A DNA stretch of 64,000 nucleotides from a virus (lineage: Duplodnaviria > Caudoviricetes): positions 32,001 through 96,000 of IMG/VR virus record IMGVR_UViG_2912765049_000001. The stretch is one strand, 5' to 3'. Below the pieces are notes generated by a model. It was not told the origin of the DNA, searched no databases, and saw nothing but the letters and a program-made list of their open reading frames with translations. Made by a program: the position numbers and the translations under genes. Of the stretch, positions 1 to 64,000 are shown piece after piece (position 1 is the first letter of the stretch; each line of letters opens with the position of its first letter).

Positions 1-1325
1 GCGTTGGCGTGGAGCTTCTGGCACAGGTCGACCAGCTCCGGCCCGTACAGCGCGACCGCGACCTGCGGGCCGGCCAACTCGTACGTGGCCAGCACCAGCC
101 CGGGGTCGCCGTCGTACTTGTAGGCGGCCCACGCCTCGGCCCGCATTCGCTTACGGGTCTCTTCGTCGAGGTCCTCGAGGCCCGCACACTGCGGGTAGTC
201 GTCGTCCTCGGCCTGCCGCTCGCGGGTCTCCTGCACCGCCGCGGCGAAGTCGGGATTCGGCGCGACCGCGTTGGCCCAGTCCTGCTGCAGCTGGGCATCG
301 CCTTCGCGGACGGCCCGCTCCCGCAGCAGCCAGCTAGCGATGTACGTGTGGGGCCGGGTCGGCCGCCAGTCCAGGCCGGCCACGACCGAGGGCGAGATGT
401 CCCGCAGCCAGACGTCGACCTGCTGCTCGGTGCATCCCTCGGCGAGCTTGTCGACCAGCACCCACGACAACTCGCTGATCTTGGCTCGCTGGGTCCAGTT
501 GTGCAGCGGGCGCAGTCGGCGAGCGAGACGGTCGGCGGCCTGGAACAGGGCAGCGGTCACCTTGTGGCCCAGGGTGCTCGTCTTCGGCGGCTTGATCCTC
601 GAGGCCCGCGCGCTGCGCGTAGCTTTCTCTTTCCCACCATCAACATCAGCAGGTACGTGGGCGGAACCACCACGAGAAGGGGGCGCAAGGCGCCCCGCAG
701 CCGACTCCTTCGCCTTCGCCACAGCCTGCTCCCGGCCGGCCTCCGTGAAGCCGATGACCGTCGCCTCGTAGCCGGTGCCTCGTAGCCGGTGGCCCTTGGC
801 GGCGTCGTACGCGAGCGGGATGGTCGCGCCGTAGATCGTGGCGGTGGCGGTGTACTTCCGGCCCGGCAGACGCAGGTTGCGCTTGGAACCGTGCTCGAGC
901 CAGACCAGGGCGCCGAGTTCGCGGAGGTACGCCACGTGCCGCTTCACCGTGGACTTGTCCACCTTCAGCTTGGCCGCGGTGCCCAGGAGGTCGTACAGGA
1001 CGATGCCCCGCCGGTAGTCCATGCGGGCGGCCAGGTCCATCGCCACGCGCATTGTGGTGAGGGTGGCCTTCGGGTGGAGCTTCGCTTCGAAGATCAGCCA
1101 GTCCAGCGCGACCAGCCAGTCGCGCGGCTCGCAGCGGCGCGAGGCGGTGTGCATGACGTCCTGGGCGCTGCCGCGGACCAACTCGAAGCGGTCGCGCGCG
1201 GCCTCGGCCGACGGCGTGGAGGGGTCAGGTTTGGGCGCAGATGTGTCGCCCGCAGGGGTGGTGAAGGGCTCGACACTCCCCATTTGGGCAGGGTCGAGCT
1301 GACAAACGGCAGCGCTGTGCTGCAT
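1..1325 (-). CDS. Putative plasmid replication initiator (HTH-containing Rep-like), 3' end beyond window
   Basis: Not in ORF track because no stop in window. ATG at 1325, reads MQHSAAV...LGTAAKLKVDKSTVKRHVAYLRELGALVW (wHTH-like) and is in the same frame at the window edge. Terminal gene of the leftward arm; resembles Streptomyces circular-plasmid Rep proteins from memory. Confidence 0.6.
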   Translation of the reverse strand, partial: MQHSAAVCQLDPAQMGSVEPFTTPAGDTSAPKPDPSTPSAEAARDRFELVRGSAQDVMHTASRRCEPRDWLVALDWLIFEAKLHPKATLTTMRVAMDLAARMDYRRGIVLYDLLGTAAKLKVDKSTVKRHVAYLRELGALVWLEHGSKRNLRLPGRKYTATATIYGATIPLAYDAAKGHRLRGTGYEATVIGFTEAGREQAVAKAKESAAGRLAPPSRGGSAHVPADVDGGKEKATRSARASRIKPPKTSTLGHKVTAALFQAADRLARRLRPLHNWTQRAKISELSWVLVDKLAEGCTEQQVDVWLRDISPSVVAGLDWRPTRPHTYIASWLLRERAVREGDAQLQQDWANAVAPNPDFAAAVQETRERQAEDDDYPQCAGLEDLDEETRKRMRAEAWAAYKYDGDPGLVLATYELAGPQVAVALYGPELVDLCQKLHAN

Positions 1326-1636
1326 TATGGGCTCGTCGTCCTCTCCGGAGGGCGGCAAAACGAGACCCCTCCTGGGGGCTCATTTGCCTTTCGAAGCACG
1401 AAGGGGGCGTGAAAACGGCCTCTCGGAAGTGCTTCTGAAGGTGGGTGTTTGAGCAGTAACCCGCCCCTGTGATGGGCGGTGAAGTCCCGAACGGCCGAGT
1501 AGCGACCGGGCGATCGGGCCCTAGTGGGAAGTGCAGGCGGGCACCTGAACTGACCACCGTTGGAAGTGGCCGCGCGTGGCTCGACTGGTTGACGGGCAAT
1601 CAACTGGTCGGCGAACAGCGGCCGGCGGAGGGTTCC

Positions 1637-1655
1637 GTGATTGCGGGGCAATCAC
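1637..1655. promoter_or_regulatory. Palindromic operator/parS-like site GTGATTGC-N3-GCAATCAC, copy 1
   Basis: Perfect 8-bp arms; recurs at 8039 and 26248. Confidence 0.7.
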
Positions 1656-2107
1656 CTCCGCGGCAGACCTACGTCATGCCAGCCCCCCTTCGGGGGAGGA
1701 CCTGGCCATCCCTTTTCCGCTGCGAGATCACGCCGAAGACGGCGCCGCCGGTGCGGAATCGAGGAAGAAGAACAGTCCGAGACATGCCAAGACCTGCCCT
1801 CGGGCGTGGCGCGTATGCGCTGCCCGGGTGGGTCCTCATGTGCCGTGCACTGGATGCACGGGTACGATGGCTCATGCCTCGGCCGTCCCAACACGGTCTC
1901 GGCGCTTTTTCGGCCCTCGTTACCCCGGCGTCCACTCCGGGGGTGGCGGGGGCCATAAGCGTTTTCGGACTAGTGCGGCCACCGGATCCGTGATCCCCAA
2001 ATATGGCCAGGGCTGAGCCTACCTCTGCGACCGCGTGGATTGCGACCACCTTCACTCCGACGTGTCGCATCGACTTTTCGCAGGTGTTCACGGCGTTTTC
2101 CTTCCTG

Positions 2108-2557
2108 TCAGGCTGCCGCAGCGGCAGGGGCGTTGGTGGTGTCGCCGGTCGCGGCGCGACGGCGGTTGCGGGCCTGGGTGCCGGCGGCCCGGCAGGGCTC
2201 GCAGGGGCAACGGCGCTTGGTGTAGCTCGACTCCGTGCCGTGCTGGTCGACCTGGAGCTCCGGCCCGGCCGCGCGCCGCGCCTGCTTGCCTGCTTTCTGA
2301 GCGAGCGTCAGGGCTGCCGCGAACACCGAGTCGTGCTGGCGCAGGTTGTACACCGGGGTCCTCGACAGCCCGGCCGATGCTGCGGCCTCGGCCACCGTGG
2401 CACCCCGGCTGATGTCGGTGAGCAGCTGCTCGATCTGCTCCGGGTTGGTCAGGGCCGGCGGCCGGCCCCGGCCGCGCCGCACCGGTACAGCGGGTGCGGC
2501 GGTGCGCGGCTCGTCGTCCGCGGGCGCCGGGCGCAGGGGGAGGAGGGCCGTCGTCAC
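2108..2557 (-). CDS. HTH DNA-binding protein with AT-hook-like motif and Cys/His motif
   Basis: GTG overlaps upstream TGA; RGRGRPP; TVAEAAASAGLSRTPVYNLR; HGTESSYTKRRCPCEPCR. Confidence 0.7.
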   Translation of the reverse strand: MTTALLPLRPAPADDEPRTAAPAVPVRRGRGRPPALTNPEQIEQLLTDISRGATVAEAAASAGLSRTPVYNLRQHDSVFAAALTLAQKAGKQARRAAGPELQVDQHGTESSYTKRRCPCEPCRAAGTQARNRRRAATGDTTNAPAAAAA

Positions 2558-3156
2558 GCGGCGGCCTCCAGCTCGGGGCCGGACGGCCGCTCGCCGGAGA
2601 TTCGCTTGGCGGCCTCCTCGAGGAGCGCGGGCACCGTCAGCTCGTCGGAGTGGAAGCCGAGCTGCTCGCACATCTGGGCGTACACCCAGCGGACGTTGGG
2701 GTAGGGCCGCTTCATCGTCTCGGCCGCGGCCCGCAGGTCCGGCTGCTCGGCCAGGGCCTGCAGCAGTGACGCCTGCGCCGGGGAGGGCTCCCAGTTCTCC
2801 GTCGGCTGGGGCCGCTTGTCGCCCTGGCGGGCGAGCCGGGCGCGCCGCTTCTTCTGTGCCCGGCGCTCCGCACGGCGTTCGTCGGCGGTCATCCCGCCCC
2901 ACACGCCGTCGGACTCCCACCATCCGCTGCCGCCGAGGGCGTAGGCGCGGCAGGCCGCCAGGACCGGGCAGCCGCTCAGGCAGACCTTCTTGGCGTCCCG
3001 CTCGTTGGCGGCACCGGGCGTGTAGAAGAGGTCCGGGTCGATGACGAACTCGCCGAGTTCGTCGGTGACCGCGCACAACCGCAGCGGCCAGTTCGGGTGG
3101 GCTTCGAGTTCGGAGAGGGCGGCGTTCTGGTCGGGGCTGAGCATGTCGATCCTCAC
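2554..3156 (-). CDS. whiB: WhiB-family Fe-S regulator with C-terminal extension
   Basis: Four Cys (LC..., CLSGCPVLAAC), DLFY, GVWGGMTADERR; GTGA coupling. Confidence 0.9.
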   Translation of the reverse strand: MRIDMLSPDQNAALSELEAHPNWPLRLCAVTDELGEFVIDPDLFYTPGAANERDAKKVCLSGCPVLAACRAYALGGSGWWESDGVWGGMTADERRAERRAQKKRRARLARQGDKRPQPTENWEPSPAQASLLQALAEQPDLRAAAETMKRPYPNVRWVYAQMCEQLGFHSDELTVPALLEEAAKRISGERPSGPELEAAA

Positions 3157-3365
3157 TCCTCGCGGGCCTGCGCCCGGATAATCACGTCGGTGGCCTCGGC
3201 GACGACGAGCGTCGCGGCCAGCTCGGACCGGGTCCGGCGGTGCACAGCACGCTCGAGGACCCGCTCCAGCCGTTCGCCGGCCAGGGCCTGGTCGACCCGG
3301 CGGCGGTGCCACCACAAGACGGCAGCACCGGTGAGCGCCGCGGCGGCAAGGCAGCGGATGCGCAT
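3153..3365 (-). CDS. Small membrane-anchored hypothetical protein
   Basis: GGAGG RBS; N-terminal hydrophobic helix. Confidence 0.6.
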   Translation of the reverse strand: MRIRCLAAAALTGAAVLWWHRRRVDQALAGERLERVLERAVHRRTRSELAATLVVAEATDVIIRAQAREE

Positions 3366-3422
3366 GGGAGTTCACCTCCGTCCACGGCGCGGTCGGGGCC
3401 AGGGCGACCCGGCGGGCGGCGG

Positions 3423-4688
3423 TCATGCCGCCAGCCCGAGGGGTTCGAGTTCCTGGCCGGTGATGAATTCGAAGGCCATCGCCCCCAGGTCGCGGGCGAT
3501 GTTGCCGGTGACGGCATTGCCGACCATCGAGATCAGCTGCTTGTCGCGGTCCTGCTTCTTCTCGGCGGTGGCGATCAGCTCGTAGTCGGCGGGGAAGGTC
3601 ATGGCGACCTTCCGTTCGTCGATCGTCACGAGCCGGGCGTGCCGATCGCGGACGTCGGCAGCGGTTCCGCTGACCCACAGGTGGTGGTTGCCGCCTGCGG
3701 TCAGCGTTGACAGGGGCCGGCTGGTGGGCCGGTGCGTGGAGCCGCCACCCCGCAGCTCGGCGATGAACGGGGCGCCGCCGTACTTGAGGTGCCCGTCCTG
3801 GATCTTTCGCCAGGTGTTCGCGTTGTGCGGGCGGAGGTAGCGGTCGCCGATCAGCGGGCCGGGGTTGGAGAAGTCCAGGACCTCGGCGATCGGGCGCAGC
3901 GCGTACGGCTCCAGGTCCACGGTGGCGCACGCCTTGTGAGGGCAGCGCCAGGTGTACTGGGAGATGTACTTGCCCCACGGCCGCTGCGGCGAGCAGGAGT
4001 CCGTCAGCTTCCAGCTCTGCAGCGCCTGCACCTTCCCGTGCCGGGCGCACACCACGAGCGGGCGCATCCACTTGTCGAAGTTCGGCGTGCGGCCGACGGA
4101 CTCGTGCCACAGCACGACGTACATGCGGTCCCGGCTGGTGTGCGCGGCCGGCCCGTAGGCGGCGGCGTGCGCAGAGTTCGCGTAGACGATGCGGTGGCGG
4201 TAGCCCCACGCACGCAACTGGGCGAGCCACGCGTTGAAGGCGGCGCCCTTGTTGTGCTTCGGCCCCCACAAGCGAGCCTCGACCACGTTCTCCACGACGA
4301 TGAACAGGTACTGGTGGAACTCAGCGAACCTCGGGACACAGTGCATGGTGGCCCGCGAGCGGATGGCGGTTTCGTCGGCGCCGGTCGTGGAGAACAGGCC
4401 GTCGACGAACTCGCCCTGCAGCCGCGGCTGGCCCTGCGCGACGGTGTGGTGAGTGCATTCCGGGCTCGACCACAGCGCGTGGGTCCGCGGCCACGCCGAC
4501 GGCACCACCTGCGAGAGGTCTGCCAGGTGCACCCGGACATGCTGGTGGTTGGCCTTGTAGGTGGCCGTGCAGTGTGCGGCGTGGTTGCCGGCCTGGACGA
4601 CGACCGTGCCGGGCACCTGCTCGAGGCCCCCGGGCACACCCCCGCCCCCGCCGAACTGGTCGCTCCACGTCACGGCGAACGCTGCCAT
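3423..4688 (-). CDS. Orphan DNA (cytosine-5) methyltransferase
   Basis: Motif I-like DQFGGGGG, motif IV SPECT, motif VI VENV, motif VIII TSRDRMY, motif X GNAV; TGATG coupling. Confidence 0.9.
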   Translation of the reverse strand: MAAFAVTWSDQFGGGGGVPGGLEQVPGTVVVQAGNHAAHCTATYKANHQHVRVHLADLSQVVPSAWPRTHALWSSPECTHHTVAQGQPRLQGEFVDGLFSTTGADETAIRSRATMHCVPRFAEFHQYLFIVVENVVEARLWGPKHNKGAAFNAWLAQLRAWGYRHRIVYANSAHAAAYGPAAHTSRDRMYVVLWHESVGRTPNFDKWMRPLVVCARHGKVQALQSWKLTDSCSPQRPWGKYISQYTWRCPHKACATVDLEPYALRPIAEVLDFSNPGPLIGDRYLRPHNANTWRKIQDGHLKYGGAPFIAELRGGGSTHRPTSRPLSTLTAGGNHHLWVSGTAADVRDRHARLVTIDERKVAMTFPADYELIATAEKKQDRDKQLISMVGNAVTGNIARDLGAMAFEFITGQELEPLGLAA

Positions 4689-5521
4689 CAGGCCGCCTCC
4701 GCTCGCCGGTTGGCCCGCGCGAACGCCTGGTCGACCGCGGCCTTCGTGACCCCGATCCGCTCGGCGGCCTGCTGCCGGGTGTACCCGCACGTCTCCATCA
4801 GCCAGGAGATGTCCTCGACGAGCGCGGCCGTCCGGGTCGCGCGGGCTCCGAGGTCGGGGACTGCCGCCGGGTCGTCGATCGACTCGTCGTCCCAGGCGAG
4901 GGGGGAGGGCCATCCGGCTGCCGCGGCGCGCGCCAGGGTACGGGTGATGCCGCGGGCGGTGGCGCCGAAGGCGCGCGGGTCCGCGTTCCACGCCCGGTCG
5001 TACAGGGCGGCCACCCGCTGAGCCATGCCCACGGTGACGGTGGCCTGGCTGAGCATGGTGTGGAAGTTCATCGGGTGCATATCCAGCTCACCGGCCAGCA
5101 CCGCGTTGGGGAAGCCCATCGCCCCCAGCGCCCGCACGCGCCGTAATGAGCCGGTGGCGTCGATCGGTATCCGGGAGGGCGGCGCCGCCGGGTCGGCACG
5201 CAGGACCAGGAGCGCCCGGGCGTGGTGGGCGCGGATCTGCTGGGAGGGCGCCCTCCCCAGTGAGGGCCGGCCGTACAGCAGTCGCTCGAGGACGCCGTGC
5301 GACATGCAGGCGGCCGTGGCGAGGTGACGGCGCTGCATCCCGGCCTCCATGAGCCCCCGCACGTGGGTACGCACAGGCTCGGCGTCGACATACGGCTGCC
5401 ACCGCCGAAGGATGATCTGCTTCTGCCGGTTGGCGACGTACGCGGCGTTGGCAGCGCGGCAGATCGGGCACCGGCACCCCTCGCGCTTGTACTTCGCGTA
5501 ACCGTGCTCGCGGTCGGCCAC
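4688..5521 (-). CDS. Actinophage-type multi-HTH DNA-binding protein with N-terminal Cys motif
   Basis: HGYAKYKREGCRCPICR; WQPYVDAEPVRTHV; PLAWDDESIDDP; C-terminal QQAAERIGVTKAAV; one TTA codon at 5144-5146. Confidence 0.75.
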   Translation of the reverse strand: MADREHGYAKYKREGCRCPICRAANAAYVANRQKQIILRRWQPYVDAEPVRTHVRGLMEAGMQRRHLATAACMSHGVLERLLYGRPSLGRAPSQQIRAHHARALLVLRADPAAPPSRIPIDATGSLRRVRALGAMGFPNAVLAGELDMHPMNFHTMLSQATVTVGMAQRVAALYDRAWNADPRAFGATARGITRTLARAAAAGWPSPLAWDDESIDDPAAVPDLGARATRTAALVEDISWLMETCGYTRQQAAERIGVTKAAVDQAFARANRRAEAA

Positions 5522-6468
5522 TACGCCGCCCCCTGCTGGGCGTTGGCCTGCTGGCTGCGGGCGTACGCCCGGGAGAGCCGGAAGGAGACGAGGTCGCCGA
5601 GGGTCGTCAGCTTCCCCTGGTGGTCGATGGCGGCCATGCCCGCCGCCCGGCACTCCTGGATCTCGCGGGCCAGCTCGGACAGCGACTCGTACGTGGCCTC
5701 GCCGTCGTACGCGCGGTGCAGCATGTCGGTGCGCGGAGCACGGTCGACTCCTTCGTCGGCCCACTTCCTCAGCGCGGCCCCGACGGCGACGGCGTCCGTG
5801 AGGACCTCGTCGGCGAGGGCGGGCGCGGCGGACTTGGTGACCACCATCTCGTGGGTCGGCAGCAGGGACGCCGCGAAGTCGACGTCGTACTCGAGGCCGT
5901 CGCGGGCCTCGGCGCGCATACTCACCCGGGTGGGCACCGTGCGCCCGGCGGCGTCGGTGGCCAGAACGGCTTCCAGGCGGTTACGCAGGACGCCGATGAC
6001 GTGGCCGGGGAAGCACTGCACCGCCTCGATCATCTGCCGTTCCACGGGCCGGACTTCGTCCCAGGCCGCATCCCTGCCGCCCTTGCCGCCGCGCTGGGCG
6101 ACCTGGTCGCGGACGCCCTCGGGGCCGCTCCAGAACGCGGACCAGCTGGCGAGCACGACCACGTCGTATGAGGCTGCGGCGTACAGCGCCAGGCAGAGGT
6201 CCTTCGGGTCGAACGAGGTCATCTCCGTGACGTCGAACGTGACCTCGTCGGCGTACTGCCGGGACCTGCCACGCTCGGTGTCGATGACCGCGATGGTGTC
6301 GCCCAGGGCGGAGGCCATCCGCAGAGCGGAGATCAACCGGTTGGAACCAGGCGGGCCGTCGAGGAGCGCACGTACGGGACGGGCTTCCTTCGCGGCCTGC
6401 GCGAACTGAAATTGGGTGTGCGGAACCAGGCCGCCCGCGGATGCGGGGGCCTCGGCGGCGGTCGCCAT
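5521..6468 (-). CDS. AAA_24/Sak4-like ATPase-fold protein with degenerate Walker motifs
   Basis: IAVIDTERG, RDGLEYDVD, VTKS family motifs; P-loop reads GPPGSNRL. Confidence 0.75.
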   Translation of the reverse strand: MATAAEAPASAGGLVPHTQFQFAQAAKEARPVRALLDGPPGSNRLISALRMASALGDTIAVIDTERGRSRQYADEVTFDVTEMTSFDPKDLCLALYAAASYDVVVLASWSAFWSGPEGVRDQVAQRGGKGGRDAAWDEVRPVERQMIEAVQCFPGHVIGVLRNRLEAVLATDAAGRTVPTRVSMRAEARDGLEYDVDFAASLLPTHEMVVTKSAAPALADEVLTDAVAVGAALRKWADEGVDRAPRTDMLHRAYDGEATYESLSELAREIQECRAAGMAAIDHQGKLTTLGDLVSFRLSRAYARSQQANAQQGAA

Positions 6469-6554
6469 GAGGTGGGTCTCCTATGCGGTTGTTCTGTCGC
6501 GGAGGGCCGGGCCGGTGTCGGCTTCCAGCCCGCAGGGCGCCCCCGCGCGGCGTC

Positions 6555-7097
6555 TTACTCCTGGTCCAGCTCGCCGGCCAGGTAGTCCTCACGCAGGTAC
6601 TGGGTGATCACCCGGGACGGATTGACGAGGAACTTCAGGCGCTCCTTGTCGGCCTTGCAGCGGGCCTCGATCGGCGCCCAGTCGTCGTCGCTCATGCGCA
6701 GGCTGGCGCTCGGCAGCGACTTGACCGGCTTCTCGCCCGCCGCCCGGCGCGGTGCCCGCACCGGTTTGACCGGCGTGATGCCGCCCTCGAGGTACTTCGT
6801 GAACCCGCCGCGCAGCACGTCGGCGAGGCTGCGGTGTTCGCGCTTGGCCTTCTTCTCCGCCGCGTCCTTCACGTCCTGCGGGATGTACAGCGGCCGGGAC
6901 GGCAGGTCTCCCGAGTCGTCGCGCACCGCCCACACCGCGCGGCCGGCGGCCCGGGCGAGCGCGCCGAACGCATCGGCGCTGCCCTCGAGCACCCCGAAGT
7001 CGGTCTTCAACTTGGCGACGCCGCCCTCGGCGATCACCTCGTAGGACGTCTTGTCGGTCAGGCGGAACACGGGGACGGAGGGCTGCTCGTCAGCCAC
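6555..7097 (-). CDS. Tandem ribbon-helix-helix-like regulator
   Basis: Two RHH-like units: RPLYIPQDVKDAAEKKAKREHRSLADVLRGGF and ASLRMSDDDWAPIEARC...PSRVITQYL; first gene left of the divergent switch. Confidence 0.6.
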   Translation of the reverse strand: MADEQPSVPVFRLTDKTSYEVIAEGGVAKLKTDFGVLEGSADAFGALARAAGRAVWAVRDDSGDLPSRPLYIPQDVKDAAEKKAKREHRSLADVLRGGFTKYLEGGITPVKPVRAPRRAAGEKPVKSLPSASLRMSDDDWAPIEARCKADKERLKFLVNPSRVITQYLREDYLAGELDQE

Positions 7098-7243
7098 GGC
7101 GGTTGATCCTCTCGACGGCGGGCCGCGCCGGACCCTGACCGGCGCGTCGGCGTACGACATGTACGACCTCACTTTCGCAGAACCGTGCCGGAGGTCCCGG
7201 TGGTGCGTGCTGCACCAACCGTCCCGGCGGCCCCACGATAACT

Positions 7244-7281
7244 AAAACCCTATACGTAAGCAATGGGTTTTGGGTATGGTG
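7244..7281 (+). promoter_or_regulatory. Promoter/operator of rightward arm
   Basis: AAAACCC-TATACGTAAGCAAT-GGGTTTT inverted repeat; TATACG-18 nt-TATGGT; near-identical copy at 39023-39060 (-). Confidence 0.75.
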
Positions 7282-7349
7282 TGGTCGTCCGGCACGTCGA
7301 CTACGAAAGGAGGACAGGGCCGCTCCGCCCGAATCCGCCAATGCCCACC

Positions 7350-7721
7350 ATGCCATTCAGCGAGTTCTTCGCGAACCTCATCGCGGAACACGCCACCGAT
7401 CCGCCCGCTCCGGAGCCAGTGCCGCCGCCGGCCGTGACGGTCGAACTGGTCCCCGTTGATCCTGACGTGCCCAGCGCCCACGTCGCCTACGCCTTCAACC
7501 CGCACGAGGGCGCCCGCTCCCAGGCCAACTACCACCTGCGCCTGGACCAGGATCTCAACGCCGGGCGCCTGGTACGCAAGAGGGGCGACGCCCTGTGCAA
7601 GCCGCAGGCGAAGTTCTGGGGGCTGGAGCCCACCCGGCCGGCCGACCGCCGCGCCCCCTCCTGCCCGACCTGTATCGAGCGAGCCGAGCGCTACGGCATC
7701 ACCGTCCGGCAGGCCGCATGA
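7350..7721 (+). CDS. Hypothetical protein (Cys motifs)
   Basis: GC3-biased codons; ATGA overlap with next gene; start uncertain. Confidence 0.65.
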   Translation: MPFSEFFANLIAEHATDPPAPEPVPPPAVTVELVPVDPDVPSAHVAYAFNPHEGARSQANYHLRLDQDLNAGRLVRKRGDALCKPQAKFWGLEPTRPADRRAPSCPTCIERAERYGITVRQAA

Positions 7722-7966
7722 GCCAGACCGAGCAGGAGACGGCCAAACCGAAGCGGCACCGGTGGGACAAGATCAACGACTACCGCAAGCGGTGCGGGGA
7801 CTGCGGCATGCTCGCCGACCGCCGCCCGCACCCCTACCGCCGCCAGTGGTGGACCGAGTGGACGCTGGGCGAGAAGTCCTGGAACACGCTCCAGGGCGAC
7901 AAGACCCCGCCCTGCCAGCCCAAAGACGAAGACCGCCAGCCCCAAGACGAGGCGGCGGCCCAGTAG
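7718..7966 (+). CDS. Small Zn-ribbon-like hypothetical protein
   Basis: HRW...CGDCG; coupled start. Confidence 0.65.
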   Translation: MSQTEQETAKPKRHRWDKINDYRKRCGDCGMLADRRPHPYRRQWWTEWTLGEKSWNTLQGDKTPPCQPKDEDRQPQDEAAAQ

Positions 7967-8038
7967 TTCACACCGCGTACGGCGCGGCCAGCGTAACCGA
8001 TCTTCATTTCACAGCACAGCCCCAAAATCCCCACAGGC

Positions 8039-8057
8039 GTGATTGCCGCGCAATCAC
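8039..8057. promoter_or_regulatory. Palindromic site GTGATTGC-N3-GCAATCAC, copy 2
   Basis: Intergenic, just upstream of DUF4326 gene. Confidence 0.7.
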
Positions 8058-8088
8058 CCCACCCGCCCCAGCAGAAACGGAGACCCAG

Positions 8089-8556
8089 TTGAGCACCCCC
8101 GCCCTGCCCGTGAGGAGGAAACGCGAGCGCACCGAGGGCTGGCGCAAGGGCGACGGTGTCATCGTCGACCGCACCACCCGGGACTTCGGCAACCCCTTCA
8201 CGCTCGACTGGGCCTACACGCTGAAACTGGCCGAGCGCGGCGACCGCGCCAAAGCGCACGAGGCCGTCGTCGACCTGTACCGCAAGTGGCTGGCCGGCGA
8301 CCGCACCTACTTCAACGACGCCGAGTACGACCTGCAGCGCGACCGCGTCCTCGACCGCCTGGAAGAGCTGCGCGGCAAGGACCTCATCTGCCCCTGCGAA
8401 CTGGGCCTGGCCTGCCACGCCGACGTGCTCATGCAGTGGGCCAACGCCGACCCGGCCGAGACCGCGCGGTACGTCACCCTCGCCCGGCGCCGCGTCGACC
8501 GCTCGAGGGCCCGGCGCGGCGAGACCCCGCTGCAGCACCTGCGGGACGCTGCGTGA
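8089..8556 (+). CDS. DUF4326-domain protein
   Basis: FGNPF...LEELRGKDLICPC...CHADVL; TTG start after GGAG. Confidence 0.85.
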   Translation: MSTPALPVRRKRERTEGWRKGDGVIVDRTTRDFGNPFTLDWAYTLKLAERGDRAKAHEAVVDLYRKWLAGDRTYFNDAEYDLQRDRVLDRLEELRGKDLICPCELGLACHADVLMQWANADPAETARYVTLARRRVDRSRARRGETPLQHLRDAA

Positions 8557-8945
8557 CCGCCGTCGCGGCGGTCGTGCCGAGCATGCCCGAGGCCGACGCG
8601 GCCTGGATCCGCGACCACGTCCTTGCCCCGCTGGAGATCCCGCCCGCGGAAACCGAATGCCCCTGCCAGATCACCTCCAACGCCTGCCGGTACGACCGGC
8701 ACGGCGAGTGCGGCCACGAACAGTGGATCGCCTGGGGCGGCTACGAGCACGAGACCGTCATCGGCCAGGGCTTCGGCCCCTTCCCCTGCCGCGGGAGCTT
8801 CCCTCTCGGCAGTACCGCCACCGTCTACCTCGCCGACCGGCGCTGCCGCGTCCGGTGCAACTGCCGCTGCCACCAGCCCCCGCCCGAGCCCAGCTCCACT
8901 CCCACCCACACCGAGCAACTCGATCTGTTCACGGAGGAGTTATGA
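8553..8945 (+). CDS. Cys-rich hypothetical protein (DUF6248-like)
   Basis: AAWIRDHV, CPCQ, CNCRCH, C-terminal QLDLF; GTGA coupling. Confidence 0.65.
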   Translation: MTAVAAVVPSMPEADAAWIRDHVLAPLEIPPAETECPCQITSNACRYDRHGECGHEQWIAWGGYEHETVIGQGFGPFPCRGSFPLGSTATVYLADRRCRVRCNCRCHQPPPEPSSTPTHTEQLDLFTEEL

Positions 8946-9733
8946 GCAAACGACCGGTCACCCACTACATGGCCACCCGCCCCGACGGGACGGTCCACCC
9001 CAGCTGCGAGTACCTCGCCCGGTACGCCCGCGAGCACGGCGAGCCCGTCACGACCGTCAACCTCGCCGACCACGTCGGCCAGACCATCGACCACCCCAGC
9101 CCCGGCAAGAAGTGGTACACCGACGCCCCGTTCTCGTACTTCCACATGTACACCAAGCCCGGCGAGATCCTGGAGCGCATCGAGGAGGGCTGGCCGATCC
9201 GGCTGTTCGTCGTACAGCCGCGCGGAGAGACCGGCAACTGGGGCGAGGGCCACTACCCGTACTGGCTGATGTCCCACCAGGTCCACGTCGTAGCGGAGAC
9301 CGACGCCTGGCGTGCCTTCGGGCACCGCGGCGAAAAGGTCCTCAACACCATCGCGCAGGTGCCCGACCTCGCCCGGCAGTGGGCCGAAGCGTGGGCCGCC
9401 GACCCCGACGGCGCCCGCCGCCAGTACGCCGCCTGGGACGAGCGCCTGGACGACACCCGGGCCGTGACCGACTGGGCGCACTGGAAGGCGCGGTACTCCC
9501 GACGCGCGGCCGGCCTCAAGACGGCCTACACGCTCGCCTCGGCCGCCGCGGAGAAGGCCGCGACCGACGCCGGCGCCGACACGGACGTCGTCGCCGCGAT
9601 CAGCCTGCGCGCCCGGTGCCTGGTCGCCGGTCAGCTCCTCCACGACCGGATCTGCTCGGGCGAGTACGAGAAGTCGATCCGCGCGCTGCTGCTCGGCACC
9701 CAACTCGACACCCCCACCCCCGTCGCTGCCTGA
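8942..9733 (+). CDS. Hypothetical protein
   Basis: GGAGGAG RBS, ATGA overlap, strong GC3 bias. Confidence 0.75.
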   Translation: MSKRPVTHYMATRPDGTVHPSCEYLARYAREHGEPVTTVNLADHVGQTIDHPSPGKKWYTDAPFSYFHMYTKPGEILERIEEGWPIRLFVVQPRGETGNWGEGHYPYWLMSHQVHVVAETDAWRAFGHRGEKVLNTIAQVPDLARQWAEAWAADPDGARRQYAAWDERLDDTRAVTDWAHWKARYSRRAAGLKTAYTLASAAAEKAATDAGADTDVVAAISLRARCLVAGQLLHDRICSGEYEKSIRALLLGTQLDTPTPVAA

Positions 9734-9804
9734 TCAACCCGTCGGACCTCCCACCAAGGCCGCCGCCATCGAGGGCGGCGGCCCCGCCTGCACCAAGGAG
9801 CACC

Positions 9805-10425
9805 ATGCCCCGACCCCTGGCCCGGATCCACCGGTCCATTCGCGCCCAGACGATCGGGAACCTCCTGATCAAGTCCAGCGGCGGCCGACTCCAGCGCCGG
9901 AAGAAGGTGGGGATCGGCCGCACCGGCACCCGATCCCCGCGCTGCTCCGGCTTCCTCGCCTCCCAGCAGCACGGCGCCCTGGTCCAGGTGCACTACGTCC
10001 ACGACGAGGGCGACGGCACCGAGACCAGCGAGCGCATCGAGGCCGACCGGGACCGCGAGATCCAGGCCCTCCTGCTGGACGCGGGCTACACCGCCGAGAT
10101 CCTCGACAACCCGAACCCCGGCGCCGTCGGCGTCCACGTCCGGCGCCTGGACGAGCCCACCGAGGAGGAGTGGCAGGCCCTGCGCCTCATCGCCGACCGC
10201 CAGGTCACCCACCGCCCGGGCGCCTCCAGCGTCACCGGCCTCGCCGACCCGGACCTCTTCCAGACGCTGTTCCTCTCCCACCTGGCCACCACCACCCGCG
10301 AGTCCGACGCCACCGGCGCCACCTTCGTACGCCTCACCGAGGCCGGCGAAGCCCTCCTCGCTGACCGCCTCACCACCGGTACCGGGGAGACCATGGTGCA
10401 GGTGCTCGAATCCAAGGAGGGCTGA
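9805..10425 (+). CDS. Hypothetical protein
   Basis: AAGGAG RBS, GC3 bias. Confidence 0.7.
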   Translation: MPRPLARIHRSIRAQTIGNLLIKSSGGRLQRRKKVGIGRTGTRSPRCSGFLASQQHGALVQVHYVHDEGDGTETSERIEADRDREIQALLLDAGYTAEILDNPNPGAVGVHVRRLDEPTEEEWQALRLIADRQVTHRPGASSVTGLADPDLFQTLFLSHLATTTRESDATGATFVRLTEAGEALLADRLTTGTGETMVQVLESKEG

Positions 10426-10427
10426 GC

Positions 10428-11243
10428 GTGGGAGCGCTGAACCTGATCCCCTACGAGCCGCCGAAGAAGGACCCGTCGACGAAGACCGGCGGCCGGGACG
10501 GCGGCGGCTTCGCTGAACTCGCCCACCAGATCTACCAGGACGAACGGGCCGACGCAGACTCGCGCCGGCTCCTCCTCGCGTTCGCGTACGTCATCACCAT
10601 GCTGCCCAAGCCGGCCAACGGGAAGGAGCAGTTCGCGAACATCCGCGAGGCCCTCGGCCGCGACGAACGGCACCGCTACACCGACCCGCTGCGCGCGCTC
10701 ATCGAACACGACCGGCCCCGCTACGTTCCCCCGGACGAGCGCCCCGGCGGCTACGAGGCGTCCAAGCGGACCTGCGTCGGCCCCCGCGTCCGCCCGTACA
10801 AGGAACGCCTCTACAGGGCCGAGCAGATGTCCCTGCCCGCCAGGGTCGAGCAGGAGAAGCGGGACGCCGAGGACTTCCGCAACACCGAGAACGTCTGCGG
10901 CGCACCCGGTAAGGACCGCGTCCTGGAGAAGCTGCCCGGGACCGGCTGGTACCGGTGGCACTGGTTCTGCCAGCGGCACCGCGACCACGCCGCCCGCGTC
11001 CGCGCCCAGGTCCAGGAGCAGAACGAGCGAGCGCCCGAGCCGATCCCGAACGCCGGCGGCCTGCTGCCCTGTTACTACGAGGCCGACTGGGTCCGTCTGT
11101 ACCGGCACTACACCTGGGAGGGCTGGGAGCCGCCCGTGTACGGCGTCCGCGCCGACGACTGGCCCGTCCCCGGGAAGGAACCCGTGCCCCCGCGGGCGCG
11201 ACTGCGGCTGGTCATCAGCAGCGACGAACCGGAGGACGCCTGA
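10428..11243 (+). CDS. Hypothetical protein
   Basis: AAGGAGG RBS, operon spacing, GC3 bias. Confidence 0.75.
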   Translation: MGALNLIPYEPPKKDPSTKTGGRDGGGFAELAHQIYQDERADADSRRLLLAFAYVITMLPKPANGKEQFANIREALGRDERHRYTDPLRALIEHDRPRYVPPDERPGGYEASKRTCVGPRVRPYKERLYRAEQMSLPARVEQEKRDAEDFRNTENVCGAPGKDRVLEKLPGTGWYRWHWFCQRHRDHAARVRAQVQEQNERAPEPIPNAGGLLPCYYEADWVRLYRHYTWEGWEPPVYGVRADDWPVPGKEPVPPRARLRLVISSDEPEDA

Positions 11244-11245
11244 CC

Positions 11246-11980
11246 ATGCGCATACCCGTGAGCTTCCTGCACCAGTGGCGCCCCCAACAGCCGCACAGGC
11301 GGGGATACCTGCCCGGCGACGGGGTCATGCCGTACCTGAAGGAGACCAACCACTCCACCCGCATCCGGCCGGGCACCATCATCGTGTTCGGGGAGCGGAA
11401 GGCGTACGAAGTCGTCGAGGTGAACGAGCGGCCGGTGGATCTGTGGCCGGAGCACTTCCAGCAGGAGTGGGCACGGTTCACCCAGTGGTGGGCGGAGCAG
11501 GTCGTGTCCGGCCGGGAGATGGGCGATCAGCCCGAGCGCGCCACCTGGGAGCACCGCCCCCTGGTCCTCGTCATACGCCCCGCCGACCAGCCCACCGCGA
11601 AGCCGAAGCACTACGCCGTACGCGCCAGCCGCCCGTTCTTCGTCCTGGATGAGCACTACAGCGTCTGCCGTCTGTGCAACGAGATCCCGCCGTGCACCCA
11701 CGTCACCACCGAGGCCATGGTCGACCTCGAGATGGCCAACACCGACCGGCTCATGGCGATCCCGGCCGGCCACTGCCTTGGCTGCGGCGAAGCCATCACG
11801 GCCCGGATGAAGGCCGTACGGTTCCCCGGCCCCAACCTCTGGCGCCCCGACCTCGGTTCCGACTCCGCCGTCTTCCACGCCCGCAGCACCTGCGACGAGT
11901 ACGTGTCCGCCTACCGGCGCCAGTGGGAGGAGAAGGGCCACGACGAGCTGCAGCCCCAACTCCCCGAGGACAGCCCGTGA
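11246..11980 (+). CDS. Hypothetical protein with two Cys/His clusters
   Basis: CRLCNEIPPC, CLGC...FHARSTC; GGAGG RBS. Confidence 0.75.
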   Translation: MRIPVSFLHQWRPQQPHRRGYLPGDGVMPYLKETNHSTRIRPGTIIVFGERKAYEVVEVNERPVDLWPEHFQQEWARFTQWWAEQVVSGREMGDQPERATWEHRPLVLVIRPADQPTAKPKHYAVRASRPFFVLDEHYSVCRLCNEIPPCTHVTTEAMVDLEMANTDRLMAIPAGHCLGCGEAITARMKAVRFPGPNLWRPDLGSDSAVFHARSTCDEYVSAYRRQWEEKGHDELQPQLPEDSP

Positions 11981-12507
11981 CGCCCGCGGCGCCCGGCCCG
12001 TGCGTGCTGCTCATGGCTCCCAGCGGCGCGGGGAAGTCCACGCTCGCCGAGCAGTTGGCGCGCGAGCTGGGCGCGGCCGTCGTCAGCTACGACGCCCATC
12101 AGCGGCGGATGCCCGGGGACACCGGCGTCGAAGCGGTGACCGAGGACGCACTGACGGCGGCATGGGCGGAACTGGCGACCCACTGCGCGGCCGGGACGCC
12201 GGTGGTCGTGGACGGAACCCACTCGCAGCCGGAGCGCCGCGCCCGCGTCCACGCGATCGCGACCGCGCACGGCCGCGCCACGATCCTCCTTGTGCTGATG
12301 GTGCCGCTGACGGAGTGTCTGGCCCGGCAGCAGTCGCGAGGCCGGAAGGTCCCGGCCGCCGACGTGACCCGCCAGCACACGGCCATTACCACCGCCCTGC
12401 CCACCCTCGACGCCGAGGGCCACGCGGCCGTGATCCGGCTGGACGACGCCGTGCTCACCGACGCGTGCCGGGCCGCCATCCACGCCCCGCGGCGGCTGTC
12501 GCGATGA
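11977..12507 (+). CDS. AAA_33/polynucleotide-kinase-like P-loop protein
   Basis: APSGAGKST, VVSYD, VVVDGTH, CLARQQSR. Confidence 0.85.
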   Translation: MTPAAPGPCVLLMAPSGAGKSTLAEQLARELGAAVVSYDAHQRRMPGDTGVEAVTEDALTAAWAELATHCAAGTPVVVDGTHSQPERRARVHAIATAHGRATILLVLMVPLTECLARQQSRGRKVPAADVTRQHTAITTALPTLDAEGHAAVIRLDDAVLTDACRAAIHAPRRLSR

Positions 12508-12710
12508 CCACCCAGCGCGACGACCAGACGAGCCTGCCCATCCCCGTCACCCGCGACCGGCCCGTCGTGAAGTGCCTCGACTGCAAGACCCCGCTCACCA
12601 ACCGCAAGTCCCGCCTCTGGGGCCGGGGCGAGAAGTGTCGGCACGACCTGACCTCGGCCCCCAGCCCGGGCCGCTTCGACGTCGAGCAGGACGAACTCCC
12701 AGACGCGTGA
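12504..12710 (+). CDS. DUF6011-like small Zn-binding protein
   Basis: CLDCKTPLTNRKSRLWGRGEKC. Confidence 0.7.
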   Translation: MTTQRDDQTSLPIPVTRDRPVVKCLDCKTPLTNRKSRLWGRGEKCRHDLTSAPSPGRFDVEQDELPDA

Positions 12711-12779
12711 TGCGGCACGTACTAAGGGACGGCACGTTCATCCTGGCCGAGGCATATAGTCGCTCCTGGCGGCGCACGA

Positions 12780-12901
12780 CCGTCGGCATCCGTGATGGGA
12801 TCGAGAGCCCACGCCAGATCCCGGCATCCGGACAGGTTGTCTCTGACACATCGTGCGATGACCAGCGTCCGCTCATGAGCGGTACGCGCGTGGGGCGTAC
12901 C
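12780..12901 (+). ncRNA. Candidate structured 5' leader RNA
   Basis: Four hairpins plus loop-loop complementarity CCCACGC/GCGTGGG, directly before an RBS. Confidence 0.45.
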
Positions 12902-12912
12902 GGCATGGAGTG

Positions 12913-14190
12913 ATGGACCTGATGTCCAAGAACCGCGCCCGCGACCGGGCAGCCAAGGCAGAGATGGAACGCACCGGCGCCCGCCGCGCCAAAGCCGTCC
13001 GCAAGGTCGACACGACCGGCCAGGACAGCCCGTACCCCGTCAGCCTGGTCGACGACAACGGTGAACGTTGGTACCTGCAGTCCGGGCAGGCCAACGCCTA
13101 CGGCACCCGCAGCCTCGACTGGAGCGAGTCCCGCACGTACGAGGAGATCACCGAGCAGGCCGGGCCCGTCCGGCACATCGACGTCCCCGCCGACGACGAC
13201 TTCCCGCGCATCCGCCAAGCGCTCACGGACGCGGGGCCGACTGCGCTGTCCACCCTCATCGCCGCCCTGCACGCTGCGGCGACCGCCGCCGAGGAAGCCA
13301 CCGGCCGGCCGGAGGACCTGGTCGCTGGCCGCCCCGGCTCCACCGAGTCGGTGATCGTGCTGCAGATGACCCTGGACGTCGGCCCCCGCGTACCCGCCAC
13401 GTCCATCGACCCGGCCTCCCTCGAAGTCATCGCGCCGATCCTCACCCGCTGGGTGACCGGGGAGACCGTCGTCGAGGTGGCCGAGAACCTGGCGCACGTC
13501 CTCGGCGGGCTTGTCGACGGGCTCGGCTGGCACGGCATCACCGACCCGTGGACCCGCCGCAACGTCGCGCCGTACGCCAGCTGGGCCACCAGCCACAGCA
13601 GCAACCCGGTGGGGGCGCACCGGGCCCGTGCCGCCGCGGAACTCCTCGATGAGGCCGAGGAAACCGTCGCCTCGACCGCGTTCCTGCTGGACGCCTCCAT
13701 GCCCAGCGAGCCAGACCCCGGCCTGGTCGGCGACTCCACCATGGAGCAGCTCTTCGCCGCCCTGGTCGCCCGCGCCCTGCACACCTTGGACCGCGACGGC
13801 GCCGAATACCCGGCCCGCGCTGACGTGTTCGTCCTGCCTCCCGGCATCACGGACCGGCCCGACGACGCTCCGCCCGGCTGGCGTCGTGTCGCCGCCTTGG
13901 TCGTGGTGACCGCCCGCCGACCGTGGGAACTCGACGAAGACGAGGACCAGCGCGTCATCACCGACGCCTTCCGGGCAGTACGAGACGCTCTCAACCGCTA
14001 CTGGCCGGGCCTGCCCGAAGAACACGAGCACGCCGCGCTGTCCCTGGACATGCTGGCCGCGCTGCGTGGCCAGTTCACCGCCGAGGCCGTGCGCGAGGTG
14101 TACCGGGACCTGGTCGGCTCGGCCGTGTACCACACGTACACCCTGGGAGCCGACCCGGAGTTGGATCCCAGCGGTCAGCCCCCCGCCTGA
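12913..14190 (+). CDS. Hypothetical protein with basic N-terminal helix
   Basis: SKNRARDRAAKAEMERTGARRAKA; GC3 bias; start 12910/12913/12922 uncertain. Confidence 0.75.
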   Translation: MDLMSKNRARDRAAKAEMERTGARRAKAVRKVDTTGQDSPYPVSLVDDNGERWYLQSGQANAYGTRSLDWSESRTYEEITEQAGPVRHIDVPADDDFPRIRQALTDAGPTALSTLIAALHAAATAAEEATGRPEDLVAGRPGSTESVIVLQMTLDVGPRVPATSIDPASLEVIAPILTRWVTGETVVEVAENLAHVLGGLVDGLGWHGITDPWTRRNVAPYASWATSHSSNPVGAHRARAAAELLDEAEETVASTAFLLDASMPSEPDPGLVGDSTMEQLFAALVARALHTLDRDGAEYPARADVFVLPPGITDRPDDAPPGWRRVAALVVVTARRPWELDEDEDQRVITDAFRAVRDALNRYWPGLPEEHEHAALSLDMLAALRGQFTAEAVREVYRDLVGSAVYHTYTLGADPELDPSGQPPA

Positions 14191-14195
14191 CCCCA

Positions 14196-14235
14196 CGGGG
14201 CCGGGTGCCGACGGGGGATGCAGCACCCGGCCCCG
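14196..14235. terminator. Stem-loop after gene
   Basis: CGGGGCCGGGTGC...GCACCCGGCCCCG, 13-bp arms. Confidence 0.55.
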
Positions 14236-14293
14236 CACCGACCGTACAGCTTGTGCATCGCCGAGAGCTGTACTTGCCGACTTGGACTTCACG

Positions 14294-14914
14294 ATGACTC
14301 GACACCCGTACGCTTCTGCCATGCGCCGCGACATCTACACGCCGGTCAACGCCGAGGACGAGTTCGACCGCGCCGTGGCGCGGCGGAACGGAATCCGGCT
14401 CAGCATGTACGCGGACGCGCTCCGCTACAGCCGCGACCCCGACGCCATGATCTGGCACGACGCGCTCAAGTGGTCCGTGGCCGCGCATAGCGACGGCCCG
14501 CCCACTGAGGCAGCGCATCGCACGCTTGAGGACCGGTTCGGCCCCCGCCTCGATAGCAGCAGCGACCCGGAGGCCCCGGTCTGGTCCGACGCGCTCCGCT
14601 GGGCGGCGCAGTACTTCCGCGGCGAGCCCACGGCGCCGAAGGAGTTCTTCGACCGGTTCGCCGTGGCGCCGGCGTACCAAGGCGGCGAGCCGCCCGCGGA
14701 AGCCCTCGTCGTGTACCAGACCGTCCGGGCCGCCGTTGAACTTGCCAGGCTCGCCGAGGCGATGACGGCCGCCGGGCAGCACTCGGCGCCGATCGCACGT
14801 CAGGCCGAGCAACTGCGTGCCAGCGCCCGCCAGCAGGCCGAGGAGCTGGGCATGCGCGGCCTGCTGCAAGAAGTCGACCGCCGTCTGGGCAATGACTCGA
14901 CGGCGGCAGCGTGA
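14294..14914 (+). CDS. Hypothetical protein with internal DPxAxxWxDALxW repeat
   Basis: GC3 bias; GTGA overlap with next gene; start uncertain. Confidence 0.65.
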   Translation: MTRHPYASAMRRDIYTPVNAEDEFDRAVARRNGIRLSMYADALRYSRDPDAMIWHDALKWSVAAHSDGPPTEAAHRTLEDRFGPRLDSSSDPEAPVWSDALRWAAQYFRGEPTAPKEFFDRFAVAPAYQGGEPPAEALVVYQTVRAAVELARLAEAMTAAGQHSAPIARQAEQLRASARQQAEELGMRGLLQEVDRRLGNDSTAAA

Positions 14915-15669
14915 GTAAGACTCCCGTCGCCAACCGCTCCAGTCGCCTGCGTCGACTCGCCGGCACTCTGGGCGAGAAGTACCAGCTCGACTGGAGTCGA
15001 GGCGAGCACATCGAGCCCGAATACGACGACGCCCGCCGGGAGTGGACGTACCGCTGGACCGACGGCCCCACCGTCGAGCAGATACGGCGCGCCGCCCGCA
15101 AGGCTGACCGGGAGGCCACCGATGGCCTGGTCTACCGGCGCGAACTGTCCCAGCAGACCGTCGCGCTCGGGGCCATCCGGCTGGCCATGGACCCCGCCAC
15201 CGGGGTCGACTTCCGCGACCGCCCGTCCATCACACCCAGCGCCGTCGCGGAACTGTGGCGCACCGTCTCCAAACCGCACCCGCGCGACGCTCGCGAGACG
15301 GCGATGGTCACTGCGATCCTTGCGGAGGCCAACGGCGACCGCGGCCGTAACTGGGCGCAGGACTACGACATCTGCAAGCTCGTCCAGGAACAGGGCCTGG
15401 CCACTTTCCTGCGACGTGCTGGCGTCGAGCTGAGCCCGATCGAGCGGCTGACCGAGCGCTATGCCCCGCCCCGTGCATCCCTGGCCTGGTCGCACCGCCT
15501 CGTTCCGATGACGGCCCTGGAGGCGTTCAGTGCTGTCCAGGCCAATCCGACGGCGAGAGCCGACGCCGTGGCGGACGCGTTGACCCTGCTGCCGACACTG
15601 CACGCCGAACTCGACCAGGCCGCCGCCGAGCTGCAGAGCAGGGTCACTGGCGAAGGGGCGGCCTCGTAG
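14911..15669 (+). CDS. Hypothetical protein
   Basis: Coupled start, WTDGPT motif, GC3 bias. Confidence 0.7.
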   Translation: MSKTPVANRSSRLRRLAGTLGEKYQLDWSRGEHIEPEYDDARREWTYRWTDGPTVEQIRRAARKADREATDGLVYRRELSQQTVALGAIRLAMDPATGVDFRDRPSITPSAVAELWRTVSKPHPRDARETAMVTAILAEANGDRGRNWAQDYDICKLVQEQGLATFLRRAGVELSPIERLTERYAPPRASLAWSHRLVPMTALEAFSAVQANPTARADAVADALTLLPTLHAELDQAAAELQSRVTGEGAAS

Positions 15670-15898
15670 TCTCGCCCCCGTTGGCGCCCGGACCGAGCCG
15701 GTGCCTGCCCCGCTCGTCAATGACGACGGGCGGGCAGTCGGGACAGGAGAAGAGATTCAGCGTGCCGATCCAGCGCCATCCCGCCTCCCACAAGGGGCGG
15801 TACTGCGCCGGCGCAGGCTTCGCGGTGCTCGCGCCGCAGGCGCCGCACTTCAGCATGTCGGCAGCCGCGGCCGTGACCTCCTGGGTGGTGACACTCAT
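15644..15898 (-). CDS. Small Zn-ribbon protein
   Basis: CGAC...GWRW...CPDC. Confidence 0.55.
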   Translation of the reverse strand: MSVTTQEVTAAAADMLKCGACGASTAKPAPAQYRPLWEAGWRWIGTLNLFSCPDCPPVVIDERGRHRLGPGANGGETTRPPLRQ

Positions 15899-16009
15899 GC
15901 AGGGAGACTAGCGGTCTCCGCGGGAGGCGCTTCCGGCCGGTCATCTGCGGCGTAGCATGATCGCCGCGGTGAAACGGCCGCGCCCAGCACGAGGAGGAGG
16001 TCCCTTCCG

Positions 16010-16597
16010 GTGGACTGGCTCATCGCCGCCGCTCAGCAGCCCAGCACGAGCACCAGCCCTGTCTGGCTCGCACCTCTCCTGGGCGGCGTCGGAGCGGTAT
16101 TGGGCGGCAGCCTGACCTCAATGGTCGCCTGGCGCGTTCTGTCCGACACGAAGCAGGCCCGCAAGCGCGCCGAGGAGAAGGAGGCGGCGGCGACCATCAC
16201 TGCCGCACTGCTGGAGGTGCGCCAGATCTACCGGAACACCGATGTCGGGTCCGGGCCGGCGCCCGAGGACTTCGAATACTGGTCGGATTACCTCCTCTCG
16301 AAGCTCGGCAAGGCGGAGGTCGCCGTCATGGCGTTCCGCAGCGAGGCTCTGCGTACGCGCCTCACCGCTTCGCTGGATCTGCTGATCTGGGGATCCCACG
16401 ACGCGCGACTGCTGTACGAGACCCGCCTCGGCAGTTCACGCGCGGTGGCGTACGCGGCGCACCAGGACGCGATGGCCTGCCTCGGCGCGACGCTGCGCGG
16501 GGAGAAGCTGCCCGAGGCGACAAAGGCGTGGAAGGAGGCCGACGGCCATATGCAGTGGATGGCCGAGGAAGAACGACGGGCCACAGAAGAGGAATAG
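16010..16597 (+). CDS. Membrane-anchored hypothetical protein
   Basis: GAGGAGG RBS; Gly-rich TM segment LLGGVGAVLGGSL. Confidence 0.75.
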   Translation: MDWLIAAAQQPSTSTSPVWLAPLLGGVGAVLGGSLTSMVAWRVLSDTKQARKRAEEKEAAATITAALLEVRQIYRNTDVGSGPAPEDFEYWSDYLLSKLGKAEVAVMAFRSEALRTRLTASLDLLIWGSHDARLLYETRLGSSRAVAYAAHQDAMACLGATLRGEKLPEATKAWKEADGHMQWMAEEERRATEEE

Positions 16598-16619
16598 CGC
16601 CCGGCACCAGGCAGCGGGG

Positions 16620-17174
16620 TCAGAAGGCCGCGGCCGGCTGCTGCCCGGACGGCCACGTGCAGCCCTCGCACCGCCCGTTGCGGTCGTGGCCCGCCGTCTC
16701 CCAATGCGTGTGCTTCAGCCGCCAGAACGCCTCCCGGTACGCCTCCCGGGCCCGCCGGCACCATTCCCGCTCCGCGGCGTCGAGGTGAGACCAGCACGCC
16801 CCCGGGTCGTCGACCTCGACGAAGCCCTCTGGCCACTCCGCAGCCTGCCGCGTGCAGGCCCGGCCGTCCTGCCGGGCCCGCACGCACAGTGGCTTCTCGA
16901 GGCCGAGCCGTCCTCCCCACGGCGGGGCGTGGAAGCGTACCCACTCCGCTGGCAGCGTCCGTACGACGCCCGGCGGCGGCAGCCGCACGTCCAGGTGCAG
17001 TCGGCCGCGGACGGCCCCCTGCCCTGCGGGCTCGTGGTCGACGGGCACACCGGTCGACGCCCACGTTCCGGTCAGCCGCTCGGCGATGGTCTGCAAGGTC
17101 GCTGCGTCGCTGGCCACGATGTCGACCACGGCCAACCCGGGCGCGGACACGAGCGAGGGGGTGATGTCTCCCAT
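16620..17174 (-). CDS. DUF6207-like protein with Cys/His-rich C-terminus
   Basis: PGLAVVDIVASD...VRGRLHLDVR. Confidence 0.6.
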   Translation of the reverse strand: MGDITPSLVSAPGLAVVDIVASDAATLQTIAERLTGTWASTGVPVDHEPAGQGAVRGRLHLDVRLPPPGVVRTLPAEWVRFHAPPWGGRLGLEKPLCVRARQDGRACTRQAAEWPEGFVEVDDPGACWSHLDAAEREWCRRAREAYREAFWRLKHTHWETAGHDRNGRCEGCTWPSGQQPAAAF

Positions 17175-17486
17175 GCCGTACGAGACCCCAACCGACGGTC
17201 TGCGGTTGCTGTCACCCGGCAGGGTTCACCCGGCCGAGTGCACGCGAACGGGCCGAGGGCCGAAGTGCCCGCCACGGCGCGGGGCTTGTCCACTACCCTG
17301 GTGTCTGGTCGCCCGGCTGCGGACGGCCCTGGCCCGAGTAGTCCGGCCCGTGACCGGATGGCGACGACAGCCCGAACCCGCTCAGCGGGAATCTGCGGCA
17401 GTGAATCGACAGTGTCCGCTTCCAGGCTCGCCCTGTACGCCAGGCGTGCCCGGGTCACGGGGCCGTGCGCGCAGCGAGGGGACCAA

Positions 17487-18512
17487 GTGGGAGCCAAGAA
17501 CCAGGCGTTGAAGAACGCCGCCCGCCGACGCGCGGAGGAGACCGGCCAGTCGTACGAGGCCGCGCTGAAGGACGTGCGTCGCGAGTACGAGCGCGGCGGC
17601 CTCGGCGAGGACGACCACCAGGAGCCGATGGGCTTCGACGAGGCGGCCGACGCCGACGAGCACCGACCGCGGACCGGAACCACCGGCTACTTCGTGGCCT
17701 GGGGGGTGCAGGAACTCCTCGGTACGGAGCAAGTCCGTGAGGTCGTCGAGCACGGCGAGAAGTGCGGCCAGCCCGGCGCCGCCGACCCGATCCTGTGCCA
17801 CCTGTGCGACCGGCGGATTGACGTCACCCGGGAGCCGGAAGTCCACCTGGGCCTGGCGCTGATCGAGGTCCCGGTCCCCGGCCGGCCGCGCCCCAAGGAG
17901 ACAATGGTGCCGGTGTGGACGCACGAGCAGTGTGGCCGGACCCGCGTCTGGGCCTGGTCCCAGCTCTCCCTGGAGCGGCGTCGGCGCGGCCTTCCTGTGG
18001 ACACGGCGTCCCTGCCGCCCAAGCAGCGCCGGCGGGGCGCCCGCACGGTGGAGGACTACTACGTGTTCACCCAGCCGGAGAACAGCCCGCCCCTCTTCTA
18101 CCTCCAGCCCGGCAGCCCGCACCGCCACGGCCCGGCCGGGTTCCGCGCGGACCGGCTCAGCGACGGCCTGCCCGCGCTGGACCTCTCCCGGGAGGAGGCC
18201 CGCGCGCTGCCGGAGTGGTCGATCGCCGCCGACGACACCGGCCTGCTGCACATCGCCCGGCAGGGCACCGGCCGCTGGTACCAGCCGCCCGCCCCGTGGA
18301 CGCCCTCCGCCGACTGGCTTGCCGCCGCGCACTACCACCGCAGCGCCATCGTCCTGACCGCCCCGGCCGACACGGTGCCCACCGAGCAGCTGGAGGCCAG
18401 CACGGGCGACCTGAGCATCCTGCTCGACGCCGGCCGCCTCGAGGTGCTGTTCGGTGCCCGCATGACCGTCGACTTCGTCCCGGCCGCGGCGACCGGCGAG
18501 GGCGCCCGGTGA
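17487..18512 (+). CDS. Hypothetical protein with basic N-terminal helix and CxxC...HxxC
   Basis: KNAARRRAEETGQSYEAAL; GAGGGG RBS. Confidence 0.75.
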   Translation: MGAKNQALKNAARRRAEETGQSYEAALKDVRREYERGGLGEDDHQEPMGFDEAADADEHRPRTGTTGYFVAWGVQELLGTEQVREVVEHGEKCGQPGAADPILCHLCDRRIDVTREPEVHLGLALIEVPVPGRPRPKETMVPVWTHEQCGRTRVWAWSQLSLERRRRGLPVDTASLPPKQRRRGARTVEDYYVFTQPENSPPLFYLQPGSPHRHGPAGFRADRLSDGLPALDLSREEARALPEWSIAADDTGLLHIARQGTGRWYQPPAPWTPSADWLAAAHYHRSAIVLTAPADTVPTEQLEASTGDLSILLDAGRLEVLFGARMTVDFVPAAATGEGAR

Positions 18513-18967
18513 CCGCGCGGGAGCTGTACGGGTCCGTGTACGAGGGCGTGCCCGACTCCACGGCCGTGCCCACCGGACTGCCGACAATGGACGGCACCCT
18601 GCCCGCGCTGATCCTCATCCCGAACGCCGACGTCACCGACGCTGAGGTCCGCGACTTCACCGCCCGGCACCGGTTCGCCTCCCGGGAGGAGACCGCCCGC
18701 GCTGCCGACTCCCAGGCCCGCTGGTCGCTGGAACCCGACGGCCGCGTGAGCATCACGTTCCTGTCCGACGAGGGGGCCGCCCGGATCGTGCTGCCGGCCG
18801 ATCCCCGGATCACGAACTGGACGTCCTTCGCCCGGCTGAGCGGCGGCAGCATCTCCGTGATGCTGCTCCCCGGCCTGGAGTCGGCGGACCTGCAGACGAT
18901 CGGCCGGCACCTCGCCCGGCCCGACGGCGAGTACTGGCACCTCAGCGTCGGCTGCATCCCCGCCTGA
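18509..18967 (+). CDS. Hypothetical protein
   Basis: GTGA coupling, GC3 bias. Confidence 0.7.
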   Translation: MTARELYGSVYEGVPDSTAVPTGLPTMDGTLPALILIPNADVTDAEVRDFTARHRFASREETARAADSQARWSLEPDGRVSITFLSDEGAARIVLPADPRITNWTSFARLSGGSISVMLLPGLESADLQTIGRHLARPDGEYWHLSVGCIPA

Positions 18968-19055
18968 CGCCCACTGTCGATCACCACGCCACTGTCAGTG
19001 GCGCCCGGCATGCTGAACGTGCCCAGCTTCGGCCACGAGTAGGGGAAGGAACGCG

Positions 19056-20564
19056 ATGACGGACACCGTGCTGGAGACGGCTACGGATGAGACGCTGCCG
19101 GAAGCCCTCGGCGCATGGCGGCTCGCCGAACTCCTGGCCGAGCGCCTCGACGCGAAGGTGACATCCGCCGACATCGAGGAGCTCGTCGCGCGCGGCCACC
19201 TGAAGGTCGCCGACTACTTCAAGCGGCGCCCGATCTACGCCGTGGCCGATGCACTCGCCCTCGACGCCGACCTCGTCCGCCGGGTCGTCACCGACCGCAC
19301 CGAGTGGCAGGCGGCCTCCCTCACACGGGACGAGGCCAGCGCCCGGATCGGCTGGCACTGGCGCGACATCCAGCGCATGGGCAGCGAAGGCCGCGTCACC
19401 GTCGGCAAGGACGGCCGCTATCTGACCGCCGACATCGACCGGTTGCCCGTCGAGGCCGACGGCGAGCAGTTCATCACCGCCCAGGCCGCCGCCGACGTCC
19501 TGGAGATCCGGCACCCGGCCGACTGGCGGTACGTAGAGGCCGCCGGGTGGGTACGGCCCGCGGACACGTACGAGCGCGAGGTCGGCCGGCACCGCACGGT
19601 CACGGTCGCGTTGTTCAGGCTGGCCGATGTACGAGCCGTACGGGAGATGCCCGGTGTGGACTGGGAATCGGCCCGGGGACTGCCCAAGGGGACGCCCTCC
19701 CCCTTGCGGGAGTACGCCCGGCTCGCCCCCACCCGCGCTGCCGTCGTGAAGGGGTTCGCGCAGGCCCTGGCCGACCGGCACGGCGTCGAGGTCTGGGCGT
19801 GGAACTCGCCCTATTCCGGGGCCTGGGAGCTGGACTGGGCACGTATCGACGGCGCCCCGACCAAGGACCAGGTCCGCCAGGAGCTGGCCGACGACCCCCA
19901 AGCCGCCTCCTACGCCGGCGAGATCACCCTCTGCCCGACATGGGGGCGCATCACCCGCAAGGCCCGCGAACTGCTGCAGCCCGACGTCGCTGTAATCCTT
20001 GATACAGAGACCACGAAGCTCTACGGGCAGACCGTCGAGATCGCGGTGATCGATGCGGCGACCGGGAAAAAGCTCATGGACACGCTCGTACGCCCGACCG
20101 AGAAGATCAGCCTCGGTGCGTACTGGGTGCATGGCATCTCCGATGACGATGTGGCCGACGCCAGGCCGTGGGAGAAGGTACTGCCCCGGCTGCGGAAGGT
20201 CACCAAGGACCGCGTCATCTGTGCCTACAACAGCGAGTTCGACTCGTCCGTCGTGGTCGGCGACACCCGCCGCGCCGGCAAGAAACCGCTCCACCTCGCC
20301 GACGACGCGAACTGGTACTGCCTGATGGAGGCGTACGCCCAATGGCTGGGCTCCTCCCGGTGGCGGCGCCTGGGCGGAAGTCACCGGGCAGCTGGCGACT
20401 GTGCCGCCGCGCGCGACGTGCTGGTGCGCATGTCCAAGGGCCGCGGCACCGCCTTCACCCCGCAGCAGCCCGGGCCCGGCGACCCGGTGCCCGGGCCGCC
20501 CGCCCAAACCGCCCTGGCCGCCACCGTGCCCGGACAGCTGGCCAGTGAGACGGCGCCCGCGTAG
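19056..20564 (+). CDS. DEDDh (DnaQ-like) 3'-5' exonuclease with N-terminal MerR/Xis-like HTH repeats
   Basis: ExoI ILDTETT, VHGI, ExoII AYNSEFD, ExoIII HRAAGDC. Confidence 0.9.
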   Translation: MTDTVLETATDETLPEALGAWRLAELLAERLDAKVTSADIEELVARGHLKVADYFKRRPIYAVADALALDADLVRRVVTDRTEWQAASLTRDEASARIGWHWRDIQRMGSEGRVTVGKDGRYLTADIDRLPVEADGEQFITAQAAADVLEIRHPADWRYVEAAGWVRPADTYEREVGRHRTVTVALFRLADVRAVREMPGVDWESARGLPKGTPSPLREYARLAPTRAAVVKGFAQALADRHGVEVWAWNSPYSGAWELDWARIDGAPTKDQVRQELADDPQAASYAGEITLCPTWGRITRKARELLQPDVAVILDTETTKLYGQTVEIAVIDAATGKKLMDTLVRPTEKISLGAYWVHGISDDDVADARPWEKVLPRLRKVTKDRVICAYNSEFDSSVVVGDTRRAGKKPLHLADDANWYCLMEAYAQWLGSSRWRRLGGSHRAAGDCAAARDVLVRMSKGRGTAFTPQQPGPGDPVPGPPAQTALAATVPGQLASETAPA

Positions 20565-20628
20565 CCGTTCCCGAACCGACACCCCAACCCCGTTGCACCA
20601 GCGGGGCGATACACGGGAACCTGGTCGG

Positions 20629-20743
20629 GCGCGAGGCTCTGCGCACCACGGGAGCGGGACCGGGCGGGTCTGCCGAGGCAGCCGCCACTGCAGCGGTCTC
20701 CGGTGTCACCGAGGGGTTCGAATCCCCTGCTGGGGCCTCGCGC
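20629..20743 (+). ncRNA. Candidate tRNA-like structured RNA (T-arm, no cloverleaf)
   Basis: Closing stem GCGCGAGGCTC/GGGCCTCGCGC; AGGGG-TTCGAAT-CCCCT T-arm; nested inner stems. Confidence 0.5.
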
Positions 20744-20817
20744 GTACCTCTTTCTGGCACCCGCCGGTAAATCCCTGCCCCGCCCACCCCGCGTGGCGTA
20801 GCCTGGGCACACACCGA

Positions 20818-20891
20818 CGCGCGGTGGAGCAGCTCGGTAGCTCGCTGGGCTCATAACCCAGAGGTCGCTGGTTCAAATCCGGCCCGCGCTA
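20818..20891 (+). tRNA. tRNA-Met(CAT), initiator type
   Basis: Full cloverleaf; C1:U72 mismatch; GGG/CCC anticodon stem; TTCAAAT loop; CCA not encoded; upstream CTGCCC-18-TAGCCT promoter-like. Confidence 0.95.
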
Positions 20892-20896
20892 CGAGA

Positions 20897-20929
20897 TCCG
20901 GCCCCCCAACATCATGTTGGGGGGTCGGA
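20897..20929. terminator. Terminator hairpin after tRNA
   Basis: TCCGGCCCCCCAACA...TGTTGGGGGGTCGGA. Confidence 0.75.
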
Positions 20930-20947
20930 GTTGTCAGGTGGCGATTC

Positions 20948-21217
20948 CTACGCGCTGACCGTGGCCGTCGCGGATGCAGAGGTCGCGATGCGCATCCCAC
21001 TGCCGTCGTACTCCACGACTTCGCCCGGCAGGATCAACAGCCCCGGCTCGCCGTCCTCCCACGCCGAACCAACCCGGCGCACCTGTACCGCCGGGCCCCG
21101 CGCGCCGGCCATGAACACCGTCGGGTCGACCTCCCAGCCGTGCTGAGCAAGCCACGCCTCCAGAGCCGCGGAGTCCTCGCTGCTCGCCCCCCGCGGCCAC
21201 TCGTACGTACACGTCAC
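20948..21217 (-). CDS. Hypothetical protein
   Basis: GGGGGA RBS + GTG; plausible composition. Confidence 0.55.
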   Translation of the reverse strand: MTCTYEWPRGASSEDSAALEAWLAQHGWEVDPTVFMAGARGPAVQVRRVGSAWEDGEPGLLILPGEVVEYDGSGMRIATSASATATVSA

Positions 21218-21420
21218 TGCCGTTCCCCCAGTCCGTAAGCGGATCCGCGGCCGATCCTGCCATCGCGCACCGACAGGCCAGCCGACACCGCCTGCCGCCC
21301 TACACCCCGCAATGCCTGCGAACAGGAGGAGAATCCGGGGCCTCTGTGCCGCATTCGCAGGCGTGTCCGCGCGGCGGTGCCTTCGAAACATCGGCCCGAC
21401 AGCTGTGGCGGGCGATCGGT

Positions 21421-21678
21421 TCACGCTTCCCGGTGGATCACCAGGCCGCCGTCCTTCGTCCAGGTCCGCAGCGGTTCCCGCACCCCGCCGGCCTCCGCCC
21501 ACAAGGTGATCGTCACCCCGGCCATGCTGCCGTGCGAGCCCACGAAGCCGAGGAACTTCTCCAACGCCACGGCGCCGTCCGTCCACGTGCCCGTCACGGC
21601 CGGGCCGTCCTTCCGGAAGGTCACCGCGACATGGAACTCCTCGGCCTCGACCGGCTGTCCGGGGGCGGGACCGATCAC
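21421..21678 (-). CDS. Hypothetical protein coupled to recombinase
   Basis: GTGA overlap, GC3 bias. Confidence 0.65.
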   Translation of the reverse strand: MIGPAPGQPVEAEEFHVAVTFRKDGPAVTGTWTDGAVALEKFLGFVGSHGSMAGVTITLWAEAGGVREPLRTWTKDGGLVIHREA

Positions 21679-22862
21679 TGCTGGGCCGCCTCGGCGCGCC
21701 GCTTCTCCGCCACCTTGTGCCAGGGGTTCTCCGCCCTCGTCTGGGCGCGGTCCAGGTACTCCTTCTTGACCGTGGCGGAGCCCTCTTTCCACCGGCCCTG
21801 CTTGGTCGGGTCCCCGCCCGCGTCCGCGATCTCCTGAGCGCCGCCGCGCCGCAGCCCGTGCGCGGTGATCTTGTGCCAGTCCTTCAGGCCCGCCTTGTAC
21901 GCCCGGCCGCGTACCCAGTCGTTGACGGCGTCGCCGGTGACGTAGTCGCCCCGCAGGGTCGCCGTGGACCGGTTCTGTAGCGTGCCGGCCGACGTCAGGG
22001 CGCGCAGCAGCGGTCCGTTGCGGACGCCGAGGCGGTGCAGGCAGTTCAGCCAGTCCCGTACGGCCTCCACCGGGTCGTAGAGCGGGTTGTCCGGGTCCGC
22101 GGGGATCCACGTCTCCTGGCCCTCGGCCGCCTGGTCTGTTTTGGAGAAGGCGACCCACTCGGCGATGCCGTCCTCCTCGACCTCCACGTCCTCGATGTCC
22201 AGGTCGGCCAGCTCGATACGCCGGTTGAGCGCGGCCCGGCCGATCAGCAGCGCGCACCGGTCCCGCAGGCCGATCGGGTGGCGCAGGTCGCAGGTGCCGA
22301 CCATGGCCTCCAGCATCGGCCGGGTGATGGGCGGCGCCTTGCGGACCCGGTTGCGCTTGCCCCAGTCCTTGCGGTGCTCGTTGAGCATGCCGCGGGCCTC
22401 GGTGTTGTCCGGCTTCAGGTCCGGCGGCATCCAGGTCCGGACGCCGCTCATGTAGGTGCTGATGGTGTTCGGGGACATGTCCCGGGCGATCATCCCGGCG
22501 ACCCACTCGACGTACGTCGCCGTCGTGCACGGCCGGGCGACTCGCCCCATGGCCTCGCACCACTCGGCGAACAGGCGCCGCTGGTTGGTGTAGTTGCGGT
22601 TGGTGTTCTTCGGCTTGGACTTGTTCTGCAGCCGCTCGGCGGTCGCCGGGGACACCTCGAAGTCGCGCCGCGTGTACGAGGGGGCGTCTGCCCGGGTCGC
22701 CAGGTCCTGGCCGGGGTAGAGGATCGTGTGTCGGTCCACCGGGGGCTTGGCGGGTGCCGCCGGGGTGAGGGTGGTGGGCAGCAGTTCGTCGTCGACGATC
22801 TCGGCGTCGACCACCTCGACGACTTCGAGGTCTGCGCCTTCGGTGTCGTGGGCCGTGGTCAT
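21675..22862 (-). CDS. Cre-like tyrosine recombinase (probable multimer resolvase)
   Basis: LRDRCALL...NRRIELA, SKTDQ, HGLRRGGA, QGRW...EY (W in place of second His, as in Cre). Confidence 0.9.
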   Translation of the reverse strand: MTTAHDTEGADLEVVEVVDAEIVDDELLPTTLTPAAPAKPPVDRHTILYPGQDLATRADAPSYTRRDFEVSPATAERLQNKSKPKNTNRNYTNQRRLFAEWCEAMGRVARPCTTATYVEWVAGMIARDMSPNTISTYMSGVRTWMPPDLKPDNTEARGMLNEHRKDWGKRNRVRKAPPITRPMLEAMVGTCDLRHPIGLRDRCALLIGRAALNRRIELADLDIEDVEVEEDGIAEWVAFSKTDQAAEGQETWIPADPDNPLYDPVEAVRDWLNCLHRLGVRNGPLLRALTSAGTLQNRSTATLRGDYVTGDAVNDWVRGRAYKAGLKDWHKITAHGLRRGGAQEIADAGGDPTKQGRWKEGSATVKKEYLDRAQTRAENPWHKVAEKRRAEAAQQ

Positions 22863-23009
22863 GGCGTCACCGAGCCGCGGCCGGGGCGGGAGCGACGGGC
22901 ATGGGTGGGCAGCCTTTCGGGAGCGGGCGGCGCCGGGAGCAGGCGCTTCCTTACTAGTTGATCACTGTTTGTGCTGGTAAGCGGTGTGTTGGGCGGCACA
23001 CCGCGCCGG

Positions 23010-23375
23010 TCAGTGTGTTGCGCTGGGGTCCCGGTTCTCCTCCACGACCAGGTCCCGCCAGGTCGGGGCGAACTCGGCGGTGTAGTCCGGGTGTTCGTGC
23101 CAGCGCCGGGCGATGTGGCGCAGCATCTCCCACGCCTCCTCCGCGCGGGTCTGCCGCACCGCCTGGTCGGTGTGTGTCCGGATGCCGGTGCGCATCAGGT
23201 CGCCGGCGGCTGCTGCCCGGCTGGCCAGGTACTGCAGGGCGTCCAGCGCGAGTGCGGTATCGCTCCCGGCAGGCACGCCGCGGCGGGCTTCCTCCAAGCG
23301 GGCCTGAACGAAGGAGTCGATGCGGTCGTACAGCTCCGGGAGCATCGGGTGCCGTACGTCGGCGGAGGCGGCCAT
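23010..23375 (-). CDS. Hypothetical protein (DUF6221-like C-terminus)
   Basis: LRHIARRWHEHPDY; GGAGGG RBS. Confidence 0.65.
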   Translation of the reverse strand: MAASADVRHPMLPELYDRIDSFVQARLEEARRGVPAGSDTALALDALQYLASRAAAAGDLMRTGIRTHTDQAVRQTRAEEAWEMLRHIARRWHEHPDYTAEFAPTWRDLVVEENRDPSATH

Positions 23376-23377
23376 GC

Positions 23378-23974
23378 TCAACTCCCCTCCGGCTGGGCCT
23401 GGTCGGTTGGGTGGCCGATGGACGGCTCGCGCTGGGTGAGGACGACGGCGACGGACTCGAGCACCCGCCAGGCGAGGTGGTGCAGTTCGCCATCGTGTCC
23501 GGTGATGCTGTCCGCCGACCCGGCCTCCCGGCTGTCGAGGGCCAGGCGCAGCGCGTCGGACGTCATCGCGAGGCGCCCCAGGGCCTGGTCCTCGTCGTAC
23601 GCGGCCGGGGTGGGATCGTCGGGGAGCCCCTCGAGAAGCCGCCGCAGGTCGGCGTCGGGGACCGTGGTCGTCGGCCGGTTGTCGAGCAGGGCGCCGCGGA
23701 GCGTCTCGGCGAGGGGGACCGCCCGCGGCGGGATGCGGTCCGGGTCGGCGCGGCGCGCGGCGAGGAAGCGGCTGAAGACATCGGGGTCGAAGGTCATGGG
23801 CAGTCCTTGTTCGGCCGCCGCCAGCGCCGCGGCGGAAATGCCGTGGGCGTGGCGGCAGTTGGGGTCCTGGCAGGCGTGCAGGTCGCCCGCGGGCCAGTAA
23901 TACAGCGGGGTGCCGTGGACGGGGCAGCGGCAGGCAGCGCCGCACCAGTGAGTCTGGCGTACGGCGGCCGTCAC
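23378..23974 (-). CDS. Hypothetical protein with N-terminal Zn-ribbon
   Basis: CPVHG...CQDPNC; GTGA coupling. Confidence 0.65.
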   Translation of the reverse strand: MTAAVRQTHWCGAACRCPVHGTPLYYWPAGDLHACQDPNCRHAHGISAAALAAAEQGLPMTFDPDVFSRFLAARRADPDRIPPRAVPLAETLRGALLDNRPTTTVPDADLRRLLEGLPDDPTPAAYDEDQALGRLAMTSDALRLALDSREAGSADSITGHDGELHHLAWRVLESVAVVLTQREPSIGHPTDQAQPEGS

Positions 23975-24459
23975 CGGGAGCCCGAGGCGATGTTCTGGGC
24001 GCCGGCCACGCCCTCGCTCAGTGCGGTGAGTTCGCGGCGTACGTCCTCGTGCTCGGCGGTGCCCACCAGTGCGGCGGACAGCATCTGCGCGACCGGGTCA
24101 GTGGTCGGGTGCTCGCCCCGGTGGATGGCGCGCAGCCGGTGGAGGCTGACGACGTCCCAGGCGCGGTCGCTGGACTCCCGTACGGCCTCGGTCGCCTCAC
24201 GCGCGGTCTGGAGTGAGCGCAGGAAGTCGACCAGGTCGTGGCTCTGGAGGTGCTCGCGCACCCTGGTCTCCAGCTCGGCCGGGTCGCTGGGGTGGGTGAC
24301 GGGGTCGTCGTGGTGCCAGTCGCAGTCGTCCAGCGGGCAGGCGACGCAGGTCCAACCGGCGCTGAACAGGGCCCGGCTGTAGTGCGGGGCCCGGCCGCGG
24401 TCGGCTTTCCACCTGCCGGCGTGCTCGGCCGCCTGGAGCGCGGCGGTCGCGTCGCTCAT
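23971..24459 (-). CDS. Hypothetical protein, C2H2-like motif
   Basis: CPLDDC...HLQSH; AAGGAG RBS. Confidence 0.7.
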   Translation of the reverse strand: MSDATAALQAAEHAGRWKADRGRAPHYSRALFSAGWTCVACPLDDCDWHHDDPVTHPSDPAELETRVREHLQSHDLVDFLRSLQTAREATEAVRESSDRAWDVVSLHRLRAIHRGEHPTTDPVAQMLSAALVGTAEHEDVRRELTALSEGVAGAQNIASGSR

Positions 24460-24473
24460 CTCGGCGTGCTCCT

Positions 24474-24806
24474 TCATTCGGGGGCGGGAAGGCCGACGAG
24501 GTGGCGTGGAGGCTCGTCGTCGCCGTAGGCCAGGGCGAGTTGGTGGATGACGGCGGTGAGGCCGGGCAGCAGGGTCCGCGCACCGCTCTCGTTGGGCAGG
24601 GTGAAGCCCTCGAGGTCGAAGTTCAGCGCCCAGGACTGCAGGAAGCTGTCGTCGCGCCGGGCCTGGGCGGAGGCCGCCTTGTACAGGTCGAGGATGCGCA
24701 GCACCGCCTTGTGCAGCTCGGGCGCCTCGCCGGCCGGGGTGTTGGCGATCGTCTCGCGCAGCCAGGCGGCGGTCTCGGCCGTCCGGTCCGGCAGGGGGTC
24801 CGTCAC
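24474..24806 (-). CDS. Hypothetical protein
   Basis: GGAG RBS, GC3 bias. Confidence 0.7.
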   Translation of the reverse strand: MTDPLPDRTAETAAWLRETIANTPAGEAPELHKAVLRILDLYKAASAQARRDDSFLQSWALNFDLEGFTLPNESGARTLLPGLTAVIHQLALAYGDDEPPRHLVGLPAPE

Positions 24807-24881
24807 TGCATCTCCATTCGCTTCGCGGGGGCCGTGCGTGGCCGCCGGTCCCCCGCGCAGAATCGCTCTGGGACAAGCAGC

Positions 24882-24905
24882 CTCGTATAAGGGAATTTAT
24901 ACGAG
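24882..24905. promoter_or_regulatory. AT-rich inverted repeat CTCGTATAA-N6-TTATACGAG
   Basis: Perfect 9-bp arms upstream of the leftward 24806 operon. Confidence 0.6.
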
Positions 24906-24910
24906 CCTGA

Positions 24911-25051
24911 TTACGGCTTGGTGCCGAACAGGGCCTCCAACACGCGTAAGGCCCGCTCGCGCACCGCCGGATCCGGATGCGACACCGCCACCACCAGGAC
25001 CAGCGCGACGGTGAAGGGCAGAACGGCCAGGGCGGAAGGTGTGATCTCCAT
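24911..25051 (-). CDS. 46-aa hydrophobic peptide
   Basis: MEITPSALAVLPFTVALVLVVAVSHPDPAVRERALRVLEALFGTKP. Confidence 0.5.
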   Translation of the reverse strand: MEITPSALAVLPFTVALVLVVAVSHPDPAVRERALRVLEALFGTKP

Positions 25052-25253
25052 GCCGTCGAACGTAGGGTGCGGTGCTGTCGCGCTGGAAGACGTGCAGCTG
25101 TAGCGAGTTGTAGCGGAATACGCGCTACAGCTGTCGCGCAGTTGCGCGACACCGGAATTCACCCGATCGGGGCGCGCGCCGTGGGCTGACGCAGCCGCCG
25201 GGCGTCAGTAGCCTGGCAACGCCAGGCCCCGCTCGGGCCACCGGGCACCAAGT

Positions 25254-25502
25254 TCACCGTCGGGAACTCGCGTCGGTCCGCCGCGGCGGCAGCGGGAACA
25301 CGGCCGGCACGATGCGGAACAGCGCCACCGGCCACGCCACCAGCAGCAGGGCCACCAGGCCGGGCAGGTTGTGCTCCAGGCCCCACAGGTCCGGGCTCGA
25401 ACTCGCCGATCCCGCCGGGCGGTTCTTCACGAAGAACACGGTGACGGCCGACATCACCAGCCAGTTGGCGAGCCAGAGCATCAGCAGCGCGGAAGGCGTC
25501 AT
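25254..25502 (-). CDS. Small two-TM membrane protein
   Basis: Two hydrophobic segments, GC3 bias. Confidence 0.55.
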   Translation of the reverse strand: MTPSALLMLWLANWLVMSAVTVFFVKNRPAGSASSSPDLWGLEHNLPGLVALLLVAWPVALFRIVPAVFPLPPRRTDASSRR

Positions 25503-25754
25503 GGGATGAACCTACCCGCGCTGGCGCCTGCTGTGGCCCTTGCCGTACAGGTGGGTTGGAGCCACCCGATTGGGTGTCCGCTCCGGCACTCGCGAAGATC
25601 GAAAAGCCGCTGGCGGCTCTCTCGCGGCCTGGCAGTCCCTCCGGCACCGCGCCATACCGGCGACTGCGAGTTCGGCCGCGCACGGTGCCGTTCTGGAGGC
25701 CGATTTTCGCCCGATTCCCCGAAATTGATCTTTCCGGCGCGGGGCTCGACTTCC

Positions 25755-25779
25755 ACATTACAACGTTGCGTTGTAATGT
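25755..25779. promoter_or_regulatory. Inverted repeat ACATTACAACG-N3-CGTTGTAATGT over a -10-like TAATGT
   Basis: Perfect 11-bp arms about 40 bp before ATG 25818. Confidence 0.7.
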
Positions 25780-25817
25780 TGGGCTTAGCGAAGACAGATC
25801 GACGCAAGGAGCACCCG

Positions 25818-26141
25818 ATGGAGACTCAGCACTGCCCCTCGACGTACAGCCGGGAGCGGGAGGACGACCGCACCACCTACACCTGCATCCGGGAGGCGGG
25901 GCACCCCGGAACGCACAAGGCGGGTCTCACCGAGATGGTCACCTGCTACTCGGCGTACCGCGAGCCCATCCAGGTCGAGGCGGAGATCGGCTGGGCGGAC
26001 TGGGAGGCGTTCCTCGCGGCGCAGCGCACCGCGCCCGACGACCGGCTGCTGGAGCTCGGCGCGGCTCTGGTCGACAAGCACGACTTCTACGAGGACATGC
26101 TCACCCGGCAGCCTCGCTACGCGGCGCTGACCTCCGCCTGA
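25818..26141 (+). CDS. Hypothetical protein
   Basis: AAGGAG RBS; C...CxxxxGHxGxH motif. Confidence 0.75.
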   Translation: METQHCPSTYSREREDDRTTYTCIREAGHPGTHKAGLTEMVTCYSAYREPIQVEAEIGWADWEAFLAAQRTAPDDRLLELGAALVDKHDFYEDMLTRQPRYAALTSA

Positions 26142-26155
26142 TGACCCCGTACCCG

Positions 26156-26191
26156 CGGCGGTGCCCCGACGACCACGTCGGGGCACCGCCG
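26156..26191. terminator. Terminator hairpin
   Basis: Perfect 16-bp arms, 4-nt loop. Confidence 0.75.
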
Positions 26192-26247
26192 TTGCCGATG
26201 AACGGGCCGCCCCGGATCTCACGCACTGGTCCACGGCGTCGAGCCCG

Positions 26248-26266
26248 GTGATTGCGGCGCAATCGC
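26248..26266. promoter_or_regulatory. Palindromic site GTGATTGC-N3-GCAATCGC, copy 3
   Basis: One mismatch; lies between convergent genes. Confidence 0.65.
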
Positions 26267-26346
26267 AGGTCGCCCGCCGTGGCGAACTCTGCGCCCTCCT
26301 CTGGGAGTACGCCGCGCGAAACCACGATGACCTTCCCAAGAACAAG

Positions 26347-27183
26347 CTACTTCGACCACCCGGGCCCGGTGCCCGCTGCGGGAGCACCCACCTCCAAGTG
26401 GTCAACGCCTTGACCACCCTCGGCCAGGGCGCGCCGCACCAGAGGCAGCGACAGTACTCCGCAGGTCCGCCGGCCCAGCTCGCGCTTCCCCGCGCCCGCC
26501 GCGTGTTCGGCGCGCAGCGCTTCGCCGAGGCGCTCGAGGGCCCGAGCCTCTGCGTCCCGTGCCGCCCGAACCTCCTCCAGAGCTTCGTCCACGCTCAGTG
26601 GGTGGTCAACGCCTTCACCACCCGCTTCCTGCACCGTTTCTGGCCCCTGGCCCTTCTCCGGTGCGCCGCGTCCCGGCGGATCATCCCGGCCCTTAAAGGG
26701 CCCGTACCGGAAGCGCCGCTCGCCGGTCAGCTCTTCTTCGTGGGCGTCGACCAGCTTCCGCAGCCGGGTCTCGTACCAGTCGGTGAAGATGTCCTCCACC
26801 TCCCAGTCCCGCGCCCGCGGCCATCCGGCGTCCTCCTCCAGGGCAGCCATGAACGCCTTGTAGAGCGGATGTCCCCACTGGCGCGGGTGCTTACCGCAGT
26901 CCTGCTCACATACCGCACACAGCACCGGCCACGGGTCCTTGAAGACGCCCTGGGGGAAGTCGTCGGACATCACCGATACGGCCAGCACCCCGGCCTCGGG
27001 GCGCGCGGCATCGACGAGGATCTGCATCGACGGACCGGGCAGCCACGCCTGCACCAAGGTGCCCCCGCACTTTGGGCAGTACGGAACCGATGGATCCAGG
27101 CCGCGGCGGCGGCGCACCTCCGCCCCTGCGCTCGCTTGCCTCCCACGCCGCTTCGACCTCTTCCGCGCCCGCGCCTTCGCCAT
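26347..27183 (-). CDS. Hypothetical protein with Zn-ribbon
   Basis: GGAGG RBS; CPKC...CAVC. Confidence 0.65.
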   Translation of the reverse strand: MAKARARKRSKRRGRQASAGAEVRRRRGLDPSVPYCPKCGGTLVQAWLPGPSMQILVDAARPEAGVLAVSVMSDDFPQGVFKDPWPVLCAVCEQDCGKHPRQWGHPLYKAFMAALEEDAGWPRARDWEVEDIFTDWYETRLRKLVDAHEEELTGERRFRYGPFKGRDDPPGRGAPEKGQGPETVQEAGGEGVDHPLSVDEALEEVRAARDAEARALERLGEALRAEHAAGAGKRELGRRTCGVLSLPLVRRALAEGGQGVDHLEVGAPAAGTGPGWSK

Positions 27184-27233
27184 CGGCCACCTCCGGCGCC
27201 ACAGCCTAGAAGCCTGTCGCCGTCCGGACGGCC

Positions 27234-27848
27234 ATGATGGGGGACGTGAACCCCCGTGACCTCGAACTCACCCTCGCCGCCGCCCGCGCGGTCGGACCCT
27301 GCCCGCCCGGCGAGGAGGCCGCGTGGACCGAGCAGGTCCGCGCCCGGGCGGTCCACCTCTACACCCTCGCCGACACCGTCAGCGGAGACCTCCAACGCCT
27401 CGACTCCGCAAAGCAGTTCACGGCCACCCTGCTGACCGTGCGCGTCGAGGCCACCAGCACCCGCGGCATCCTCGTCGTACGCAACACCTCCGGCGAACTC
27501 GAGCGCCTGCGCACCGACCGCGGCGACAGCGACGCCGGCCGGGCGATGATTGAGCGGGCCCGGGCCCTGGTGGGGCACCGGCTGCGGGTGTACCGCCTCA
27601 ACGAACAGATGGCCTCCAACGCCAAGCTGCAGGTCCGCACCGTCGTCCACCTCACCGACCACGGCCCGGACACCGACCCGATCCACGAGCACAGCGCCAA
27701 GGACAACGTGCTGGCCGCCGCCGAGGGCGACAAGGACGCCGCCCGCCGGGCCTGGCAGGACGCCGGGCTGCCCGAGACCGGCTCGGTGTCCGTGTCCCAA
27801 CTCGCCGCCGCCCTGGCCCAGCTTCCCGCCGCGGAGGACACACCGTAG
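27234..27848 (+). CDS. Hypothetical protein
   Basis: Strong GC3 bias. Confidence 0.75.
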   Translation: MMGDVNPRDLELTLAAARAVGPCPPGEEAAWTEQVRARAVHLYTLADTVSGDLQRLDSAKQFTATLLTVRVEATSTRGILVVRNTSGELERLRTDRGDSDAGRAMIERARALVGHRLRVYRLNEQMASNAKLQVRTVVHLTDHGPDTDPIHEHSAKDNVLAAAEGDKDAARRAWQDAGLPETGSVSVSQLAAALAQLPAAEDTP

Positions 27849-27871
27849 AGCCGGACCCGGCCCTACGATGG

Positions 27872-27916
27872 CGGCCTGGGTCCGGCCCCGATACCTGCGG
27901 GGCCGGACCCAGGCCG
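27872..27916. terminator. Bidirectional terminator
   Basis: 19-bp perfect arms between convergent genes. Confidence 0.75.
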
Positions 27917-27929
27917 TTGTTGCCGGGCG

Positions 27930-28319
27930 TCAGGCCGCCGCGGACGCGCCCTCGCCCGGGGCTGCGACCGGCCCGCGGTCGACGCCGGCGGGGGCGACCA
28001 GGCGCTCGAGGAAGGCGCCGATCAACTCGACGGGCACCTCGCCGGTGAAGGTCGCCGTCCAGAAGCGGGGCTTGGCGAGGACCGCGTGTCCCGGCTCGCC
28101 GGGCAGGAAGCCGACCGCCTGGACCTTCCACAGGACGTCGGTGGTGGCGTACTCGGCGGCCTCGGGCTGGAACACCAGCCGGGCCTGCCCGCCGGGAGCC
28201 ACGACCTGGGTGTTGGAGGACGGGTCGGTGTGCGGGGTCCAGCCGGCCGCTGTCAGGACGTTGAACGCGACCGCGGGGTCGCCTTCGTCCGCCAGGAGCG
28301 CCGGGACGTTCGTCGTCAT
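27930..28319 (-). CDS. DUF317-domain protein
   Basis: LTAAGW...APGG...WTATFTGEVPVELIGAF; typical of Streptomyces plasmids. Confidence 0.8.
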   Translation of the reverse strand: MTTNVPALLADEGDPAVAFNVLTAAGWTPHTDPSSNTQVVAPGGQARLVFQPEAAEYATTDVLWKVQAVGFLPGEPGHAVLAKPRFWTATFTGEVPVELIGAFLERLVAPAGVDRGPVAAPGEGASAAA

Positions 28320-28746
28320 GCCGTAAGTCCGTTCCTTCGGGGCGGGCGGAATTACCCGCCGCGTTTTCGGGTGGCCAGGAACGTAGCTCGCCCTCGGGAA
28401 CAACATCAACGGCCTCTGAAAAAACGTGAATTCGGCATTCTACGGGGATATCGAGTGCTCTTTCGGACGCGGCCTCGCCGCCCGCGCCCAGGCTCGTCAC
28501 CACAGGTGGATGGCCTACGGCCGTCACCCCCGACAGCTTCCCCAGGTTCATCCTGTCCCAGGTTCGTCGGCAACCGTTTCCACCCGTGGGCCGCTGGAAT
28601 TTTCCACCCGTGGCCGCGCCGAAACCCCCGTACTCAGCCCCTGCTCCTCGGCTTTAGCGAGCCCACTTCTGAGAAAAAAGCGGAGCCAGCGCCAAGGCGG
28701 CCCGAAACCCGTTGAGCTGCCCGCCGCACCAGTGCCAAGGTGGCTC

Positions 28747-29490
28747 ATGAGCAAGAAGAACGTCCGGGTGCCGGACGACAGCGAACTCGTCCGGCTGGCT
28801 GCCGCGGCATGTGAGAGCGCCGCGAGCAAGCTGGAGGCGGCCACGCTGCTGCTGGGAGCGGAGCAGTGGGCGGAGGCGTTCTACAACGCCGCCCTCGGCT
28901 TCGAAGAACTGGGCAAGGCGCACCTGTGCCTGACCGTGGTGATGATCCCCACCCAGTACCGCAGCGACGTGACGCCTCGGGAGTTCTCCGAGATGTTCAA
29001 CGGCCACGGCGCCAAGGCGGCCTTCGGGCACCTCGTGCTGCGCAGCCTGGTCGACCGGGACGCACCGGTCGCCGTGACCGACATGCTGGCCGAGGCCGAA
29101 GCGGCGGCCGCGCAGACCAACACCACCAAGTTCCGGGGCCTGTACGTCGACCTGGGCGCAGACGGCACGCTGCTGCACCCGAGCGACGTCGTGGAGAGCG
29201 ACGCCCGCTGGATGGTCGACCGACTGCAGACACTGCACGAGTGGATGGGCCCGATGTGCGCCGAGGCCGGCCGGGACCCCGACTTCCTGGCGTTCTTGGT
29301 CCAGTTCCGGGAGAACATTGACGCCGACGCGATCGCGGACGCCCTCGTGGCCGACCCGGAAGACTGGCTGCGCCAGCTGCGCGCTGCGGTCCAGGCCCCG
29401 TTCACGGCACTGCCGTCCTGGATGTCCGACGCCCTCCTGGCTCTCCCAGGTACGGCAGAGCTGTCACGCAGCGAGGCCGCGCAGCCCTGA
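28747..29490 (+). CDS. abiV: AbiV-family abortive infection (HEPN-fold) protein
   Basis: ALGFEELGKA, FNGHGAK, NTTKFRGLYVD. Confidence 0.85.
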   Translation: MSKKNVRVPDDSELVRLAAAACESAASKLEAATLLLGAEQWAEAFYNAALGFEELGKAHLCLTVVMIPTQYRSDVTPREFSEMFNGHGAKAAFGHLVLRSLVDRDAPVAVTDMLAEAEAAAAQTNTTKFRGLYVDLGADGTLLHPSDVVESDARWMVDRLQTLHEWMGPMCAEAGRDPDFLAFLVQFRENIDADAIADALVADPEDWLRQLRAAVQAPFTALPSWMSDALLALPGTAELSRSEAAQP

Positions 29491-29503
29491 CGGTGCCGGG
29501 CCG

Positions 29504-30352
29504 CTACTGGTCCGCTTCCTCAACGCCGCAGAACTGCTCGAACAGCAGCGGGGACCCGAGCGCGGTGGCGGTGAGCTTGCGGTGCGCGGCCTCGAGCGTG
29601 CGTACGGCGGCGGGCAGCCCGGCCGGGGGCGCGGGCTTGCCGCCGCGCGGCCGGCCGGGGGCGGTGGTGACCCACAGCTCCTCGACGTTGCCGCCCTTGA
29701 GGACCTTCAGGTGCCCGGCGGTCAGCGCCTGGTGGGTGGCCTTCCAGCGGGCCAGGGCGCCGCGGGAGACGGCGTCGATCGGGTACCAGTCCTCGCCGAC
29801 CCGGGCGCGCGGCAGGGAGCGCTCCAGCTCGAGGTCGGTCAGCCGCATCGGGTGCAGGGCGCTTATCCCCTGACCGGTGCACACGGCGAGCGCGATCAGG
29901 GCGACGGAGCGTTCCCAGGTCGACTCGAGCATCCCGGCCGGGTGGTGCCCGGACAGCAGCCGCAGGGTGCGGTGGGCCTCGGTGGGGGTGAGTCGGTCGG
30001 CGAACTCCGGCGCCGGCGGCTGCAGCTCGAGGGGTTGGCCGCAGTAGCGGGAGAAGGTGTTGACCGAGCTGGTGCGCGCGGCCATGGAGTTGACGGAGGC
30101 CCGGGCGGTTGGGCCCTCGAGGCCGGGGCGGCGCCGGGTCAGGCCGCGCTGGGCGTCGGTGAGCCAGGCGAGGGCATTCTCCTCGTCCAGGAGGTCCTCG
30201 GTGGCCACCGTACTGACGGCGCCGTCGCCCTGGTCGGCGACCCAGGCCACGTACTCGTCGAGGAAGGCGCGGCGCTGGCGCCGGGTGGCTTCGGCGCGCA
30301 GGGTGTCCACGAACGCGGCGACGGCCGCGGTGGCGCGGCGGGGAGGCGTCAC
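29504..30352 (-). CDS. Tyrosine-recombinase-fold protein lacking catalytic residues
   Basis: WERSVALIALAVCTGQGISALHPMRLTDL aligns to box I without Arg; ends at LFEQFC with no HxxR or Tyr; GTGA-coupled to HEPN gene. Confidence 0.65.
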   Translation of the reverse strand: MTPPRRATAAVAAFVDTLRAEATRRQRRAFLDEYVAWVADQGDGAVSTVATEDLLDEENALAWLTDAQRGLTRRRPGLEGPTARASVNSMAARTSSVNTFSRYCGQPLELQPPAPEFADRLTPTEAHRTLRLLSGHHPAGMLESTWERSVALIALAVCTGQGISALHPMRLTDLELERSLPRARVGEDWYPIDAVSRGALARWKATHQALTAGHLKVLKGGNVEELWVTTAPGRPRGGKPAPPAGLPAAVRTLEAAHRKLTATALGSPLLFEQFCGVEEADQ

Positions 30353-31083
30353 AGCTTGTCCCACCCCAGGTCGCGGTGTACCTGCCGGACGGCCCGGGCG
30401 GTGGGCGCGATGAAGGTGTGCAACAGGCGCAGGGCGCCGTCGCACTGGGCGCCGACGGCCGCGAGGTCGCGGTGCCGGCGGCCGCGGCTGCCCTTGCCGG
30501 AGGGGTCGACGAGGTCGAGCTCGTGGACGACCTCGTGGCGGGCGTTGAAGAAGGGCTGGTGGCCTTTGAGTATGGCGTCGTCGAGGGCGGGATCTTTCTT
30601 CAGGCCGAGGGCGTTGCGGCAGCGGGTGAGGTCGGCTGCGCCCTGGATGCTCGAGCCGGCCAGGTCCTCGACGTAGAGGTCGATTAGGGCGGAGCGCGGG
30701 TCGATGTCGACCACGGCCTTCTTGGTGGCCTGGGTCATCTCGCCGGTCAGGCGGCTGGACATGAAGTGGCTGACGAAGGCTCCGTGCGCGTCGCCCGCGG
30801 TGGACAGCAGGGTGGGCAGCGAGTCGCGCAGCAGGGTGCGCAGGCAGGCGTCGATGCCGGCCGCGGTGAACACGATGGCGGCGCGGACCTGGTCGCGGTG
30901 GGCCTCGGAGATGGGGCCGCGGGGGTCGTTCTGCGCGCTGCGCAGTTCGTTGAGGGTGGTGAACAGTCCGGCGACGGACTTGTGCGTGGCGACGAGCCGG
31001 GCCCAGCTGCGTTCGACTTCGGGCGGGCAGCCGTGCGGCTTGCGGGGCAGGTTGGTCAGCTCGACGAGCGTCAGTTTCGACAA
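30349..31083 (-). CDS. HEPN-domain protein (putative RNase)
   Basis: RAAIVFTAAGIDACL N-terminal helix and RHEVVH (Rx4H); AAGGAG RBS + TTG. Confidence 0.8.
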   Translation of the reverse strand: MSKLTLVELTNLPRKPHGCPPEVERSWARLVATHKSVAGLFTTLNELRSAQNDPRGPISEAHRDQVRAAIVFTAAGIDACLRTLLRDSLPTLLSTAGDAHGAFVSHFMSSRLTGEMTQATKKAVVDIDPRSALIDLYVEDLAGSSIQGAADLTRCRNALGLKKDPALDDAILKGHQPFFNARHEVVHELDLVDPSGKGSRGRRHRDLAAVGAQCDGALRLLHTFIAPTARAVRQVHRDLGWDKL

Positions 31084-31145
31084 CGTCTTCTCCTTGCGCC
31101 GTTCTCCGCGTGGTGCCCGCGGCCTCTCCGCCTCGAAGTATGAGG

Positions 31146-31375
31146 TGTGTCCGACCGCCGTGTCACTAAATAACAGCAAGTAGCTGGCGATCACGGGGCC
31201 CGGTCCTCCAGCTAGCCCATCGTTTCGGTTCGTGTCGAACCGAGTCGTACGTGCCGGTCCGGTACGGACAATGCGGCCTTCCGGCCTCCCGGCACGCGCT
31301 CCCCCACCGACGCCGACTCTGTCATCTGCGGGTTCGGCTGTTTGCTGTTATTTAGATACACGACGGTCGGACACA
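31146..31375. repeat. Pair of 34-bp inverted repeats (31146-31179, 31342-31375)
   Basis: TGTGTCCGACCG(C/T)CGTGT(CA/AT)CTAAATAACAGCAA, 31/34 identical, 162-bp spacer. Confidence 0.9.
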
Positions 31376-31467
31376 GGGCGCCTGCCGCTGTTGCCGCTCG
31401 GCTCGGCAGTCGGGCACCCCAAGGAAGTGCCGTACGCGAGCGGGCTCCGGTCACTACGCTCAGGCCC

Positions 31468-31662
31468 GTGACCGAGCGACCCGTCGAGAACGTCGACAAC
31501 CGCCCCACGGCGATCGAGCCCAAGCAGAGCGACGCCGTGGAGGACGCCCACTTCCGCCGGCGTCTGCGCGCCACCATGGAACGGCCCCAGACACGCCCGC
31601 CGCTCCTGACCCTCGAAGACGTCCGCGCCCTCGAGGACGCTCCCCCGCCGCAGCGTCCGTGA
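31468..31662 (+). CDS. Small hypothetical protein
   Basis: GC3 bias; weak RBS. Confidence 0.45.
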   Translation: MTERPVENVDNRPTAIEPKQSDAVEDAHFRRRLRATMERPQTRPPLLTLEDVRALEDAPPPQRP

Positions 31663-31744
31663 TCTTCCCGTCGCCTGACACTGGTGAGTGGTTTCGCGGG
31701 GAACGCCGCCGCGCCGCCCGGGCACTGCCCTAGCCTGCTGTGCC

Positions 31745-32182
31745 ATGGACATCGAGCTGACTGACGATGAGCACCTGCGGGCACTGGCCGCGCTGGAGGC
31801 CGTCGTGGGAAACGACGACGATGCCCTGGCAGTCCTGGCAGGCGGTGCCGGCGAACGGCCGCTGCCAGCGCTGCTGGCCGCCTACGGACAGCACACCCTC
31901 CACCGCGTCGTGATCGCCGCATTCGGCATCGACGCCACCATGGACTACGACGAAACGGGCCGACTGGTATCGGAGATCAACAGCGACCCGGTGGCCCCCC
32001 TGGTCTTCGTCCTGACCGACGCCCTGCACAACCAGGCCGCACCCGCCGGCGACGACCCCGCCACCGCCAAGCTGATCGGCAGGTCGATCCTGCTCGCGAT
32101 CCACGCGTTCACCGACGCCGACAATCAGGACGCCCTCACCCTGCTGCGCGCACTGCGCAACGAGGTCCTGCAGGCCGACTGA
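31745..32182 (+). CDS. Hypothetical protein (possibly leaderless)
   Basis: TAGCCT just upstream of ATG; GC3 bias. Confidence 0.7.
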   Translation: MDIELTDDEHLRALAALEAVVGNDDDALAVLAGGAGERPLPALLAAYGQHTLHRVVIAAFGIDATMDYDETGRLVSEINSDPVAPLVFVLTDALHNQAAPAGDDPATAKLIGRSILLAIHAFTDADNQDALTLLRALRNEVLQAD

Positions 32183-32194
32183 GCGACAGCCGGG

Positions 32195-32549
32195 TCAGCG
32201 CGGCCACGTCGCAGGCAGGGGCGCCGCGATGATCCCGTTGAGCAGCGCGCGCAGGTCCGCCAGGAGCTGCTGGCCCTCGGCCGACGTCGGGTAGTCCGCA
32301 CCGCGCAGCAGCGTCGCCGCCCGCGCCAGCGCGCCGGCGAACAGGTTCTCCTCCCCTGCCGGGGCGAGGTCCGGTCCGGCCGCGCGCATCCCGGCGAGCA
32401 CCGCGTCGACGGGCGGCGCAGCGGGAGAGGCGTTGAGGATCTCGGCCGCGCAGGCCCGCTCCGGCGAACTCGGCTGCCACGAGCCGTCCTCCAGCCCCTC
32501 CAGCAGGGACCGGAGCCCGGGTCGTGGCGTCGTGGAAAGTGCTCGTCAT
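32195..32549 (-). pseudogene. Hypothetical gene with early frameshift
   Basis: MTSTFHDATTR continues as LRSLLEGLEDGSWQPS only after a frame change near 32515. Confidence 0.45.
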
Positions 32550-32701
32550 ACCGCCGGAGCCTAAGTCGCCCCCTGCTCCCAGCCGCACCCGGGGAGGCCC
32601 GGGTGTCGTCTTGCTCGGCAATCCGATCCGCGCTCCGCCCCACCTGCGGCGACCCCTGATCTACAGTCGATGGGTCAACATCCCGAAGGACCGGGGGAAT
32701 T

Positions 32702-33376
32702 GTGGAGAGCTTCTTTCAGCGGGTCGAGCAGGCGTGGCCGGCGGGACGCCGTGATCTTCACTGGCACCTGCTGCCCGCCCCGGCCACGGAGGCGGTGGCG
32801 CTCGGCAGGCCGTATCTCGGCCTGACCCTGACCCGCGGCCTGCACCGGGTCATACCCGAGTGGATGCACTGCACCGTTCTGCACGCCATCGGTGCCGACG
32901 TCGACAACGACCCGGCTGTCCGCGCCGGTATCGATCTTCTCGTCGACGACGTCACCCGCCGAGTCGCCGATGTCGAACCGTTCACGCTCACCTTCGGCCG
33001 GCCAGCCATCGCCCGGTCCGCGATCGAGGCGCCCGGCTCGCCGGATCGCCCGCATCAAACCCTCGTCGAGCACGTCATGGCGGCCCACCGCGAGCTGTGG
33101 GGCGACGCACACCTGCTGTCCCCCAGCAAGGCCCCCCACATCTCCCTCGCCTACGGCGGCGAGGACGCCGAAGGCATCGACCCGGACCAGCTCAACTCCC
33201 AGCTCGCCGACATCGAGGACGATCACGCGGTGGACGTGTACGTGGACCGCCTGCACCTGGTCGCCCAGCGGCACGACGGCGCCCGCATCACCTGGCAGCC
33301 GCTCGCCGAAGTCACGCTGAAGGGCGTCGACGACGAAGCCTTCCTCGACAGCATCATGGCCGAGCTGGACAACTGA
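32702..33376 (+). CDS. 2H phosphoesterase (2'-5' RNA ligase family)
   Basis: Two HxT/S motifs: MHCTV, PHISLAY. Confidence 0.85.
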   Translation: MESFFQRVEQAWPAGRRDLHWHLLPAPATEAVALGRPYLGLTLTRGLHRVIPEWMHCTVLHAIGADVDNDPAVRAGIDLLVDDVTRRVADVEPFTLTFGRPAIARSAIEAPGSPDRPHQTLVEHVMAAHRELWGDAHLLSPSKAPHISLAYGGEDAEGIDPDQLNSQLADIEDDHAVDVYVDRLHLVAQRHDGARITWQPLAEVTLKGVDDEAFLDSIMAELDN

Positions 33377-33403
33377 CCGGCGGCGACGGCGAGACAGGCC
33401 GCG

Positions 33404-34258
33404 TCAGGTCGCAGGTACGAGCTGGGCCGTCACGCCGGTGGGATGCAGGAACTGCCGGGCACCGCGCAGTGTGGTGCGCAGATTCTGCTGGGTCGCCCGG
33501 CTGTCGAGGCGTACGTCGAGGGCGCCGAGAAGTGTGCTGTTGGCCCGCAGGCCCTCGGGCAGCCGGGAGGCGTCGAGGCCGTCACGGCGGGCGATGAGGA
33601 TGCCGAGCTCGTGACGGCTCACCGCGTCGGACCCTGCGAGATGGTGGATGCCGGCCGCGTCGCACGACGCCAGTTCGACAAGGGCGGCGGCCAGGTCGGT
33701 GACGTGCACCGGGCAGCGGATGTCGTCGGTGAACAGGGCGCCGTCGCGGGTGCCGGAGGCGAGTTCGTGGACGACGCGCTCATGGACCGAGCGCCCTTGG
33801 CCGATGATCAGCGAGGTGCGGGCGACAGCGGCCTTCGGGTACACGGCGAGGACCCCGGTCTCCGCCGCCGCTTTCGCCGCTCCGTACGGGGTGACGGGGT
33901 CGGGGAGGAAGGTCTCGTCGTAGTGGACTCGGGTACCGGAGAACACTGCGTCGCTGGAAACGTGGACCAGGCGGCTGCCGTGCGTTGCTGCGGCCATCGC
34001 GACCCGGATGGGGCCCTCCGCCGTCGCCGCCCAGTCGTCTTTGCGGCTTGCTGTGTTGATGACGAGATCCGGGCGCACCTCCGCCATGACGGCGTCCAGG
34101 CGTCCGGCATCCCGCAGATCGAGGGGGTACCACTCGGCTTGGGAGGCGTCGCCGGGCTTGGTCGCGTACGTCGCGGCTGTGGTGTGCCCGGCCGCTCTCG
34201 TCTGCCGGATCAGCTCGGCCCCTAGGAAGCCGCTGCCGCCGATGATCAAAGCTCTCAT
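33404..34258 (-). CDS. RmlD-like NAD(P)-dependent sugar-nucleotide reductase (extended SDR)
   Basis: GGSGFLG, HVSSDAVF, YGAAK, RTSL. Confidence 0.9.
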   Translation of the reverse strand: MRALIIGGSGFLGAELIRQTRAAGHTTAATYATKPGDASQAEWYPLDLRDAGRLDAVMAEVRPDLVINTASRKDDWAATAEGPIRVAMAAATHGSRLVHVSSDAVFSGTRVHYDETFLPDPVTPYGAAKAAAETGVLAVYPKAAVARTSLIIGQGRSVHERVVHELASGTRDGALFTDDIRCPVHVTDLAAALVELASCDAAGIHHLAGSDAVSRHELGILIARRDGLDASRLPEGLRANSTLLGALDVRLDSRATQQNLRTTLRGARQFLHPTGVTAQLVPAT

Positions 34259-34376
34259 GGGCGACACGGTAGACCGGACCCGGTGGGCACCGGCGGAGGC
34301 GGACGCCGCTGGTTCGGGTGTCCGCCTCCGCCGTCGACGTACCGGATCTGACCGCGCGGCCGGCCGCGCGCCGGGG

Positions 34377-34838
34377 CTACGTGTGAGGCTGCCAGACGTA
34401 ACGGACGTCTGGCTCACGCTCGTCGTTGCGCCGCCCGTCCGTCCGCTCGGCCTCTATGAAGCCGTGCCGTTCATAGAACCGCCGCGCCGGCATGTTGACC
34501 TGGAACGTCCATAGCGTCAGCCCGTCTGGCTGCTCCTGCTTGGCCAGGGCCATGAACCGATCGCCCAGCCCCCGCCCACGCCACGCTGGGTCGAGGTAGA
34601 GCTGCTTCAGCTCCACGCCGTTGAGCACCAGGACCCCCACCACACGGTCCCCGGTGACCGCCACCCAGGTCTCGTAGCGCGGCACCAGCACGCGTAAGAA
34701 CCAGTCCCGCACTTCGGCGTCGCTGTGTGCGCAACGCACTGACGGCAGCGCGGCGTTGAAGGAACGCAGCCATACGTCGGCGGCGGGGAACGCGTCGGCG
34801 GAGCCTGCACGACGGAGGACGACGGCGTCACTGTTCAC
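34377..34838 (-). CDS. GNAT N-acetyltransferase
   Basis: QLYLDPAWRGRGLG, NMPARRFYERHGF; TTA at 34695-34697. Confidence 0.9.
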   Translation of the reverse strand: MNSDAVVLRRAGSADAFPAADVWLRSFNAALPSVRCAHSDAEVRDWFLRVLVPRYETWVAVTGDRVVGVLVLNGVELKQLYLDPAWRGRGLGDRFMALAKQEQPDGLTLWTFQVNMPARRFYERHGFIEAERTDGRRNDEREPDVRYVWQPHT

Positions 34839-34850
34839 GGCGCGAGACCT

Positions 34851-36173
34851 CTACTTCCCTGGCCGTCCGAGCTGGTGGACGGTCCAGCCCGCCGAACGCC
34901 ACGGCTCGGGGTCGAGGGTGGTGCGACAGTCGACGAGCAGGGCGTTGGCGGGGCGGTCCACGAGGGCCTGGGGGTTGGCGTGCCCATACTCAGGCCACTC
35001 GGTGGCCAGGACGACGACGTCGGCGCCGTCGAGGGACGCGGGCAGGTCGTCGGTGTAGTCGAACTCGGGGTTGCGAATCAGCGCTGTGTTCACGGCCTGC
35101 GGGTCGTGGATGGTGACGGTGGCGCCGGCCTGCTGGAGGGCCTGGGCGAGCGCGAGGGCCGGACTCTCCCGGACGTCGTTGGTGCCGGGCTTGAACGCGG
35201 CGCCCCACACGGTGACCCGGGCGCCCTCGAGGGGATAGTCGCCCAGGACGCGGGTGATGAGGCCCAGGGCAACGTCGGTGCGGCTCTCGTTGATCTCCTC
35301 GGCGGCGCGCAGGAGGGTCGCTGCGCGGTCGGCGCCGAGCTGGCGGGCGGAGGCGGTGAAGGCGCGGATGTCCTTGGGGAGGCAGCCACCGCCGTACCCG
35401 ATGCCGGGCCTCATGCCGCCGCTGCCGATGCGCGGGTCGATGCCGAGGATGTCCACGATCTCGGCGATGTCGCCGCCGGCGGCCTGGCACATGTCGGCGA
35501 CGGCGTTGATGTACGAGATCTTGAGGCCGAGGAAGGTGTTGGCCGCGCCCTTGGCGAGTTCCGCGGTCTGCGGGTCGGTGACGAACAGGGGGGTTCCGGC
35601 GTCCAGGATGGGGGCGTAGACGGCTCGGATTGCCTTCTCGCCCTCGGGGGTGGTGAGACCGGCGATGAGGCGATCCGGACGCAGGGTGTCCTCGACGGCG
35701 TGTCCCTCGCGCAGGAACTCCGGGTTCCATACGACGTCGACGCGTTCGCCGGCGGGGGCCAGGCGCTGGGCGAGCTCGGTGACCTGGCGGGTCGTGCCGA
35801 CGGTGACCGTGCTTTTCCCGACGATGGTGCACGGCCGGTCGAGGTGGGGAGCGAGCTGGCGGATGGCGCCGAAGACCTGCCCGGTGTCGTAGGACCGGCC
35901 GTCCGGGCTGATGGGGGTGCCGACCCCGATGAAGTGCAGCTCGGCGAAGTCGGCGGCCTCCCGGATGCTGGTGGTGAACCGCAGGCGCCCGCTCGCGGTG
36001 TGTTGGGCAAGTAGCTCGGGAAGGCCGATCTCGAAGATGGGACAGTGGCCGGCGTTGAGCTGTTCCACCTTGGCTTGGTCGACGTCCACGCCGATGACCT
36101 CGTGGCCGAGTTCGGCCATCGCCGCCGCGTGCGGGATGCCAAGGTGACCACAGCCGATTACTGAAATTCTCAT
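34851..36173 (-). CDS. UDP-glucose/GDP-mannose dehydrogenase family protein
   Basis: GCGHLG, VGTP, KSTV, NPEFLREG, GYGGGCLPKD, AFKPGTNDVRES. Confidence 0.95.
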   Translation of the reverse strand: MRISVIGCGHLGIPHAAAMAELGHEVIGVDVDQAKVEQLNAGHCPIFEIGLPELLAQHTASGRLRFTTSIREAADFAELHFIGVGTPISPDGRSYDTGQVFGAIRQLAPHLDRPCTIVGKSTVTVGTTRQVTELAQRLAPAGERVDVVWNPEFLREGHAVEDTLRPDRLIAGLTTPEGEKAIRAVYAPILDAGTPLFVTDPQTAELAKGAANTFLGLKISYINAVADMCQAAGGDIAEIVDILGIDPRIGSGGMRPGIGYGGGCLPKDIRAFTASARQLGADRAATLLRAAEEINESRTDVALGLITRVLGDYPLEGARVTVWGAAFKPGTNDVRESPALALAQALQQAGATVTIHDPQAVNTALIRNPEFDYTDDLPASLDGADVVVLATEWPEYGHANPQALVDRPANALLVDCRTTLDPEPWRSAGWTVHQLGRPGK

Positions 36174-36207
36174 TCCTTGACTCTCACTCTGGGTGGGGGC
36201 CCGCGTG

Positions 36208-36255
36208 CGGGGCCGGGGAACAAGCCTCAGAGGCTAGCGCCGTTCCCCGGCCCCG
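36208..36255. terminator. Intra-operon stem-loop
   Basis: 14-bp perfect arms CGGGGCCGGGGAAC between two co-oriented genes. Confidence 0.55.
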
Positions 36256-36259
36256 TAGT

Positions 36260-37510
36260 TCAGGCTTTGTCGGCGCGGAAGTTCAGCAGCTGCTCCAGCT
36301 CACTGATGGCGTCGGCGGCCGTCTGCCGTACGACCACGTCACCGGTCTGCGGTGCCTCCAGCGGGTACTCGAACCAGGAACCGTCCGGACGGGGGAATCC
36401 CTCCGGGTCGACGATGAACACCTGGAGTCCGGCCTCGCGGGCCCGCTTGGCCACCTGCCGCCGGTCGGCGTGCAGCCCGATCACGACCAGGGCCTTGGCG
36501 TCGGGGTGGAAGGTGACCGGCGGGATCCGCTGGTCGTAGCGGCGCATGAACTGCTCCTCGAACCCGGCGCGGGCGCCGAGCGCGTCGAAGTTGTTCGTGA
36601 TGAACGGGCCGACCATGTGCCCGGCCTCCTCCATGCGCTTGAGCGCGTGCAGGGCCGGGGTGACCTCGGCTTCGAAGCAGGCCCGGTACATGTCCGACAG
36701 CTCGGCGACCTTGTCCTCGGTGTTGAGGAGCATCTCCGCGAGCAGCGGGTCCCGCCCCGGTGCCAGGACGAACGTGAAGCCCTTGCGGAGCTGCTCGTCC
36801 TCGATCTCGTTGACGTGGTAGATCTCGTGGAGCCGGTGCAGCGGCGGAATGCCGGCCTCGTAGGAGACGCCGCAGCCGACCTCGACCTGGAACGGCAGGA
36901 AGTCCGTGAGCTGCGCCAGGTTGTCGGCGTAGACCGGCTGTCCGGGGGTGTCCTTGACCCGGACACCGTGGCTCAGGACCTCCCACGGCCGGCGGCGGAT
37001 CGCCCTCGGCGGGTACGTGTTGACGGAGGTGAACGTGGTGTCGATGACCTGGTAGTCCTCCGGAAGCCGACGGCCCGCCCGCAGATCCTCCGGGTGCTCC
37101 TCGAGGCGAATCATGTGGACGCGCAGGTCGCCCAGTTCGAAGCGGCCCGGCCCCGTCTGCTTCCAGCCGCCCTCGGCCAGCATGGCGTGGTTCTGCTCCC
37201 ACGCCTCGTCGATCTCGGCCTGCGGCGCCGCCACAGAGTGGTACACGTACATCTGCTGCATGGCCAGCGCCGGCGCCGCGGTGGTGTCCACCAGGCCGTA
37301 CTGGTGCCAGTAGTGGACGATGCGGCGGCGTGCGTCACCTTCGCCCGTCCAGCCGGAGTTGGAGGCGGTCTCCTTCTGCTGGGTGCGCCGCCAGATGCCC
37401 TCCTCCACGAAGCGGGGCCGGTCCGCGTTCACCCCGTAGTAGTCGTGCCACTTGCTGAGCTGCTCCTCATCGAGCTGGTCGATGACCGTGACGGGAAACT
37501 GCACCTGCAT
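36260..37510 (-). CDS. Atypical SIR2/sirtuin-fold NAD-binding protein with unknown N-terminal domain
   Basis: GCGVSYEAGIP, TPALHALKRM, ITNNFDALGARAG, LVVIG; no HG motif or Zn module. Confidence 0.7.
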   Translation of the reverse strand: MQVQFPVTVIDQLDEEQLSKWHDYYGVNADRPRFVEEGIWRRTQQKETASNSGWTGEGDARRRIVHYWHQYGLVDTTAAPALAMQQMYVYHSVAAPQAEIDEAWEQNHAMLAEGGWKQTGPGRFELGDLRVHMIRLEEHPEDLRAGRRLPEDYQVIDTTFTSVNTYPPRAIRRRPWEVLSHGVRVKDTPGQPVYADNLAQLTDFLPFQVEVGCGVSYEAGIPPLHRLHEIYHVNEIEDEQLRKGFTFVLAPGRDPLLAEMLLNTEDKVAELSDMYRACFEAEVTPALHALKRMEEAGHMVGPFITNNFDALGARAGFEEQFMRRYDQRIPPVTFHPDAKALVVIGLHADRRQVAKRAREAGLQVFIVDPEGFPRPDGSWFEYPLEAPQTGDVVVRQTAADAISELEQLLNFRADKA

Positions 37511-37577
37511 GTCGTGTCCTCGATTTTTGATCCGAAACGGTCCGCCCCCGGTGAGGTGGGAGCGGCGCGGCAGGGGG

Positions 37578-38870
37578 CTAGCTGAGGGCGGCCACCGCGG
37601 CGGTGAGCGCGGCGGTCAGGAAGTCGATGTCCTCGCCGCTGGAGTTCAGCGGGGGCGCGACGACCAGGCCCTCGCTGCGCGGGTCACCGGCTCCGGTGAA
37701 CGGGTAGAAGAAGACGCCTTGCCGCTCGCACTCCTCCATCAGGGGCCAGAGCAGGCCAGGGGTGACCTCCACTCCGTACAGGTGGCCGAGGCCCCGTACG
37801 TCCCGCACGACCGGCTGTCCGGTCAGGGGCCGCAGGCGCGCCCCGAGCTGTTCTCCGCGCGCCTGGAAGGCGTCGAAGTCCATGGATTCCAGCTCGTCCA
37901 GGACCCCGAGGCAGGCCGCCGCCTGCAGGGGGTGGGTGGCCATGGTGCCCATCGCGGGCAGCGGGTCCGCGCCTTCGCGGCGCAGCAGCGGTGCGAGCTC
38001 GGGCGACACGAGCACCGCACCCACACTGGTGTAGCCGGCGCCGAGGCCCTTGGACAGGATGCACAGGTCGGGATCGGCGCCGTCCCAGTGGTTGCTGGCC
38101 AGGGGGGTGCCGGTGCGCCACAGCCCGGTCAGGACTTCGTCGTGGATGACGAGGACGTTGCGTTCCCGGCAGATCTCCTTGACGCGCCGGAGGTATCCGT
38201 CGGGCGGCACGTAGGCGCCGCCGGTGGTGCCGTTGACGGGTTCCAGGAGGACGGCGGCGACGTTCTCCGCTCCCCTGCTGTCGATCGCCTTCGCCACCTC
38301 GTCGGCGCACGAGGCGTCGCACGAGCCCGCTGCGTGGTGGTGGGTCGGCGGGTAGGGCGCCGGGAAGGCCGGGCCGAGGCCGAGCGCGTCCTCCGGGCGC
38401 GGGCGCCGGGCGTGGTTGCCGGCGAGCCCGAGGGTGAGCGCGCTCATCCCGTGATAGCTCAGGGTGGAGGTCAGGATGTCGCCGCGCCGCTTGCCTCCGC
38501 GGACGCGCGCGATGTTGCGGGCCAGCGCGACGGCGACCTCCACGCCGAGCGTCCCGCACGTGGCCAGTGCGATGGAGTCCTCTGGACGGCCCACTGCGCG
38601 GCACAGTCGGTTCATCAGCTCCAGTTGGGTGTGGGGCCGTACGACGGCGGCGCCGCCGAACGAGGAACGGGGGAACTGCTGCTCGATGCGGGAGAAGACC
38701 TTGGGGCTGCCGTGGCCCACGTTCACGCAGAGGAGGCCGCTCGATCCGTCGAAGATGCGGCGGCCGTCAGCGAGGTGGAGCCAGGGACCGCTCGCCGTCA
38801 CGACGTCGAGGTCGGGTAGTGGGCGGGATGAGGTCAGGAGCCGTTCGCGACTGGATAAGTACCGATCCAC
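37578..38870 (-). CDS. Class III PLP-dependent aminotransferase
   Basis: SYHG, AVLLEP, HDEVLTGLWRTG, DLCILSKGL, RGLG; TTA at codon 5. Confidence 0.95.
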   Translation of the reverse strand: MDRYLSSRERLLTSSRPLPDLDVVTASGPWLHLADGRRIFDGSSGLLCVNVGHGSPKVFSRIEQQFPRSSFGGAAVVRPHTQLELMNRLCRAVGRPEDSIALATCGTLGVEVAVALARNIARVRGGKRRGDILTSTLSYHGMSALTLGLAGNHARRPRPEDALGLGPAFPAPYPPTHHHAAGSCDASCADEVAKAIDSRGAENVAAVLLEPVNGTTGGAYVPPDGYLRRVKEICRERNVLVIHDEVLTGLWRTGTPLASNHWDGADPDLCILSKGLGAGYTSVGAVLVSPELAPLLRREGADPLPAMGTMATHPLQAAACLGVLDELESMDFDAFQARGEQLGARLRPLTGQPVVRDVRGLGHLYGVEVTPGLLWPLMEECERQGVFFYPFTGAGDPRSEGLVVAPPLNSSGEDIDFLTAALTAAVAALS

Positions 38871-39022
38871 GAAAGAAGTCCCTTCTTGGGTGTGCGCATT
38901 GGGGCGCACGGGATCACGGCGGGTCGGTTCATGTGCGGTGGGTGTCCGGGTGTGCGTCGAGCGCGTCCGGTGATGACGAGCGCGACCACTCACGCCCGGA
39001 GAGCTGTCTGTCAGCTGTTCCT

Positions 39023-39060
39023 CACCGTACCCTCAAACCCTTTCTTACGTATAGGGTTTG
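39023..39060 (-). promoter_or_regulatory. Promoter/operator of the enzyme operon, homologous to 7244-7281
   Basis: CAAACCCTATACGTAAGAAAGGGTTTGAGGGTACGGTG. Confidence 0.75.
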
Positions 39061-39253
39061 AATGCCGTTGTGCGGCCCTGCGAAGCACGGTGGGGGTACA
39101 TCTCGAGCATGGCGCCCTGCCGGACGCGACGTCATTGCTCCTTGGCGCGCGGAACATTGCGGGACGCCGTCAATGGCCACGAGTCCACTGCCCCGGGCGT
39201 TGGGTGCTCCGCTACCGTGAGCGGCCCGGGCCACGCATCCACGGGGGTGTGCC

Positions 39254-40670
39254 ATGGCGACAGTGACCCGCTCGCGCCGCGCGGCGATCCAGCGGGAGGC
39301 CGTACAGATCCGGATGCGGTGCCAGCGCTCGGGACATTCGACCGAGCGCACCGTGGCGGCGATCCGCGCGAGTCTGCCCGAGGTCTCTGCGCTCGAGGCG
39401 TGGCGGCTGGCGCTGGGCTGGTCACGGGCGGACACCGTCACCCAAGTCGCCGCGCTCTACCGGGCCGACGGGTTACAGCCCCCGGGCCTTTCGGAGTCGA
39501 TGCTGTGCCGCTGGGAACATGATCAGGAACGGCCGGGAGCGGAATACGCCGTGATGCTGTGCCGGGCCTACGGAGCACGGCTCGAACACCTGGGCCTGGG
39601 CCGTTGGGCCGGTGAAGGCGCTGGCCTTCGGTACCGTCTCCCGGAGCCCGTCGCGTGGGTGTCCGGCCCGCGGGAAGAGATGGAGCCGATGACCACTGAC
39701 GCCGGCCTTCCGGCCGTACGAGAATCTCTGCAGCTCGCCCTCCTCGCCGATCCGCAGGGCAGTCCGCTCGCGGCCCACTTGGCGGAGGCCGCTGTCGAGC
39801 ACTACGACCTCAACTACTCCAAGCACCCGCCGCAGACCTTGTTCAAGGAGATCCGCGACACCAGGGCCCTGCTCATGCCCGTGATGCAGGCCGCCGGCAG
39901 CACCCCCCCACACCGTCGAACTGCAGCGGCAGGTGGCCCGGCTGTCCGCACTGCTGGGCAACCTTGCCTTCCACCTCGACGACACGACCGGCGCGCGGAC
40001 CCATCTGGGTACCGCGGCCACCTACAGTGAGCGAGTGGGTGATGCGCGCCTGGTGGCTTGGGCGTGGGGCGCGCTGAGCTTGGTGGCCCGGTCCACCAAG
40101 CGGTACGAGCTGGCCTTGTCCCACGCCCAACGTGGCGCTGCCCAGGCCCCCGCCGGGCTCGTACGCGCGCAACTGCACGCCTGGGCTCTGCTGCCCTCCC
40201 TGGCGGCGCTCGGGCGCGGTCCGGAAGCGGACGCCGCGCTTGCGACCGCCATGCACGAACTGGAGACCGACGGCACCGGATCCGCGCCCGGCCGGTTCGG
40301 CTTTGACGAACCGGAACTTGCGCTGCACCAGGCCGAAGCCCACCTAGCGCTGGGCCGCGCCGAGCAGGCCGCGGCCCGGGCCGAAGCCTCCGCCGGCGGC
40401 TGCATCCTCGCCACGCCTGGCTGGGCAGCCGCCACCTTGGTCCTCGCCCGGGCCGAGGCCGCAGAACGCCCCGAGGATGCGGCCAGCCGCGCCCTGGATG
40501 TCCTCGACCGCGTTCCCCCTGCCCGGCTGCGCTCGACCGCCCGCGCCCGGCTCTCGCGCCTCGACGGCCAGCTGGCGGCGAGGACGGCGGGCCCCGTGGC
40601 CGACCTGCACGAAAGGCTGCAGCTGCTGCCTCCGCCCGTCGACGCCCACGGAGGCTCGGCCACAGCCTGA
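39254..40670 (+). pseudogene. XRE-family regulator with TPR-like C-terminus, frameshifted at a C7 run
   Basis: LEAWRLALGWS...SESMLCRWE...LCRAYG; removing one C at 39903-39909 joins the two ORFs; TTA at 39473. Confidence 0.8.
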
Positions 40671-40779
40671 GCAGGACGGATGATGTCCCCCGGAACGGGC
40701 CGGGTGCCGTGCCATGATTAAGACGACATGACGGCCGGACACACCGTCAGTCGGGCACCCCGCCCATGACGATGCGTAG

Positions 40780-40847
40780 ATCGCGCAGGCTCTGGGGGTG
40801 GGCGCAACTCCGCAGCGGACTGCGCCCACCCCCAGAGCCTGCGCGAT
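40780..40847. repeat. Perfect 27-bp inverted repeat
   Basis: ATCGCGCAGGCTCTGGGGGTGGGCGCA-N14-reverse complement. Confidence 0.9.
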
Positions 40848-40877
40848 TCCCTGGGACTGAACGAGTGAGGGGACATT

Positions 40878-41558
40878 GTGGCCAGGCGCACGACGGCCTA
40901 CCGACGCGTCGCCCAGGAGCTGCGCGACCAAATCGGCGACGGCACGCTCAAGCCGAACGACCGCATCCCGTCGCTGACGGAACTGCAGGAGACATTCGGG
41001 GTCTCGGACACCGTGATCCTGGAGGCCCGCAAGGTCCTGGTCGCCGAGGGCCTGCTGATCGCCCGCACCGGCGACGGCACGTACGTCCGCGAGCGGCCGG
41101 AGCCGCAGCGCCTGGTGCACCACGCCCCGGACGATCCGGAAGAGCCGCTTTTCCGGCTGGAGGCGGCCGAGTCCGGGCTGTTCCCCGACATCGTCGAGGT
41201 GGAGGCGGAGACCACCGTGCCCGCGCCGGCCGCCGTGGCGCGGTGGCTGGACGTCAAGACGTCGAGGAAGGTCAAGCGCCGGGTGCGCCTGTTCCGGCAT
41301 GACGAGATGCCAGTGCAGCTGCTCACCGTGTACACGCTGGCGAGCGGGAAGACCGACGCGTCCGGCGTGGAGGAACAGGTCACCTCCCGGCCGGCGCTGG
41401 ACACAGAGGCCCGAGCCCTCGAGGGCGTGGTGGGCCAGCCGGTCACGGTGGCGACACGGATCGAGCGCCCGGCGGCGGGCCGGGCGCGCGTGCTGGAGAC
41501 GGTCGTCCTCGCCGAGCGGTACACCCTGGTCTACCGGCCCACGTCCGGCCCGGCATGA
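40878..41558 (+). CDS. GntR-family (Kor-like) regulator with UTRA-like C-terminus
   Basis: YRRVAQELRDQI...IPSLTELQETFGVS...GDGTYVR. Confidence 0.9.
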   Translation: MARRTTAYRRVAQELRDQIGDGTLKPNDRIPSLTELQETFGVSDTVILEARKVLVAEGLLIARTGDGTYVRERPEPQRLVHHAPDDPEEPLFRLEAAESGLFPDIVEVEAETTVPAPAAVARWLDVKTSRKVKRRVRLFRHDEMPVQLLTVYTLASGKTDASGVEEQVTSRPALDTEARALEGVVGQPVTVATRIERPAAGRARVLETVVLAERYTLVYRPTSGPA

Positions 41559-41588
41559 CGAAACCCCGGCCACGGGGCCGGGGTTCGT
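41558..41588. terminator. Bidirectional terminator
   Basis: AACCCCGGCC-ACGG-GGCCGGGGTT between convergent genes. Confidence 0.7.
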
Positions 41589-41668
41589 GAAAGCAGACCT
41601 GCCCGAGGGCCGGACTACGCCGTGATCGTAGCTCCGGTGAGGGCCGTCATCCAGCAGGTTCCCGGCGG

Positions 41669-42295
41669 TCAGCCGCGCCCGACCGCGACGAGCGCCTCGG
41701 CCAGGGCGGACTGGACGGCACCGACGTACGCCTGGAAGGCGGCCGTACGGTTGCCGCGGTTCCCACGGGACAGGTCACCGCCGACGAAGAACGCCGCCCG
41801 CTGAGCGGTGCTGATCTCCAATTGCACGCCCGCCTTGCGGGTGTTCTGATTGCAGATGTTCTCCGGGGCGCCGCCGTCGAGCTCCGGGGAAGCGAGCTGC
41901 ACCACGAACCCCGCCTGGGACAGCGCCAGCCCCACGCGGTCGCGCAGCGGGTAGTCCAGGCCGCCGAGGTTCGTCAGCGGCGCGGTCCCGGCGCAGCCGT
42001 GCCAGGACACGGTGTGCGTGGCCGCCCGGGCGAGCGCCAGGGCGTTGGGCTCGTCGAAAGCGGTGCTGGTGATGTGCAGCTCGGCGTTGCCCGACGCCTT
42101 CATGCCGTCGAAGACGTACAGGTCGTGGATCCCGCTGGCCGCGGCCTCAGCGAGTTCGCCCGTTCCCTGCTCGATGCCGCCGCCGTGGATGGCCAGGTGG
42201 AGCAGCGTGGAGACGGGCGACCTGCGCCAGTTGCGCTGGTAGTCGAGCCCCTCGAGGTGCTCGTGGGCCAGGTCCGTGTACGAGGTGTACGGCAT
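41669..42295 (-). CDS. Poly-gamma-glutamate hydrolase family (PghP/YjqB-like)
   Basis: HGGGIEQGT, LHITSTAFDEP, SWHG, NICN, GVQLEIS. Confidence 0.9.
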   Translation of the reverse strand: MPYTSYTDLAHEHLEGLDYQRNWRRSPVSTLLHLAIHGGGIEQGTGELAEAAASGIHDLYVFDGMKASGNAELHITSTAFDEPNALALARAATHTVSWHGCAGTAPLTNLGGLDYPLRDRVGLALSQAGFVVQLASPELDGGAPENICNQNTRKAGVQLEISTAQRAAFFVGGDLSRGNRGNRTAAFQAYVGAVQSALAEALVAVGRG

Positions 42296-42323
42296 GAGTC
42301 GCGGGGCTCCTTCGGGTGGGTGG

Positions 42324-42560
42324 TCAGTGGCCCAGGACGGCCCAGACGAGGGCGCCCAGGGCGATGAGCACGCTGAGGGCGGGCAGCGGCCAGCGGGTGC
42401 GCTCGAGCGCGGCGACCCGCTCTTCGAGTTCCTCGACCGCCTTGTCGGTCTGGTCCGAGCGCTGCACGAGCAGGGCCAGCTGGCCGTCGATGCGCGCGAG
42501 CCCGACTTCGAGGGCGCGCCGGAGTTCGGCCAGCTCCAGGGCGACGTCTCCGTCGGGCAC
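42324..42560 (-). CDS. Lysis-cassette coiled-coil membrane protein
   Basis: Coiled coil plus C-terminal TM helix; follows holin. Confidence 0.75.
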   Translation of the reverse strand: MPDGDVALELAELRRALEVGLARIDGQLALLVQRSDQTDKAVEELEERVAALERTRWPLPALSVLIALGALVWAVLGH

Positions 42561-42574
42561 GGCGTACTCCTAGG

Positions 42575-42829
42575 TCAGAGGCGGGCGGTGGGGTCGGACT
42601 TGGCCGGCAGCCACGAGGCGGTGCCGATCTGGCCGAGGCGGGTGCCGATGGCGCCCTTGACGACGGTCAGCGCGGCGGGGAGCGCCGCGACGGAGGCGGT
42701 CTGCAGCACGGACAGGTCGACGATGTCGGTGACCGCTCCGGCGAGCAGGAGGCCGAGGAACGCCTCGACGTAGGTCAGGACGGTGCGCTCGGCGACGTCG
42801 GCGAGGGCCTTGCGGGCGGACTGGGGCAT
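42575..42829 (-). CDS. Holin (r1t-like)
   Basis: AERTVLTYVEAF, two TM segments, downstream of endolysin. Confidence 0.8.
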   Translation of the reverse strand: MPQSARKALADVAERTVLTYVEAFLGLLLAGAVTDIVDLSVLQTASVAALPAALTVVKGAIGTRLGQIGTASWLPAKSDPTARL

Positions 42830-42849
42830 GGGTGAACTCCCTTGGGATG

Positions 42850-44052
42850 TCAGGTGGTTGCGGTGAAGGCGTGCCGGGCGGCCAGCCGCTTGAGCGAGGC
42901 GAGGCCGGGGACGCCGTCGGCGGCGGAGCCGGTGTAGGAGCCGCCGGCCTTGCTGCGCTGCCAGGCGGCGTACGCGGTGACGGTCTTGGAGCCGAAGGAG
43001 CCGTCGGCGAACTCGCGCTTCAGGAGGCCCTCGGCGACCAGGGCGTCCTCGACGATGCGGACCTCGGTCGGGTAGGTGGTGTGTCCCTCGGCGGCCGGGA
43101 CGTCCTTCTTCGCCGCGGCGACCAGGTGGGCCACGCTGACCTTTGGCTTGGCCGGGGTGGGCGCCGGGTCGGCCGGGGCGGTCGCCTTGTACAGGACCTT
43201 GACCGTGCTGATCGCGCCCGGGTCCTGGTGGTCGTTGCCCGGAACGTCGCCGTGCGAGAAGTGGCCGCCCTTGGACTGCCAGACGCTGCGCGAGCGCGCC
43301 TTGCCCGCCCCCGGGTACTTCGCCGGGGGCCCGGCCGGGAAGACGTCCGGCACGCCCCAGGAGCGGGCCGCGGACAGGATCTTCTGCCAGCCCGGCTTCT
43401 TCGCCGGGTCCCAGCCGTTGGTCCACGGGCTCTTGGCGTAGCCGAGGACCTCGATCTGGATGCAGACGCGTCCCTCGCGATTGGTGCGGCGGGTGCCGTC
43501 GTTGCGCAGCGCCCGGCCGCTCTGGTTGAGCGGGCCGAACTGCCCGACCCGGTCGGTCACGGGGCAGTAGATGAGCTGCGGTTCGGAGGCGACCCGGATC
43601 AGGTACGAGCCGACCGACTCGAGGTACTTGCCGCCGGCCGGGGACTCGGTGCTGTGGTGCACGACCCGCGGGGGGTTGCCAGGGGTGTCCATCGCGCCGC
43701 CGATGGACCCGTCGCCGAGCCGGATCGCGCCGGAGATCCACACGGTGCCGGTGGCACCTCGCGGCAGCTCGTCCGCACCGGGCAGGTCGCCGGTGAGCGC
43801 GCCGACGGCCGGTTCGGGGTCCGGGCGCCGGATGATGAACGGCTCGGCACCCACCGGCTCGTACCAGTCCAGGTCACCGTCGTCGCGCAGCACGAACACG
43901 GTGCCCGGGCGACTGGAGTGCTCCCGGGTGAAGCGCGGCACGGTGTCGATCTCGGCGATGGCGCGGGCGGTGTCGACGTGCGCCTGGTCGACCTCGCCGC
44001 AGTAGGTGACGGACTGGTTGGGGTGAACGACGGCAGCGTGGTAGGTGGGCAT
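42850..44052 (-). CDS. Endolysin: amidase-2-like plus peptidoglycan-binding domain
   Basis: VVHHSTE, IQIEV, HGDVPGNDHQDPG; DGSFGSKT...ADGVPG. Confidence 0.85.
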   Translation of the reverse strand: MPTYHAAVVHPNQSVTYCGEVDQAHVDTARAIAEIDTVPRFTREHSSRPGTVFVLRDDGDLDWYEPVGAEPFIIRRPDPEPAVGALTGDLPGADELPRGATGTVWISGAIRLGDGSIGGAMDTPGNPPRVVHHSTESPAGGKYLESVGSYLIRVASEPQLIYCPVTDRVGQFGPLNQSGRALRNDGTRRTNREGRVCIQIEVLGYAKSPWTNGWDPAKKPGWQKILSAARSWGVPDVFPAGPPAKYPGAGKARSRSVWQSKGGHFSHGDVPGNDHQDPGAISTVKVLYKATAPADPAPTPAKPKVSVAHLVAAAKKDVPAAEGHTTYPTEVRIVEDALVAEGLLKREFADGSFGSKTVTAYAAWQRSKAGGSYTGSAADGVPGLASLKRLAARHAFTATT

Positions 44053-44061
44053 GGCTCCTCG

Positions 44062-44880
44062 TCAGGCGTGGAGTTGGATCGCGTCGATCTGCTCGCGCAA
44101 CGCGACGTAGGTGGACAGGCGCAGGAAGAAGTCGCCGTCGTGCCCCCAGCTGGGGCTCCAGGAGTTGCGCAGCCGCAGCACGGTGCGCTCCGGGATCACG
44201 CGGCCGTCCGGGTACTGGGCGACGTCCTCGAGGCCGATGGCGCACACCTCGTGGCCGCCGGCGAGCCCGGAGGTGCGCCAGTACGGGACGGCGTCGACGA
44301 AGCCGTCGCGGCCGGGGGTGAACCAGGCGTTGAACCAGGGCAGGCCGAGCAGGACCGGTCCGTCCTGCAGGGCGGCGGCGAGGGCGTCGGCGTCCAGGGC
44401 GTGGGTGTAGGAGCCGATCAGACCGCGGGCCTTGAGGGCACGGGCAGTACCGAGGCCGGAGCTGCCGCTGTCGGCGGGCGGCCACTGGTAGGGCACGAAC
44501 TCGTCGAGCGCGGTCGCCTCGGTGTACAGGCCGATCGCCCACCGTTCGGCCTGCGCCGCGTCGTTGGTGGGCAGCCCGGCGTGTGCGAGGGCGTCGGGGG
44601 CGAGCAGCACGGACAGGGCCACGGCTGCGGCGTTCGCCGTGCACGAGCCGAGCGCGTCGACGTCCGGGGCGCCGGGCACGATGGTGGAGGTGCGGATGCT
44701 CTGGCTGTAGAGGTCCTGCTGGTTCAGCACCGGGATGGCAGGCTGCCAGTGGACGGGCCGCAGGGCCTCGCCGCGGTGGCGCCGGACGTGGGCCAGCGAG
44801 CGGGCGTCGAGGACTTGGTGGCGGCCGAGCGCCGGGTGTGGGGTGTAGTGGCGTACGAGAACGCCGTGTGTGATGGGCAC
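44062..44880 (-). CDS. Papain-like (C1-type) cysteine peptidase
   Basis: LNQ...GSCTANA, GGHEV, RNSWSPSWG. Confidence 0.85.
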   Translation of the reverse strand: MPITHGVLVRHYTPHPALGRHQVLDARSLAHVRRHRGEALRPVHWQPAIPVLNQQDLYSQSIRTSTIVPGAPDVDALGSCTANAAAVALSVLLAPDALAHAGLPTNDAAQAERWAIGLYTEATALDEFVPYQWPPADSGSSGLGTARALKARGLIGSYTHALDADALAAALQDGPVLLGLPWFNAWFTPGRDGFVDAVPYWRTSGLAGGHEVCAIGLEDVAQYPDGRVIPERTVLRLRNSWSPSWGHDGDFFLRLSTYVALREQIDAIQLHA

Positions 44881-45099
44881 CGACTGGTCCGCTTCTCCCC
44901 CGCGCCCCAGATGGGCTTGGCCACCGGCCCGCGCACGGCGGATTCGGATGGCTCCCTCGGGGGTGTGGTGCGGACCGCGAAGCGGTGGCGTGTGGGCGGA
45001 GGGTCGCCCGCAGGTGCCGTGATCAATGATAGGTGCGGTCCCGCGCGGGCCCGGCCCGCGTGCCCGTGCCGTCCGGACTGCCCGCGGGCCGGGAGCCGT

Positions 45100-46094
45100 T
45101 CAGGTTCCGTCGATCAGGCGCTCGGCCAGGTACGGCGACCAAGTGCCCGCCGTGATGCCCTGGCCGATTCCGCAGGAGCCGTCCGAGTCGCCGGGGTACT
45201 TCACCCACAGCAGGTAGTCGGCGCCCGCGACGCCGATCGAACTGGGCACGCCCAGGCGTCGTCCGGCGGGGTTGCACCAGTCGACGTGCTGCCCGACCTC
45301 GTTCATGGCGCCGTTGCCGTTGCGGGCGGTGTCCACGACGAAGCCCTTGTTGGGCACCCCGAGGCGGGCGAGTTCGGCGGTGATCTGGGAGGCATAGGTG
45401 CAGCACACGTCGACGGCGTCGAAGTTGGCGACGTTGACCGCGAAGCCGCGGACCTGGGCGACGCCGGCGTCCTTCAGGCGGGCGGCGATCTCCGGCGGGC
45501 GGATCCAGGTGGCGTTGCCGCCGTCGAGGTAGACGGTGGTGGCGGGACGCGCGGCGAGGGCCTGCGCGGCATAGGCGACCAGGGCGGTGCGTTCGGCGCG
45601 GGCCGCGTCCGAGGGGAGGTTGCCGAGCTGGGCCAGGGAGTCGGGCTCGAGGATCACCAGGGCCGGGCGGTCGCCGATGCCAGCCGCGGCGGCGTCGATC
45701 CATGTCCGGTAGGCGTCCGGGGACGGCGAACCGCCGGAGCTCTGCCCGCCGTTGTCGCGGTTGAACATGTTGTACAGGGCGACGATGGGCATCTGTCCGT
45801 GGGCGGCGGCTGCGGCGACGTATGCGTCGAGGTCGGCCTGGATGTCCTTGTTCCAGTCGCCGAACCAGCGGGCGCCCGGGCGGCGGGCGATGGACCGCTC
45901 GAGCTTCTTGGCGCGCGGGTCGTCCGGGTTCAGCGTCAGCCACTTGGCGGCGTTGGAGTCGGGGTCGACGTAGAAGCCCTCCTTCACGGTCGAGCAGGTC
46001 AGCCGGACCTCGGTGAGGTAGACGGTGACGGCGCTGGACTGTCCGAGCTGGAAGGAGAGCTGGCCGGCGGTCGTCATCGTGGAGGTGAAGCTGA
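45100..46094 (-). pseudogene. CBM4-GH6 cellulase, 3' part (GH6 catalytic domain)
   Basis: FYVDPDS, NRD, ILEPDSL, VYLDGG, FAVNVANF, VVDTARNGNG, WCNP, LWVKYPGDSDG. Confidence 0.9.
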
Positions 46095-46334
46095 GAAGCT
46101 GTTTCAGAACCGGAGATCCGTGACGTTCTGTAACGGATGGCAGAGTCGTTCCGCTGTGTGTCGGGTATGGGGGCGTGTTCGCGCATAAGCGGGCAAGCCC
46201 GCACACGAAGCGGGGTATTTTCTGTCGTTTGTGGTGACCTGGGGGCGGGCGGCGGAGCGTGGAAGGTCTACGCGGGCCGGAGCGGTGGTGGCCGGTGAAG
46301 TGCCGGCCTTTTCGGGCCCCTGGGAGCGTGTGCC

Positions 46335-47270
46335 ATGGTCCAGACCGTCGGCAGTGTGCCGTGCGAGCGTTTCGATGATCTGGTGGACCAGTCAGTGAAG
46401 CTGGTCCGAGTGATGACGGGCTGCCAATTCGCACTCGGAGACTTCGCGCTGGAGATCGCGCCGCTGCGTACGCACGGCGGGAACATGGCGCTGGGGGAGG
46501 GCGAGGAGCAGGGGGTGGAGGACTCCTTACGCCTCTTCGCCGAGGAGATAGGACTGTCCTTCCACACGGTGCGGACGTATCGGTGGGTGGCCGCGCGGTG
46601 GCCGAAGAATCAGCGCCAGGAGGGCGTCTCCTTCGAGGTGCACCGGATCTTGGCGTCGGCGCCGGACGCGTACGAGTTGATCCAGCATCCTCCAGTCAAT
46701 GAACGGACGGGCCACTCCGAGTGGAGCGGGGACGCGGCGAAGCGAGCGGCGGGATGGGCGACCGCGACACCGGTGACGGCGGCGGAGAAGGTCGAGGCCA
46801 TCCGGGACCTTGCGCAGGACGAGGCGGTGGCTGCCCAGGCGGCATGTGACCTGCTGCACCGGCCTGAGGTGGCCTTCAAGGCGATGCGGGACCGGCAGGC
46901 CCGTGAGCTGGTCAATCAGGCCCAGTTCGATCAGGCCGAACTCGTCGAGGAAGGAGACGAGGAGGAGGCATGGTGGGACGAGAACGACGCTGGGGAGGAG
47001 GACGGCGTTGTTGATCCCGTCGCGATCGTGCGGGGTTTCCACCGGGCTATGGAGTTCACCGACTTGATCGGTGTCTGTCAGGGCTTCGTCGCCGGGGCGA
47101 GCCGGCTGGTTCCCCGACTGCGGGGACGGGAGTTCTCCGAATCCCAACTCGCGCTGGTCGCACGGCATTTAGAGAAGATCCGGGCGACGGCGGACTGGAT
47201 CGAGACGGCGGTGTCCACCGGGAAGGTGGACCTGGATGAGGCCCTGGCCGAGCTGCTGAGGGACAGGTAG
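46335..47270 (+). CDS. DUF6192-family (RacO-like) transposon accessory protein
   Basis: QFALGDFALEIAP, YRWVAARWP; TTA at 46527 and 47169. Confidence 0.75.
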   Translation: MVQTVGSVPCERFDDLVDQSVKLVRVMTGCQFALGDFALEIAPLRTHGGNMALGEGEEQGVEDSLRLFAEEIGLSFHTVRTYRWVAARWPKNQRQEGVSFEVHRILASAPDAYELIQHPPVNERTGHSEWSGDAAKRAAGWATATPVTAAEKVEAIRDLAQDEAVAAQAACDLLHRPEVAFKAMRDRQARELVNQAQFDQAELVEEGDEEEAWWDENDAGEEDGVVDPVAIVRGFHRAMEFTDLIGVCQGFVAGASRLVPRLRGREFSESQLALVARHLEKIRATADWIETAVSTGKVDLDEALAELLRDR

Positions 47271-47272
47271 CC

Positions 47273-47689
47273 ATGAAACGGCGGGCGGGACTGCCCGCTC
47301 ATGTTCACGGCGAAGCCGTACGCAAAGCCCTGCAAGAGGCACGTCCTGCCGGGCTGCACCTGAAACAGCTGGTCAAAGCTACCAAGTGCACCCCCGCCCA
47401 GGTCTGGACGGGCATCCGGTTCCTGCGGAAGATCGCGGTCAAGGAAGGACTGCCGCCGGTGACCTTCAACCGCCGGGACGGGTTCCAGCTGTCCGAGGAG
47501 CCCGAGGTGTGGATCGCTTACGAACGCGCGATCTTCGGGGCCGAGCTGCATCGCATCACGAATTTCATCACCGGGATCGTCGCCCCGCACGCCAAGCGCA
47601 CCCCCGAGGACGAGTGGGCCCGCCTGGTCCTGGAACAGCTCGGCGGGGTCAAGGCCACCCTGGAAGTCCTCACCCGCATGGAACGCTGA
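47273..47689 (+). CDS. RacP-like transposon accessory protein (wHTH-like)
   Basis: ALQEARPAGL...QVWTGIRFLR; between DUF6192 gene and transposase. Confidence 0.65.
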   Translation: MKRRAGLPAHVHGEAVRKALQEARPAGLHLKQLVKATKCTPAQVWTGIRFLRKIAVKEGLPPVTFNRRDGFQLSEEPEVWIAYERAIFGAELHRITNFITGIVAPHAKRTPEDEWARLVLEQLGGVKATLEVLTRMER

Positions 47690-47690
47690 G

Positions 47691-48653
47691 ATGACCTGCC
47701 CGAACGAGACCCGACCGCCAGCCGTGCGCGAGCGGCGCTACCCCAGCGACACTACGGACGCCGAATGGGCCGTCCTCGAACCGCTGCTGCCCGTCCCGGC
47801 CTGCCGGCTTCCCGCGGGCGGGCGCCCGGAGAAGCATTCGCGCCGCAACGTGGTCGATGCCATACGGTATGTGAACGACAATGGGTGCAAGTGGAGGGCC
47901 GTTCCCGTCGACTTCGGGATCCCCTGGCGCACGGTCTACGGGTTTTTCCAGCGATGGCGGGCGAGCGGAGACCTGGCCCGCATCCACGCCGAACTGCACC
48001 AGAAAGTCCGCGTTCACGACGGCCTCAATCCCCACACCGTCGCGGTGATCCTGGACTCCCAGTCCGTCAAGGGCGCCGAGACGGTGAGCCAGGACACCCG
48101 CGGCTTCGACGGCGGAAAGCTCATCAATGGCAGGAAGCGGCACCTGGCCGTAGACATGCGCGGCATGGCGCTCGCCGTCATGGTCACCCCTGCCGCCCCG
48201 CACGACAGTATCCCCGCCCGCGACCAGCTCTTCCGCCTGCGCCTGACCCATCCCGAACTCGCCGTCGCCTGGGCGGACTCCGCCTACGGCGGAACCCTCA
48301 TCGACTGGTCTCACTCCTTCCTCGGCATCACCCTCAAGACGGTGCCCCGCCGCAAAGACCAGGACGGCTTCGCCGTCCTCGCGAAGAGGTGGCGCGTCGA
48401 GCGGGCCATCTCGTGGATCATGAGAGCCAGGAGAAACGTCCGCGACTACGAGCGGCTCATCTCCCACAGCGAGGCCCACATCACCTGGACCTTCATCACC
48501 CTCATGGTCCGCCGCCTCACCCACCCTCCCCGGCCACCCCGCACGTCACCACACCCCGTCGAACCGGTCGAGACGAGCGCCGACAAGCCCAAGCCCATAC
48601 GCCTGCGGAAGCCGTCGAACACCATCCGCCTCGCCCCAGCTGCTCTGAGCTGA
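47691..48653 (+). CDS. IS5-family DDE transposase
   Basis: YPSDTTDAEW, LDSQSVK, GRKRHLAVD, WADSAY, RWRVERAISW. Confidence 0.95.
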   Translation: MTCPNETRPPAVRERRYPSDTTDAEWAVLEPLLPVPACRLPAGGRPEKHSRRNVVDAIRYVNDNGCKWRAVPVDFGIPWRTVYGFFQRWRASGDLARIHAELHQKVRVHDGLNPHTVAVILDSQSVKGAETVSQDTRGFDGGKLINGRKRHLAVDMRGMALAVMVTPAAPHDSIPARDQLFRLRLTHPELAVAWADSAYGGTLIDWSHSFLGITLKTVPRRKDQDGFAVLAKRWRVERAISWIMRARRNVRDYERLISHSEAHITWTFITLMVRRLTHPPRPPRTSPHPVEPVETSADKPKPIRLRKPSNTIRLAPAALS

Positions 48654-48965
48654 CACATCTTGCGGCCGGTGTCACTCCGAGATCCGGGTGGCTAGCAGAT
48701 CTGTCTTCATCGGTGCCACTCGGGGCAATTCCGTGTGCGCGCAAACCCACTGCCAACGGGTCGCCGTTGCGGAGGACCGGTACCCGAGGGGACAATGCGT
48801 GGAGGTGCCGGGTGGTCATCCCGGCGAAGTGTTGGAGGCGCTGCTTGTGAACACCGCATCGCGGTGCGCCTCGCTGTGCGCGCCAGACGCTGACCACTTC
48901 GCTTCGCCCACCGGCTGACCTGCTTCGTTCGCGGTGGGCGCTTCCTCTTATGGGAGACCACCGTA

Positions 48966-50267
48966 GTGCCCGAAGACTTCTTGACGGGTGATCGCCGTCC
49001 TCTGACAACGGTTCTTGGCGCCAACTTCGTTTCGATCACTGGGAATTGCCTCACGTACATGGGCGTGCCGTGGTTTGTGCTGCAGAGCACGGACAGTGCC
49101 GCCAAGGTGGGGATCGTCGCGTTCTGCACACTGCTGCCCGTAGTGCTTGCTGCGCTCGTCGGTGGTCCGGTCATCGACCGGATCGGGCGACGGCGGGTGA
49201 GTGTCGCCTCGGATCTCGCCTGCGGGGTTGCCGTTGCGGCGATCCCGCTGCTGCAGTTCGCCGGCATCCTGCATTTCTGGATGCTGTGCGTGCTGATGGC
49301 GATGACCGGGCTGTTCCGTTCGCCGGGTGAGACTGCCCGCGGAGTGCTGTTGCCCACGCTCGCCGAACGCGCCGCAATGCCGCTGACCAGGGCCGCCGGG
49401 TTGTACGACGGTGCGGCACGCTGTGCGGCGCTGACTGGATCCGCTCTCGGAGGTGTGCTGATCGCCGTACTCGGTGCCGAGAATGTCCTGTTGGTGGATG
49501 CCGCGACCTTCGCTGTGGCCGCGCCGCTGTTCGCGTTCGGGGTGCGCGGTCTGCCTGAGGCGCAGGCCCGACGGCGGGTCGAGCCCGCGTCGTTGCGTGC
49601 CTACCGTCGTGAACTCGCGGAAGGGTATCGCTTCGTGGCGGCCACGCCGTTGCTGTTGGGCCTGTGCCTGATGACGCTGGTCACCCGGGGGCTCGATCAG
49701 GGATGGAGCGCCGTGCTCCTCCCGGTGCATGCCCGTGAGAAGCTTGATGGTTCCATCGATCTCGGTCTGCTGAACGCGGCGTTTGGTATCTGCGCACTCA
49801 CGGGGGCGCTGGTCTACGGTGCGGTGGGCAGCCGGTTTCGGCGGTGGCCGGTGTTCACGGTTGCGTTTCTCATCGTAGGCCTGCCGCGCTTCGTGGTGGC
49901 CGCCTTCACCGACACCTTCGGGCCACTGGCCGTGATCATGGCGGTTGAGGGCCTCGCTTGCGGTGTGCTCAACCCCATCATGGCCACCGTGACGTATGAG
50001 ACGGTGCCGGAGGCACTGCGCAGCCGGGTGCTGAGTGCGACGACAGCCTCGGTCCAGCTGGTCACTCCGCTGGGCGGACTGGCTGCGGGCTTCCTCGTGG
50101 ACTCGGTCGGCCTGCCCTCCACGCTGCTGACGATCGGGGGTGTGTACCTGCTCGCCACGCTGTGCCCGGTGATCTTCCCGGCCTGGAGACAAATGGACAG
50201 TACCGGCTCTCCCCACGACAGGGCGGAGGGCTCGCTGCCGCAGAGTTCGGGGTCGAAGCGGGTGTAG
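48966..50267 (+). CDS. MFS efflux transporter (transposon cargo)
   Basis: About 12 TM segments, GPVIDRIGRR motif A; codon usage differs from backbone. Confidence 0.9.
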   Translation: MPEDFLTGDRRPLTTVLGANFVSITGNCLTYMGVPWFVLQSTDSAAKVGIVAFCTLLPVVLAALVGGPVIDRIGRRRVSVASDLACGVAVAAIPLLQFAGILHFWMLCVLMAMTGLFRSPGETARGVLLPTLAERAAMPLTRAAGLYDGAARCAALTGSALGGVLIAVLGAENVLLVDAATFAVAAPLFAFGVRGLPEAQARRRVEPASLRAYRRELAEGYRFVAATPLLLGLCLMTLVTRGLDQGWSAVLLPVHAREKLDGSIDLGLLNAAFGICALTGALVYGAVGSRFRRWPVFTVAFLIVGLPRFVVAAFTDTFGPLAVIMAVEGLACGVLNPIMATVTYETVPEALRSRVLSATTASVQLVTPLGGLAAGFLVDSVGLPSTLLTIGGVYLLATLCPVIFPAWRQMDSTGSPHDRAEGSLPQSSGSKRV

Positions 50268-50438
50268 TCACGCTGATGGCCGTTTCGGCGCTGCTCACAA
50301 ACACTTGACGTCGGTGCTCCCCGTCGCGTGATCAGGCGGGGGGCCTTGTCCTCTTCGGTGAGCCGCAGGCGCCAGACCAGGTCCTATATCAGGCGCCAGT
50401 CACGGAACGTGACAGATCTCCGGTTCTGAAACAGCTTC

Positions 50439-50772
50439 TGAACACGAAGTGGGTGTCCGCGGTCGGCAGGCTGAGCTGCTTCTCCAGGACCGGCGTCCAG
50501 GGGTCGACTCCCATGCCGACCTTGGCGGCCATGGCGGTGCCGTCCTGCGAGGCCCGGGCCGTGAACGAGAGGGTGTAGCGGCAGCCCGCCCGCAGGGGGA
50601 TGCCGTCCTGGCCAAACACGGCGTCCCACAGGTTCGCGGCGTCCGTGCTCGCGGTGGCCTCGAGGCCGGCCGTTCCGGCGGTGATGGTGACCATGGCGGC
50701 GTTGCCCGACCACCAGCCGGTCGTGCCGTTGGTGAACGACCCGTTGGTGATGAGGTCTCCGTACGCGGGCAC
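50439..50772 (-). pseudogene. CBM4-GH6 cellulase, 5' part (CBM4/9)
   Basis: LITNGSF...GWW...WDA...YTLSFTARAS; GGAGG RBS; no signal peptide. Confidence 0.85.
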
Positions 50773-50788
50773 AGGGAAGCCCCTCCTT

Positions 50789-53071
50789 TTACTTGGTGTA
50801 GGTGACGCGCAGTTTCGGCGGGTACGTCTGCCCGTACCCGCGGGCCCTCCCGTAGAAGGTCTTGTCGGTGGTGTTGGGGTCCAGCGCGATGCCCCGCCAC
50901 GTGGTGGAGTCGAACACTGCGGTGATGTCGACCCACTTGCCCTGGTTGCGTTTCCAGGCGATGGTCTGCGCCTCGGTGTCGCAGGAGAACTTCGCCGGCC
51001 GGGAGGCGTGTTTGTGGGCGCGGATGACGGCCTTGCCGCCGTCCGCGTAGTACCAGTGGTCGAAGTACAAATAGATCTCGGCTTTGTTGATCTTCGCGCC
51101 GGACAGGTCGGTGGCCAGGGCCGCGGGGAAGCCGATCAAACTGGCCTGCACGCCGTTGTTGGCGGAGTAGTAGCCCTGCAGGCAGGAGTTGCCGTAGTAG
51201 GCGTTGTAGCCGGAGCGGCTCGCGTACGACCCGGACCAGGAGGCCGCGTAGGTCTTGGTGTACGTCTGCACCGGTTCGGCGCCGGTGCCGCCGCCGGTGT
51301 TGTACACGCCGGTCAGCGGGATCTCCGGGCCGATGTCCTCGACGTAGAAGACGTTGGTGCGGCCGGTGGTGCCCAGGCCGAGTTCGAGGGTCTGCCCACT
51401 GGTGCCGCCGGAGTTCTGGAACGAGAGCAGCAGGCGGTGCAGGCCGGGACCCAGGGTGGTGGCGCTCGTGACGTGTTCCAGGTCGACTCGCTGGAAGCGG
51501 CCGGTGTGCGACGGCGTGAGGATCTCGGTTTCCCGCAGGGTCGAGGTGAGCGTGGGCTTCGCGGTGCCCCCGTCACGCAGGTAGAGGTGGATCTCGCCAT
51601 CGGTGGCGTTGTCGAGGTCGGCGGTGGCCCGGAAGACGATCCGGTACAGGCGGCCTGCCTCGGCGGTGAAGGGCAGCTCCAGATAGCCCATCTCGCTGCC
51701 CGTTGTGGTGACGGTGGTGCCCGGGGCGGCGCGCGCGATGATTCCCTTGGGCCCGGCCCCGAACAGGTCGCTGACGGGCTCCCCGCCCACGGTCAGCTCC
51801 CCGGCGACGTTGACGTCGTTGAAGCCGGCGGATCCGTCGGTGTCGATCGTCGCCACCGGCTCGCCGTTGTTGCGCAGGGTCAGGTACTGGGGTGCCCCGG
51901 TGACCAGGGACACCGCCTCCTCGCCGGTCTCGTCGAACAGGCGCACCCCCTGGGGGCCGATCTCCGCGCGGGCGCCGCCGGTGACCCGACCGAAGATCGT
52001 GTGGACTTCGGAGTTGTCGAACACGACCCAGCCGGCCGTGGCGGCGGAGGACTCCAGGCACAGCACGGCCTGGGTGGTGCCCTGCGGGGCGGCGACCTGG
52101 CCGGTGATGCGCTGCCACATGCCGGGGATGGGGGTGGTCTTCTCCACCACGCCGTAGCCGAGGACCGTGCCGACGGCGTTCTCCCACCGGGCGAGGATCT
52201 TCACGCCGCTCGCGTTGAGGTCGTCGGAGGTGAGGATGTCGACGGCCATGTAGAGCTGGACGCCGGCGAGGATGGGCACCCGGGCCAGCGGCAGGGTGAA
52301 GTAGGTGGGGGTGTCGGCCAGACAGTCTGCGCGGACGCCGATGCCGGTGCGGTTGCCGGGGGCCAGCGACCACGGGGCGCCGGCCGCGGCGATCGCGGCC
52401 GCGGTGGCCGCGCCCTCGAAGCCGGGGTCGGGCATCAGGTTGGTGCCCTGCCCGACGGCGATCTGGTCGGGGGTGACCGAACCGACCGCCAGGTGCGGTG
52501 TGATGATGGCGCCGACCGCGATGTGGCCCTGCTGGATGACGCCGGTGCCGACGTCCGTGGAGGCCGCGCGGCGCGCGGCGGTCTGCACGGCCGCGGAGGG
52601 CAGGCTGGGGGTACCGGAGGTGTTGACCGCGACCAGGCGCACCCAGATCGGGTCGTAGTAGTTGGTGGCGATGGTCACCGACGCGCCGGACGCGGCCTCG
52701 ATCGTGGCCGCCGGCCACATCACGTCCGGCTCGGCGTCCGCCGAGGTCATCAGGTGCACCTGGACGCGGGAGAGGTCCAGCGGGGCGGCATCCGCGTCGG
52801 TGAACGCGCCGTCCCAGGTGATGCGGACGCCGTTGAGGGCGGGTTCGGTCTGCGGGGCGGACGGGACGGGCGGGCGGGGGCCGTTGACCGCGACCACGCC
52901 GGAAGTGCCGTCGCCCTGCTGGCCGATGACGGCCCGCAGCGAGCCGCCGACGTCGTAGACCTCCAGGGCGGTGTCTTCCAGGGAGGCGTGGCTGAGGCGG
53001 CTGGCGCGCTGGAGGCCGGTGATCTGCCGTTCGATGCGGGCGAGGCGGGAGCCGATGTCGAGGCTGCTCAC
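50789..53071 (-). CDS. Minor tail / receptor-binding protein
   Basis: Position after hub gene; FN3-like and CBM-like (NLMPDPGFE) segments. Confidence 0.75.
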   Translation of the reverse strand: MSSLDIGSRLARIERQITGLQRASRLSHASLEDTALEVYDVGGSLRAVIGQQGDGTSGVVAVNGPRPPVPSAPQTEPALNGVRITWDGAFTDADAAPLDLSRVQVHLMTSADAEPDVMWPAATIEAASGASVTIATNYYDPIWVRLVAVNTSGTPSLPSAAVQTAARRAASTDVGTGVIQQGHIAVGAIITPHLAVGSVTPDQIAVGQGTNLMPDPGFEGAATAAAIAAAGAPWSLAPGNRTGIGVRADCLADTPTYFTLPLARVPILAGVQLYMAVDILTSDDLNASGVKILARWENAVGTVLGYGVVEKTTPIPGMWQRITGQVAAPQGTTQAVLCLESSAATAGWVVFDNSEVHTIFGRVTGGARAEIGPQGVRLFDETGEEAVSLVTGAPQYLTLRNNGEPVATIDTDGSAGFNDVNVAGELTVGGEPVSDLFGAGPKGIIARAAPGTTVTTTGSEMGYLELPFTAEAGRLYRIVFRATADLDNATDGEIHLYLRDGGTAKPTLTSTLRETEILTPSHTGRFQRVDLEHVTSATTLGPGLHRLLLSFQNSGGTSGQTLELGLGTTGRTNVFYVEDIGPEIPLTGVYNTGGGTGAEPVQTYTKTYAASWSGSYASRSGYNAYYGNSCLQGYYSANNGVQASLIGFPAALATDLSGAKINKAEIYLYFDHWYYADGGKAVIRAHKHASRPAKFSCDTEAQTIAWKRNQGKWVDITAVFDSTTWRGIALDPNTTDKTFYGRARGYGQTYPPKLRVTYTK

Positions 53072-54168
53072 GCGGCGGCCCCGTAGTGGAAGGAGTCGGC
53101 CCGGGCGAGGCTCACGGTGACGCTCTCGCCGTCGCTGCCGCCCGGGCGGACGCTCCAGCCCATGACCCGCATCCAGCCGGTGAAGGACACCCAGTCGTTG
53201 TGGACCCGGGTGTAGACGTCGTCGCCCACCTGGAAGGAGCCCAGCGGGGCGGCCGGGTGGTCGGGGCGGATGCGGATCTGTTCGATGGTGCCGCGGATCT
53301 GCCGGCGCTTGCGGTCGGCGGCGGCCCGCTTGGCGAGGATGTCGGTGCCCTTGACCTCCGGCAGGGCCAGCACGGTCTCCATGCGCAGCCGTCCGTCGCG
53401 GACGCTGTCGATGTGCCGGCGCTTGTTGCGGCCCTCGCCGGAGCCGGTGGCAATGACGGTGTTGGCGAACTCGTCGGCGGAGCGCGGGACGGGCGGGGCG
53501 TCGAGGACGTTGATGCCGGTGGAGAAGGACACGTCGGTGCGGCGCGTGCCCAGCCGCGGGTAGCCCAGGCGCAGCCTGCGCACGATGGCGCCGTTCGCGC
53601 CCCAGGCGGTGTCGCACGTGTAGTCCGGGGAGTCGTCGGCGGAGACCAGGTCGTCGACGGCGTCACCGAGGACCGGCTCTTCCCACCAGGAGAACTTCAG
53701 CGGCTCGGCGGTCGTGCCGACCTTGGCGGTGGAGGTGGTGGGGTCCACGACGACGCCCAGGTTGCCGTCCGGCAGGGACTGCGCGTACGCCCAGACGTCC
53801 CGGATCACCTTGCAGGGGTCGGCGTTGACGTACGGGCCGCGGCCGTTGAGTTCGCCGTGGACGTCGTGGCGGCGCTGCAGGTACGACGACCAGCCGGCCG
53901 CCTCGAGGGAGAGGGTGCGGTCCTCGGGGGTGGCCTGCCACAGCAGTCCGCCCCAGCGCAGGTGCCCGTCGCGCTCGGCGTACAGCAGGACGTTGCCTTC
54001 GTCGGCGACGTCCGGCAGGGAGCGGGCGAAGCGCGGGGCGAGTTTGCCGGTCAGGGCGCCGGGCCCGTTGAGTTCGGGGCCGAACTCGACGTCGGTGAGG
54101 GGCACGTCCGGGCTGATGATCTCGCCGGTGAGGGCGTGCTGGGCGAGGTAGCGGTAGGCGGACGCCAT
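53068..54168 (-). CDS. Minor tail (baseplate hub-like) protein
   Basis: ELNGPGALTG, LRWGG, ANTVIATGSGEG, FQVGD. Confidence 0.8.
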   Translation of the reverse strand: MASAYRYLAQHALTGEIISPDVPLTDVEFGPELNGPGALTGKLAPRFARSLPDVADEGNVLLYAERDGHLRWGGLLWQATPEDRTLSLEAAGWSSYLQRRHDVHGELNGRGPYVNADPCKVIRDVWAYAQSLPDGNLGVVVDPTTSTAKVGTTAEPLKFSWWEEPVLGDAVDDLVSADDSPDYTCDTAWGANGAIVRRLRLGYPRLGTRRTDVSFSTGINVLDAPPVPRSADEFANTVIATGSGEGRNKRRHIDSVRDGRLRMETVLALPEVKGTDILAKRAAADRKRRQIRGTIEQIRIRPDHPAAPLGSFQVGDDVYTRVHNDWVSFTGWMRVMGWSVRPGGSDGESVTVSLARADSFHYGAAA

Positions 54169-55100
54169 CAGATGATCCCCTCGCTGAACTCGACGTCCGC
54201 GAAGATCGACGTGCCCGCGTCGACGCTGAGGTCGCCGGTCGGGGACTTGTACATGTAGGTCTCGACGTATAGGCGCTGGGTGGTGCCGCGGGCTGCCGCG
54301 GAGAGGGTGATGGTGTCGCCGAGGACGATGGTGTTGCGGCGGGTGTTGTTGGCCTGGTCGTCGTCGATGACGGTGGCCTGGCCGACGTCGGTGCCCAGGT
54401 ACTGGCGCATCTGCGCGAACACGTCGGCCTTGGTGTAGCGCAGCCCGGCGACGGTGAGCATGATCTTCGCGGTGGTGGCCCAGGAGGGTACGGCGACGTT
54501 CCAGGTCGCCGCGGCCGGCCAGACGTGCCACTTGGCGTCCGAGTACGCCAGGGTGCTGAGCGTCGTGGGGAAGCTCGGGTACAGGGAGCGCTCGCGGCGG
54601 GGGTTGGCGATGCGCCGCAGATCGGTGATCATCGCGGCGGTGACGGTGCCGGTGTTCGCCGGGAGACTCACTCGGGCCAGGGGGATCGCAGAGTACCCGG
54701 CCGGCACGGCGGTGGCGGTGCTGGAGACCCCGGAGATGACGTCGAAGAACACCGTGTCGTCGGTGGCCGGGTTGCGGTTGCCCTCGTACTCCGGGTCCAG
54801 GACGCGCAGGACGACCATGTCGGTGCGCGGGCTGGCGCCGGTCGGCGCGATCGGGACCTGCTCGGTGCCGATGTTGTACGCGGTGTAGTGGCCCTGCCAG
54901 GGCACCGCGCGCCCGCGGACGATGCCAGAGCCCTCCCCCACCAGGACGCCGCCGGCCGGGACGGTCAGCGGAGTGACCTTCAGGTCGTTGCCCTCGGTGA
55001 CGCCTTCGGCCCCGCGGGACAGGTCGCGGATCATCATGCGGAAGGTCTGGGCGGAGTGCTTCGCGCCGGTGGTGAGCAGCGGCGCCTGGGCCAGGGTCAT
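54168..55100 (-). CDS. Minor tail protein
   Basis: PRTDMVVLRV, IPLARV...ITDLR; position after Dit. Confidence 0.8.
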   Translation of the reverse strand: MTLAQAPLLTTGAKHSAQTFRMMIRDLSRGAEGVTEGNDLKVTPLTVPAGGVLVGEGSGIVRGRAVPWQGHYTAYNIGTEQVPIAPTGASPRTDMVVLRVLDPEYEGNRNPATDDTVFFDVISGVSSTATAVPAGYSAIPLARVSLPANTGTVTAAMITDLRRIANPRRERSLYPSFPTTLSTLAYSDAKWHVWPAAATWNVAVPSWATTAKIMLTVAGLRYTKADVFAQMRQYLGTDVGQATVIDDDQANNTRRNTIVLGDTITLSAAARGTTQRLYVETYMYKSPTGDLSVDAGTSIFADVEFSEGII

Positions 55101-55114
55101 ACGGGGTCGCTCCT

Positions 55115-56011
55115 CTACAGGGTGGGCCAGGCTGGCCGCCACGTGGCGGTCAGGCGGGCGGAGTTGGTGGGGTCGGTGGCGGTCCACCGCAGCTCGCTGA
55201 CGCCGGTGGGCAGCGTGAACGTGTCGATGCGGGAGGCGGCGGTCAGTGCCGTGGCGGCGTTGCCGCCGTTGCTGCGCAGCACGGAGCGCCAGGTGGGCCG
55301 GGTGTCGATCTCGATGAAGTCGCCCGGGTCGATGACGGTGTTGAGCTGCAGCACGCGGCCGGACTCGACGTGGGTAATGCGTGGGTTGGCGCACGGGCCG
55401 TAGATCCGCAGCACGGGCCAGGTCGGGGCCTTGCCGTCGACCTGGATCCAGCCGGGCCGGGTGGTGCCGTCCGGGCCTGGGTCGACGACGATGGGCGCGA
55501 CGACGGGCGCCGTGAACCCCCCGTCGGAGATCATGCCGAGCGGGATCGTGGCGTGCTGGGGGGTGTCGCTGTAGTAGAGGGGGTCGGCGGCGAGGAACTC
55601 GAGGTCGAGGGGCACCCAGCCGTTGACGAGCTGGGTCAGGTCCGGGTCGGCCTTGCGGAGCCGGCCGTTGAGGACACGGACGTCGCGGCCGGGGAACTTC
55701 AGCCGCAGTTCGGTGGTGGCGCCGCCGGTCAGGCGCAGCGCGGGGTCGTCGTGGACGTCCTGGATTGCGGCGAGGAGGTCGAGGGCGGCCACCTGGTCGC
55801 CGGGGGTTTTGATCGCGGCGTCGATGCGGACGGTGCGGCCGGTGTAGTAGTCCGCGCCGAGCCAGATGCCGTCCGCGCTGGGCGGGTCGACGTCGGCGGT
55901 GCGTACCTCGGCGCGGCCCAGGCCCTCGATGGCGGCAATGGGGACCGGGGTGCCGGTGCCGATGACGACGCCGCCCAGTTCGTGCTGGTGGTCCTTGAGG
56001 ATGGCGTTCAT
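55115..56011 (-). CDS. Distal tail (Dit-like) protein
   Basis: Directly after tape measure; FLAADPLYYS, PVLRIYGPCANPRI. Confidence 0.8.
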   Translation of the reverse strand: MNAILKDHQHELGGVVIGTGTPVPIAAIEGLGRAEVRTADVDPPSADGIWLGADYYTGRTVRIDAAIKTPGDQVAALDLLAAIQDVHDDPALRLTGGATTELRLKFPGRDVRVLNGRLRKADPDLTQLVNGWVPLDLEFLAADPLYYSDTPQHATIPLGMISDGGFTAPVVAPIVVDPGPDGTTRPGWIQVDGKAPTWPVLRIYGPCANPRITHVESGRVLQLNTVIDPGDFIEIDTRPTWRSVLRSNGGNAATALTAASRIDTFTLPTGVSELRWTATDPTNSARLTATWRPAWPTL

Positions 56012-59000
56012 CGGTGCTGCACCCCGCCTCGCTGAGCGCGGCGCAGCTGGTAGCCGACGGCAGCGGCGATCTGCTGTTCGGTGGCGCCGGGACGGTCGAT
56101 CTGGATGGTCTGGTTGCCGATCAGCGGGGCGGCCTGCTGAACGACGATGACCTGCACGCGGCCGGCCGCGGCGTCCTGCAGGCCGGTGAGGGCGTAGCCG
56201 AAGCGCCCGGCGACGTCGCCCAGGACGGCGGTGGCGCGGCGGCGTTTGCCGAGGGCGAGCGGCACGTACGCCTCGCCCTGCGTGCTCGGTTCGGCGAAGC
56301 GGACCAGGCCGCCCGAGGTCGCGTAGATGCCCTCGCGGATGCCGCCGTCGGCGTAGGCGAGGCCCTTGTTGGCCTTGGTGAGGTCGGCGAGCAGGCGTGT
56401 CGCGCGGGAGCCGAGGGCCTTCTTGATCTGAGCGGTGGCCCTGGTGGCCACCGTGATGATCTCGTCCTCGTCGAGGCCGGTCGCGTCCGCGATGGCGTGG
56501 ATGCCGGTGGTCTTCGACTTCGTCGCCCCGATGATCTTCACGAGGGTGGCGAGCTGCTCGTCCGAGAGCGTCTTGCCCGCCGCCTTGGAGGCGTCGTTGG
56601 CGGCCTTCGCCTTCTTCGGGCTCTTGACCGCCTGGGCCGCGAGGTCCTCGGCGTCCTGGTCGCCCTGCTCGGCCAGGCGCGCGGCGAGGTCGCCATAGCC
56701 GGAGGCGGCCAGTTTGGCCAGGTTCTGCTGGAAGGCGGTCTGGTCCTTCACGGCGCTCTTGAGCTGCCCGGTGTAGTCGCCCAGGCTCGCCTTGGACGCC
56801 TCGGCGAGGGCTTTGAGCTCCTTGGTCATCTGGCGGACGTACTTGCCGGAGCCGGTGGCCATCTTCCGGGTCAGCGCGACGCCGTCCTCGCCCATCTCCT
56901 CGAGGGCCTTGGCGACGTCGGTGCCGGCGCGGGCGGCGACGGTGGACAGGTCGCGGCGCCAGCGGGACATCGCCTTGGAGGACGCCTTCAGCTTCTTGAG
57001 GAAGATGTCGAGGCTGAAGTTGCCCTTCTTGTTCTGGGACTCGCTCGCGATCGACGACAGCGTGGTGTACGAGGCCGGGGTGTAGGAGAAGTCCGACAGG
57101 CCGCCGTCGGCGTACCAGTCGATCCCGGACGGGTCTCCGCCCAGGCGGCGCACGACCTCCTCGGTGATCCGGCGGGAACGGGGCCGCTTGGAGTGGGCGA
57201 AGGGGACGTATGCCTCCCCGTGAGTCTCGTCCTCCCCCCACACCCGCCAGGAGCCGCCCTTGGCGATCTGCGCGACGTGGTTCTCCTTGCGCATGCCGCC
57301 GTCGGCGTAGAAGTCGACGATCCCGCCGTCGGCCTGCTTGCGGACGTTGTCGGCCTGCTTGCGCAGCGCGTCGGCGAGGCTGGACGGGTCGGCGCCGAGG
57401 TTCGAGAAGACCGACACGTGCTTGGTGGTGATGGTGATCGACTTGTCGCTGAGCCGGTCCCGGGCGCCCTGGACCGCGGCGATGTTGGACAGGGCGGTGC
57501 CGGTCTTGGCGGTGACCTCCACGCTGCCGTCGGGCAGCGTCCGGGTGGTGAAGCCGACCTTGTTCAGGGCGTCCATCGCCGTCTTGTTCAGCGTCTTGAC
57601 GGTGACGGACTTCGCGCCGGGGGTGGCCTTGATCTTGGCGATCACGGAGTCGAGGCCGCCGACGGCGACGGCGGTCTTCGCGTCGACCTTGACGTCCTTG
57701 CCCGCGGGGACCGACGACAGGGCGCTGACGAGCAGGCCCAGTTCGGCACGGGCGCCCTGCGTGGGAGCGGTGATCTTGTATTCGCGGGTGCCGGGGATGA
57801 GCTCGATCGCGTAGCCGAGGTCCTCCAGCTCCTTCTTGGCCTGCTCCCCCAGCGCGTCGACGGTGATCGTGCGCTTGTCGGGGACGCGCGCGAACTCGGC
57901 CTGCACGGCGAGGAGTTCGGCCAGCGTCTGGTCGACTCCCTTGGTCTGCAGGAGGATCGACACCTGGCCGGGGATCAGACCCATCTGGTCGGCGACCTGC
58001 TGGGCCTGGGCGCCGGTGACGCCGTACTGGGCCAGCAGGTCCAGGGCCGACTTGCGGGCCTTGTCCATCTCGGTGCGCGCGGCCTGCAGGGACTGCGGCA
58101 GGTCCTTGCCCTGCTTCTGCGCGAAGTCGAACGAGGCGATCGCGGAGGACGCTGCGGCGTCGGAGATGTTGTTGAGGCTGTTGAACAGCTGCTGCCCGTT
58201 GCGGCTGGTCGTGTTGAGGGTGCCGTTGAGGCCGACGAGCTTCTTGCCGTAGTCGCCGGACTTCTTGATCTGGTCGTCGACGGCCTCGCTGGCGTTGAGG
58301 ACGGCCTCGTTGAGCCGGGCCTGGGCCGCCTGCAGGCTCACCGACCCGCCGGACAGCAGGTCGAGGGCGTCCTTCAGGGCGCGGGTGCGCTGGTCGGCGT
58401 CGGCGGTGCGGTCGGCGAGCGCGCCGACGGCCACCTTGAGCTTGTCGTACGCGCTCAGCGCCCGGCCGGAAGGATTCTGCGCCTCCGCGAGCCGCTTGGC
58501 GTCCTTGACGCCCTGCTCCATCTCGCCGCGCATCGACTTCAGCGCGTCGGCCGCCTTCTTGTACCGCTCGCCGGTGTCGGTGTACTCGAGCTTGCTGGCC
58601 TTGCCGGCGGCGTAGTCGACGTACTCCTTGTTGGCCTCGGCCAGGTCGCGGTACTTCTTCTCCAGAGCGGCGAGGCTGGTGCCCTGTCCGAGGTAGGCGT
58701 CGGTGAGGGTCCGCATGGAGACGCCGGATTCCTCCAGGACGTCGACCAGCTTGGTCTTGCTGTCGTGCAGCTTGTAGTCGAGGAGGGTCTGGGCCGCGGC
58801 GGCCCGCACGTTCTCGTCGATGACGCCGCCGGAGTCGCGCAGCGCCCGGGTCAGGTCGGCAATGCGCTCCTGGTGCTCGGCGGCGGCCTGGGCGGCCTTC
58901 TGCTGCTGGGCGGCGAGCAGTCCGAGGCCGACGGTGACGCCGGCGAGCGCCAGGCCCCAGGGCCCGCCCATCGCGCCCATCAGCCCGGTCATCGCGCCAC

Positions 59001-61206
59001 GCAGGCCGGTGCCCGCGGCCCGGGTGATGCCGTTGAGGGTGCCGGTGAACCCCGACCCGGCGGAGGAGGCGGTCCGGAAGGAGGACGCCATCTGCCCGAT
59101 GATCGGAACCCGGGTCTGCAGCACGGCGAACGCGGCGCCGTACCGGGTGATGGACTGGCCGGAGGCGGTCGCGAGGCTGCGCTGCACGGCCATCTGGGAG
59201 TTGAGGCTGCTGACCGCGCCCGTGACCCGGCCGCTGATGGTGCTGGCGAGGCCGGACATGATCGGGCCGACCCGGCGGTACAGCAGCAGCCCGAACAGCG
59301 CCGTCTGCACGGGCCCCGGGAGTGCGCCGAAGACGGAGACGAGTCCGCCGACGACCTGCCCGATGGGGACCAGGACCGTGGAGAGGGCCTCCACGGCGGC
59401 GGCTGCCGCGTCCAGGACGAGGACGATGACGTCGAGGGAGTTGGCCGCGCCGTCCGTGTCGCTGCCCAGGTCGGCCAGGGCCTCCCCGATCGGGGTGACG
59501 CCCTGGGCGAGGTTGTCCAGCACCGTCATCAGGGCCTGCCCGGCGCTGATGAGGACGTGCAGGCCGTCGGCGAGAGCGGTCTCCCCCAGTTCCTTCAGCG
59601 GCTCGAGGAGGCCCTTGGCCTCGTCGACCAGGCCGCCGAGCCCTTCGCGGGCCTGCGCGGCCAGGTCGGGCCCGAACAGGGTGGTCAGGTCCCGGGCGTA
59701 GCCGATGGCGCCCGTGATGTACGGCGTGGCGGAGGCCAGTCCGGAGGTGAGTCCGCGGGTGAGCCACTCCAGGCCCGGGGCGAGTCCCTCGTAGATCTCC
59801 AGGCCGGTCTGGCGGGTCTGCTTCTTCAGCAGCACCATGGCGCCGGCCAGGCCCTGGTTCTTCGCCGCGGCGATCGTCGCCGCGGCGCCGTTCTCGTTGA
59901 CGGCCTGGTTGAGGGAGTCGAAGGAGACGACGCCCTGGTGGGCGAGCGCGATCGCGCCGGAGAGGGCGGGCTTGCCGAACGCCTTTGCCGCGGCAGCGGT
60001 GAAGTCCTGCTGCGACATCTCGTGCTGAGCGTGGCTCAGCTTGTCGATGACGTAGCGCAGGCCCTTGAAGCGGCCCTCGGTGTCCCACGCCTCGATGCCC
60101 ATCTCGCGCAGACCCTCGGTCATTTTCTTCGTGGGGTTCGCGAGATTGGTGAAAATACCCCGGAGGGTTGTTCCTGCGGTTTGGCCGAGAATACCGGCCT
60201 TGCCGAGCATGCCGACCGCTGCGGCGGCCTCTTCCATGGAAACGCCCAGGCCATGGGCTACCGGCCCGGCGTATTTCATCGAATAGTAGATATCGATGAT
60301 GTCGCCGGATGCGGCATTTGCTGTTGCCGCGAGAATGTCCGCCGCACGGCCCGCCTGATCGGCGCCCAGGGCGAATTGGTCCATCATGTCGCCGAGATAT
60401 TTGGCGGAATCTGCGGCGTTGACGTTCGCGGCGGCCGACAGTTGCAGCGACGCCCGGGTGGCGCTGATGGCCTGGTCGGTGCGGAAGCCCGCCTTGGCCA
60501 GTTCCACCATCGCCTCGGCGGCGCCGCCGGCGGTGGCGGTGGGCAGCTCCATGTCGGCGCCCAGGGCCTTGGCGGTGGACGAGGCGCGCTGCATCTGCGA
60601 TGCCGTGGCGCCGGTGACCGCCCCGAAGGTGGCCATCCCGCGCTGGTACTCGTTGCCGTTCTCGATCAGTTCGTGCAGACCGAGGACCAGTCCTCCCCCG
60701 GCCAACAGCCCGGTCAGCCCGGCCAGTTCGGAGCGCAGACGGCGGGTGGCGGACTCCGTGTCGTGCAGGGAGCGGGTGCCGCGGCGGCCGATGCCCGCGA
60801 GGCGGCCGTCGGCGTTGCGGGCCGCCCGGGCCAGGGATGCCAGGTCGGTGGTGGCGGTGCGGAGCTGGCGGGACATGGCCCGCAGGTCGGTGGCCGCGGA
60901 GCGGGAGGCGCGGGCGCTGGAGCGCTGGGCGCTGGCGGCCCGGTTGGCGTCGCTGCCCAGGCGGCGCAGGTCCCGGCCTGCCGAGGAGGCGCCGGTGCGC
61001 AGGGTGCGCAGCGGGGTGGCGGCGCCGCGCAGGCCGGTGGCCAGCGTGCGCAGCGAGCGGTCGCCCGCGCCAAGGCGGCCCACCTCCCGGCGGACGGCGG
61101 CCAGTTCGCGGGAGAGGTCGCGGGCCTCGCGGCGGGAGCGGTTGAGGGTGCGCACGAGCCCGTCGCCGTTGCCCGTCAGGGCAACAGAGAGGCTCCACGC
61201 GACCAC
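56008..61206 (-). CDS. Tape measure protein (TP901-type core)
   Basis: 1732 aa, Ala-rich helical; ELAKAG, KYAGPVA, AGTTLR; C-terminal ADGG repeats. Confidence 0.95.
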   Translation of the reverse strand: MVAWSLSVALTGNGDGLVRTLNRSRREARDLSRELAAVRREVGRLGAGDRSLRTLATGLRGAATPLRTLRTGASSAGRDLRRLGSDANRAASAQRSSARASRSAATDLRAMSRQLRTATTDLASLARAARNADGRLAGIGRRGTRSLHDTESATRRLRSELAGLTGLLAGGGLVLGLHELIENGNEYQRGMATFGAVTGATASQMQRASSTAKALGADMELPTATAGGAAEAMVELAKAGFRTDQAISATRASLQLSAAANVNAADSAKYLGDMMDQFALGADQAGRAADILAATANAASGDIIDIYYSMKYAGPVAHGLGVSMEEAAAAVGMLGKAGILGQTAGTTLRGIFTNLANPTKKMTEGLREMGIEAWDTEGRFKGLRYVIDKLSHAQHEMSQQDFTAAAAKAFGKPALSGAIALAHQGVVSFDSLNQAVNENGAAATIAAAKNQGLAGAMVLLKKQTRQTGLEIYEGLAPGLEWLTRGLTSGLASATPYITGAIGYARDLTTLFGPDLAAQAREGLGGLVDEAKGLLEPLKELGETALADGLHVLISAGQALMTVLDNLAQGVTPIGEALADLGSDTDGAANSLDVIVLVLDAAAAAVEALSTVLVPIGQVVGGLVSVFGALPGPVQTALFGLLLYRRVGPIMSGLASTISGRVTGAVSSLNSQMAVQRSLATASGQSITRYGAAFAVLQTRVPIIGQMASSFRTASSAGSGFTGTLNGITRAAGTGLRGAMTGLMGAMGGPWGLALAGVTVGLGLLAAQQQKAAQAAAEHQERIADLTRALRDSGGVIDENVRAAAAQTLLDYKLHDSKTKLVDVLEESGVSMRTLTDAYLGQGTSLAALEKKYRDLAEANKEYVDYAAGKASKLEYTDTGERYKKAADALKSMRGEMEQGVKDAKRLAEAQNPSGRALSAYDKLKVAVGALADRTADADQRTRALKDALDLLSGGSVSLQAAQARLNEAVLNASEAVDDQIKKSGDYGKKLVGLNGTLNTTSRNGQQLFNSLNNISDAAASSAIASFDFAQKQGKDLPQSLQAARTEMDKARKSALDLLAQYGVTGAQAQQVADQMGLIPGQVSILLQTKGVDQTLAELLAVQAEFARVPDKRTITVDALGEQAKKELEDLGYAIELIPGTREYKITAPTQGARAELGLLVSALSSVPAGKDVKVDAKTAVAVGGLDSVIAKIKATPGAKSVTVKTLNKTAMDALNKVGFTTRTLPDGSVEVTAKTGTALSNIAAVQGARDRLSDKSITITTKHVSVFSNLGADPSSLADALRKQADNVRKQADGGIVDFYADGGMRKENHVAQIAKGGSWRVWGEDETHGEAYVPFAHSKRPRSRRITEEVVRRLGGDPSGIDWYADGGLSDFSYTPASYTTLSSIASESQNKKGNFSLDIFLKKLKASSKAMSRWRRDLSTVAARAGTDVAKALEEMGEDGVALTRKMATGSGKYVRQMTKELKALAEASKASLGDYTGQLKSAVKDQTAFQQNLAKLAASGYGDLAARLAEQGDQDAEDLAAQAVKSPKKAKAANDASKAAGKTLSDEQLATLVKIIGATKSKTTGIHAIADATGLDEDEIITVATRATAQIKKALGSRATRLLADLTKANKGLAYADGGIREGIYATSGGLVRFAEPSTQGEAYVPLALGKRRRATAVLGDVAGRFGYALTGLQDAAAGRVQVIVVQQAAPLIGNQTIQIDRPGATEQQIAAAVGYQLRRAQRGGVQHR

Positions 61207-61227
61207 CGCCGCTCTCCTTTCCGCTCG

Positions 61228-61606
61228 CTAGAGGCGGTGATCCCGGCGGGTGTGCGCCCGGGTGCGCTGTTCGTGCAGTGCTCGGGGGATGAGGCCGACC
61301 TTCACGCCGTAGCCGTGCTGGCCGTCGGGGACGTGATCGCGTTCGTGGGCGATCAGCTCGCAGCCGGGGCAGCGGGAGGTGGTGCCGACGTACGCGAAGC
61401 GGTCGCCGCCGGCGTCCTCGTCCCACTCGTCGTGCCGGGTGCCGCAGTCGGGGCAGGTGAGCCGCTGCAGCTCCCGGTAGGCGAGGGCCTTGGCCCGGTC
61501 GACCGGCGTCCAGGTGCCGTCACCGCCGAGGAAGGCGCTGTGCGGGATCCCCCAGCGGTCGCACAGCTCCAGCTCGGCCCTCAGCTGCGGGTCGGCCCGG
61601 AGCCTT
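61228..61606 (-). CDS. Tail assembly chaperone, -1 frameshift extension (gpGT-like)
   Basis: Open -1 frame after slippery site: RLRADPQLRAELELC...CPDCG...CPGC to TAG 61228; missing from ORF track. Confidence 0.8.
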
Positions 61607-62150
61607 TTCCCCAGTCGCTGCGCTTGGTGTTCTGCGCGGCGAGCGCGGCCTGGAAGAGTTCGACACGGTCGGCCATGCCCCAGGAGGCGAGCAGATCGGT
61701 GGCCTCGTCCTCGCTCATGCCGTCCACGCTGGCGGCGGAGATGAGGGCGGCGGGGAAGGTGTCCTCGTTCCAGTCGGAGCCGGACTCGGCCTGTTCCTCC
61801 GTCGGCGGGTGCTCCTTGACCAGCTCGGCGAAGGCGTCACCGGGCAGGGCGCGGAAGGTGAGGACCTCGCAGTCGGCCTCGTACGCGGCGCGGGCCTCCT
61901 CGAGGGCGGCCTCGGCCGCCTTCGCCTCCTTGGCCAGGGCGTCGTTGCCCGGGTCGGCGTCGACGAGCTGGCGGAGGTTCTTCGCCTGCCGCAGGGCTTC
62001 CTCGAAGCGGTCGCGCAGGCCCTGGTCCTGCCACAGGTACAGGGGGACTTCGGCGGCCTTGCGGGCCCGCAGCCGGGCCATCTTCGCGGACCAGTGGGCA
62101 TCGGCGGCCACGGCGGCGGCCGGCGGCTCGGTGTGGACGGCGGCGCTCAC
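61581..62150 (-). CDS. Tail assembly chaperone (gpG-like)
   Basis: Between major tail and tape measure; G GGA AAA slippery site at 61605-61611. Confidence 0.85.
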   Translation of the reverse strand: MSAAVHTEPPAAAVAADAHWSAKMARLRARKAAEVPLYLWQDQGLRDRFEEALRQAKNLRQLVDADPGNDALAKEAKAAEAALEEARAAYEADCEVLTFRALPGDAFAELVKEHPPTEEQAESGSDWNEDTFPAALISAASVDGMSEDEATDLLASWGMADRVELFQAALAAQNTKRSDWGKGSGPTRS

Positions 62151-62686
62151 GACGTCAGCTCCTTCTTCGTGCTGTTGGTCGCGGTGTTGCCGACGGCCGG
62201 GACGGCCAGGCCCTGGGCCGGGCGGCGGGTGATGGTGAACTTCGTCTCGAACTTCGCCGCTTCGTTGTCGGTGGTGAAGGCGGGCGACTGGGAGCCGACG
62301 CGGACCGGGAACACGTCCATCGACTTCGAGTTAGGGACGTCGCCCTTGCGGAGGATGACGACGTAGCCGATGGTCCCCTTCTTCAGGAGCTGCTCGATCT
62401 CGTCGCTGACCTTGTCCTCGTAGAAGGTGAACGAGGAGTCCTCGGCCTTGTCGGATCCGGGGATGGAGGAATCGAAGTCGTCGCCCATGTCGGGCGTCTC
62501 GATGCTCTGGTTCTCCAGCGTGAAGCCGGAGATGTTGGCGATCGCCGCGGACAGGTTGGTGCTGCCGTCGAGTTCGGCGCGGGTCGGCTTGAGGTTCGCC
62601 GCGTCGGCGATGGTCGGCAGCCACAGGAAGATGGAGACGCCACGGCGGCTGTACTTCTCAACCGTCTTGGCGGTGGGCAGTGCCAT
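62147..62686 (-). CDS. Major tail (tube) protein
   Basis: PTRAEL, IETPD, IPG motifs; synteny. Confidence 0.85.
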   Translation of the reverse strand: MALPTAKTVEKYSRRGVSIFLWLPTIADAANLKPTRAELDGSTNLSAAIANISGFTLENQSIETPDMGDDFDSSIPGSDKAEDSSFTFYEDKVSDEIEQLLKKGTIGYVVILRKGDVPNSKSMDVFPVRVGSQSPAFTTDNEAAKFETKFTITRRPAQGLAVPAVGNTATNSTKKELTS

Positions 62687-62787
62687 GGGATGGGCCCCTC
62701 GGGTCTGCGCGTCAGTGCAGGTCGGTCACCAGGTGCTGGTGCCGTGTCCGCGAAAGGGGCCGCCGCGGTGCGGGGTGGCGAGCCGGG

Positions 62788-63222
62788 CTAGCCGGTCGCC
62801 GGGGTCCAGCGGAGCTGGAATCTGATCACATAAGAAACGATAACGGCGGCCGGGTCGTCCTCCGGGCCAGCGTCTAGAGCCAGTTCGCGGGCGTAGCAGC
62901 TGAAGCCCGGCACCGTGAGGGCGTGCAGCCAGGCCCCGTCGGTGTCGCGTCCGAGGACGGCGGTGCGGACGCGGTCGGCGAGCCATTCCGCCTGGGCGTG
63001 GGTGCGGGCCACGCAGTCGACCTGGTAGTAGGTGTCGCTGTCCTCATGCCGGTCGGTGAACGGGGCCCCGTCCAGGGTGAGGGTGAGGGAGCGCAGTACG
63101 GAGTACGGCGGCTCGGCCGGCTTGCCGTCGACCTGGGGCAGCGCCCCGGCGCCGCACGGCTTGCCGGTCGCGGTAGCGAGCAGTGCCCCCAGTGCCTGGG
63201 ATACGAGGCGGCGTTCGATCAT
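62788..63222 (-). CDS. Tail terminator-like protein
   Basis: PPYSVL...YQVDCVA...AEWLADRVR; synteny. Confidence 0.75.
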   Translation of the reverse strand: MIERRLVSQALGALLATATGKPCGAGALPQVDGKPAEPPYSVLRSLTLTLDGAPFTDRHEDSDTYYQVDCVARTHAQAEWLADRVRTAVLGRDTDGAWLHALTVPGFSCYARELALDAGPEDDPAAVIVSYVIRFQLRWTPATG

Positions 63223-63626
63223 TCGAAGGCCCCCATCGCGGCGGTGGCGATCCGTTCGGCGAAGCGGGGCTGGATCAGGGCGAGCGCCGGGGTGACGTGC
63301 GGGAAGGGCGGCTGGGCGTAGATCCGGCCGAGGGAGTCGGCGCCGTAGAAGCCGAGTTCCAGGCGGCGGGCCTGGGGGGCGAAGGTGCCCACCGTGGCGG
63401 TGGCGCCGTGTCGGCGGGGGCGGACCTGGACCTGCCAACTGGCCCGGTAGCGGCCGGTGATGACGTTCGGGCCGGGCCGTCCGCTGGCGGCGGCCTGGAT
63501 GAGGGCCTGCAAGACCATGGCCTCGTGGCCGACGGCGCGCGCGGTGGCCGGTCCGACCCGGGCGGCGGCCTGGGCCATGGCGGCGGCGAGCTGGTCGGGG
63601 TCGGTGAAGCGCCGGGCGGGGCTCAT
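63219..63626 (-). CDS. HK97 gp10-like neck protein
   Basis: PNVITGRYRASW...RLELG...PFPHV. Confidence 0.75.
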   Translation of the reverse strand: MSPARRFTDPDQLAAAMAQAAARVGPATARAVGHEAMVLQALIQAAASGRPGPNVITGRYRASWQVQVRPRRHGATATVGTFAPQARRLELGFYGADSLGRIYAQPPFPHVTPALALIQPRFAERIATAAMGAFE

Positions 63627-64000
63627 GGGCTGGCCCCTCGCGGGTTGTTCTCGTCCAGCCAGGTCACGCGGACGGCGATGACGGTGGCGGCCAGGCCCGG
63701 CTGGGCGCAGCGCCAGGTCCGTCCGACCAGCGCCGGGTCCTGGGCGGCGCGCAGCACACGGACGGTGTCGTCGCGGGCGGCGACCGGGGCGTCGACGGGG
63801 GTCAGCAGCCGGTAGGTGGTCTTGGGGTCGTCCGGGTAGGGCTGGCCGGCGACGGGCACGGTGATGCCGGGGGCGGCGGTGTCGTCGAGGACGGCGCCGG
63901 GACCCTCGTACACCACGTGCGGAGGCGGGGCCTCGAGGTCGCCGGTGTCCGGGTTGAGGATGGGGGGCCCGGCCGGGCGGCTGATCTGGATGGTGTCGCC
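63623..64000 (-). CDS. Head-tail joining protein (DUF6093-like), 5' end beyond window
   Basis: DTIQISRP...NPDTG...VYEGPGAV; synteny. Confidence 0.7.
   Translation of the reverse strand, partial: GDTIQISRPAGPPILNPDTGDLEAPPPHVVYEGPGAVLDDTAAPGITVPVAGQPYPDDPKTTYRLLTPVDAPVAARDDTVRVLRAAQDPALVGRTWRCAQPGLAATVIAVRVTWLDENNPRGASP

Follow-up and report, generated by a model that had tools for sequence, protein, structure and literature searches.

The operon described here is the phage-plasmid-borne version of a sharply bounded, mobile and usually regulator-accompanied cassette, whose conserved core is smaller than five genes and consists of a sirtuin-fold protein (SIR2L) and an NDP-sugar 6-dehydrogenase (UGDH). 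The cassette is tentatively read as a putative nucleotide-sugar- or NAD-based modification module in phage-host conflict, with SIR2L as the transferase, a reading to which we give a probability of roughly 0.4. A preliminary description of this DNA, which had proposed a five-enzyme pathway for a new metabolite, signal or modification, is partly supported.

The operon and its phage-plasmid setting

ORF and codon analysis of the window (the whole stretch of 64,000 nucleotides that was analysed) places all five operon genes on the minus strand, co-oriented and with coding-type GC3 (Table 1). They code for a class-III aminotransferase, SIR2L, UGDH, a GNAT protein and an RmlD-like reductase, with gaps of 67, 86 and 12 bp and then of 118 bp between GNAT and reductase, the last value holding for a reductase start taken at MRALIIGGSGFLG. 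Lysis and tail genes adjoin the operon (endolysin at 42850-44052, peptidase, tape measure, minor tail), and an AbiV-HEPN gene lies within the same variable region of the window. No glycosyltransferase, nucleotidyltransferase or exporter was found among the tested neighbours. In these respects, gene arrangement, spacing, proximity to lysis genes and the missing functions, the preliminary description was accurate.

Table 1. Features of the operon locus (window coordinates)
Feature	Position	Strand	Remarks
2H phosphoesterase (2'-5' RNA ligase superfamily)	32702-33376	+	PF13563 E 8e-8; convergent with operon end
RmlD-like extended SDR ("sugar nucleotide-binding protein")	33404-34258	-	last operon gene; PF04321 E 2e-37
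GNAT N-acetyltransferase	34377-34838	-	PF13508 + PF00583; YjaB-like
UGDH, UDP-glucose/GDP-mannose-family 6-dehydrogenase	34851-36173	-	TIGR03026
SIR2L, two-domain protein	36260-37510	-	sirtuin fold from AlphaFold2 model
Class-III (omega-transaminase type) PLP aminotransferase	37578-38993	-	first operon gene; longest ORF; PF00202 E 1e-65
Divergent intergenic region	38994-39253		AT-rich patch + inverted repeat; candidate operator
Divergent XRE-like regulator, NsdA/TPR-like C-terminus, frameshifted	39254-40670	+	two reading frames

The operon is carried by a 152-kb Streptomyces phage-plasmid contig with a full virion module (TerL, portal, scaffold, major capsid, tape measure and lysin genes), and its designation as phage-borne is therefore right. 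A sister phage, L101 (TerL 93%, capsid 81% identical), carries the cassette in the corresponding position. Between the two phages, the four flanking genes are 0.76-0.93 identical at the nucleotide level, and identity drops to 0.52-0.71 exactly over SIR2L; L101 carries a gene-precise allele swap of SIR2L. As SIR2L alleles are exchanged beside UGDH of one and the same clade, a tight allele-specific complex is disfavoured. The 2H phosphoesterase gene, absent at the corresponding position in S. muensis and L101, is outside the conserved cassette, and is a possible accessory gene of the operon.

The divergent gene had been described as an XRE-TPR regulator that might read the operon's product as a signal. 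The gene is indeed there, but it is read in two frames (39254-40030 and 39933-40670), since a +1 frameshift disrupts it in the C7 run at 39904-39910, where the S. muensis orthologue has C6 and an intact ORF of 471 aa. Its matches to TPR_12 and NF053720 fall under the curated cut-offs, and an HTH was detected solely in related regulators at other loci. The regulator is gone from L101, though this phage keeps the cassette, and the signalling proposal finds no support. In the intergenic region, a perfect 9-nt inverted repeat (TCAAACCCT-11 nt-AGGGTTTGA, 39033-39061) is a candidate operator; its conservation extends only to the S. muensis locus, which is near-identical, and no sigma-70-like consensus was found in the region.

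A mobile SIR2L-UGDH core with interchangeable partners

The UGDH gene adjoins SIR2L at 79 of 80 genome loci, the sole exception stopping at a contig edge; in Actinobacteria this UGDH invariably comes with SIR2L. The remaining genes vary: some loci have a NUDIX gene together with one for a small helical protein, others the aminotransferase, GNAT and reductase genes. The full set of five occurs in two gene orders at at least 16 loci besides this window, on plasmids, chromosomes and one viral contig. Given this recurrence and the SIR2L-UGDH pairing, the combination of genes far exceeds what chance would give. Hence the five genes do occur together in many genomes, even in shuffled order, but they do not form the unit initially proposed, as the aminotransferase/GNAT/reductase trio is one among several interchangeable accessory sets. 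Tailoring genes differ too, examples being, at L094, genes for a methyltransferase, a permease and a glutamine-synthetase-like protein and, at NZ_CP108236, ABC-F, APH and NUDIX.

The type-B cassette (~6 kb) is common to 28/28 loci, its flanks to 0-7; the cassette is sharply bounded and mobile. SIR2L is found in 37 of the 400 sampled species of the genus (~9%), and some copies are broken. Settings include plasmids, prophages and islands. Conflict genes are among the neighbours in a handful of annotated loci, taken without statistical control: these loci adjoin a prophage tail gene and a CHAP lysin, a STAND (NB-ARC) protein with type I-C CRISPR-Cas, GmrSD_N, and Mrr, UvrD/PDDEXK and CHAT.

Distant SIR2L relatives are found amid GT2, GT4 and GT8 glycosyltransferases and methyltransferases. 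Among 149 close-neighbour proteins scanned at ~40 loci, GT1/GT4 is the commonest family (7/149), and PF20706, a GT4 family of conflict systems, matches 3/149. Two large viral contigs (146 and 223 kb) have SIR2L relatives with GT1/GT4, GT9-like, GT2 and sulfotransferase genes; in one of the two, SIR2L is preceded by a tail protein and by a UGDH that is short, keeps the catalytic Cys and lacks the UDP-binding domain. A SIR2L-NUDIX fusion also exists among the distant relatives. In Streptomyces the cassette is no polysaccharide-locus fragment, and none of the cassettes there has a recognisable glycosyltransferase, flippase or polyprenyl-phosphate transferase, but its distant relatives do sit in glycosyltransferase clusters.

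SIR2L and the associated enzymes

In the AlphaFold2 model (pLDDT 84.5), SIR2L has an N-terminal alpha/beta domain (residues 1-190) and a sirtuin-fold domain (residues 190-416). Compared with known structures (VIA), the C-terminal domain gives Z 18.7 to 3u31 and 17.4 to 1ici, and the family profile matches Sir2-Af2 over the motif region (E 5e-4), which bears out the sirtuin fold suggested earlier. For the N-terminal domain the best structure match is Z 5.8, and solved folds give nothing convincing. Pfam and PADLOC searches of SIR2L came back empty.

SIR2L resembles canonical and ADP-ribosylating sirtuins (Sir2Af1/2, Sir2Tm, PfSir2A, SirTM) in the Rossmann-type fold of its C-domain (Z 12.5-18.7) and in keeping the GxGxS loop and, Asp included, the (T/Q)NxD motif. 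Unlike them, it lacks the catalytic His (RRYDQ stands there), the Zn ribbon or Zn module and a PF02146 match, and it has the extra 190-aa N-terminal domain, an invariant HADRR strand motif and, as obligatory gene partner, a sugar dehydrogenase rather than a macrodomain or acyl-protein substrate system. The residues W40, R42, R184, G212, G214, H228, D309, R323, H347, D349, R350 and R351 are invariant in the family. In sirtuins, the Asp of the QNxD motif contacts nicotinamide; as it is invariant in the SIR2L family, NAD+ binding by SIR2L is plausible. With the catalytic His replaced, NAD+ cleavage to supply ADP-ribose, as considered in the preliminary description, is not assured. The N-domain diverges more than the C-domain (41% vs 52% identity).

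UGDH scores 417 bits with TIGR03026 (cut-off 190), aligns to 4a7p (E 2e-88) and retains the GGGC(L)PKD, NPEFLREG and Lys/Asn motifs; from these motifs it is predicted to be catalytically intact. It is an extra paralogue, as the chromosome has three more UGDH genes (48, 39 and 29% identical). The nearest structures of the aminotransferase are class-III and omega-transaminases; the aminotransferase assignment of the preliminary description stands, but the protein is not a DegT sugar aminotransferase, and nucleotide sugars are not usually aminated by class-III enzymes. Because its homologues at other loci have 428-434 aa, the true start probably lies ~100 bp inside the ORF, near 38870-38900. The RmlD-like SDR has GxxGxxG and YxxxK, and its score is under the rmlD equivalog cut-off (113 vs 224 bits).

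The operon shares with the Ugd-ArnA-ArnB route to UDP-4-amino-4-deoxy-L-arabinose, and with related amino-uronic pathways, the logic of 6-dehydrogenase, SDR, aminotransferase and N-acyltransferase. In contrast with that route, its SDR is RmlD-like and not ArnA/UXS-like, its aminotransferase is class III and not DegT/ArnB, its acyltransferase is a GNAT and not a formyltransferase, ArnC/ArnT-type transferases are missing, and SIR2L has no counterpart there.

Possible functions of the cassette

No paper describing the cassette was found, and no PADLOC model matches it. Its reading as a modification module is based on the SIR2L-UGDH pairing, the mobility and patchiness of the cassette, its conflict-gene neighbours, carriage in a phage lineage, the SIR2L allele swap, N-domain divergence, the glycosyltransferase and methyltransferase settings of relatives, the NUDIX fusion, the retained GxGxS loop and Asp, and the intact UGDH motifs. 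Against it stand the replaced catalytic His, a transaminase class unusual for nucleotide sugars, a glycosyltransferase association restricted to distant relatives, the small number of loci with a defence context, and the exchange of SIR2L alleles beside one UGDH clade. We know of no precedent for a sirtuin-fold glycosyltransferase. By its family membership, UGDH would oxidise a UDP-hexose to the uronate. In the present operon, a carbonyl-bearing nucleotide-sugar intermediate may be turned into an acetamido derivative by the reductase (RmlD-like), the transaminase (omega type) and the GNAT; in other variants, the NUDIX enzyme and the small helical protein would trim nucleotide diphosphates. SIR2L, the sole candidate transferase, would then couple the nucleotide-activated sugar to a target, with a UDP-sugar acid or ADP-ribose from NAD+ as the possible donor, and its faster-evolving N-terminal domain may recognise that target.

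It is unlikely, though the best of the alternatives, that the cassette is a small specialised-metabolite cluster, in which UGDH, reductase, transaminase and GNAT make a compound of amino/acetamido-uronic nucleotide or nucleoside type to which SIR2L joins a second moiety, giving a diffusible antibiotic, anti-phage compound or signal controlled or sensed by the XRE-TPR regulator. Every member is a metabolic enzyme whose catalytic motifs are intact, and tailoring genes differ among loci (L094, NZ_CP108236) as in biosynthetic clusters. Ukko, a four-enzyme metabolic operon, protects Streptomyces from phages; such operons, largely restricted to Actinomycetota and proposed to make a phage-blocking compound (bioRxiv 10.1101/2025.01.08.631966), are likewise short, rare and made of ordinary-looking enzymes. 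However, their enzyme families are wholly different. Most SIR2L cassettes also lack genes for export or self-resistance, just two genes make up the conserved core, the regulator is broken or absent in the two phages, and a gene-precise allele swap is unusual for a fixed-product pathway.

Somewhat more doubtful is lysogenic conversion or virion glycosylation, by which SIR2L or host glycosyltransferases would transfer a modified uronic sugar onto a cell-wall glycopolymer (masking the receptor), virion proteins or phage-plasmid DNA. The location directly downstream of the tail-lysis block, kept in L101, is consistent with this, as are the phage relatives with SIR2L beside a tail protein, glycosyltransferases and a sulfotransferase; distant relatives do lie in phage glycosylation clusters or with conflict-system GT4, the two viral contigs included. 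Yet the Streptomyces cassettes lack a glycosyltransferase, flippase or polyprenyl-phosphate transferase, the majority of cassettes are chromosomal or plasmid-borne without phage genes, and a single actinobacterial viral contig in IMG/VR, and none of the isolated phage records, carries the cassette.

A classical abortive-infection NADase, whose N-domain senses infection and whose sirtuin domain destroys NAD+ with UGDH, NUDIX and others as auxiliaries, is improbable. SIR2 effectors can couple to nucleotide-metabolising enzymes, as in Kongming, and SIR2 domains are common in defence systems (Thoeris ThsA, DSR1/2, SIR2-HerA, SIR2-STAND/Avs5, Kongming KomC), with which the cassette shares mobile elements and prophages, defence neighbours and a sirtuin-fold protein with a variable non-catalytic domain. 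ThsA, Avs5-SIR2 and KomC are among the structural matches of SIR2L, but at Z 8.8-9.5, against 13-18.7 for canonical sirtuins. The catalytic His required by ThsA- and DSR-type NADases is missing, PADLOC gives no match, and in place of HerA, SLOG, STAND or pAgo the partners are UGDH, NUDIX, transaminase, GNAT and reductase, the obligatory one, UGDH, itself needing NAD+. On the modification-module reading, the biological role would not be classical NAD+ depletion.

Most improbable is phage-carried counter-defence by removing or rebuilding NAD-derived or nucleotide immune signals (ADPR-based messengers, UDP-sugars), for which one may cite the accessory region of the phage lineage, linkage or fusion of SIR2L to NUDIX at some loci, the adjoining 2H phosphoesterase and the NAD+-restoring phage pathways NARP1-3 (PMC13464706), since most copies are in bacterial chromosomes, under XRE regulators of their own, the cassette enzymes are not known to resemble those of NARP (for NARP3, as described in PMC13464706) and UGDH would have no obvious role.

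As a modification module, the cassette would have an accessory, conflict-related role: it may exclude superinfection, act in defence, or modify the element or its host for protection.

The operon, its flanks and the phage that carries it

The window has a G+C content of ~71%, and its genes were called from frame-specific GC3 and family searches. The five co-oriented genes claimed in the preliminary description are all found on the minus strand, with two corrections: the aminotransferase belongs to the omega-transaminase group, and the reductase starts at 34258. The intergenic gaps, from aminotransferase to reductase, are 67, 86, 12, and 118 bp. In the four enzymes other than SIR2L, the sirtuin-fold protein, the catalytic motifs are unimpaired. 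Judging from alignment and motifs, the NDP-sugar 6-dehydrogenase (UGDH) is a bona fide enzyme: it scores 417 bits with TIGR03026 (cut-off 190), has all three Pfam domains, and aligns with 4a7p (E 2e-88) with the catalytic Cys, Lys, Asn, and Glu motifs conserved. At the equivalog level, where specificity for UDP-glucose would show, its best models, AglM and TuaD, give 320 and 312 bits (cut-offs 670 and 700). It is an extra paralog besides three chromosomal UGDH genes, the nearest of which is 48% identical. The reductase gives 113 bits with TIGR01214, the dTDP-4-dehydrorhamnose reductase equivalog, below the cut-off of 224. The operon differs from the Ugd/Arn-type amino-sugar nucleotide pathway: that pathway uses a DegT/ArnB-family aminotransferase and a decarboxylating SDR of the ArnA/UXS type, whereas here one finds a class III (PF00202) aminotransferase and an RmlD-like SDR.

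Features of the window, of the putative phage-plasmid contig C2 and of other loci with the family (window positions unless a contig is named)
Feature	Position	Strand	Evidence or remark
Class-III aminotransferase	37578-38993	-	PF00202 family search
SIR2L (sirtuin-fold protein), 416 aa	36260-37510	-	no match in Pfam search
NDP-sugar 6-dehydrogenase (UGDH)	34851-36173	-	PF03721/PF00984/PF03720, TIGR03026
GNAT	34377-34838	-	family search
RmlD-like SDR (reductase)	33404-34258	-	RmlD_sub_bind domain and SDR motifs
Divergent regulator	39254-40670	+	C-terminus NsdA/TPR-like, only below curated cut-offs
C7 run in regulator	39904-39910
Candidate operator	39033-39061		perfect 9-nt inverted repeat, 11-nt spacer
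2H phosphoesterase	32702-33376		2'-5' RNA ligase superfamily
AbiV-type HEPN gene	28426-29490		PF18728, E 4e-12
SPDY/DUF317 gene	27930-28409
Tyrosine-integrase-like gene	21675-22862
DNA methyltransferase genes	3423-4991; C2:109118-110197; C2:111415-112728		one fused to a ParB-like domain
Lower-G+C stretch (0.67)	46000-50300		within tail-gene block
Transposase-like gene	47691-48653		phrog_4716, phrog_33747
Short UGDH, 270 aa	L103:9108-9920
SIR2L fusion P0146	L096:582-2546		C-terminal NUDIX domain
SIR2L fusion P0271	L171:1679-4006		unassigned 370-aa extension
Small helical protein	L004:12705-13031		109-115 aa
Tandem duplication of its gene	L003:12707-13417
APH-family kinase genes	L008 (NZ_CP108236.1) 303198-307153; L089:6482-7366		adjoining the cassette

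An XRE-TPR regulator does lie opposite the operon, as first described, but in this assembly it is not intact, a run of seven C splitting it over two frames, and its TPR likeness appears only below cut-offs. The 97% identical locus of S. muensis has six C at this position and an intact ORF of 471 aa. A sequencing error may explain the frameshift, or the gene may truly be inactivated, possibly by phase variation. The candidate operator lies in an AT-rich patch directly upstream of the aminotransferase and recurs only in the near-identical S. muensis locus; scans for consensus promoters and terminators gave nothing informative. At the other end, a 2H phosphoesterase gene converges on the operon with a gap of 27 bp and is missing from this place in the relatives of the element. 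Enzymes of this family act on cyclic phosphates, including ADP-ribose 1'',2''-cyclic phosphate. The AbiV-type HEPN gene is missing from the S. muensis copy, and L101, a sister phage contig, aligns at most to a short 5' piece of it, which identifies this region as a hotspot where cargo of the defence type varies. The cassette is located in a variable accessory stretch of the element; the tyrosine-integrase-like and SPDY/DUF317 genes lie to its left.

The window corresponds to bases 32001-96000 of C2, the 151,949-bp second contig of a two-contig, 9.77-Mb genome. C2 has a complete virion module (TerL, portal, scaffold, major head, neck, tape measure, minor tail, endolysin). To the right of the operon one finds a GntR regulator, a poly-gamma-glutamate hydrolase, the endolysin, a peptidase, tail proteins, a tape measure of 1732 aa and the neck protein, and farther along C2 the major head protein, scaffold, portal, and large terminase. 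L101 (IMG/VR, 141.7 kb, 97% complete by CheckV) has a terminase 93% and a capsid 81% identical to those of C2, and carries the cassette in the same syntenic place; S. muensis has the same element, with both proteins 100% identical. Because of this module and these relatives, C2 is essentially a temperate phage genome of ~150 kb, probably kept as a separate replicon, and the phage carriage of the operon is confirmed. Neither a terminal inverted repeat nor a circular overlap was seen in C2. As candidate functions for extrachromosomal maintenance, the contig encodes ParB-like/methyltransferase and FtsK/SpoIIIE-like proteins. Its DNA methyltransferase genes, at least three in number, would fit anti-restriction self-modification. 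The lower-G+C stretch within the tail genes, with its transposase-like gene and other plus-strand ORFs, probably marks where an IS element has entered the virion module.

A two-gene core with variable accessories

To place the operon among its relatives, 80 genome loci with SIR2L were fetched and their neighbors scored by tblastn. A UGDH-family gene follows SIR2L (or precedes it in a few loci) in 79 of them, the only exception ending at a contig edge; the pairing is obligatory in actinobacteria. The gene combination is therefore real and non-random. Four architectures recur. Type A, that of the window, has the order aminotransferase, SIR2L, UGDH, GNAT, reductase, in some cases with a divergent XRE-like regulator, and some loci lack GNAT, the reductase, or both; type A' has the same genes reordered (SIR2L, aminotransferase, UGDH, GNAT, reductase). 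Type B, the commonest, consists of an XRE regulator, genes for 146-aa and 67-aa proteins, SIR2L, UGDH, a ~110-aa protein and, optionally, NUDIX, and type C of NUDIX, SIR2L, UGDH, the ~110-aa protein, and again an optional NUDIX. Complete five-gene sets occur elsewhere on Streptomyces plasmids and chromosomes. Given the pairing and the four architectures, the five-enzyme system initially proposed stands as a co-occurrence and not as a unit: it is one accessory variant of a two-gene SIR2L-UGDH core.

Most type B and type C loci encode after UGDH a helical protein with the motifs KVxEEAxEA and VQxE/DL. By eye it resembles all-alpha MazG-type NTP pyrophosphatases, an assignment that found no support in PDB profiles or Pfam and was discarded. 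Two loci have APH-family kinase genes next to the cassette, and one of these, a plasmid, also has an ABC-F-like ATPase and two NUDIX genes there; all these may be further accessory enzymes.

The cassette is mobile. In type B loci, a segment of ~6 kb is common to 28 of 28, and the flanks are common to 0-7. SIR2L is present in 37 of 400 sampled congeneric species, with some copies truncated or containing stop codons. In a Nonomuraea prophage, the cassette lies between the tail Dit protein/CHAP lysin and WhiB, and in a Nocardiopsis island it accompanies an NB-ARC STAND protein and a type I-C CRISPR-Cas system. Other annotated neighbors include GmrSD_N (one locus), Mrr, UvrD/PDDEXK, and CHAT, and, among mobile elements, transposases, a resolvase, and a tyrosine recombinase. 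Taken over these individual loci, distribution and annotated neighborhoods form the pattern of an accessory, conflict-type cassette.

SIR2L itself is replaced with gene precision within one phage lineage. Between the window and L101 (and the plasmid L007), the aminotransferase, UGDH, GNAT, and reductase genes have nucleotide identities of 0.76-0.93, against 0.52-0.71 for the SIR2L gene, and the identity breakpoints coincide with its edges. The SIR2L proteins of the window and L101 are 46% identical (41% in the N-domain, 52% in the C-domain). This replacement points to SIR2L as the bearer of the specificity and to alleles that are interchangeable against the same UGDH.

The family extends well beyond these genomes. 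Among 5.8 billion proteins searched there are hundreds of homologs of ~410 aa, from Streptomyces, Nonomuraea, Kitasatospora, Nocardiopsis, and Microbispora; with few exceptions they carry no protein name. A profile search of 1.84 billion representatives gave ~300 clusters, of which 119 reach E <= 1e-30. Every full-length member is built of the same two domains. The ESM Atlas gave nothing outside the family itself. Distant members of the family are spread over Acidobacteriota, Myxococcota, CPR lineages, Bacilli, Clostridia, and further groups, where UGDH is rarely adjacent; their genome loci were found with a re-ordered alignment, a single-protein scan having found none. Among 149 genes at most two positions from SIR2L in this wider set, the top Pfam families are GT1/GT4 (7), SAM methyltransferases (5-6), HD (4), PF20706, a conflict-system GT4 family (3), and UGDH (2). 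In individual metagenome loci, GT2, GT4, and GT8 genes follow one another, accompanied by methyltransferases of the sugar type, and in two large viral contigs SIR2L lies inside glycosylation clusters. Nucleotide-linked sugar chemistry is thus, by gene content, the apparent common thread of the wider family.

The 146-kb IMG/VR contig L103 has the order tail protein, 270-aa UGDH, SIR2L, GT2, sulfotransferase. This short UGDH retains the NAD loop and the catalytic Cys (GFGGACLPKD) and lacks the whole UDP-binding domain; its stop codon overlaps the start codon of SIR2L. Two natural fusions were also seen, one with NUDIX and one, beside an O-methyltransferase gene, with a long extension. The latter was the only hit in a search of the family for long fusions, which found no fusion with UGDH.

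Fold and active site of SIR2L

Sequence searches with SIR2L in Pfam, PHROGs, PADLOC, PDB sequences, and phage records returned nothing usable, and the fold came from the AlphaFold2 model only (pLDDT 84.5, pTM 0.84). Residues 190-416 match canonical sirtuins, with VIA Z scores of 18.7 to PfSir2A (3u31) and 17.4 to Sir2-Af1 (1ici); the score is 12.5 with SirTM and only 8.8-9.5 with the defence SIR2 domains of ThsA, Avs5, and KomC. Foldseek gave 118 matches at E <= 0.001, the top ones listed being all sirtuins. The family profile aligns with Sir2-Af2 across the core motif (E 5e-4), GCGVSxEAGIPP and TNNFD corresponding to the NAD-binding motifs GAGxS and TQNxD. The sirtuin fold assigned to this protein from the start is therefore well founded.

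The active site is another matter. The glycine loop is retained, and so is the (T/Q)NxD motif, whose Asp (D309) is invariant even in 25%-identical members; the catalytic Asn, N307, is mostly kept (>=90%). The catalytic His, expected in an HG motif ~15 residues past TQNxD, is absent: 28 of 28 close members have RRYDQ instead, and at this position R323 is the sole invariant residue across 28 diverse members. Also invariant are H228 and a HADRR strand motif and, in the N-terminal 190 residues, WxR and several Arg. The Zn-binding small domain, with its two CxxC pairs, is absent (SIR2L has two Cys, neither in a CxxC), and residues 225-300 are an insert modeled as helical. There is no match to PF02146 or other Pfam models at E <= 0.01, and the NCBIfam CobB model gives 15.8 bits for a cut-off of 320. 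PADLOC models (2023 database) gave no meaningful match to the five operon proteins and both regulator fragments, the only one being a marginal hit of UGDH to E1-E2 (E 0.0045). Defence-type SIR2 NADases (ThsA, DSR, SIR2-HerA, SIR2-STAND) have both catalytic Asn and His, whereas the SIR2L family mostly has the Asn and lacks the His. Because it lacks the catalytic His, the Zn ribbon, and any family-model match, SIR2L fits the sequence definition of neither a deacylase nor a defence NADase.

The N-terminal domain folded alone (pLDDT 73.5) has no Foldseek match at E <= 0.001, and its best VIA-wide scores (Z 5.8, with Mog1/PsbP/DcrB-like sandwiches) are unconvincing. We do not claim a new fold for it.

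Proposed function and significance

Our preferred reading, tentative and with a probability of about 0.4, is a nucleotide-sugar- or NAD-based modification module with SIR2L as transferase. UGDH would provide UDP-uronate, and the reductase, transaminase, and GNAT (NUDIX in other variants) would act on nucleotide-sugar intermediates. The sole candidate for the transferase is SIR2L, which would then couple ADP-ribose or a nucleotide-activated sugar to a target that its N-domain selects, the purpose being exclusion, defence, or protective modification. The dehydrogenase, transaminase, and reductase all act on aldehydes, and ADP-ribose could be what they use directly; this is left as speculation because UGDH retains canonical UDP-sugar motifs.

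It is a bolder and less likely proposition that SIR2L is a new type of sirtuin-fold enzyme, moving a nucleotide-activated sugar or NAD+-derived ADP-ribose onto a sugar, nucleic acid, or protein together with a UDP-sugar dehydrogenase, and that the pair is a new anti-phage or exclusion family acting by chemical modification and not by NAD+ depletion. In some phages the dehydrogenase has lost a UDP-binding domain of its own, which suggests that the two proteins make up one enzyme of two subunits. There is a fair chance, though one well short of even, that the chemistry is categorically new.

The enzymes of the cassette might instead produce a diffusible specialized metabolite, which we find unlikely; the related idea that the divergent regulator reads the product is unsupported, as this gene is frameshifted here and absent from L101, which retains the cassette. 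Glycosylation of cell wall, virion, or DNA as lysogenic conversion, for a cassette found on plasmids and chromosomes as well as in a temperate phage, is less probable again. Lower still we place a classical NADase abortive-infection system, in which the effector would be a protein with the NAD-binding motifs and without the catalytic His. Phage counter-defence, finally, is very improbable for a cassette of this distribution.

In the searchable literature on SIR2 with UDP-glucose or nucleotide-sugar dehydrogenases in defence, we found no description of such a system, and the Aravind-lab NAD-virus survey and a language-model defence preprint do not mention the SIR2L-UGDH pairing; SIR2L has no PADLOC model and no Pfam family. 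Sirtuin-fold proteins in conflict systems are already known; new here are a UDP-sugar dehydrogenase as partner, a sirtuin domain that has lost both of its hallmarks, and a setting among glycosylation genes. With its 2-6 genes the cassette is a small, self-contained unit that in most versions brings a regulator of its own, and natural variants of it exist; it is therefore directly testable by expression in standard Streptomyces hosts.

Sirtuin-fold proteins of mobile elements are now taken for deacylases or for defence effectors that burn NAD+, and the SIR2L family keeps the NAD-binding scaffold without the hallmarks of either. In phages and across phyla it is linked genetically to nucleotide-sugar enzymes, which points to a chemistry not yet assigned to the sirtuin fold. 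Should the cassette turn out to protect or to modify, phage-host conflict would gain a mechanism based on nucleotide sugars, and several hundred "hypothetical" proteins would gain a function.

Follow-up and report, generated by a model that had tools for sequence, protein, structure and literature searches.

The protein P0001 is encoded in the window (the whole stretch of 64,000 nucleotides that was analysed) and combines a C-terminal sirtuin-type domain, which has neither the zinc ribbon nor the catalytic histidine of sirtuins, with an N-terminal domain of no recognised fold. Since the gene of this Streptomyces protein almost always lies beside its own UDP-glucose 6-dehydrogenase (UGDH) gene on mobile elements, P0001 is probably part of a nucleotide-sugar/NAD pathway not yet described. 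Tentatively, and with considerable reserve, we regard P0001 as the defining enzyme of a mobile module new to the literature; this enzyme might act as a NAD-cleaving transferase, distinct from a deacylase, on an acceptor derived from UDP-glucuronate.

The P0001 gene is confirmed as real. It starts with ATG, is preceded by the Shine-Dalgarno sequence GAGGA 7 nt upstream and has a GC3 of 0.92, as is usual for coding sequence (the genome has 71% GC). Homolog searches yielded more than 220 full-length homologs, and tandem paralogs occur in the family. Conservation was assessed in two sets, one of 36 homologs with 45-89% identity and one of 67 homologs reaching down to 16% identity. At 45-89% identity about 90 positions are invariant, many of them polar or charged and distributed over both domains, and the invariant residues of the homolog alignment include 21 arginines. 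All motifs quoted by the sequence-only reading were located where expected when their coordinates were checked; EEGIWRRTQ, GCGVSYEAGIP, ITNNFDAL and FMRRYDQRIPP are invariant in the 36 homologs and therefore do not reflect chance. The features of the gene and its surroundings are compiled in the table.

Table. Coordinates of P0001, its domains and motifs, and adjacent genes in the window.
Feature	Position	Strand	Basis or remark
P0001 gene, stop codon included	36260..37510	-	ORF and translation; 416 aa, two domains
N-terminal alpha/beta domain, residues 1-190, no recognised fold	36941..37510	-	AF2, fold and family searches
EEGIWRRTQ, residues 36-44, beta-strand of the N-terminal domain	37379..37405	-	Invariant in 36 homologs
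Sirtuin-type Rossmann domain without Zn ribbon, residues ~191-416	36260..36940	-	VIA-align, Foldseek, hhalign
GCGVSYEAGIP, residues 212-222	36845..36877	-	Counterpart of the sirtuin GAGxSxxxGIP pyrophosphate-binding loop (profile alignments)
ITNNFDAL, residues 304-311	36578..36601	-	Counterpart of sirtuin TQNxD, holder of the nicotinamide ribose (N307, D309)
FMRRYDQRIPP, residues 321-331	36518..36550	-	Where sirtuins have the strand that leads into the catalytic HG
GLHADRR, residues 345-351	36458..36478	-	Position of the sirtuin GTS strand/loop; nearly invariant family-wide
P0002, UDP-glucose 6-dehydrogenase (UGDH) paralog, 440 aa	34851..36173	-	Pfam (three domains), TIGR03026
Class-III (omega-type) aminotransferase	37578..38993	-	Pfam Aminotran_3, E 1e-65; NCBIfam
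GNAT N-acetyltransferase	34377..34838	-	Pfam
RmlD-like NDP-sugar reductase / extended SDR	33404..34417	-	Pfam RmlD_sub_bind, E 2e-37; TIGR01214 below cut-off
XRE-family HTH regulator with TPR-like C-terminal half, divergent	39254..40670	+	Here in two separate ORFs, the second with Pfam TPR_12

The sequence-only reading had set a SIR2-like predicted structure as its test, and such a structure was obtained for the C-terminal half with AF2 (pLDDT 86) and compared by VIA-align and Foldseek. In VIA-align it was matched by PfSir2A (3u31; Z 19.1, rmsd 4.3, 187 aligned), by 1ici (Z 17.7, rmsd 4.4, 193 aligned) and by a further sirtuin (Z 17.3), and Foldseek related it to Sir2Tm and Sir2-Af1 with E values of about 1e-6 (1.5e-6). 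SpySirTM (5a3a) scored Z 12.6, the redox-type folds fell below the sirtuins (transhydrogenase dIII Z 11.9, LOR/SDH Z 10.8), and the defence-type SIR2 domains ranged from 9.0 to 9.7, with ThsA and Avs5 at 9.1-9.7. The CobB encoded in the same genome could be aligned with P0001 by hhalign over residues 211-319 (E 4e-5). Scans of P0001 with Pfam, NCBIfam, PHROGs and PADLOC gave sub-threshold SIR2/CobB scores or no match: SIR2 (PF02146) reached only 13.6 bits, under the 24-bit gathering cut-off, and the NCBIfam CobB model 15.8 bits against a cut-off of 320. A single-sequence phmmer search against PDB sequences returned nothing useful, and an ESM Atlas search with the whole protein returned its own family only.

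Profile alignments place GCGxSxEAGIP of P0001 on the sirtuin GAGISxxSGIP, and NNFD (306-309)..ARAG on the sirtuin QNxD..RAG. The first motif is followed by PLH, where sirtuins have xFR, and the residues G212, C213, G214, S216, E218, A219, P222, L224 and H225 of this region are invariant. The N, F and D of ITNNFDAL are at least 90% conserved among the 67 homologs. Within FMRRYDQRIPP, close homologs show no variation in RRYDQ (R323-Q327), and R323 hardly varies in the family as a whole; the register of RRYDQ against His116 of CobB may be off by about two residues (R324 to D326). No conserved histidine was found between residues 317 and 340 in the homolog and profile alignments. P0001 has two cysteines only, C213 and C278, and therefore no CxxC pairs. 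The canonical CobB of the same genome possesses ELHG and the four zinc-ribbon cysteines (C124, C127, C149 and C152); from NxD to the next Rossmann strand there are 92 residues in this CobB versus 38 in P0001, the ribbon having been removed through a deletion of about 54 residues. As the peptide-binding module and the histidine are both missing, it follows from the sequence that P0001 should not be a lysine deacylase.

The N-terminal domain, which is rich in arginine, was predicted by AF2 with a pLDDT of 95.9 when folded alone. A wide VIA-align search gave a best Z of 5.8, under the noise level of the tool, Foldseek gave no match at E<=1e-3 on PDB and BFVD, and Pfam, NCBIfam and the ESM Atlas named-cluster search provided no lead. 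Matches to START/Bet v 1 and phage baseplate proteins were rejected at TM values of 0.1-0.25. When 1.84 billion representatives were searched exhaustively with phmmer, the domain was found only together with this SIR2-like domain. Its invariant residues comprise W21, R31, R33, EEGIWRRTQ (36-44), S52, W54, RRR (61-63), H66, Y67, W176 and R184, and W40, R42 and Q44 each keep a conservation of 90% or more in the 67 homologs that reach down to 16% identity. Its conservation almost equals that of the catalytic domain, in which it differs from typical sensors. The sirtuin core, the unknown N-terminal domain and the loss of zinc module and catalytic histidine, all proposed beforehand from the sequence, are backed by fold, profile and conservation evidence.

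The adjacent protein P0002 scored 416.9 bits with TIGR03026 (cut-off 189.8) and under the cut-offs of the AglM and TuaD equivalog models; it retains the catalytic residues Cys264, Lys208, Asn212 and Asp268, all four invariant in the alignment. The idea that P0002 oxidises ADP-ribose was set aside, since P0002 has the active-site and UDP-domain motifs of an ordinary UGDH and shares 48% identity with the chromosomal UGDH. Of 80 genome loci, 79 have the UGDH gene adjoining the sirtuin-like gene, which it follows on the same strand. Metagenomic homologs with 34%, 34% and 30% identity have an adjacent or overlapping UGDH gene in reversed order; UGDH is absent nearby in some distant homologs (one archaeal and one bacterial contig). 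The aminotransferase (18/80 loci, before or after the sirtuin-like gene), the GNAT protein (13/80) and the RmlD-like reductase (12/80) are optional add-ons, all three of which occur in the window. The true start of the aminotransferase is probably internal to its longest ORF. An HTH protein of about 410-470 aa, homologous to the divergent regulator, adjoins the module in 56 of the 80 loci, with an intact ORF of 471 aa in locus L005.

NUDIX genes are neighbours in 14 of the 80 loci and on distant contigs, a NUDIX domain is fused to the sirtuin-like protein once (P0134), and Sa_NUDIX is found near the module in locus L095. Other neighbours that handle UDP-sugars or carboxylates are a MurA-like protein, a pseudomurein-type ATP-grasp protein and GT4. 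Downstream of UGDH, 15 loci encode a protein of 109 aa; its resemblance to MazG, noticed by eye, found no support in Pfam, NCBIfam or a PDB sequence search. Family scans gave no assignment for an upstream protein of 146 aa. When 125 representatives of neighbour families were scanned in bulk with Pfam, no consistent enrichment emerged, and the neighbours beyond the module are heterogeneous. Scans of the neighbours in the window and of those that recur across loci showed neither a macrodomain nor an ADP-ribosylhydrolase partner.

Carriers of the module are plasmids (12 sequenced), integrative mobilisable elements and a phage-like replicon, and a regulator of XRE or WhiJ type lies beside it; no terminal inverted repeats were seen in replicon C2. 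Its distribution is patchy, with occurrence in 38 of 400 sampled Streptomyces species (~10%) and some decayed copies, and tblastn against 50,697 deposited phage genomes returned no homolog. The sequence-only reading had stated that a defence context does not fit. This was too strong, as AbiV/HEPN is a neighbour in the window and GmrSD, DUF1173, Mrr, UvrD/PDDEXK and CHAT occur elsewhere, such neighbours being present in several genomes. The module is mobile-element cargo beside defence-type genes, so that a role in conflicts with phages or mobile elements is possible. Literature searches found no paper on the sirtuin-like/UGDH pair, and the module is covered by no PADLOC model, Pfam or NCBIfam family. 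The NARP3 system (PMC13464706) was considered and is unrelated to it.

In the mechanism that we propose, P0001 would bind NAD+ in the manner of a sirtuin and displace nicotinamide, and the ADP-ribosyl group would be handed to a small nucleotide-sugar acceptor instead of an acyl-lysine. The acceptor might be held by the N-terminal domain together with the arginines of RRYDQ and HADRR and would most plausibly be UDP-glucuronate or a derivative, the product of the partner dehydrogenase P0002. NUDIX, and perhaps the 109-aa protein too, could trim pyrophosphate bonds, and in the window the aminotransferase, the GNAT protein and the RmlD-like reductase might modify the sugar further. An intracellular action of the product is to be expected, because the module includes no exporter or membrane protein, and it would probably help the mobile element in conflicts involving phages or other elements. 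ADP-ribosyl or sugar transfer, which the sequence-only reading had suggested as new chemistry, appears compatible with our analysis because of the near-obligate pairing with UGDH, the NUDIX neighbours with one fusion, and the precedent of the His-less SirTM. Against this proposal, the bound dinucleotide may not be NAD+, since the FR of the cofactor loop is changed to LH and the GTS loop to LHADRR. Moreover, the UGDH looks normal, and a tailoring of sugar nucleotides without ADP-ribosyl transfer would explain the linkage too. Nor need the acceptor be UDP-glucuronate, given that some distant homologs have no UGDH nearby. In its most speculative form, which we consider unlikely, the sirtuin-like protein, UGDH and NUDIX might constitute a mobile immune or counter-immune system that makes an ADP-ribose/UDP-glucuronate-sugar or another hybrid nucleotide, using a His- and Zn-free scaffold and a substrate domain of new fold.

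Deoxyhypusine synthase and transhydrogenase domain III belong to the same fold superfamily and use NAD(P) for hydride transfer, and the Ugd/ArnA/ArnB pathway is a known route to amino sugars derived from UDP-glucuronate. P0001 might accordingly be a redox enzyme or epimerase with NAD(P) as hydride-transfer cofactor, which oxidises, epimerises or decarboxylates UDP-glucuronate; the resulting keto sugar would then be processed by the aminotransferase, the GNAT protein and the RmlD-like reductase by an Arn-like pathway that yields an acetamido pentose or uronate. The set of UGDH, aminotransferase, N-acyltransferase and SDR mirrors such routes, the matches to transhydrogenase dIII and LOR/SDH-type folds (Z 10.8-11.9) point in the same direction, and the loss of the histidine and of the FR residues of the cofactor loop fits an altered chemistry. 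We nevertheless rate this explanation as unlikely: genuine sirtuins are much closer structural matches (Z 17-19), P0001 still has the Asn and Asp by which the nicotinamide ribose is placed for cleavage, 62 of the 80 loci have no aminotransferase, and the NUDIX fusion is left unexplained. The aminotransferase is, besides, of class III, whereas a DegT-type enzyme is usual for NDP-keto-sugars. Somewhat more doubtful is an abortive-infection effector, in which the N-terminal domain would sense infection and trigger a SIR2 NADase, and UGDH (by turning NAD+ into NADH) and NUDIX (by cleaving NADH or ADP-ribose) would deepen the depletion of NAD(H). SIR2 domains are common NAD-depleting effectors, with ThsA and Avs5 among the structural matches, and such a role would suit the patchy and partly decayed mobile cargo, the AbiV/HEPN, GmrSD, DUF1173, Mrr, UvrD/PDDEXK, CHAT and Sa_NUDIX neighbours and the adjoining XRE regulator. 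However, the catalytic histidine that ThsA-type and DSR-type NADases cannot do without is absent from P0001, ten window proteins were all negative in PADLOC, the N-terminal domain is too conserved for a typical sensor, and the wider neighbourhood is not consistently defence-like. The aminotransferase, GNAT, reductase, ATP-grasp and MurA-like proteins point to biosynthesis instead.

The strict one-to-one adjacency to UGDH and the loss of the classical catalytic histidine could also be expected of a degenerate sirtuin that does no more than bind NAD(H) or a UDP-sugar and has a regulatory or scaffolding role for the dehydrogenase beside it, yet the approximately 90 invariant and often polar or charged positions in both domains suggest an active site, the NUDIX fusion and tandem paralogs suit enzymes better, and some homologs have no UGDH neighbour; a purely non-catalytic role is thus improbable. 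About as improbable, and placed last by us, is a counter-defence function, in which P0001 would bind, modify or destroy immune signals derived from ADP-ribose, or rebuild NAD-related pools, and so shield the prophage, plasmid or integrative element that carries it. Phages have known metabolic means against NAD-based immunity (10.1101/2024.02.11.579819; PMC13464706), NUDIX enzymes cleave nucleotides, and the module travels on a phage-like replicon, plasmids and mobilisable elements. This is opposed by the lack of a homolog in the deposited phage genomes, by a UGDH pairing for which the known pathways of NAD reconstitution have no place, and by the fact that P0001 resembles neither the known sponges nor the NARP enzymes.

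The known roles of sirtuin folds are those of lysine deacylases, protein ADP-ribosyltransferases and immune NADases. A conserved clade that does without both the zinc module and the catalytic histidine would put this scaffold to a fourth use, and its private substrate domain and ties to UGDH and NUDIX would connect the chemistry of NAD with that of UDP-sugars. The N-terminal domain represents, at the level of the model, a confidently predicted fold without a solved relative. Being compact (two to five genes), mobile and unannotated, the module is an easy target for expression, metabolomics and phage-challenge work.

Compared with the canonical sirtuins (Sir2Tm, Sir2-Af1/Af2, PfSir2A, CobB; PF02146), P0001 has the same topology of the Rossmann core (Z 17-19), the GxGxSxxxGIP loop, the helical insert with P..H, (T)xNxD..RAG and an acidic residue after a late beta-strand. 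In contrast to them it lacks the zinc ribbon and the cysteine pairs, carries an additional N-terminal domain of 190 aa, and has the invariant RRYDQ in place of HG, LH in place of FR and LHADRR in place of GTS. In SirTM proteins the catalytic histidine is likewise replaced (Gln137 with Arg192), the Gln-Arg pair positions the ribose and the zinc domain is kept; they are ADP-ribosyltransferases instead of deacylases, modify GcvH-L and have a macrodomain protein and LplA2 as partners (PMC4518038). P0001 resembles this class M in its His-less sirtuin fold and in a fixed operon with functional partners, but it has no zinc domain, another replacement motif, no macrodomain seen nearby, and UGDH as partner.

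With the defence SIR2 NADases (ThsA, DSR1/2, SIR2-HerA, Avs5 SIR2-STAND, KomC), P0001 shares the SIR2 fold joined to a second, non-sirtuin domain, the mobile and patchy occurrence of the genes and, in some genomes, a defence-like neighbourhood. It differs from them in the missing catalytic histidine, the lower structural similarity (Z 9.0-9.7) and the lack of PADLOC matches, a point of little weight by itself, and its loci contain sugar-nucleotide enzymes as partners, with no adjacent SLOG, HerA, pAgo, STAND or TIR. The operon in the window, consisting of UGDH, aminotransferase, N-acyltransferase and SDR, is similar to the Ugd/ArnA/ArnB routes. Its aminotransferase, however, is of class III and not of the DegT/ArnB type, an ArnA-like decarboxylase, a glycosyltransferase and a flippase are absent, and the constant partner of UGDH is here the sirtuin-like protein, for which those routes have no counterpart.

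The main new result is the genomic context of the sirtuin-like gene, which is paired with a gene for a UDP-glucose 6-dehydrogenase (UGDH). In a survey of 80 loci from species-level genomes, searched with the window's proteins, a UGDH-family gene was found directly downstream of the sirtuin-like gene and on the same strand in 79; at the sole exception, the contig stops just past the sirtuin-like gene. Aminotransferase, GNAT and reductase genes, by comparison, were present at 18, 13 and 12 loci, respectively, so that the core is a two-gene module. The operon of the window is transcribed from the minus strand in the order aminotransferase, sirtuin-like gene, UGDH, GNAT and RmlD-like reductase. 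The pairing extends to metagenomic homologs of 34%, 34% and 30% identity, with the order reversed or the genes overlapping or abutting, whereas UGDH is missing from the vicinity of two other distant homologs, of which one is on an archaeal-looking contig. The cassette UGDH shares 48% identity with the chromosomal UDP-glucose dehydrogenase and has kept the catalytic residues Cys, Lys, Asn and Asp, so that its product is most likely a UDP-uronate.

Features of the window discussed in the text
Feature	Position	Strand	Remark
AbiV-type HEPN protein	28426-29490	+	near operon; Pfam E 4e-12
2H (LigT-like) phosphoesterase	32702-33376	+	near operon; E 8e-8
RmlD-like reductase	33404-34417	-	window operon
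GNAT	34377-34838	-	window operon
TTA codon	34695-34697	-	codon 48 of GNAT
UDP-glucose 6-dehydrogenase (UGDH)	34851-36173	-	window operon
Hairpin	36208-36255	-	between the sirtuin-like and UGDH genes
Sirtuin-like gene	36260-37510	-	ORF, 416 aa
EEGIWRRTQ...SGW segment	37379-37450		residues ~21-54 of the sirtuin-like protein
Class-III aminotransferase	37578-38993	-	window operon
TTA codon	38856-38858	-	codon 46 of the longest aminotransferase ORF
XRE-HTH/TPR regulator	39254-40670	+	two overlapping ORFs (258 + 245 aa)
Poly-gamma-glutamate hydrolase	41669-42295		second replicon
Endolysin	42850-44052		second replicon
Tail protein	50789-53617		second replicon
Tape-measure protein	56008-61206		second replicon

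The 86-nt gap between the two core genes contains a strong hairpin with a stem of ~15 bp and an inner 5-bp stem (MFE -39.3 kcal/mol; z -3.0 vs shuffles) and with no T-run after it. This could be an attenuator or a processing/stability element setting the ratio of the two proteins. The sirtuin-like, dehydrogenase and reductase genes lack TTA codons, which do occur in the aminotransferase and GNAT genes.

The sirtuin-like ORF starts with ATG preceded by GAGGA, and its third-position GC of 0.92 in a replicon of 71% GC marks it as a real gene. A word-indexed search returned >220 full-length homologs of ~410 aa from Streptomyces, Nonomuraea, Kitasatospora, Microbispora, Nocardiopsis and further genera, nearly all annotated as hypothetical proteins. 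Exhaustive phmmer against 1.84 billion cluster representatives gave 242 relatives with identity down to ~28%, and the complete proteins among them have both the N-terminal and the sirtuin domain. Neither the searchable literature nor PADLOC, Pfam or NCBIfam yielded a description of the family or of the module. The motifs quoted in the sequence-only reading all lie at the expected residues, and its suggestion that EEGIWRRTQ is conserved was borne out by the invariance of the motif among 36 aligned members whose identity to the query is 45-89%. The ~90 invariant columns of this alignment, 21 of them Arg, also include RRR..HY, PFQVE.GCG.S.EAGIPPLH.LH..Y, NFD..ARAG, RRYDQ, GLHADRR and D.EG. On a low-GC metagenomic contig (L095:2542-4953), two tandem paralogs of 403 and 398 aa precede a GT4 glycosyltransferase; the second paralog has IRKFTEE in place of RRYDQ, which leaves only the first Arg of this motif family-wide.

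The C-terminal half was proposed from sequence to be a minimal sirtuin without catalytic His or zinc module, and both points hold. In the AF2 model (pLDDT 86.3, pTM 0.85), residues ~189-416 match sirtuins (VIA Z 19.1 for PfSir2A 3u31, 17.7 for Sir2-Af1 1ici, 17.3 for SIRT4) clearly better than they match transhydrogenase dIII (11.9), LOR/SDH (10.8) or the middle domains of ThDP enzymes (~10), which belong to the same fold superfamily, and Foldseek agrees. Profile alignments with PDB sirtuins and the CobB of the same genome place GCGxSxEAGIP on GAGISxxSGIP and TNNFD..ARAG on TQNxD..xAG. In CobB, 92 residues including ELHG and four Zn-ribbon Cys separate the NxD motif from the GTS strand, as against 38 in the sirtuin-like protein, which has two Cys in total and the invariant RRYDQ in place of HG; the residue at the His position is one of R324 to D326, the register being uncertain. 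The protein thus lacks two of the features that define deacylating sirtuins, but it has kept the dinucleotide and nicotinamide-ribose contacts.

The N-terminal domain, folded by itself with a pLDDT of 95.9 (67 sequences), indeed resembles no known fold: the top VIA Z among 48,161 chains was 5.8, under the tool's stated noise level, Foldseek gave zero matches at E<=1e-3 in PDB or BFVD, and an Atlas search for named look-alikes returned none. Within the sensitivity of phmmer (1.84 billion representatives), the domain is confined to this family, and its conservation in the more distant homologs falls only a little short of that of the sirtuin half (38-55% vs 48-57% identity).

Recurrent partners include an XRE-family HTH protein of ~410-470 aa (56 of 80 loci) and two proteins of 146 and 109 aa without assignment. 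The divergent XRE-HTH/TPR regulator of the window is split, and its homolog in a 97%-identical locus of Streptomyces muensis (L005:6847-8262) is a single ORF of 471 aa. NUDIX hydrolases lie immediately upstream at seven loci and downstream at seven, and one natural protein of 654 aa (P0134) joins a sirtuin-like part to a C-terminal NUDIX domain. Distant loci also hold a pseudomurein-type ATP-grasp ligase, a MurA-like enolpyruvyl transferase, GT4 glycosyltransferase, SDR and Sa_NUDIX.

The five-gene operon occurs in two arrangements (L036, L066, L067, L072, L073 and L078 vs L005-L016), between which identity is 68-88% for the dehydrogenase, aminotransferase and GNAT but just 48-50% for the sirtuin-like gene. 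At the former six loci the aminotransferase lies on the opposite side of the sirtuin-like gene compared with the window; there, and at two loci without aminotransferase, UGDH is 83-88% identical to that of the window, the sirtuin-like protein just 48-50%. Parts of the cassette have thus been reshuffled, and the identities and gene order together indicate that the sirtuin-like gene was probably replaced or shuffled within an otherwise conserved cassette. The AbiV-type HEPN protein and the 2H phosphoesterase near the operon adjoin the module at none of the other 79 loci; substrates of the latter family are of the 2',3'-cyclic or ADP-ribose-1''-phosphate type.

The window covers positions 32001-96000 of the genome's second replicon, which is 151,949 bp long and within the window carries the phage tail and lysis genes of the table. 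This replicon could be either a phage-plasmid or a prophage-bearing plasmid, and its ends showed no terminal inverted repeats. At most other loci the module adjoins relaxase, MobC/NikA, DUF3631 and DUF2637 genes. It was found on 12 PLSDB plasmids, and a 140-kb linear plasmid of S. globisporus has the five-gene form adjoining a WhiJ/DUF397 pair. Among 400 other Streptomyces species genomes, 38 contained the module, a count that takes in copies that are truncated or interrupted by stop codons. A sample of 400 genomes from across the phylum contained none, and neither did any deposited phage genome searched.

Loss of the His and of the zinc and peptide-binding module rules out ordinary lysine deacylation, as had been anticipated from sequence. 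Use of the cofactor in redox or epimerase chemistry seems rather unlikely, since the protein is much closer to true sirtuins than to the redox members of the fold and retains the Asn and Asp; the same evidence favours a chemistry that would begin with displacement of nicotinamide from NAD+. A His-independent immune NADase seems less probable still, a non-catalytic regulator would be quite improbable, and a role in counter-defence is the least probable of these readings. The near-obligate UGDH, the NUDIX neighbours and fusion, and the distant neighbours that handle UDP-sugars or carboxylates point to a small nucleotide-sugar rather than a protein as acceptor, and the many invariant Arg of both domains would suit a polyanionic ligand.

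Our preferred reading is an NAD-dependent transferase that acts on a molecule derived from UDP-glucuronate. The protein would displace nicotinamide and carry out the transfer onto this molecule; pyrophosphate trimming would come after and, in the window, amination, acetylation and reduction would be further steps. The new chemistry suggested by the sequence-only reading is plausible, and the sirtuin-like/UGDH/NUDIX module gives it a concrete, testable frame.

The EEGIWRRTQ...SGW segment is similar to the stretch of the sirtuin cofactor loop usually found after GIPxFR (E-D-G-L-W-R-K...S-G-F in Sir2-Af2, G-L-W-R-R in the genome's CobB). It aligns with that stretch in HMMER with a weak score, sits ~170 residues ahead of the glycine loop and is predicted to form a beta-strand; the likeness may be due to chance or be a relic of rearrangement. 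Compared with sirtuins, the FR of the cofactor loop is replaced by LH and the GTS loop by LHADRR. SirTM enzymes are an example of sirtuins that lack the His and act as ADP-ribosyltransferases (PMC4518038).
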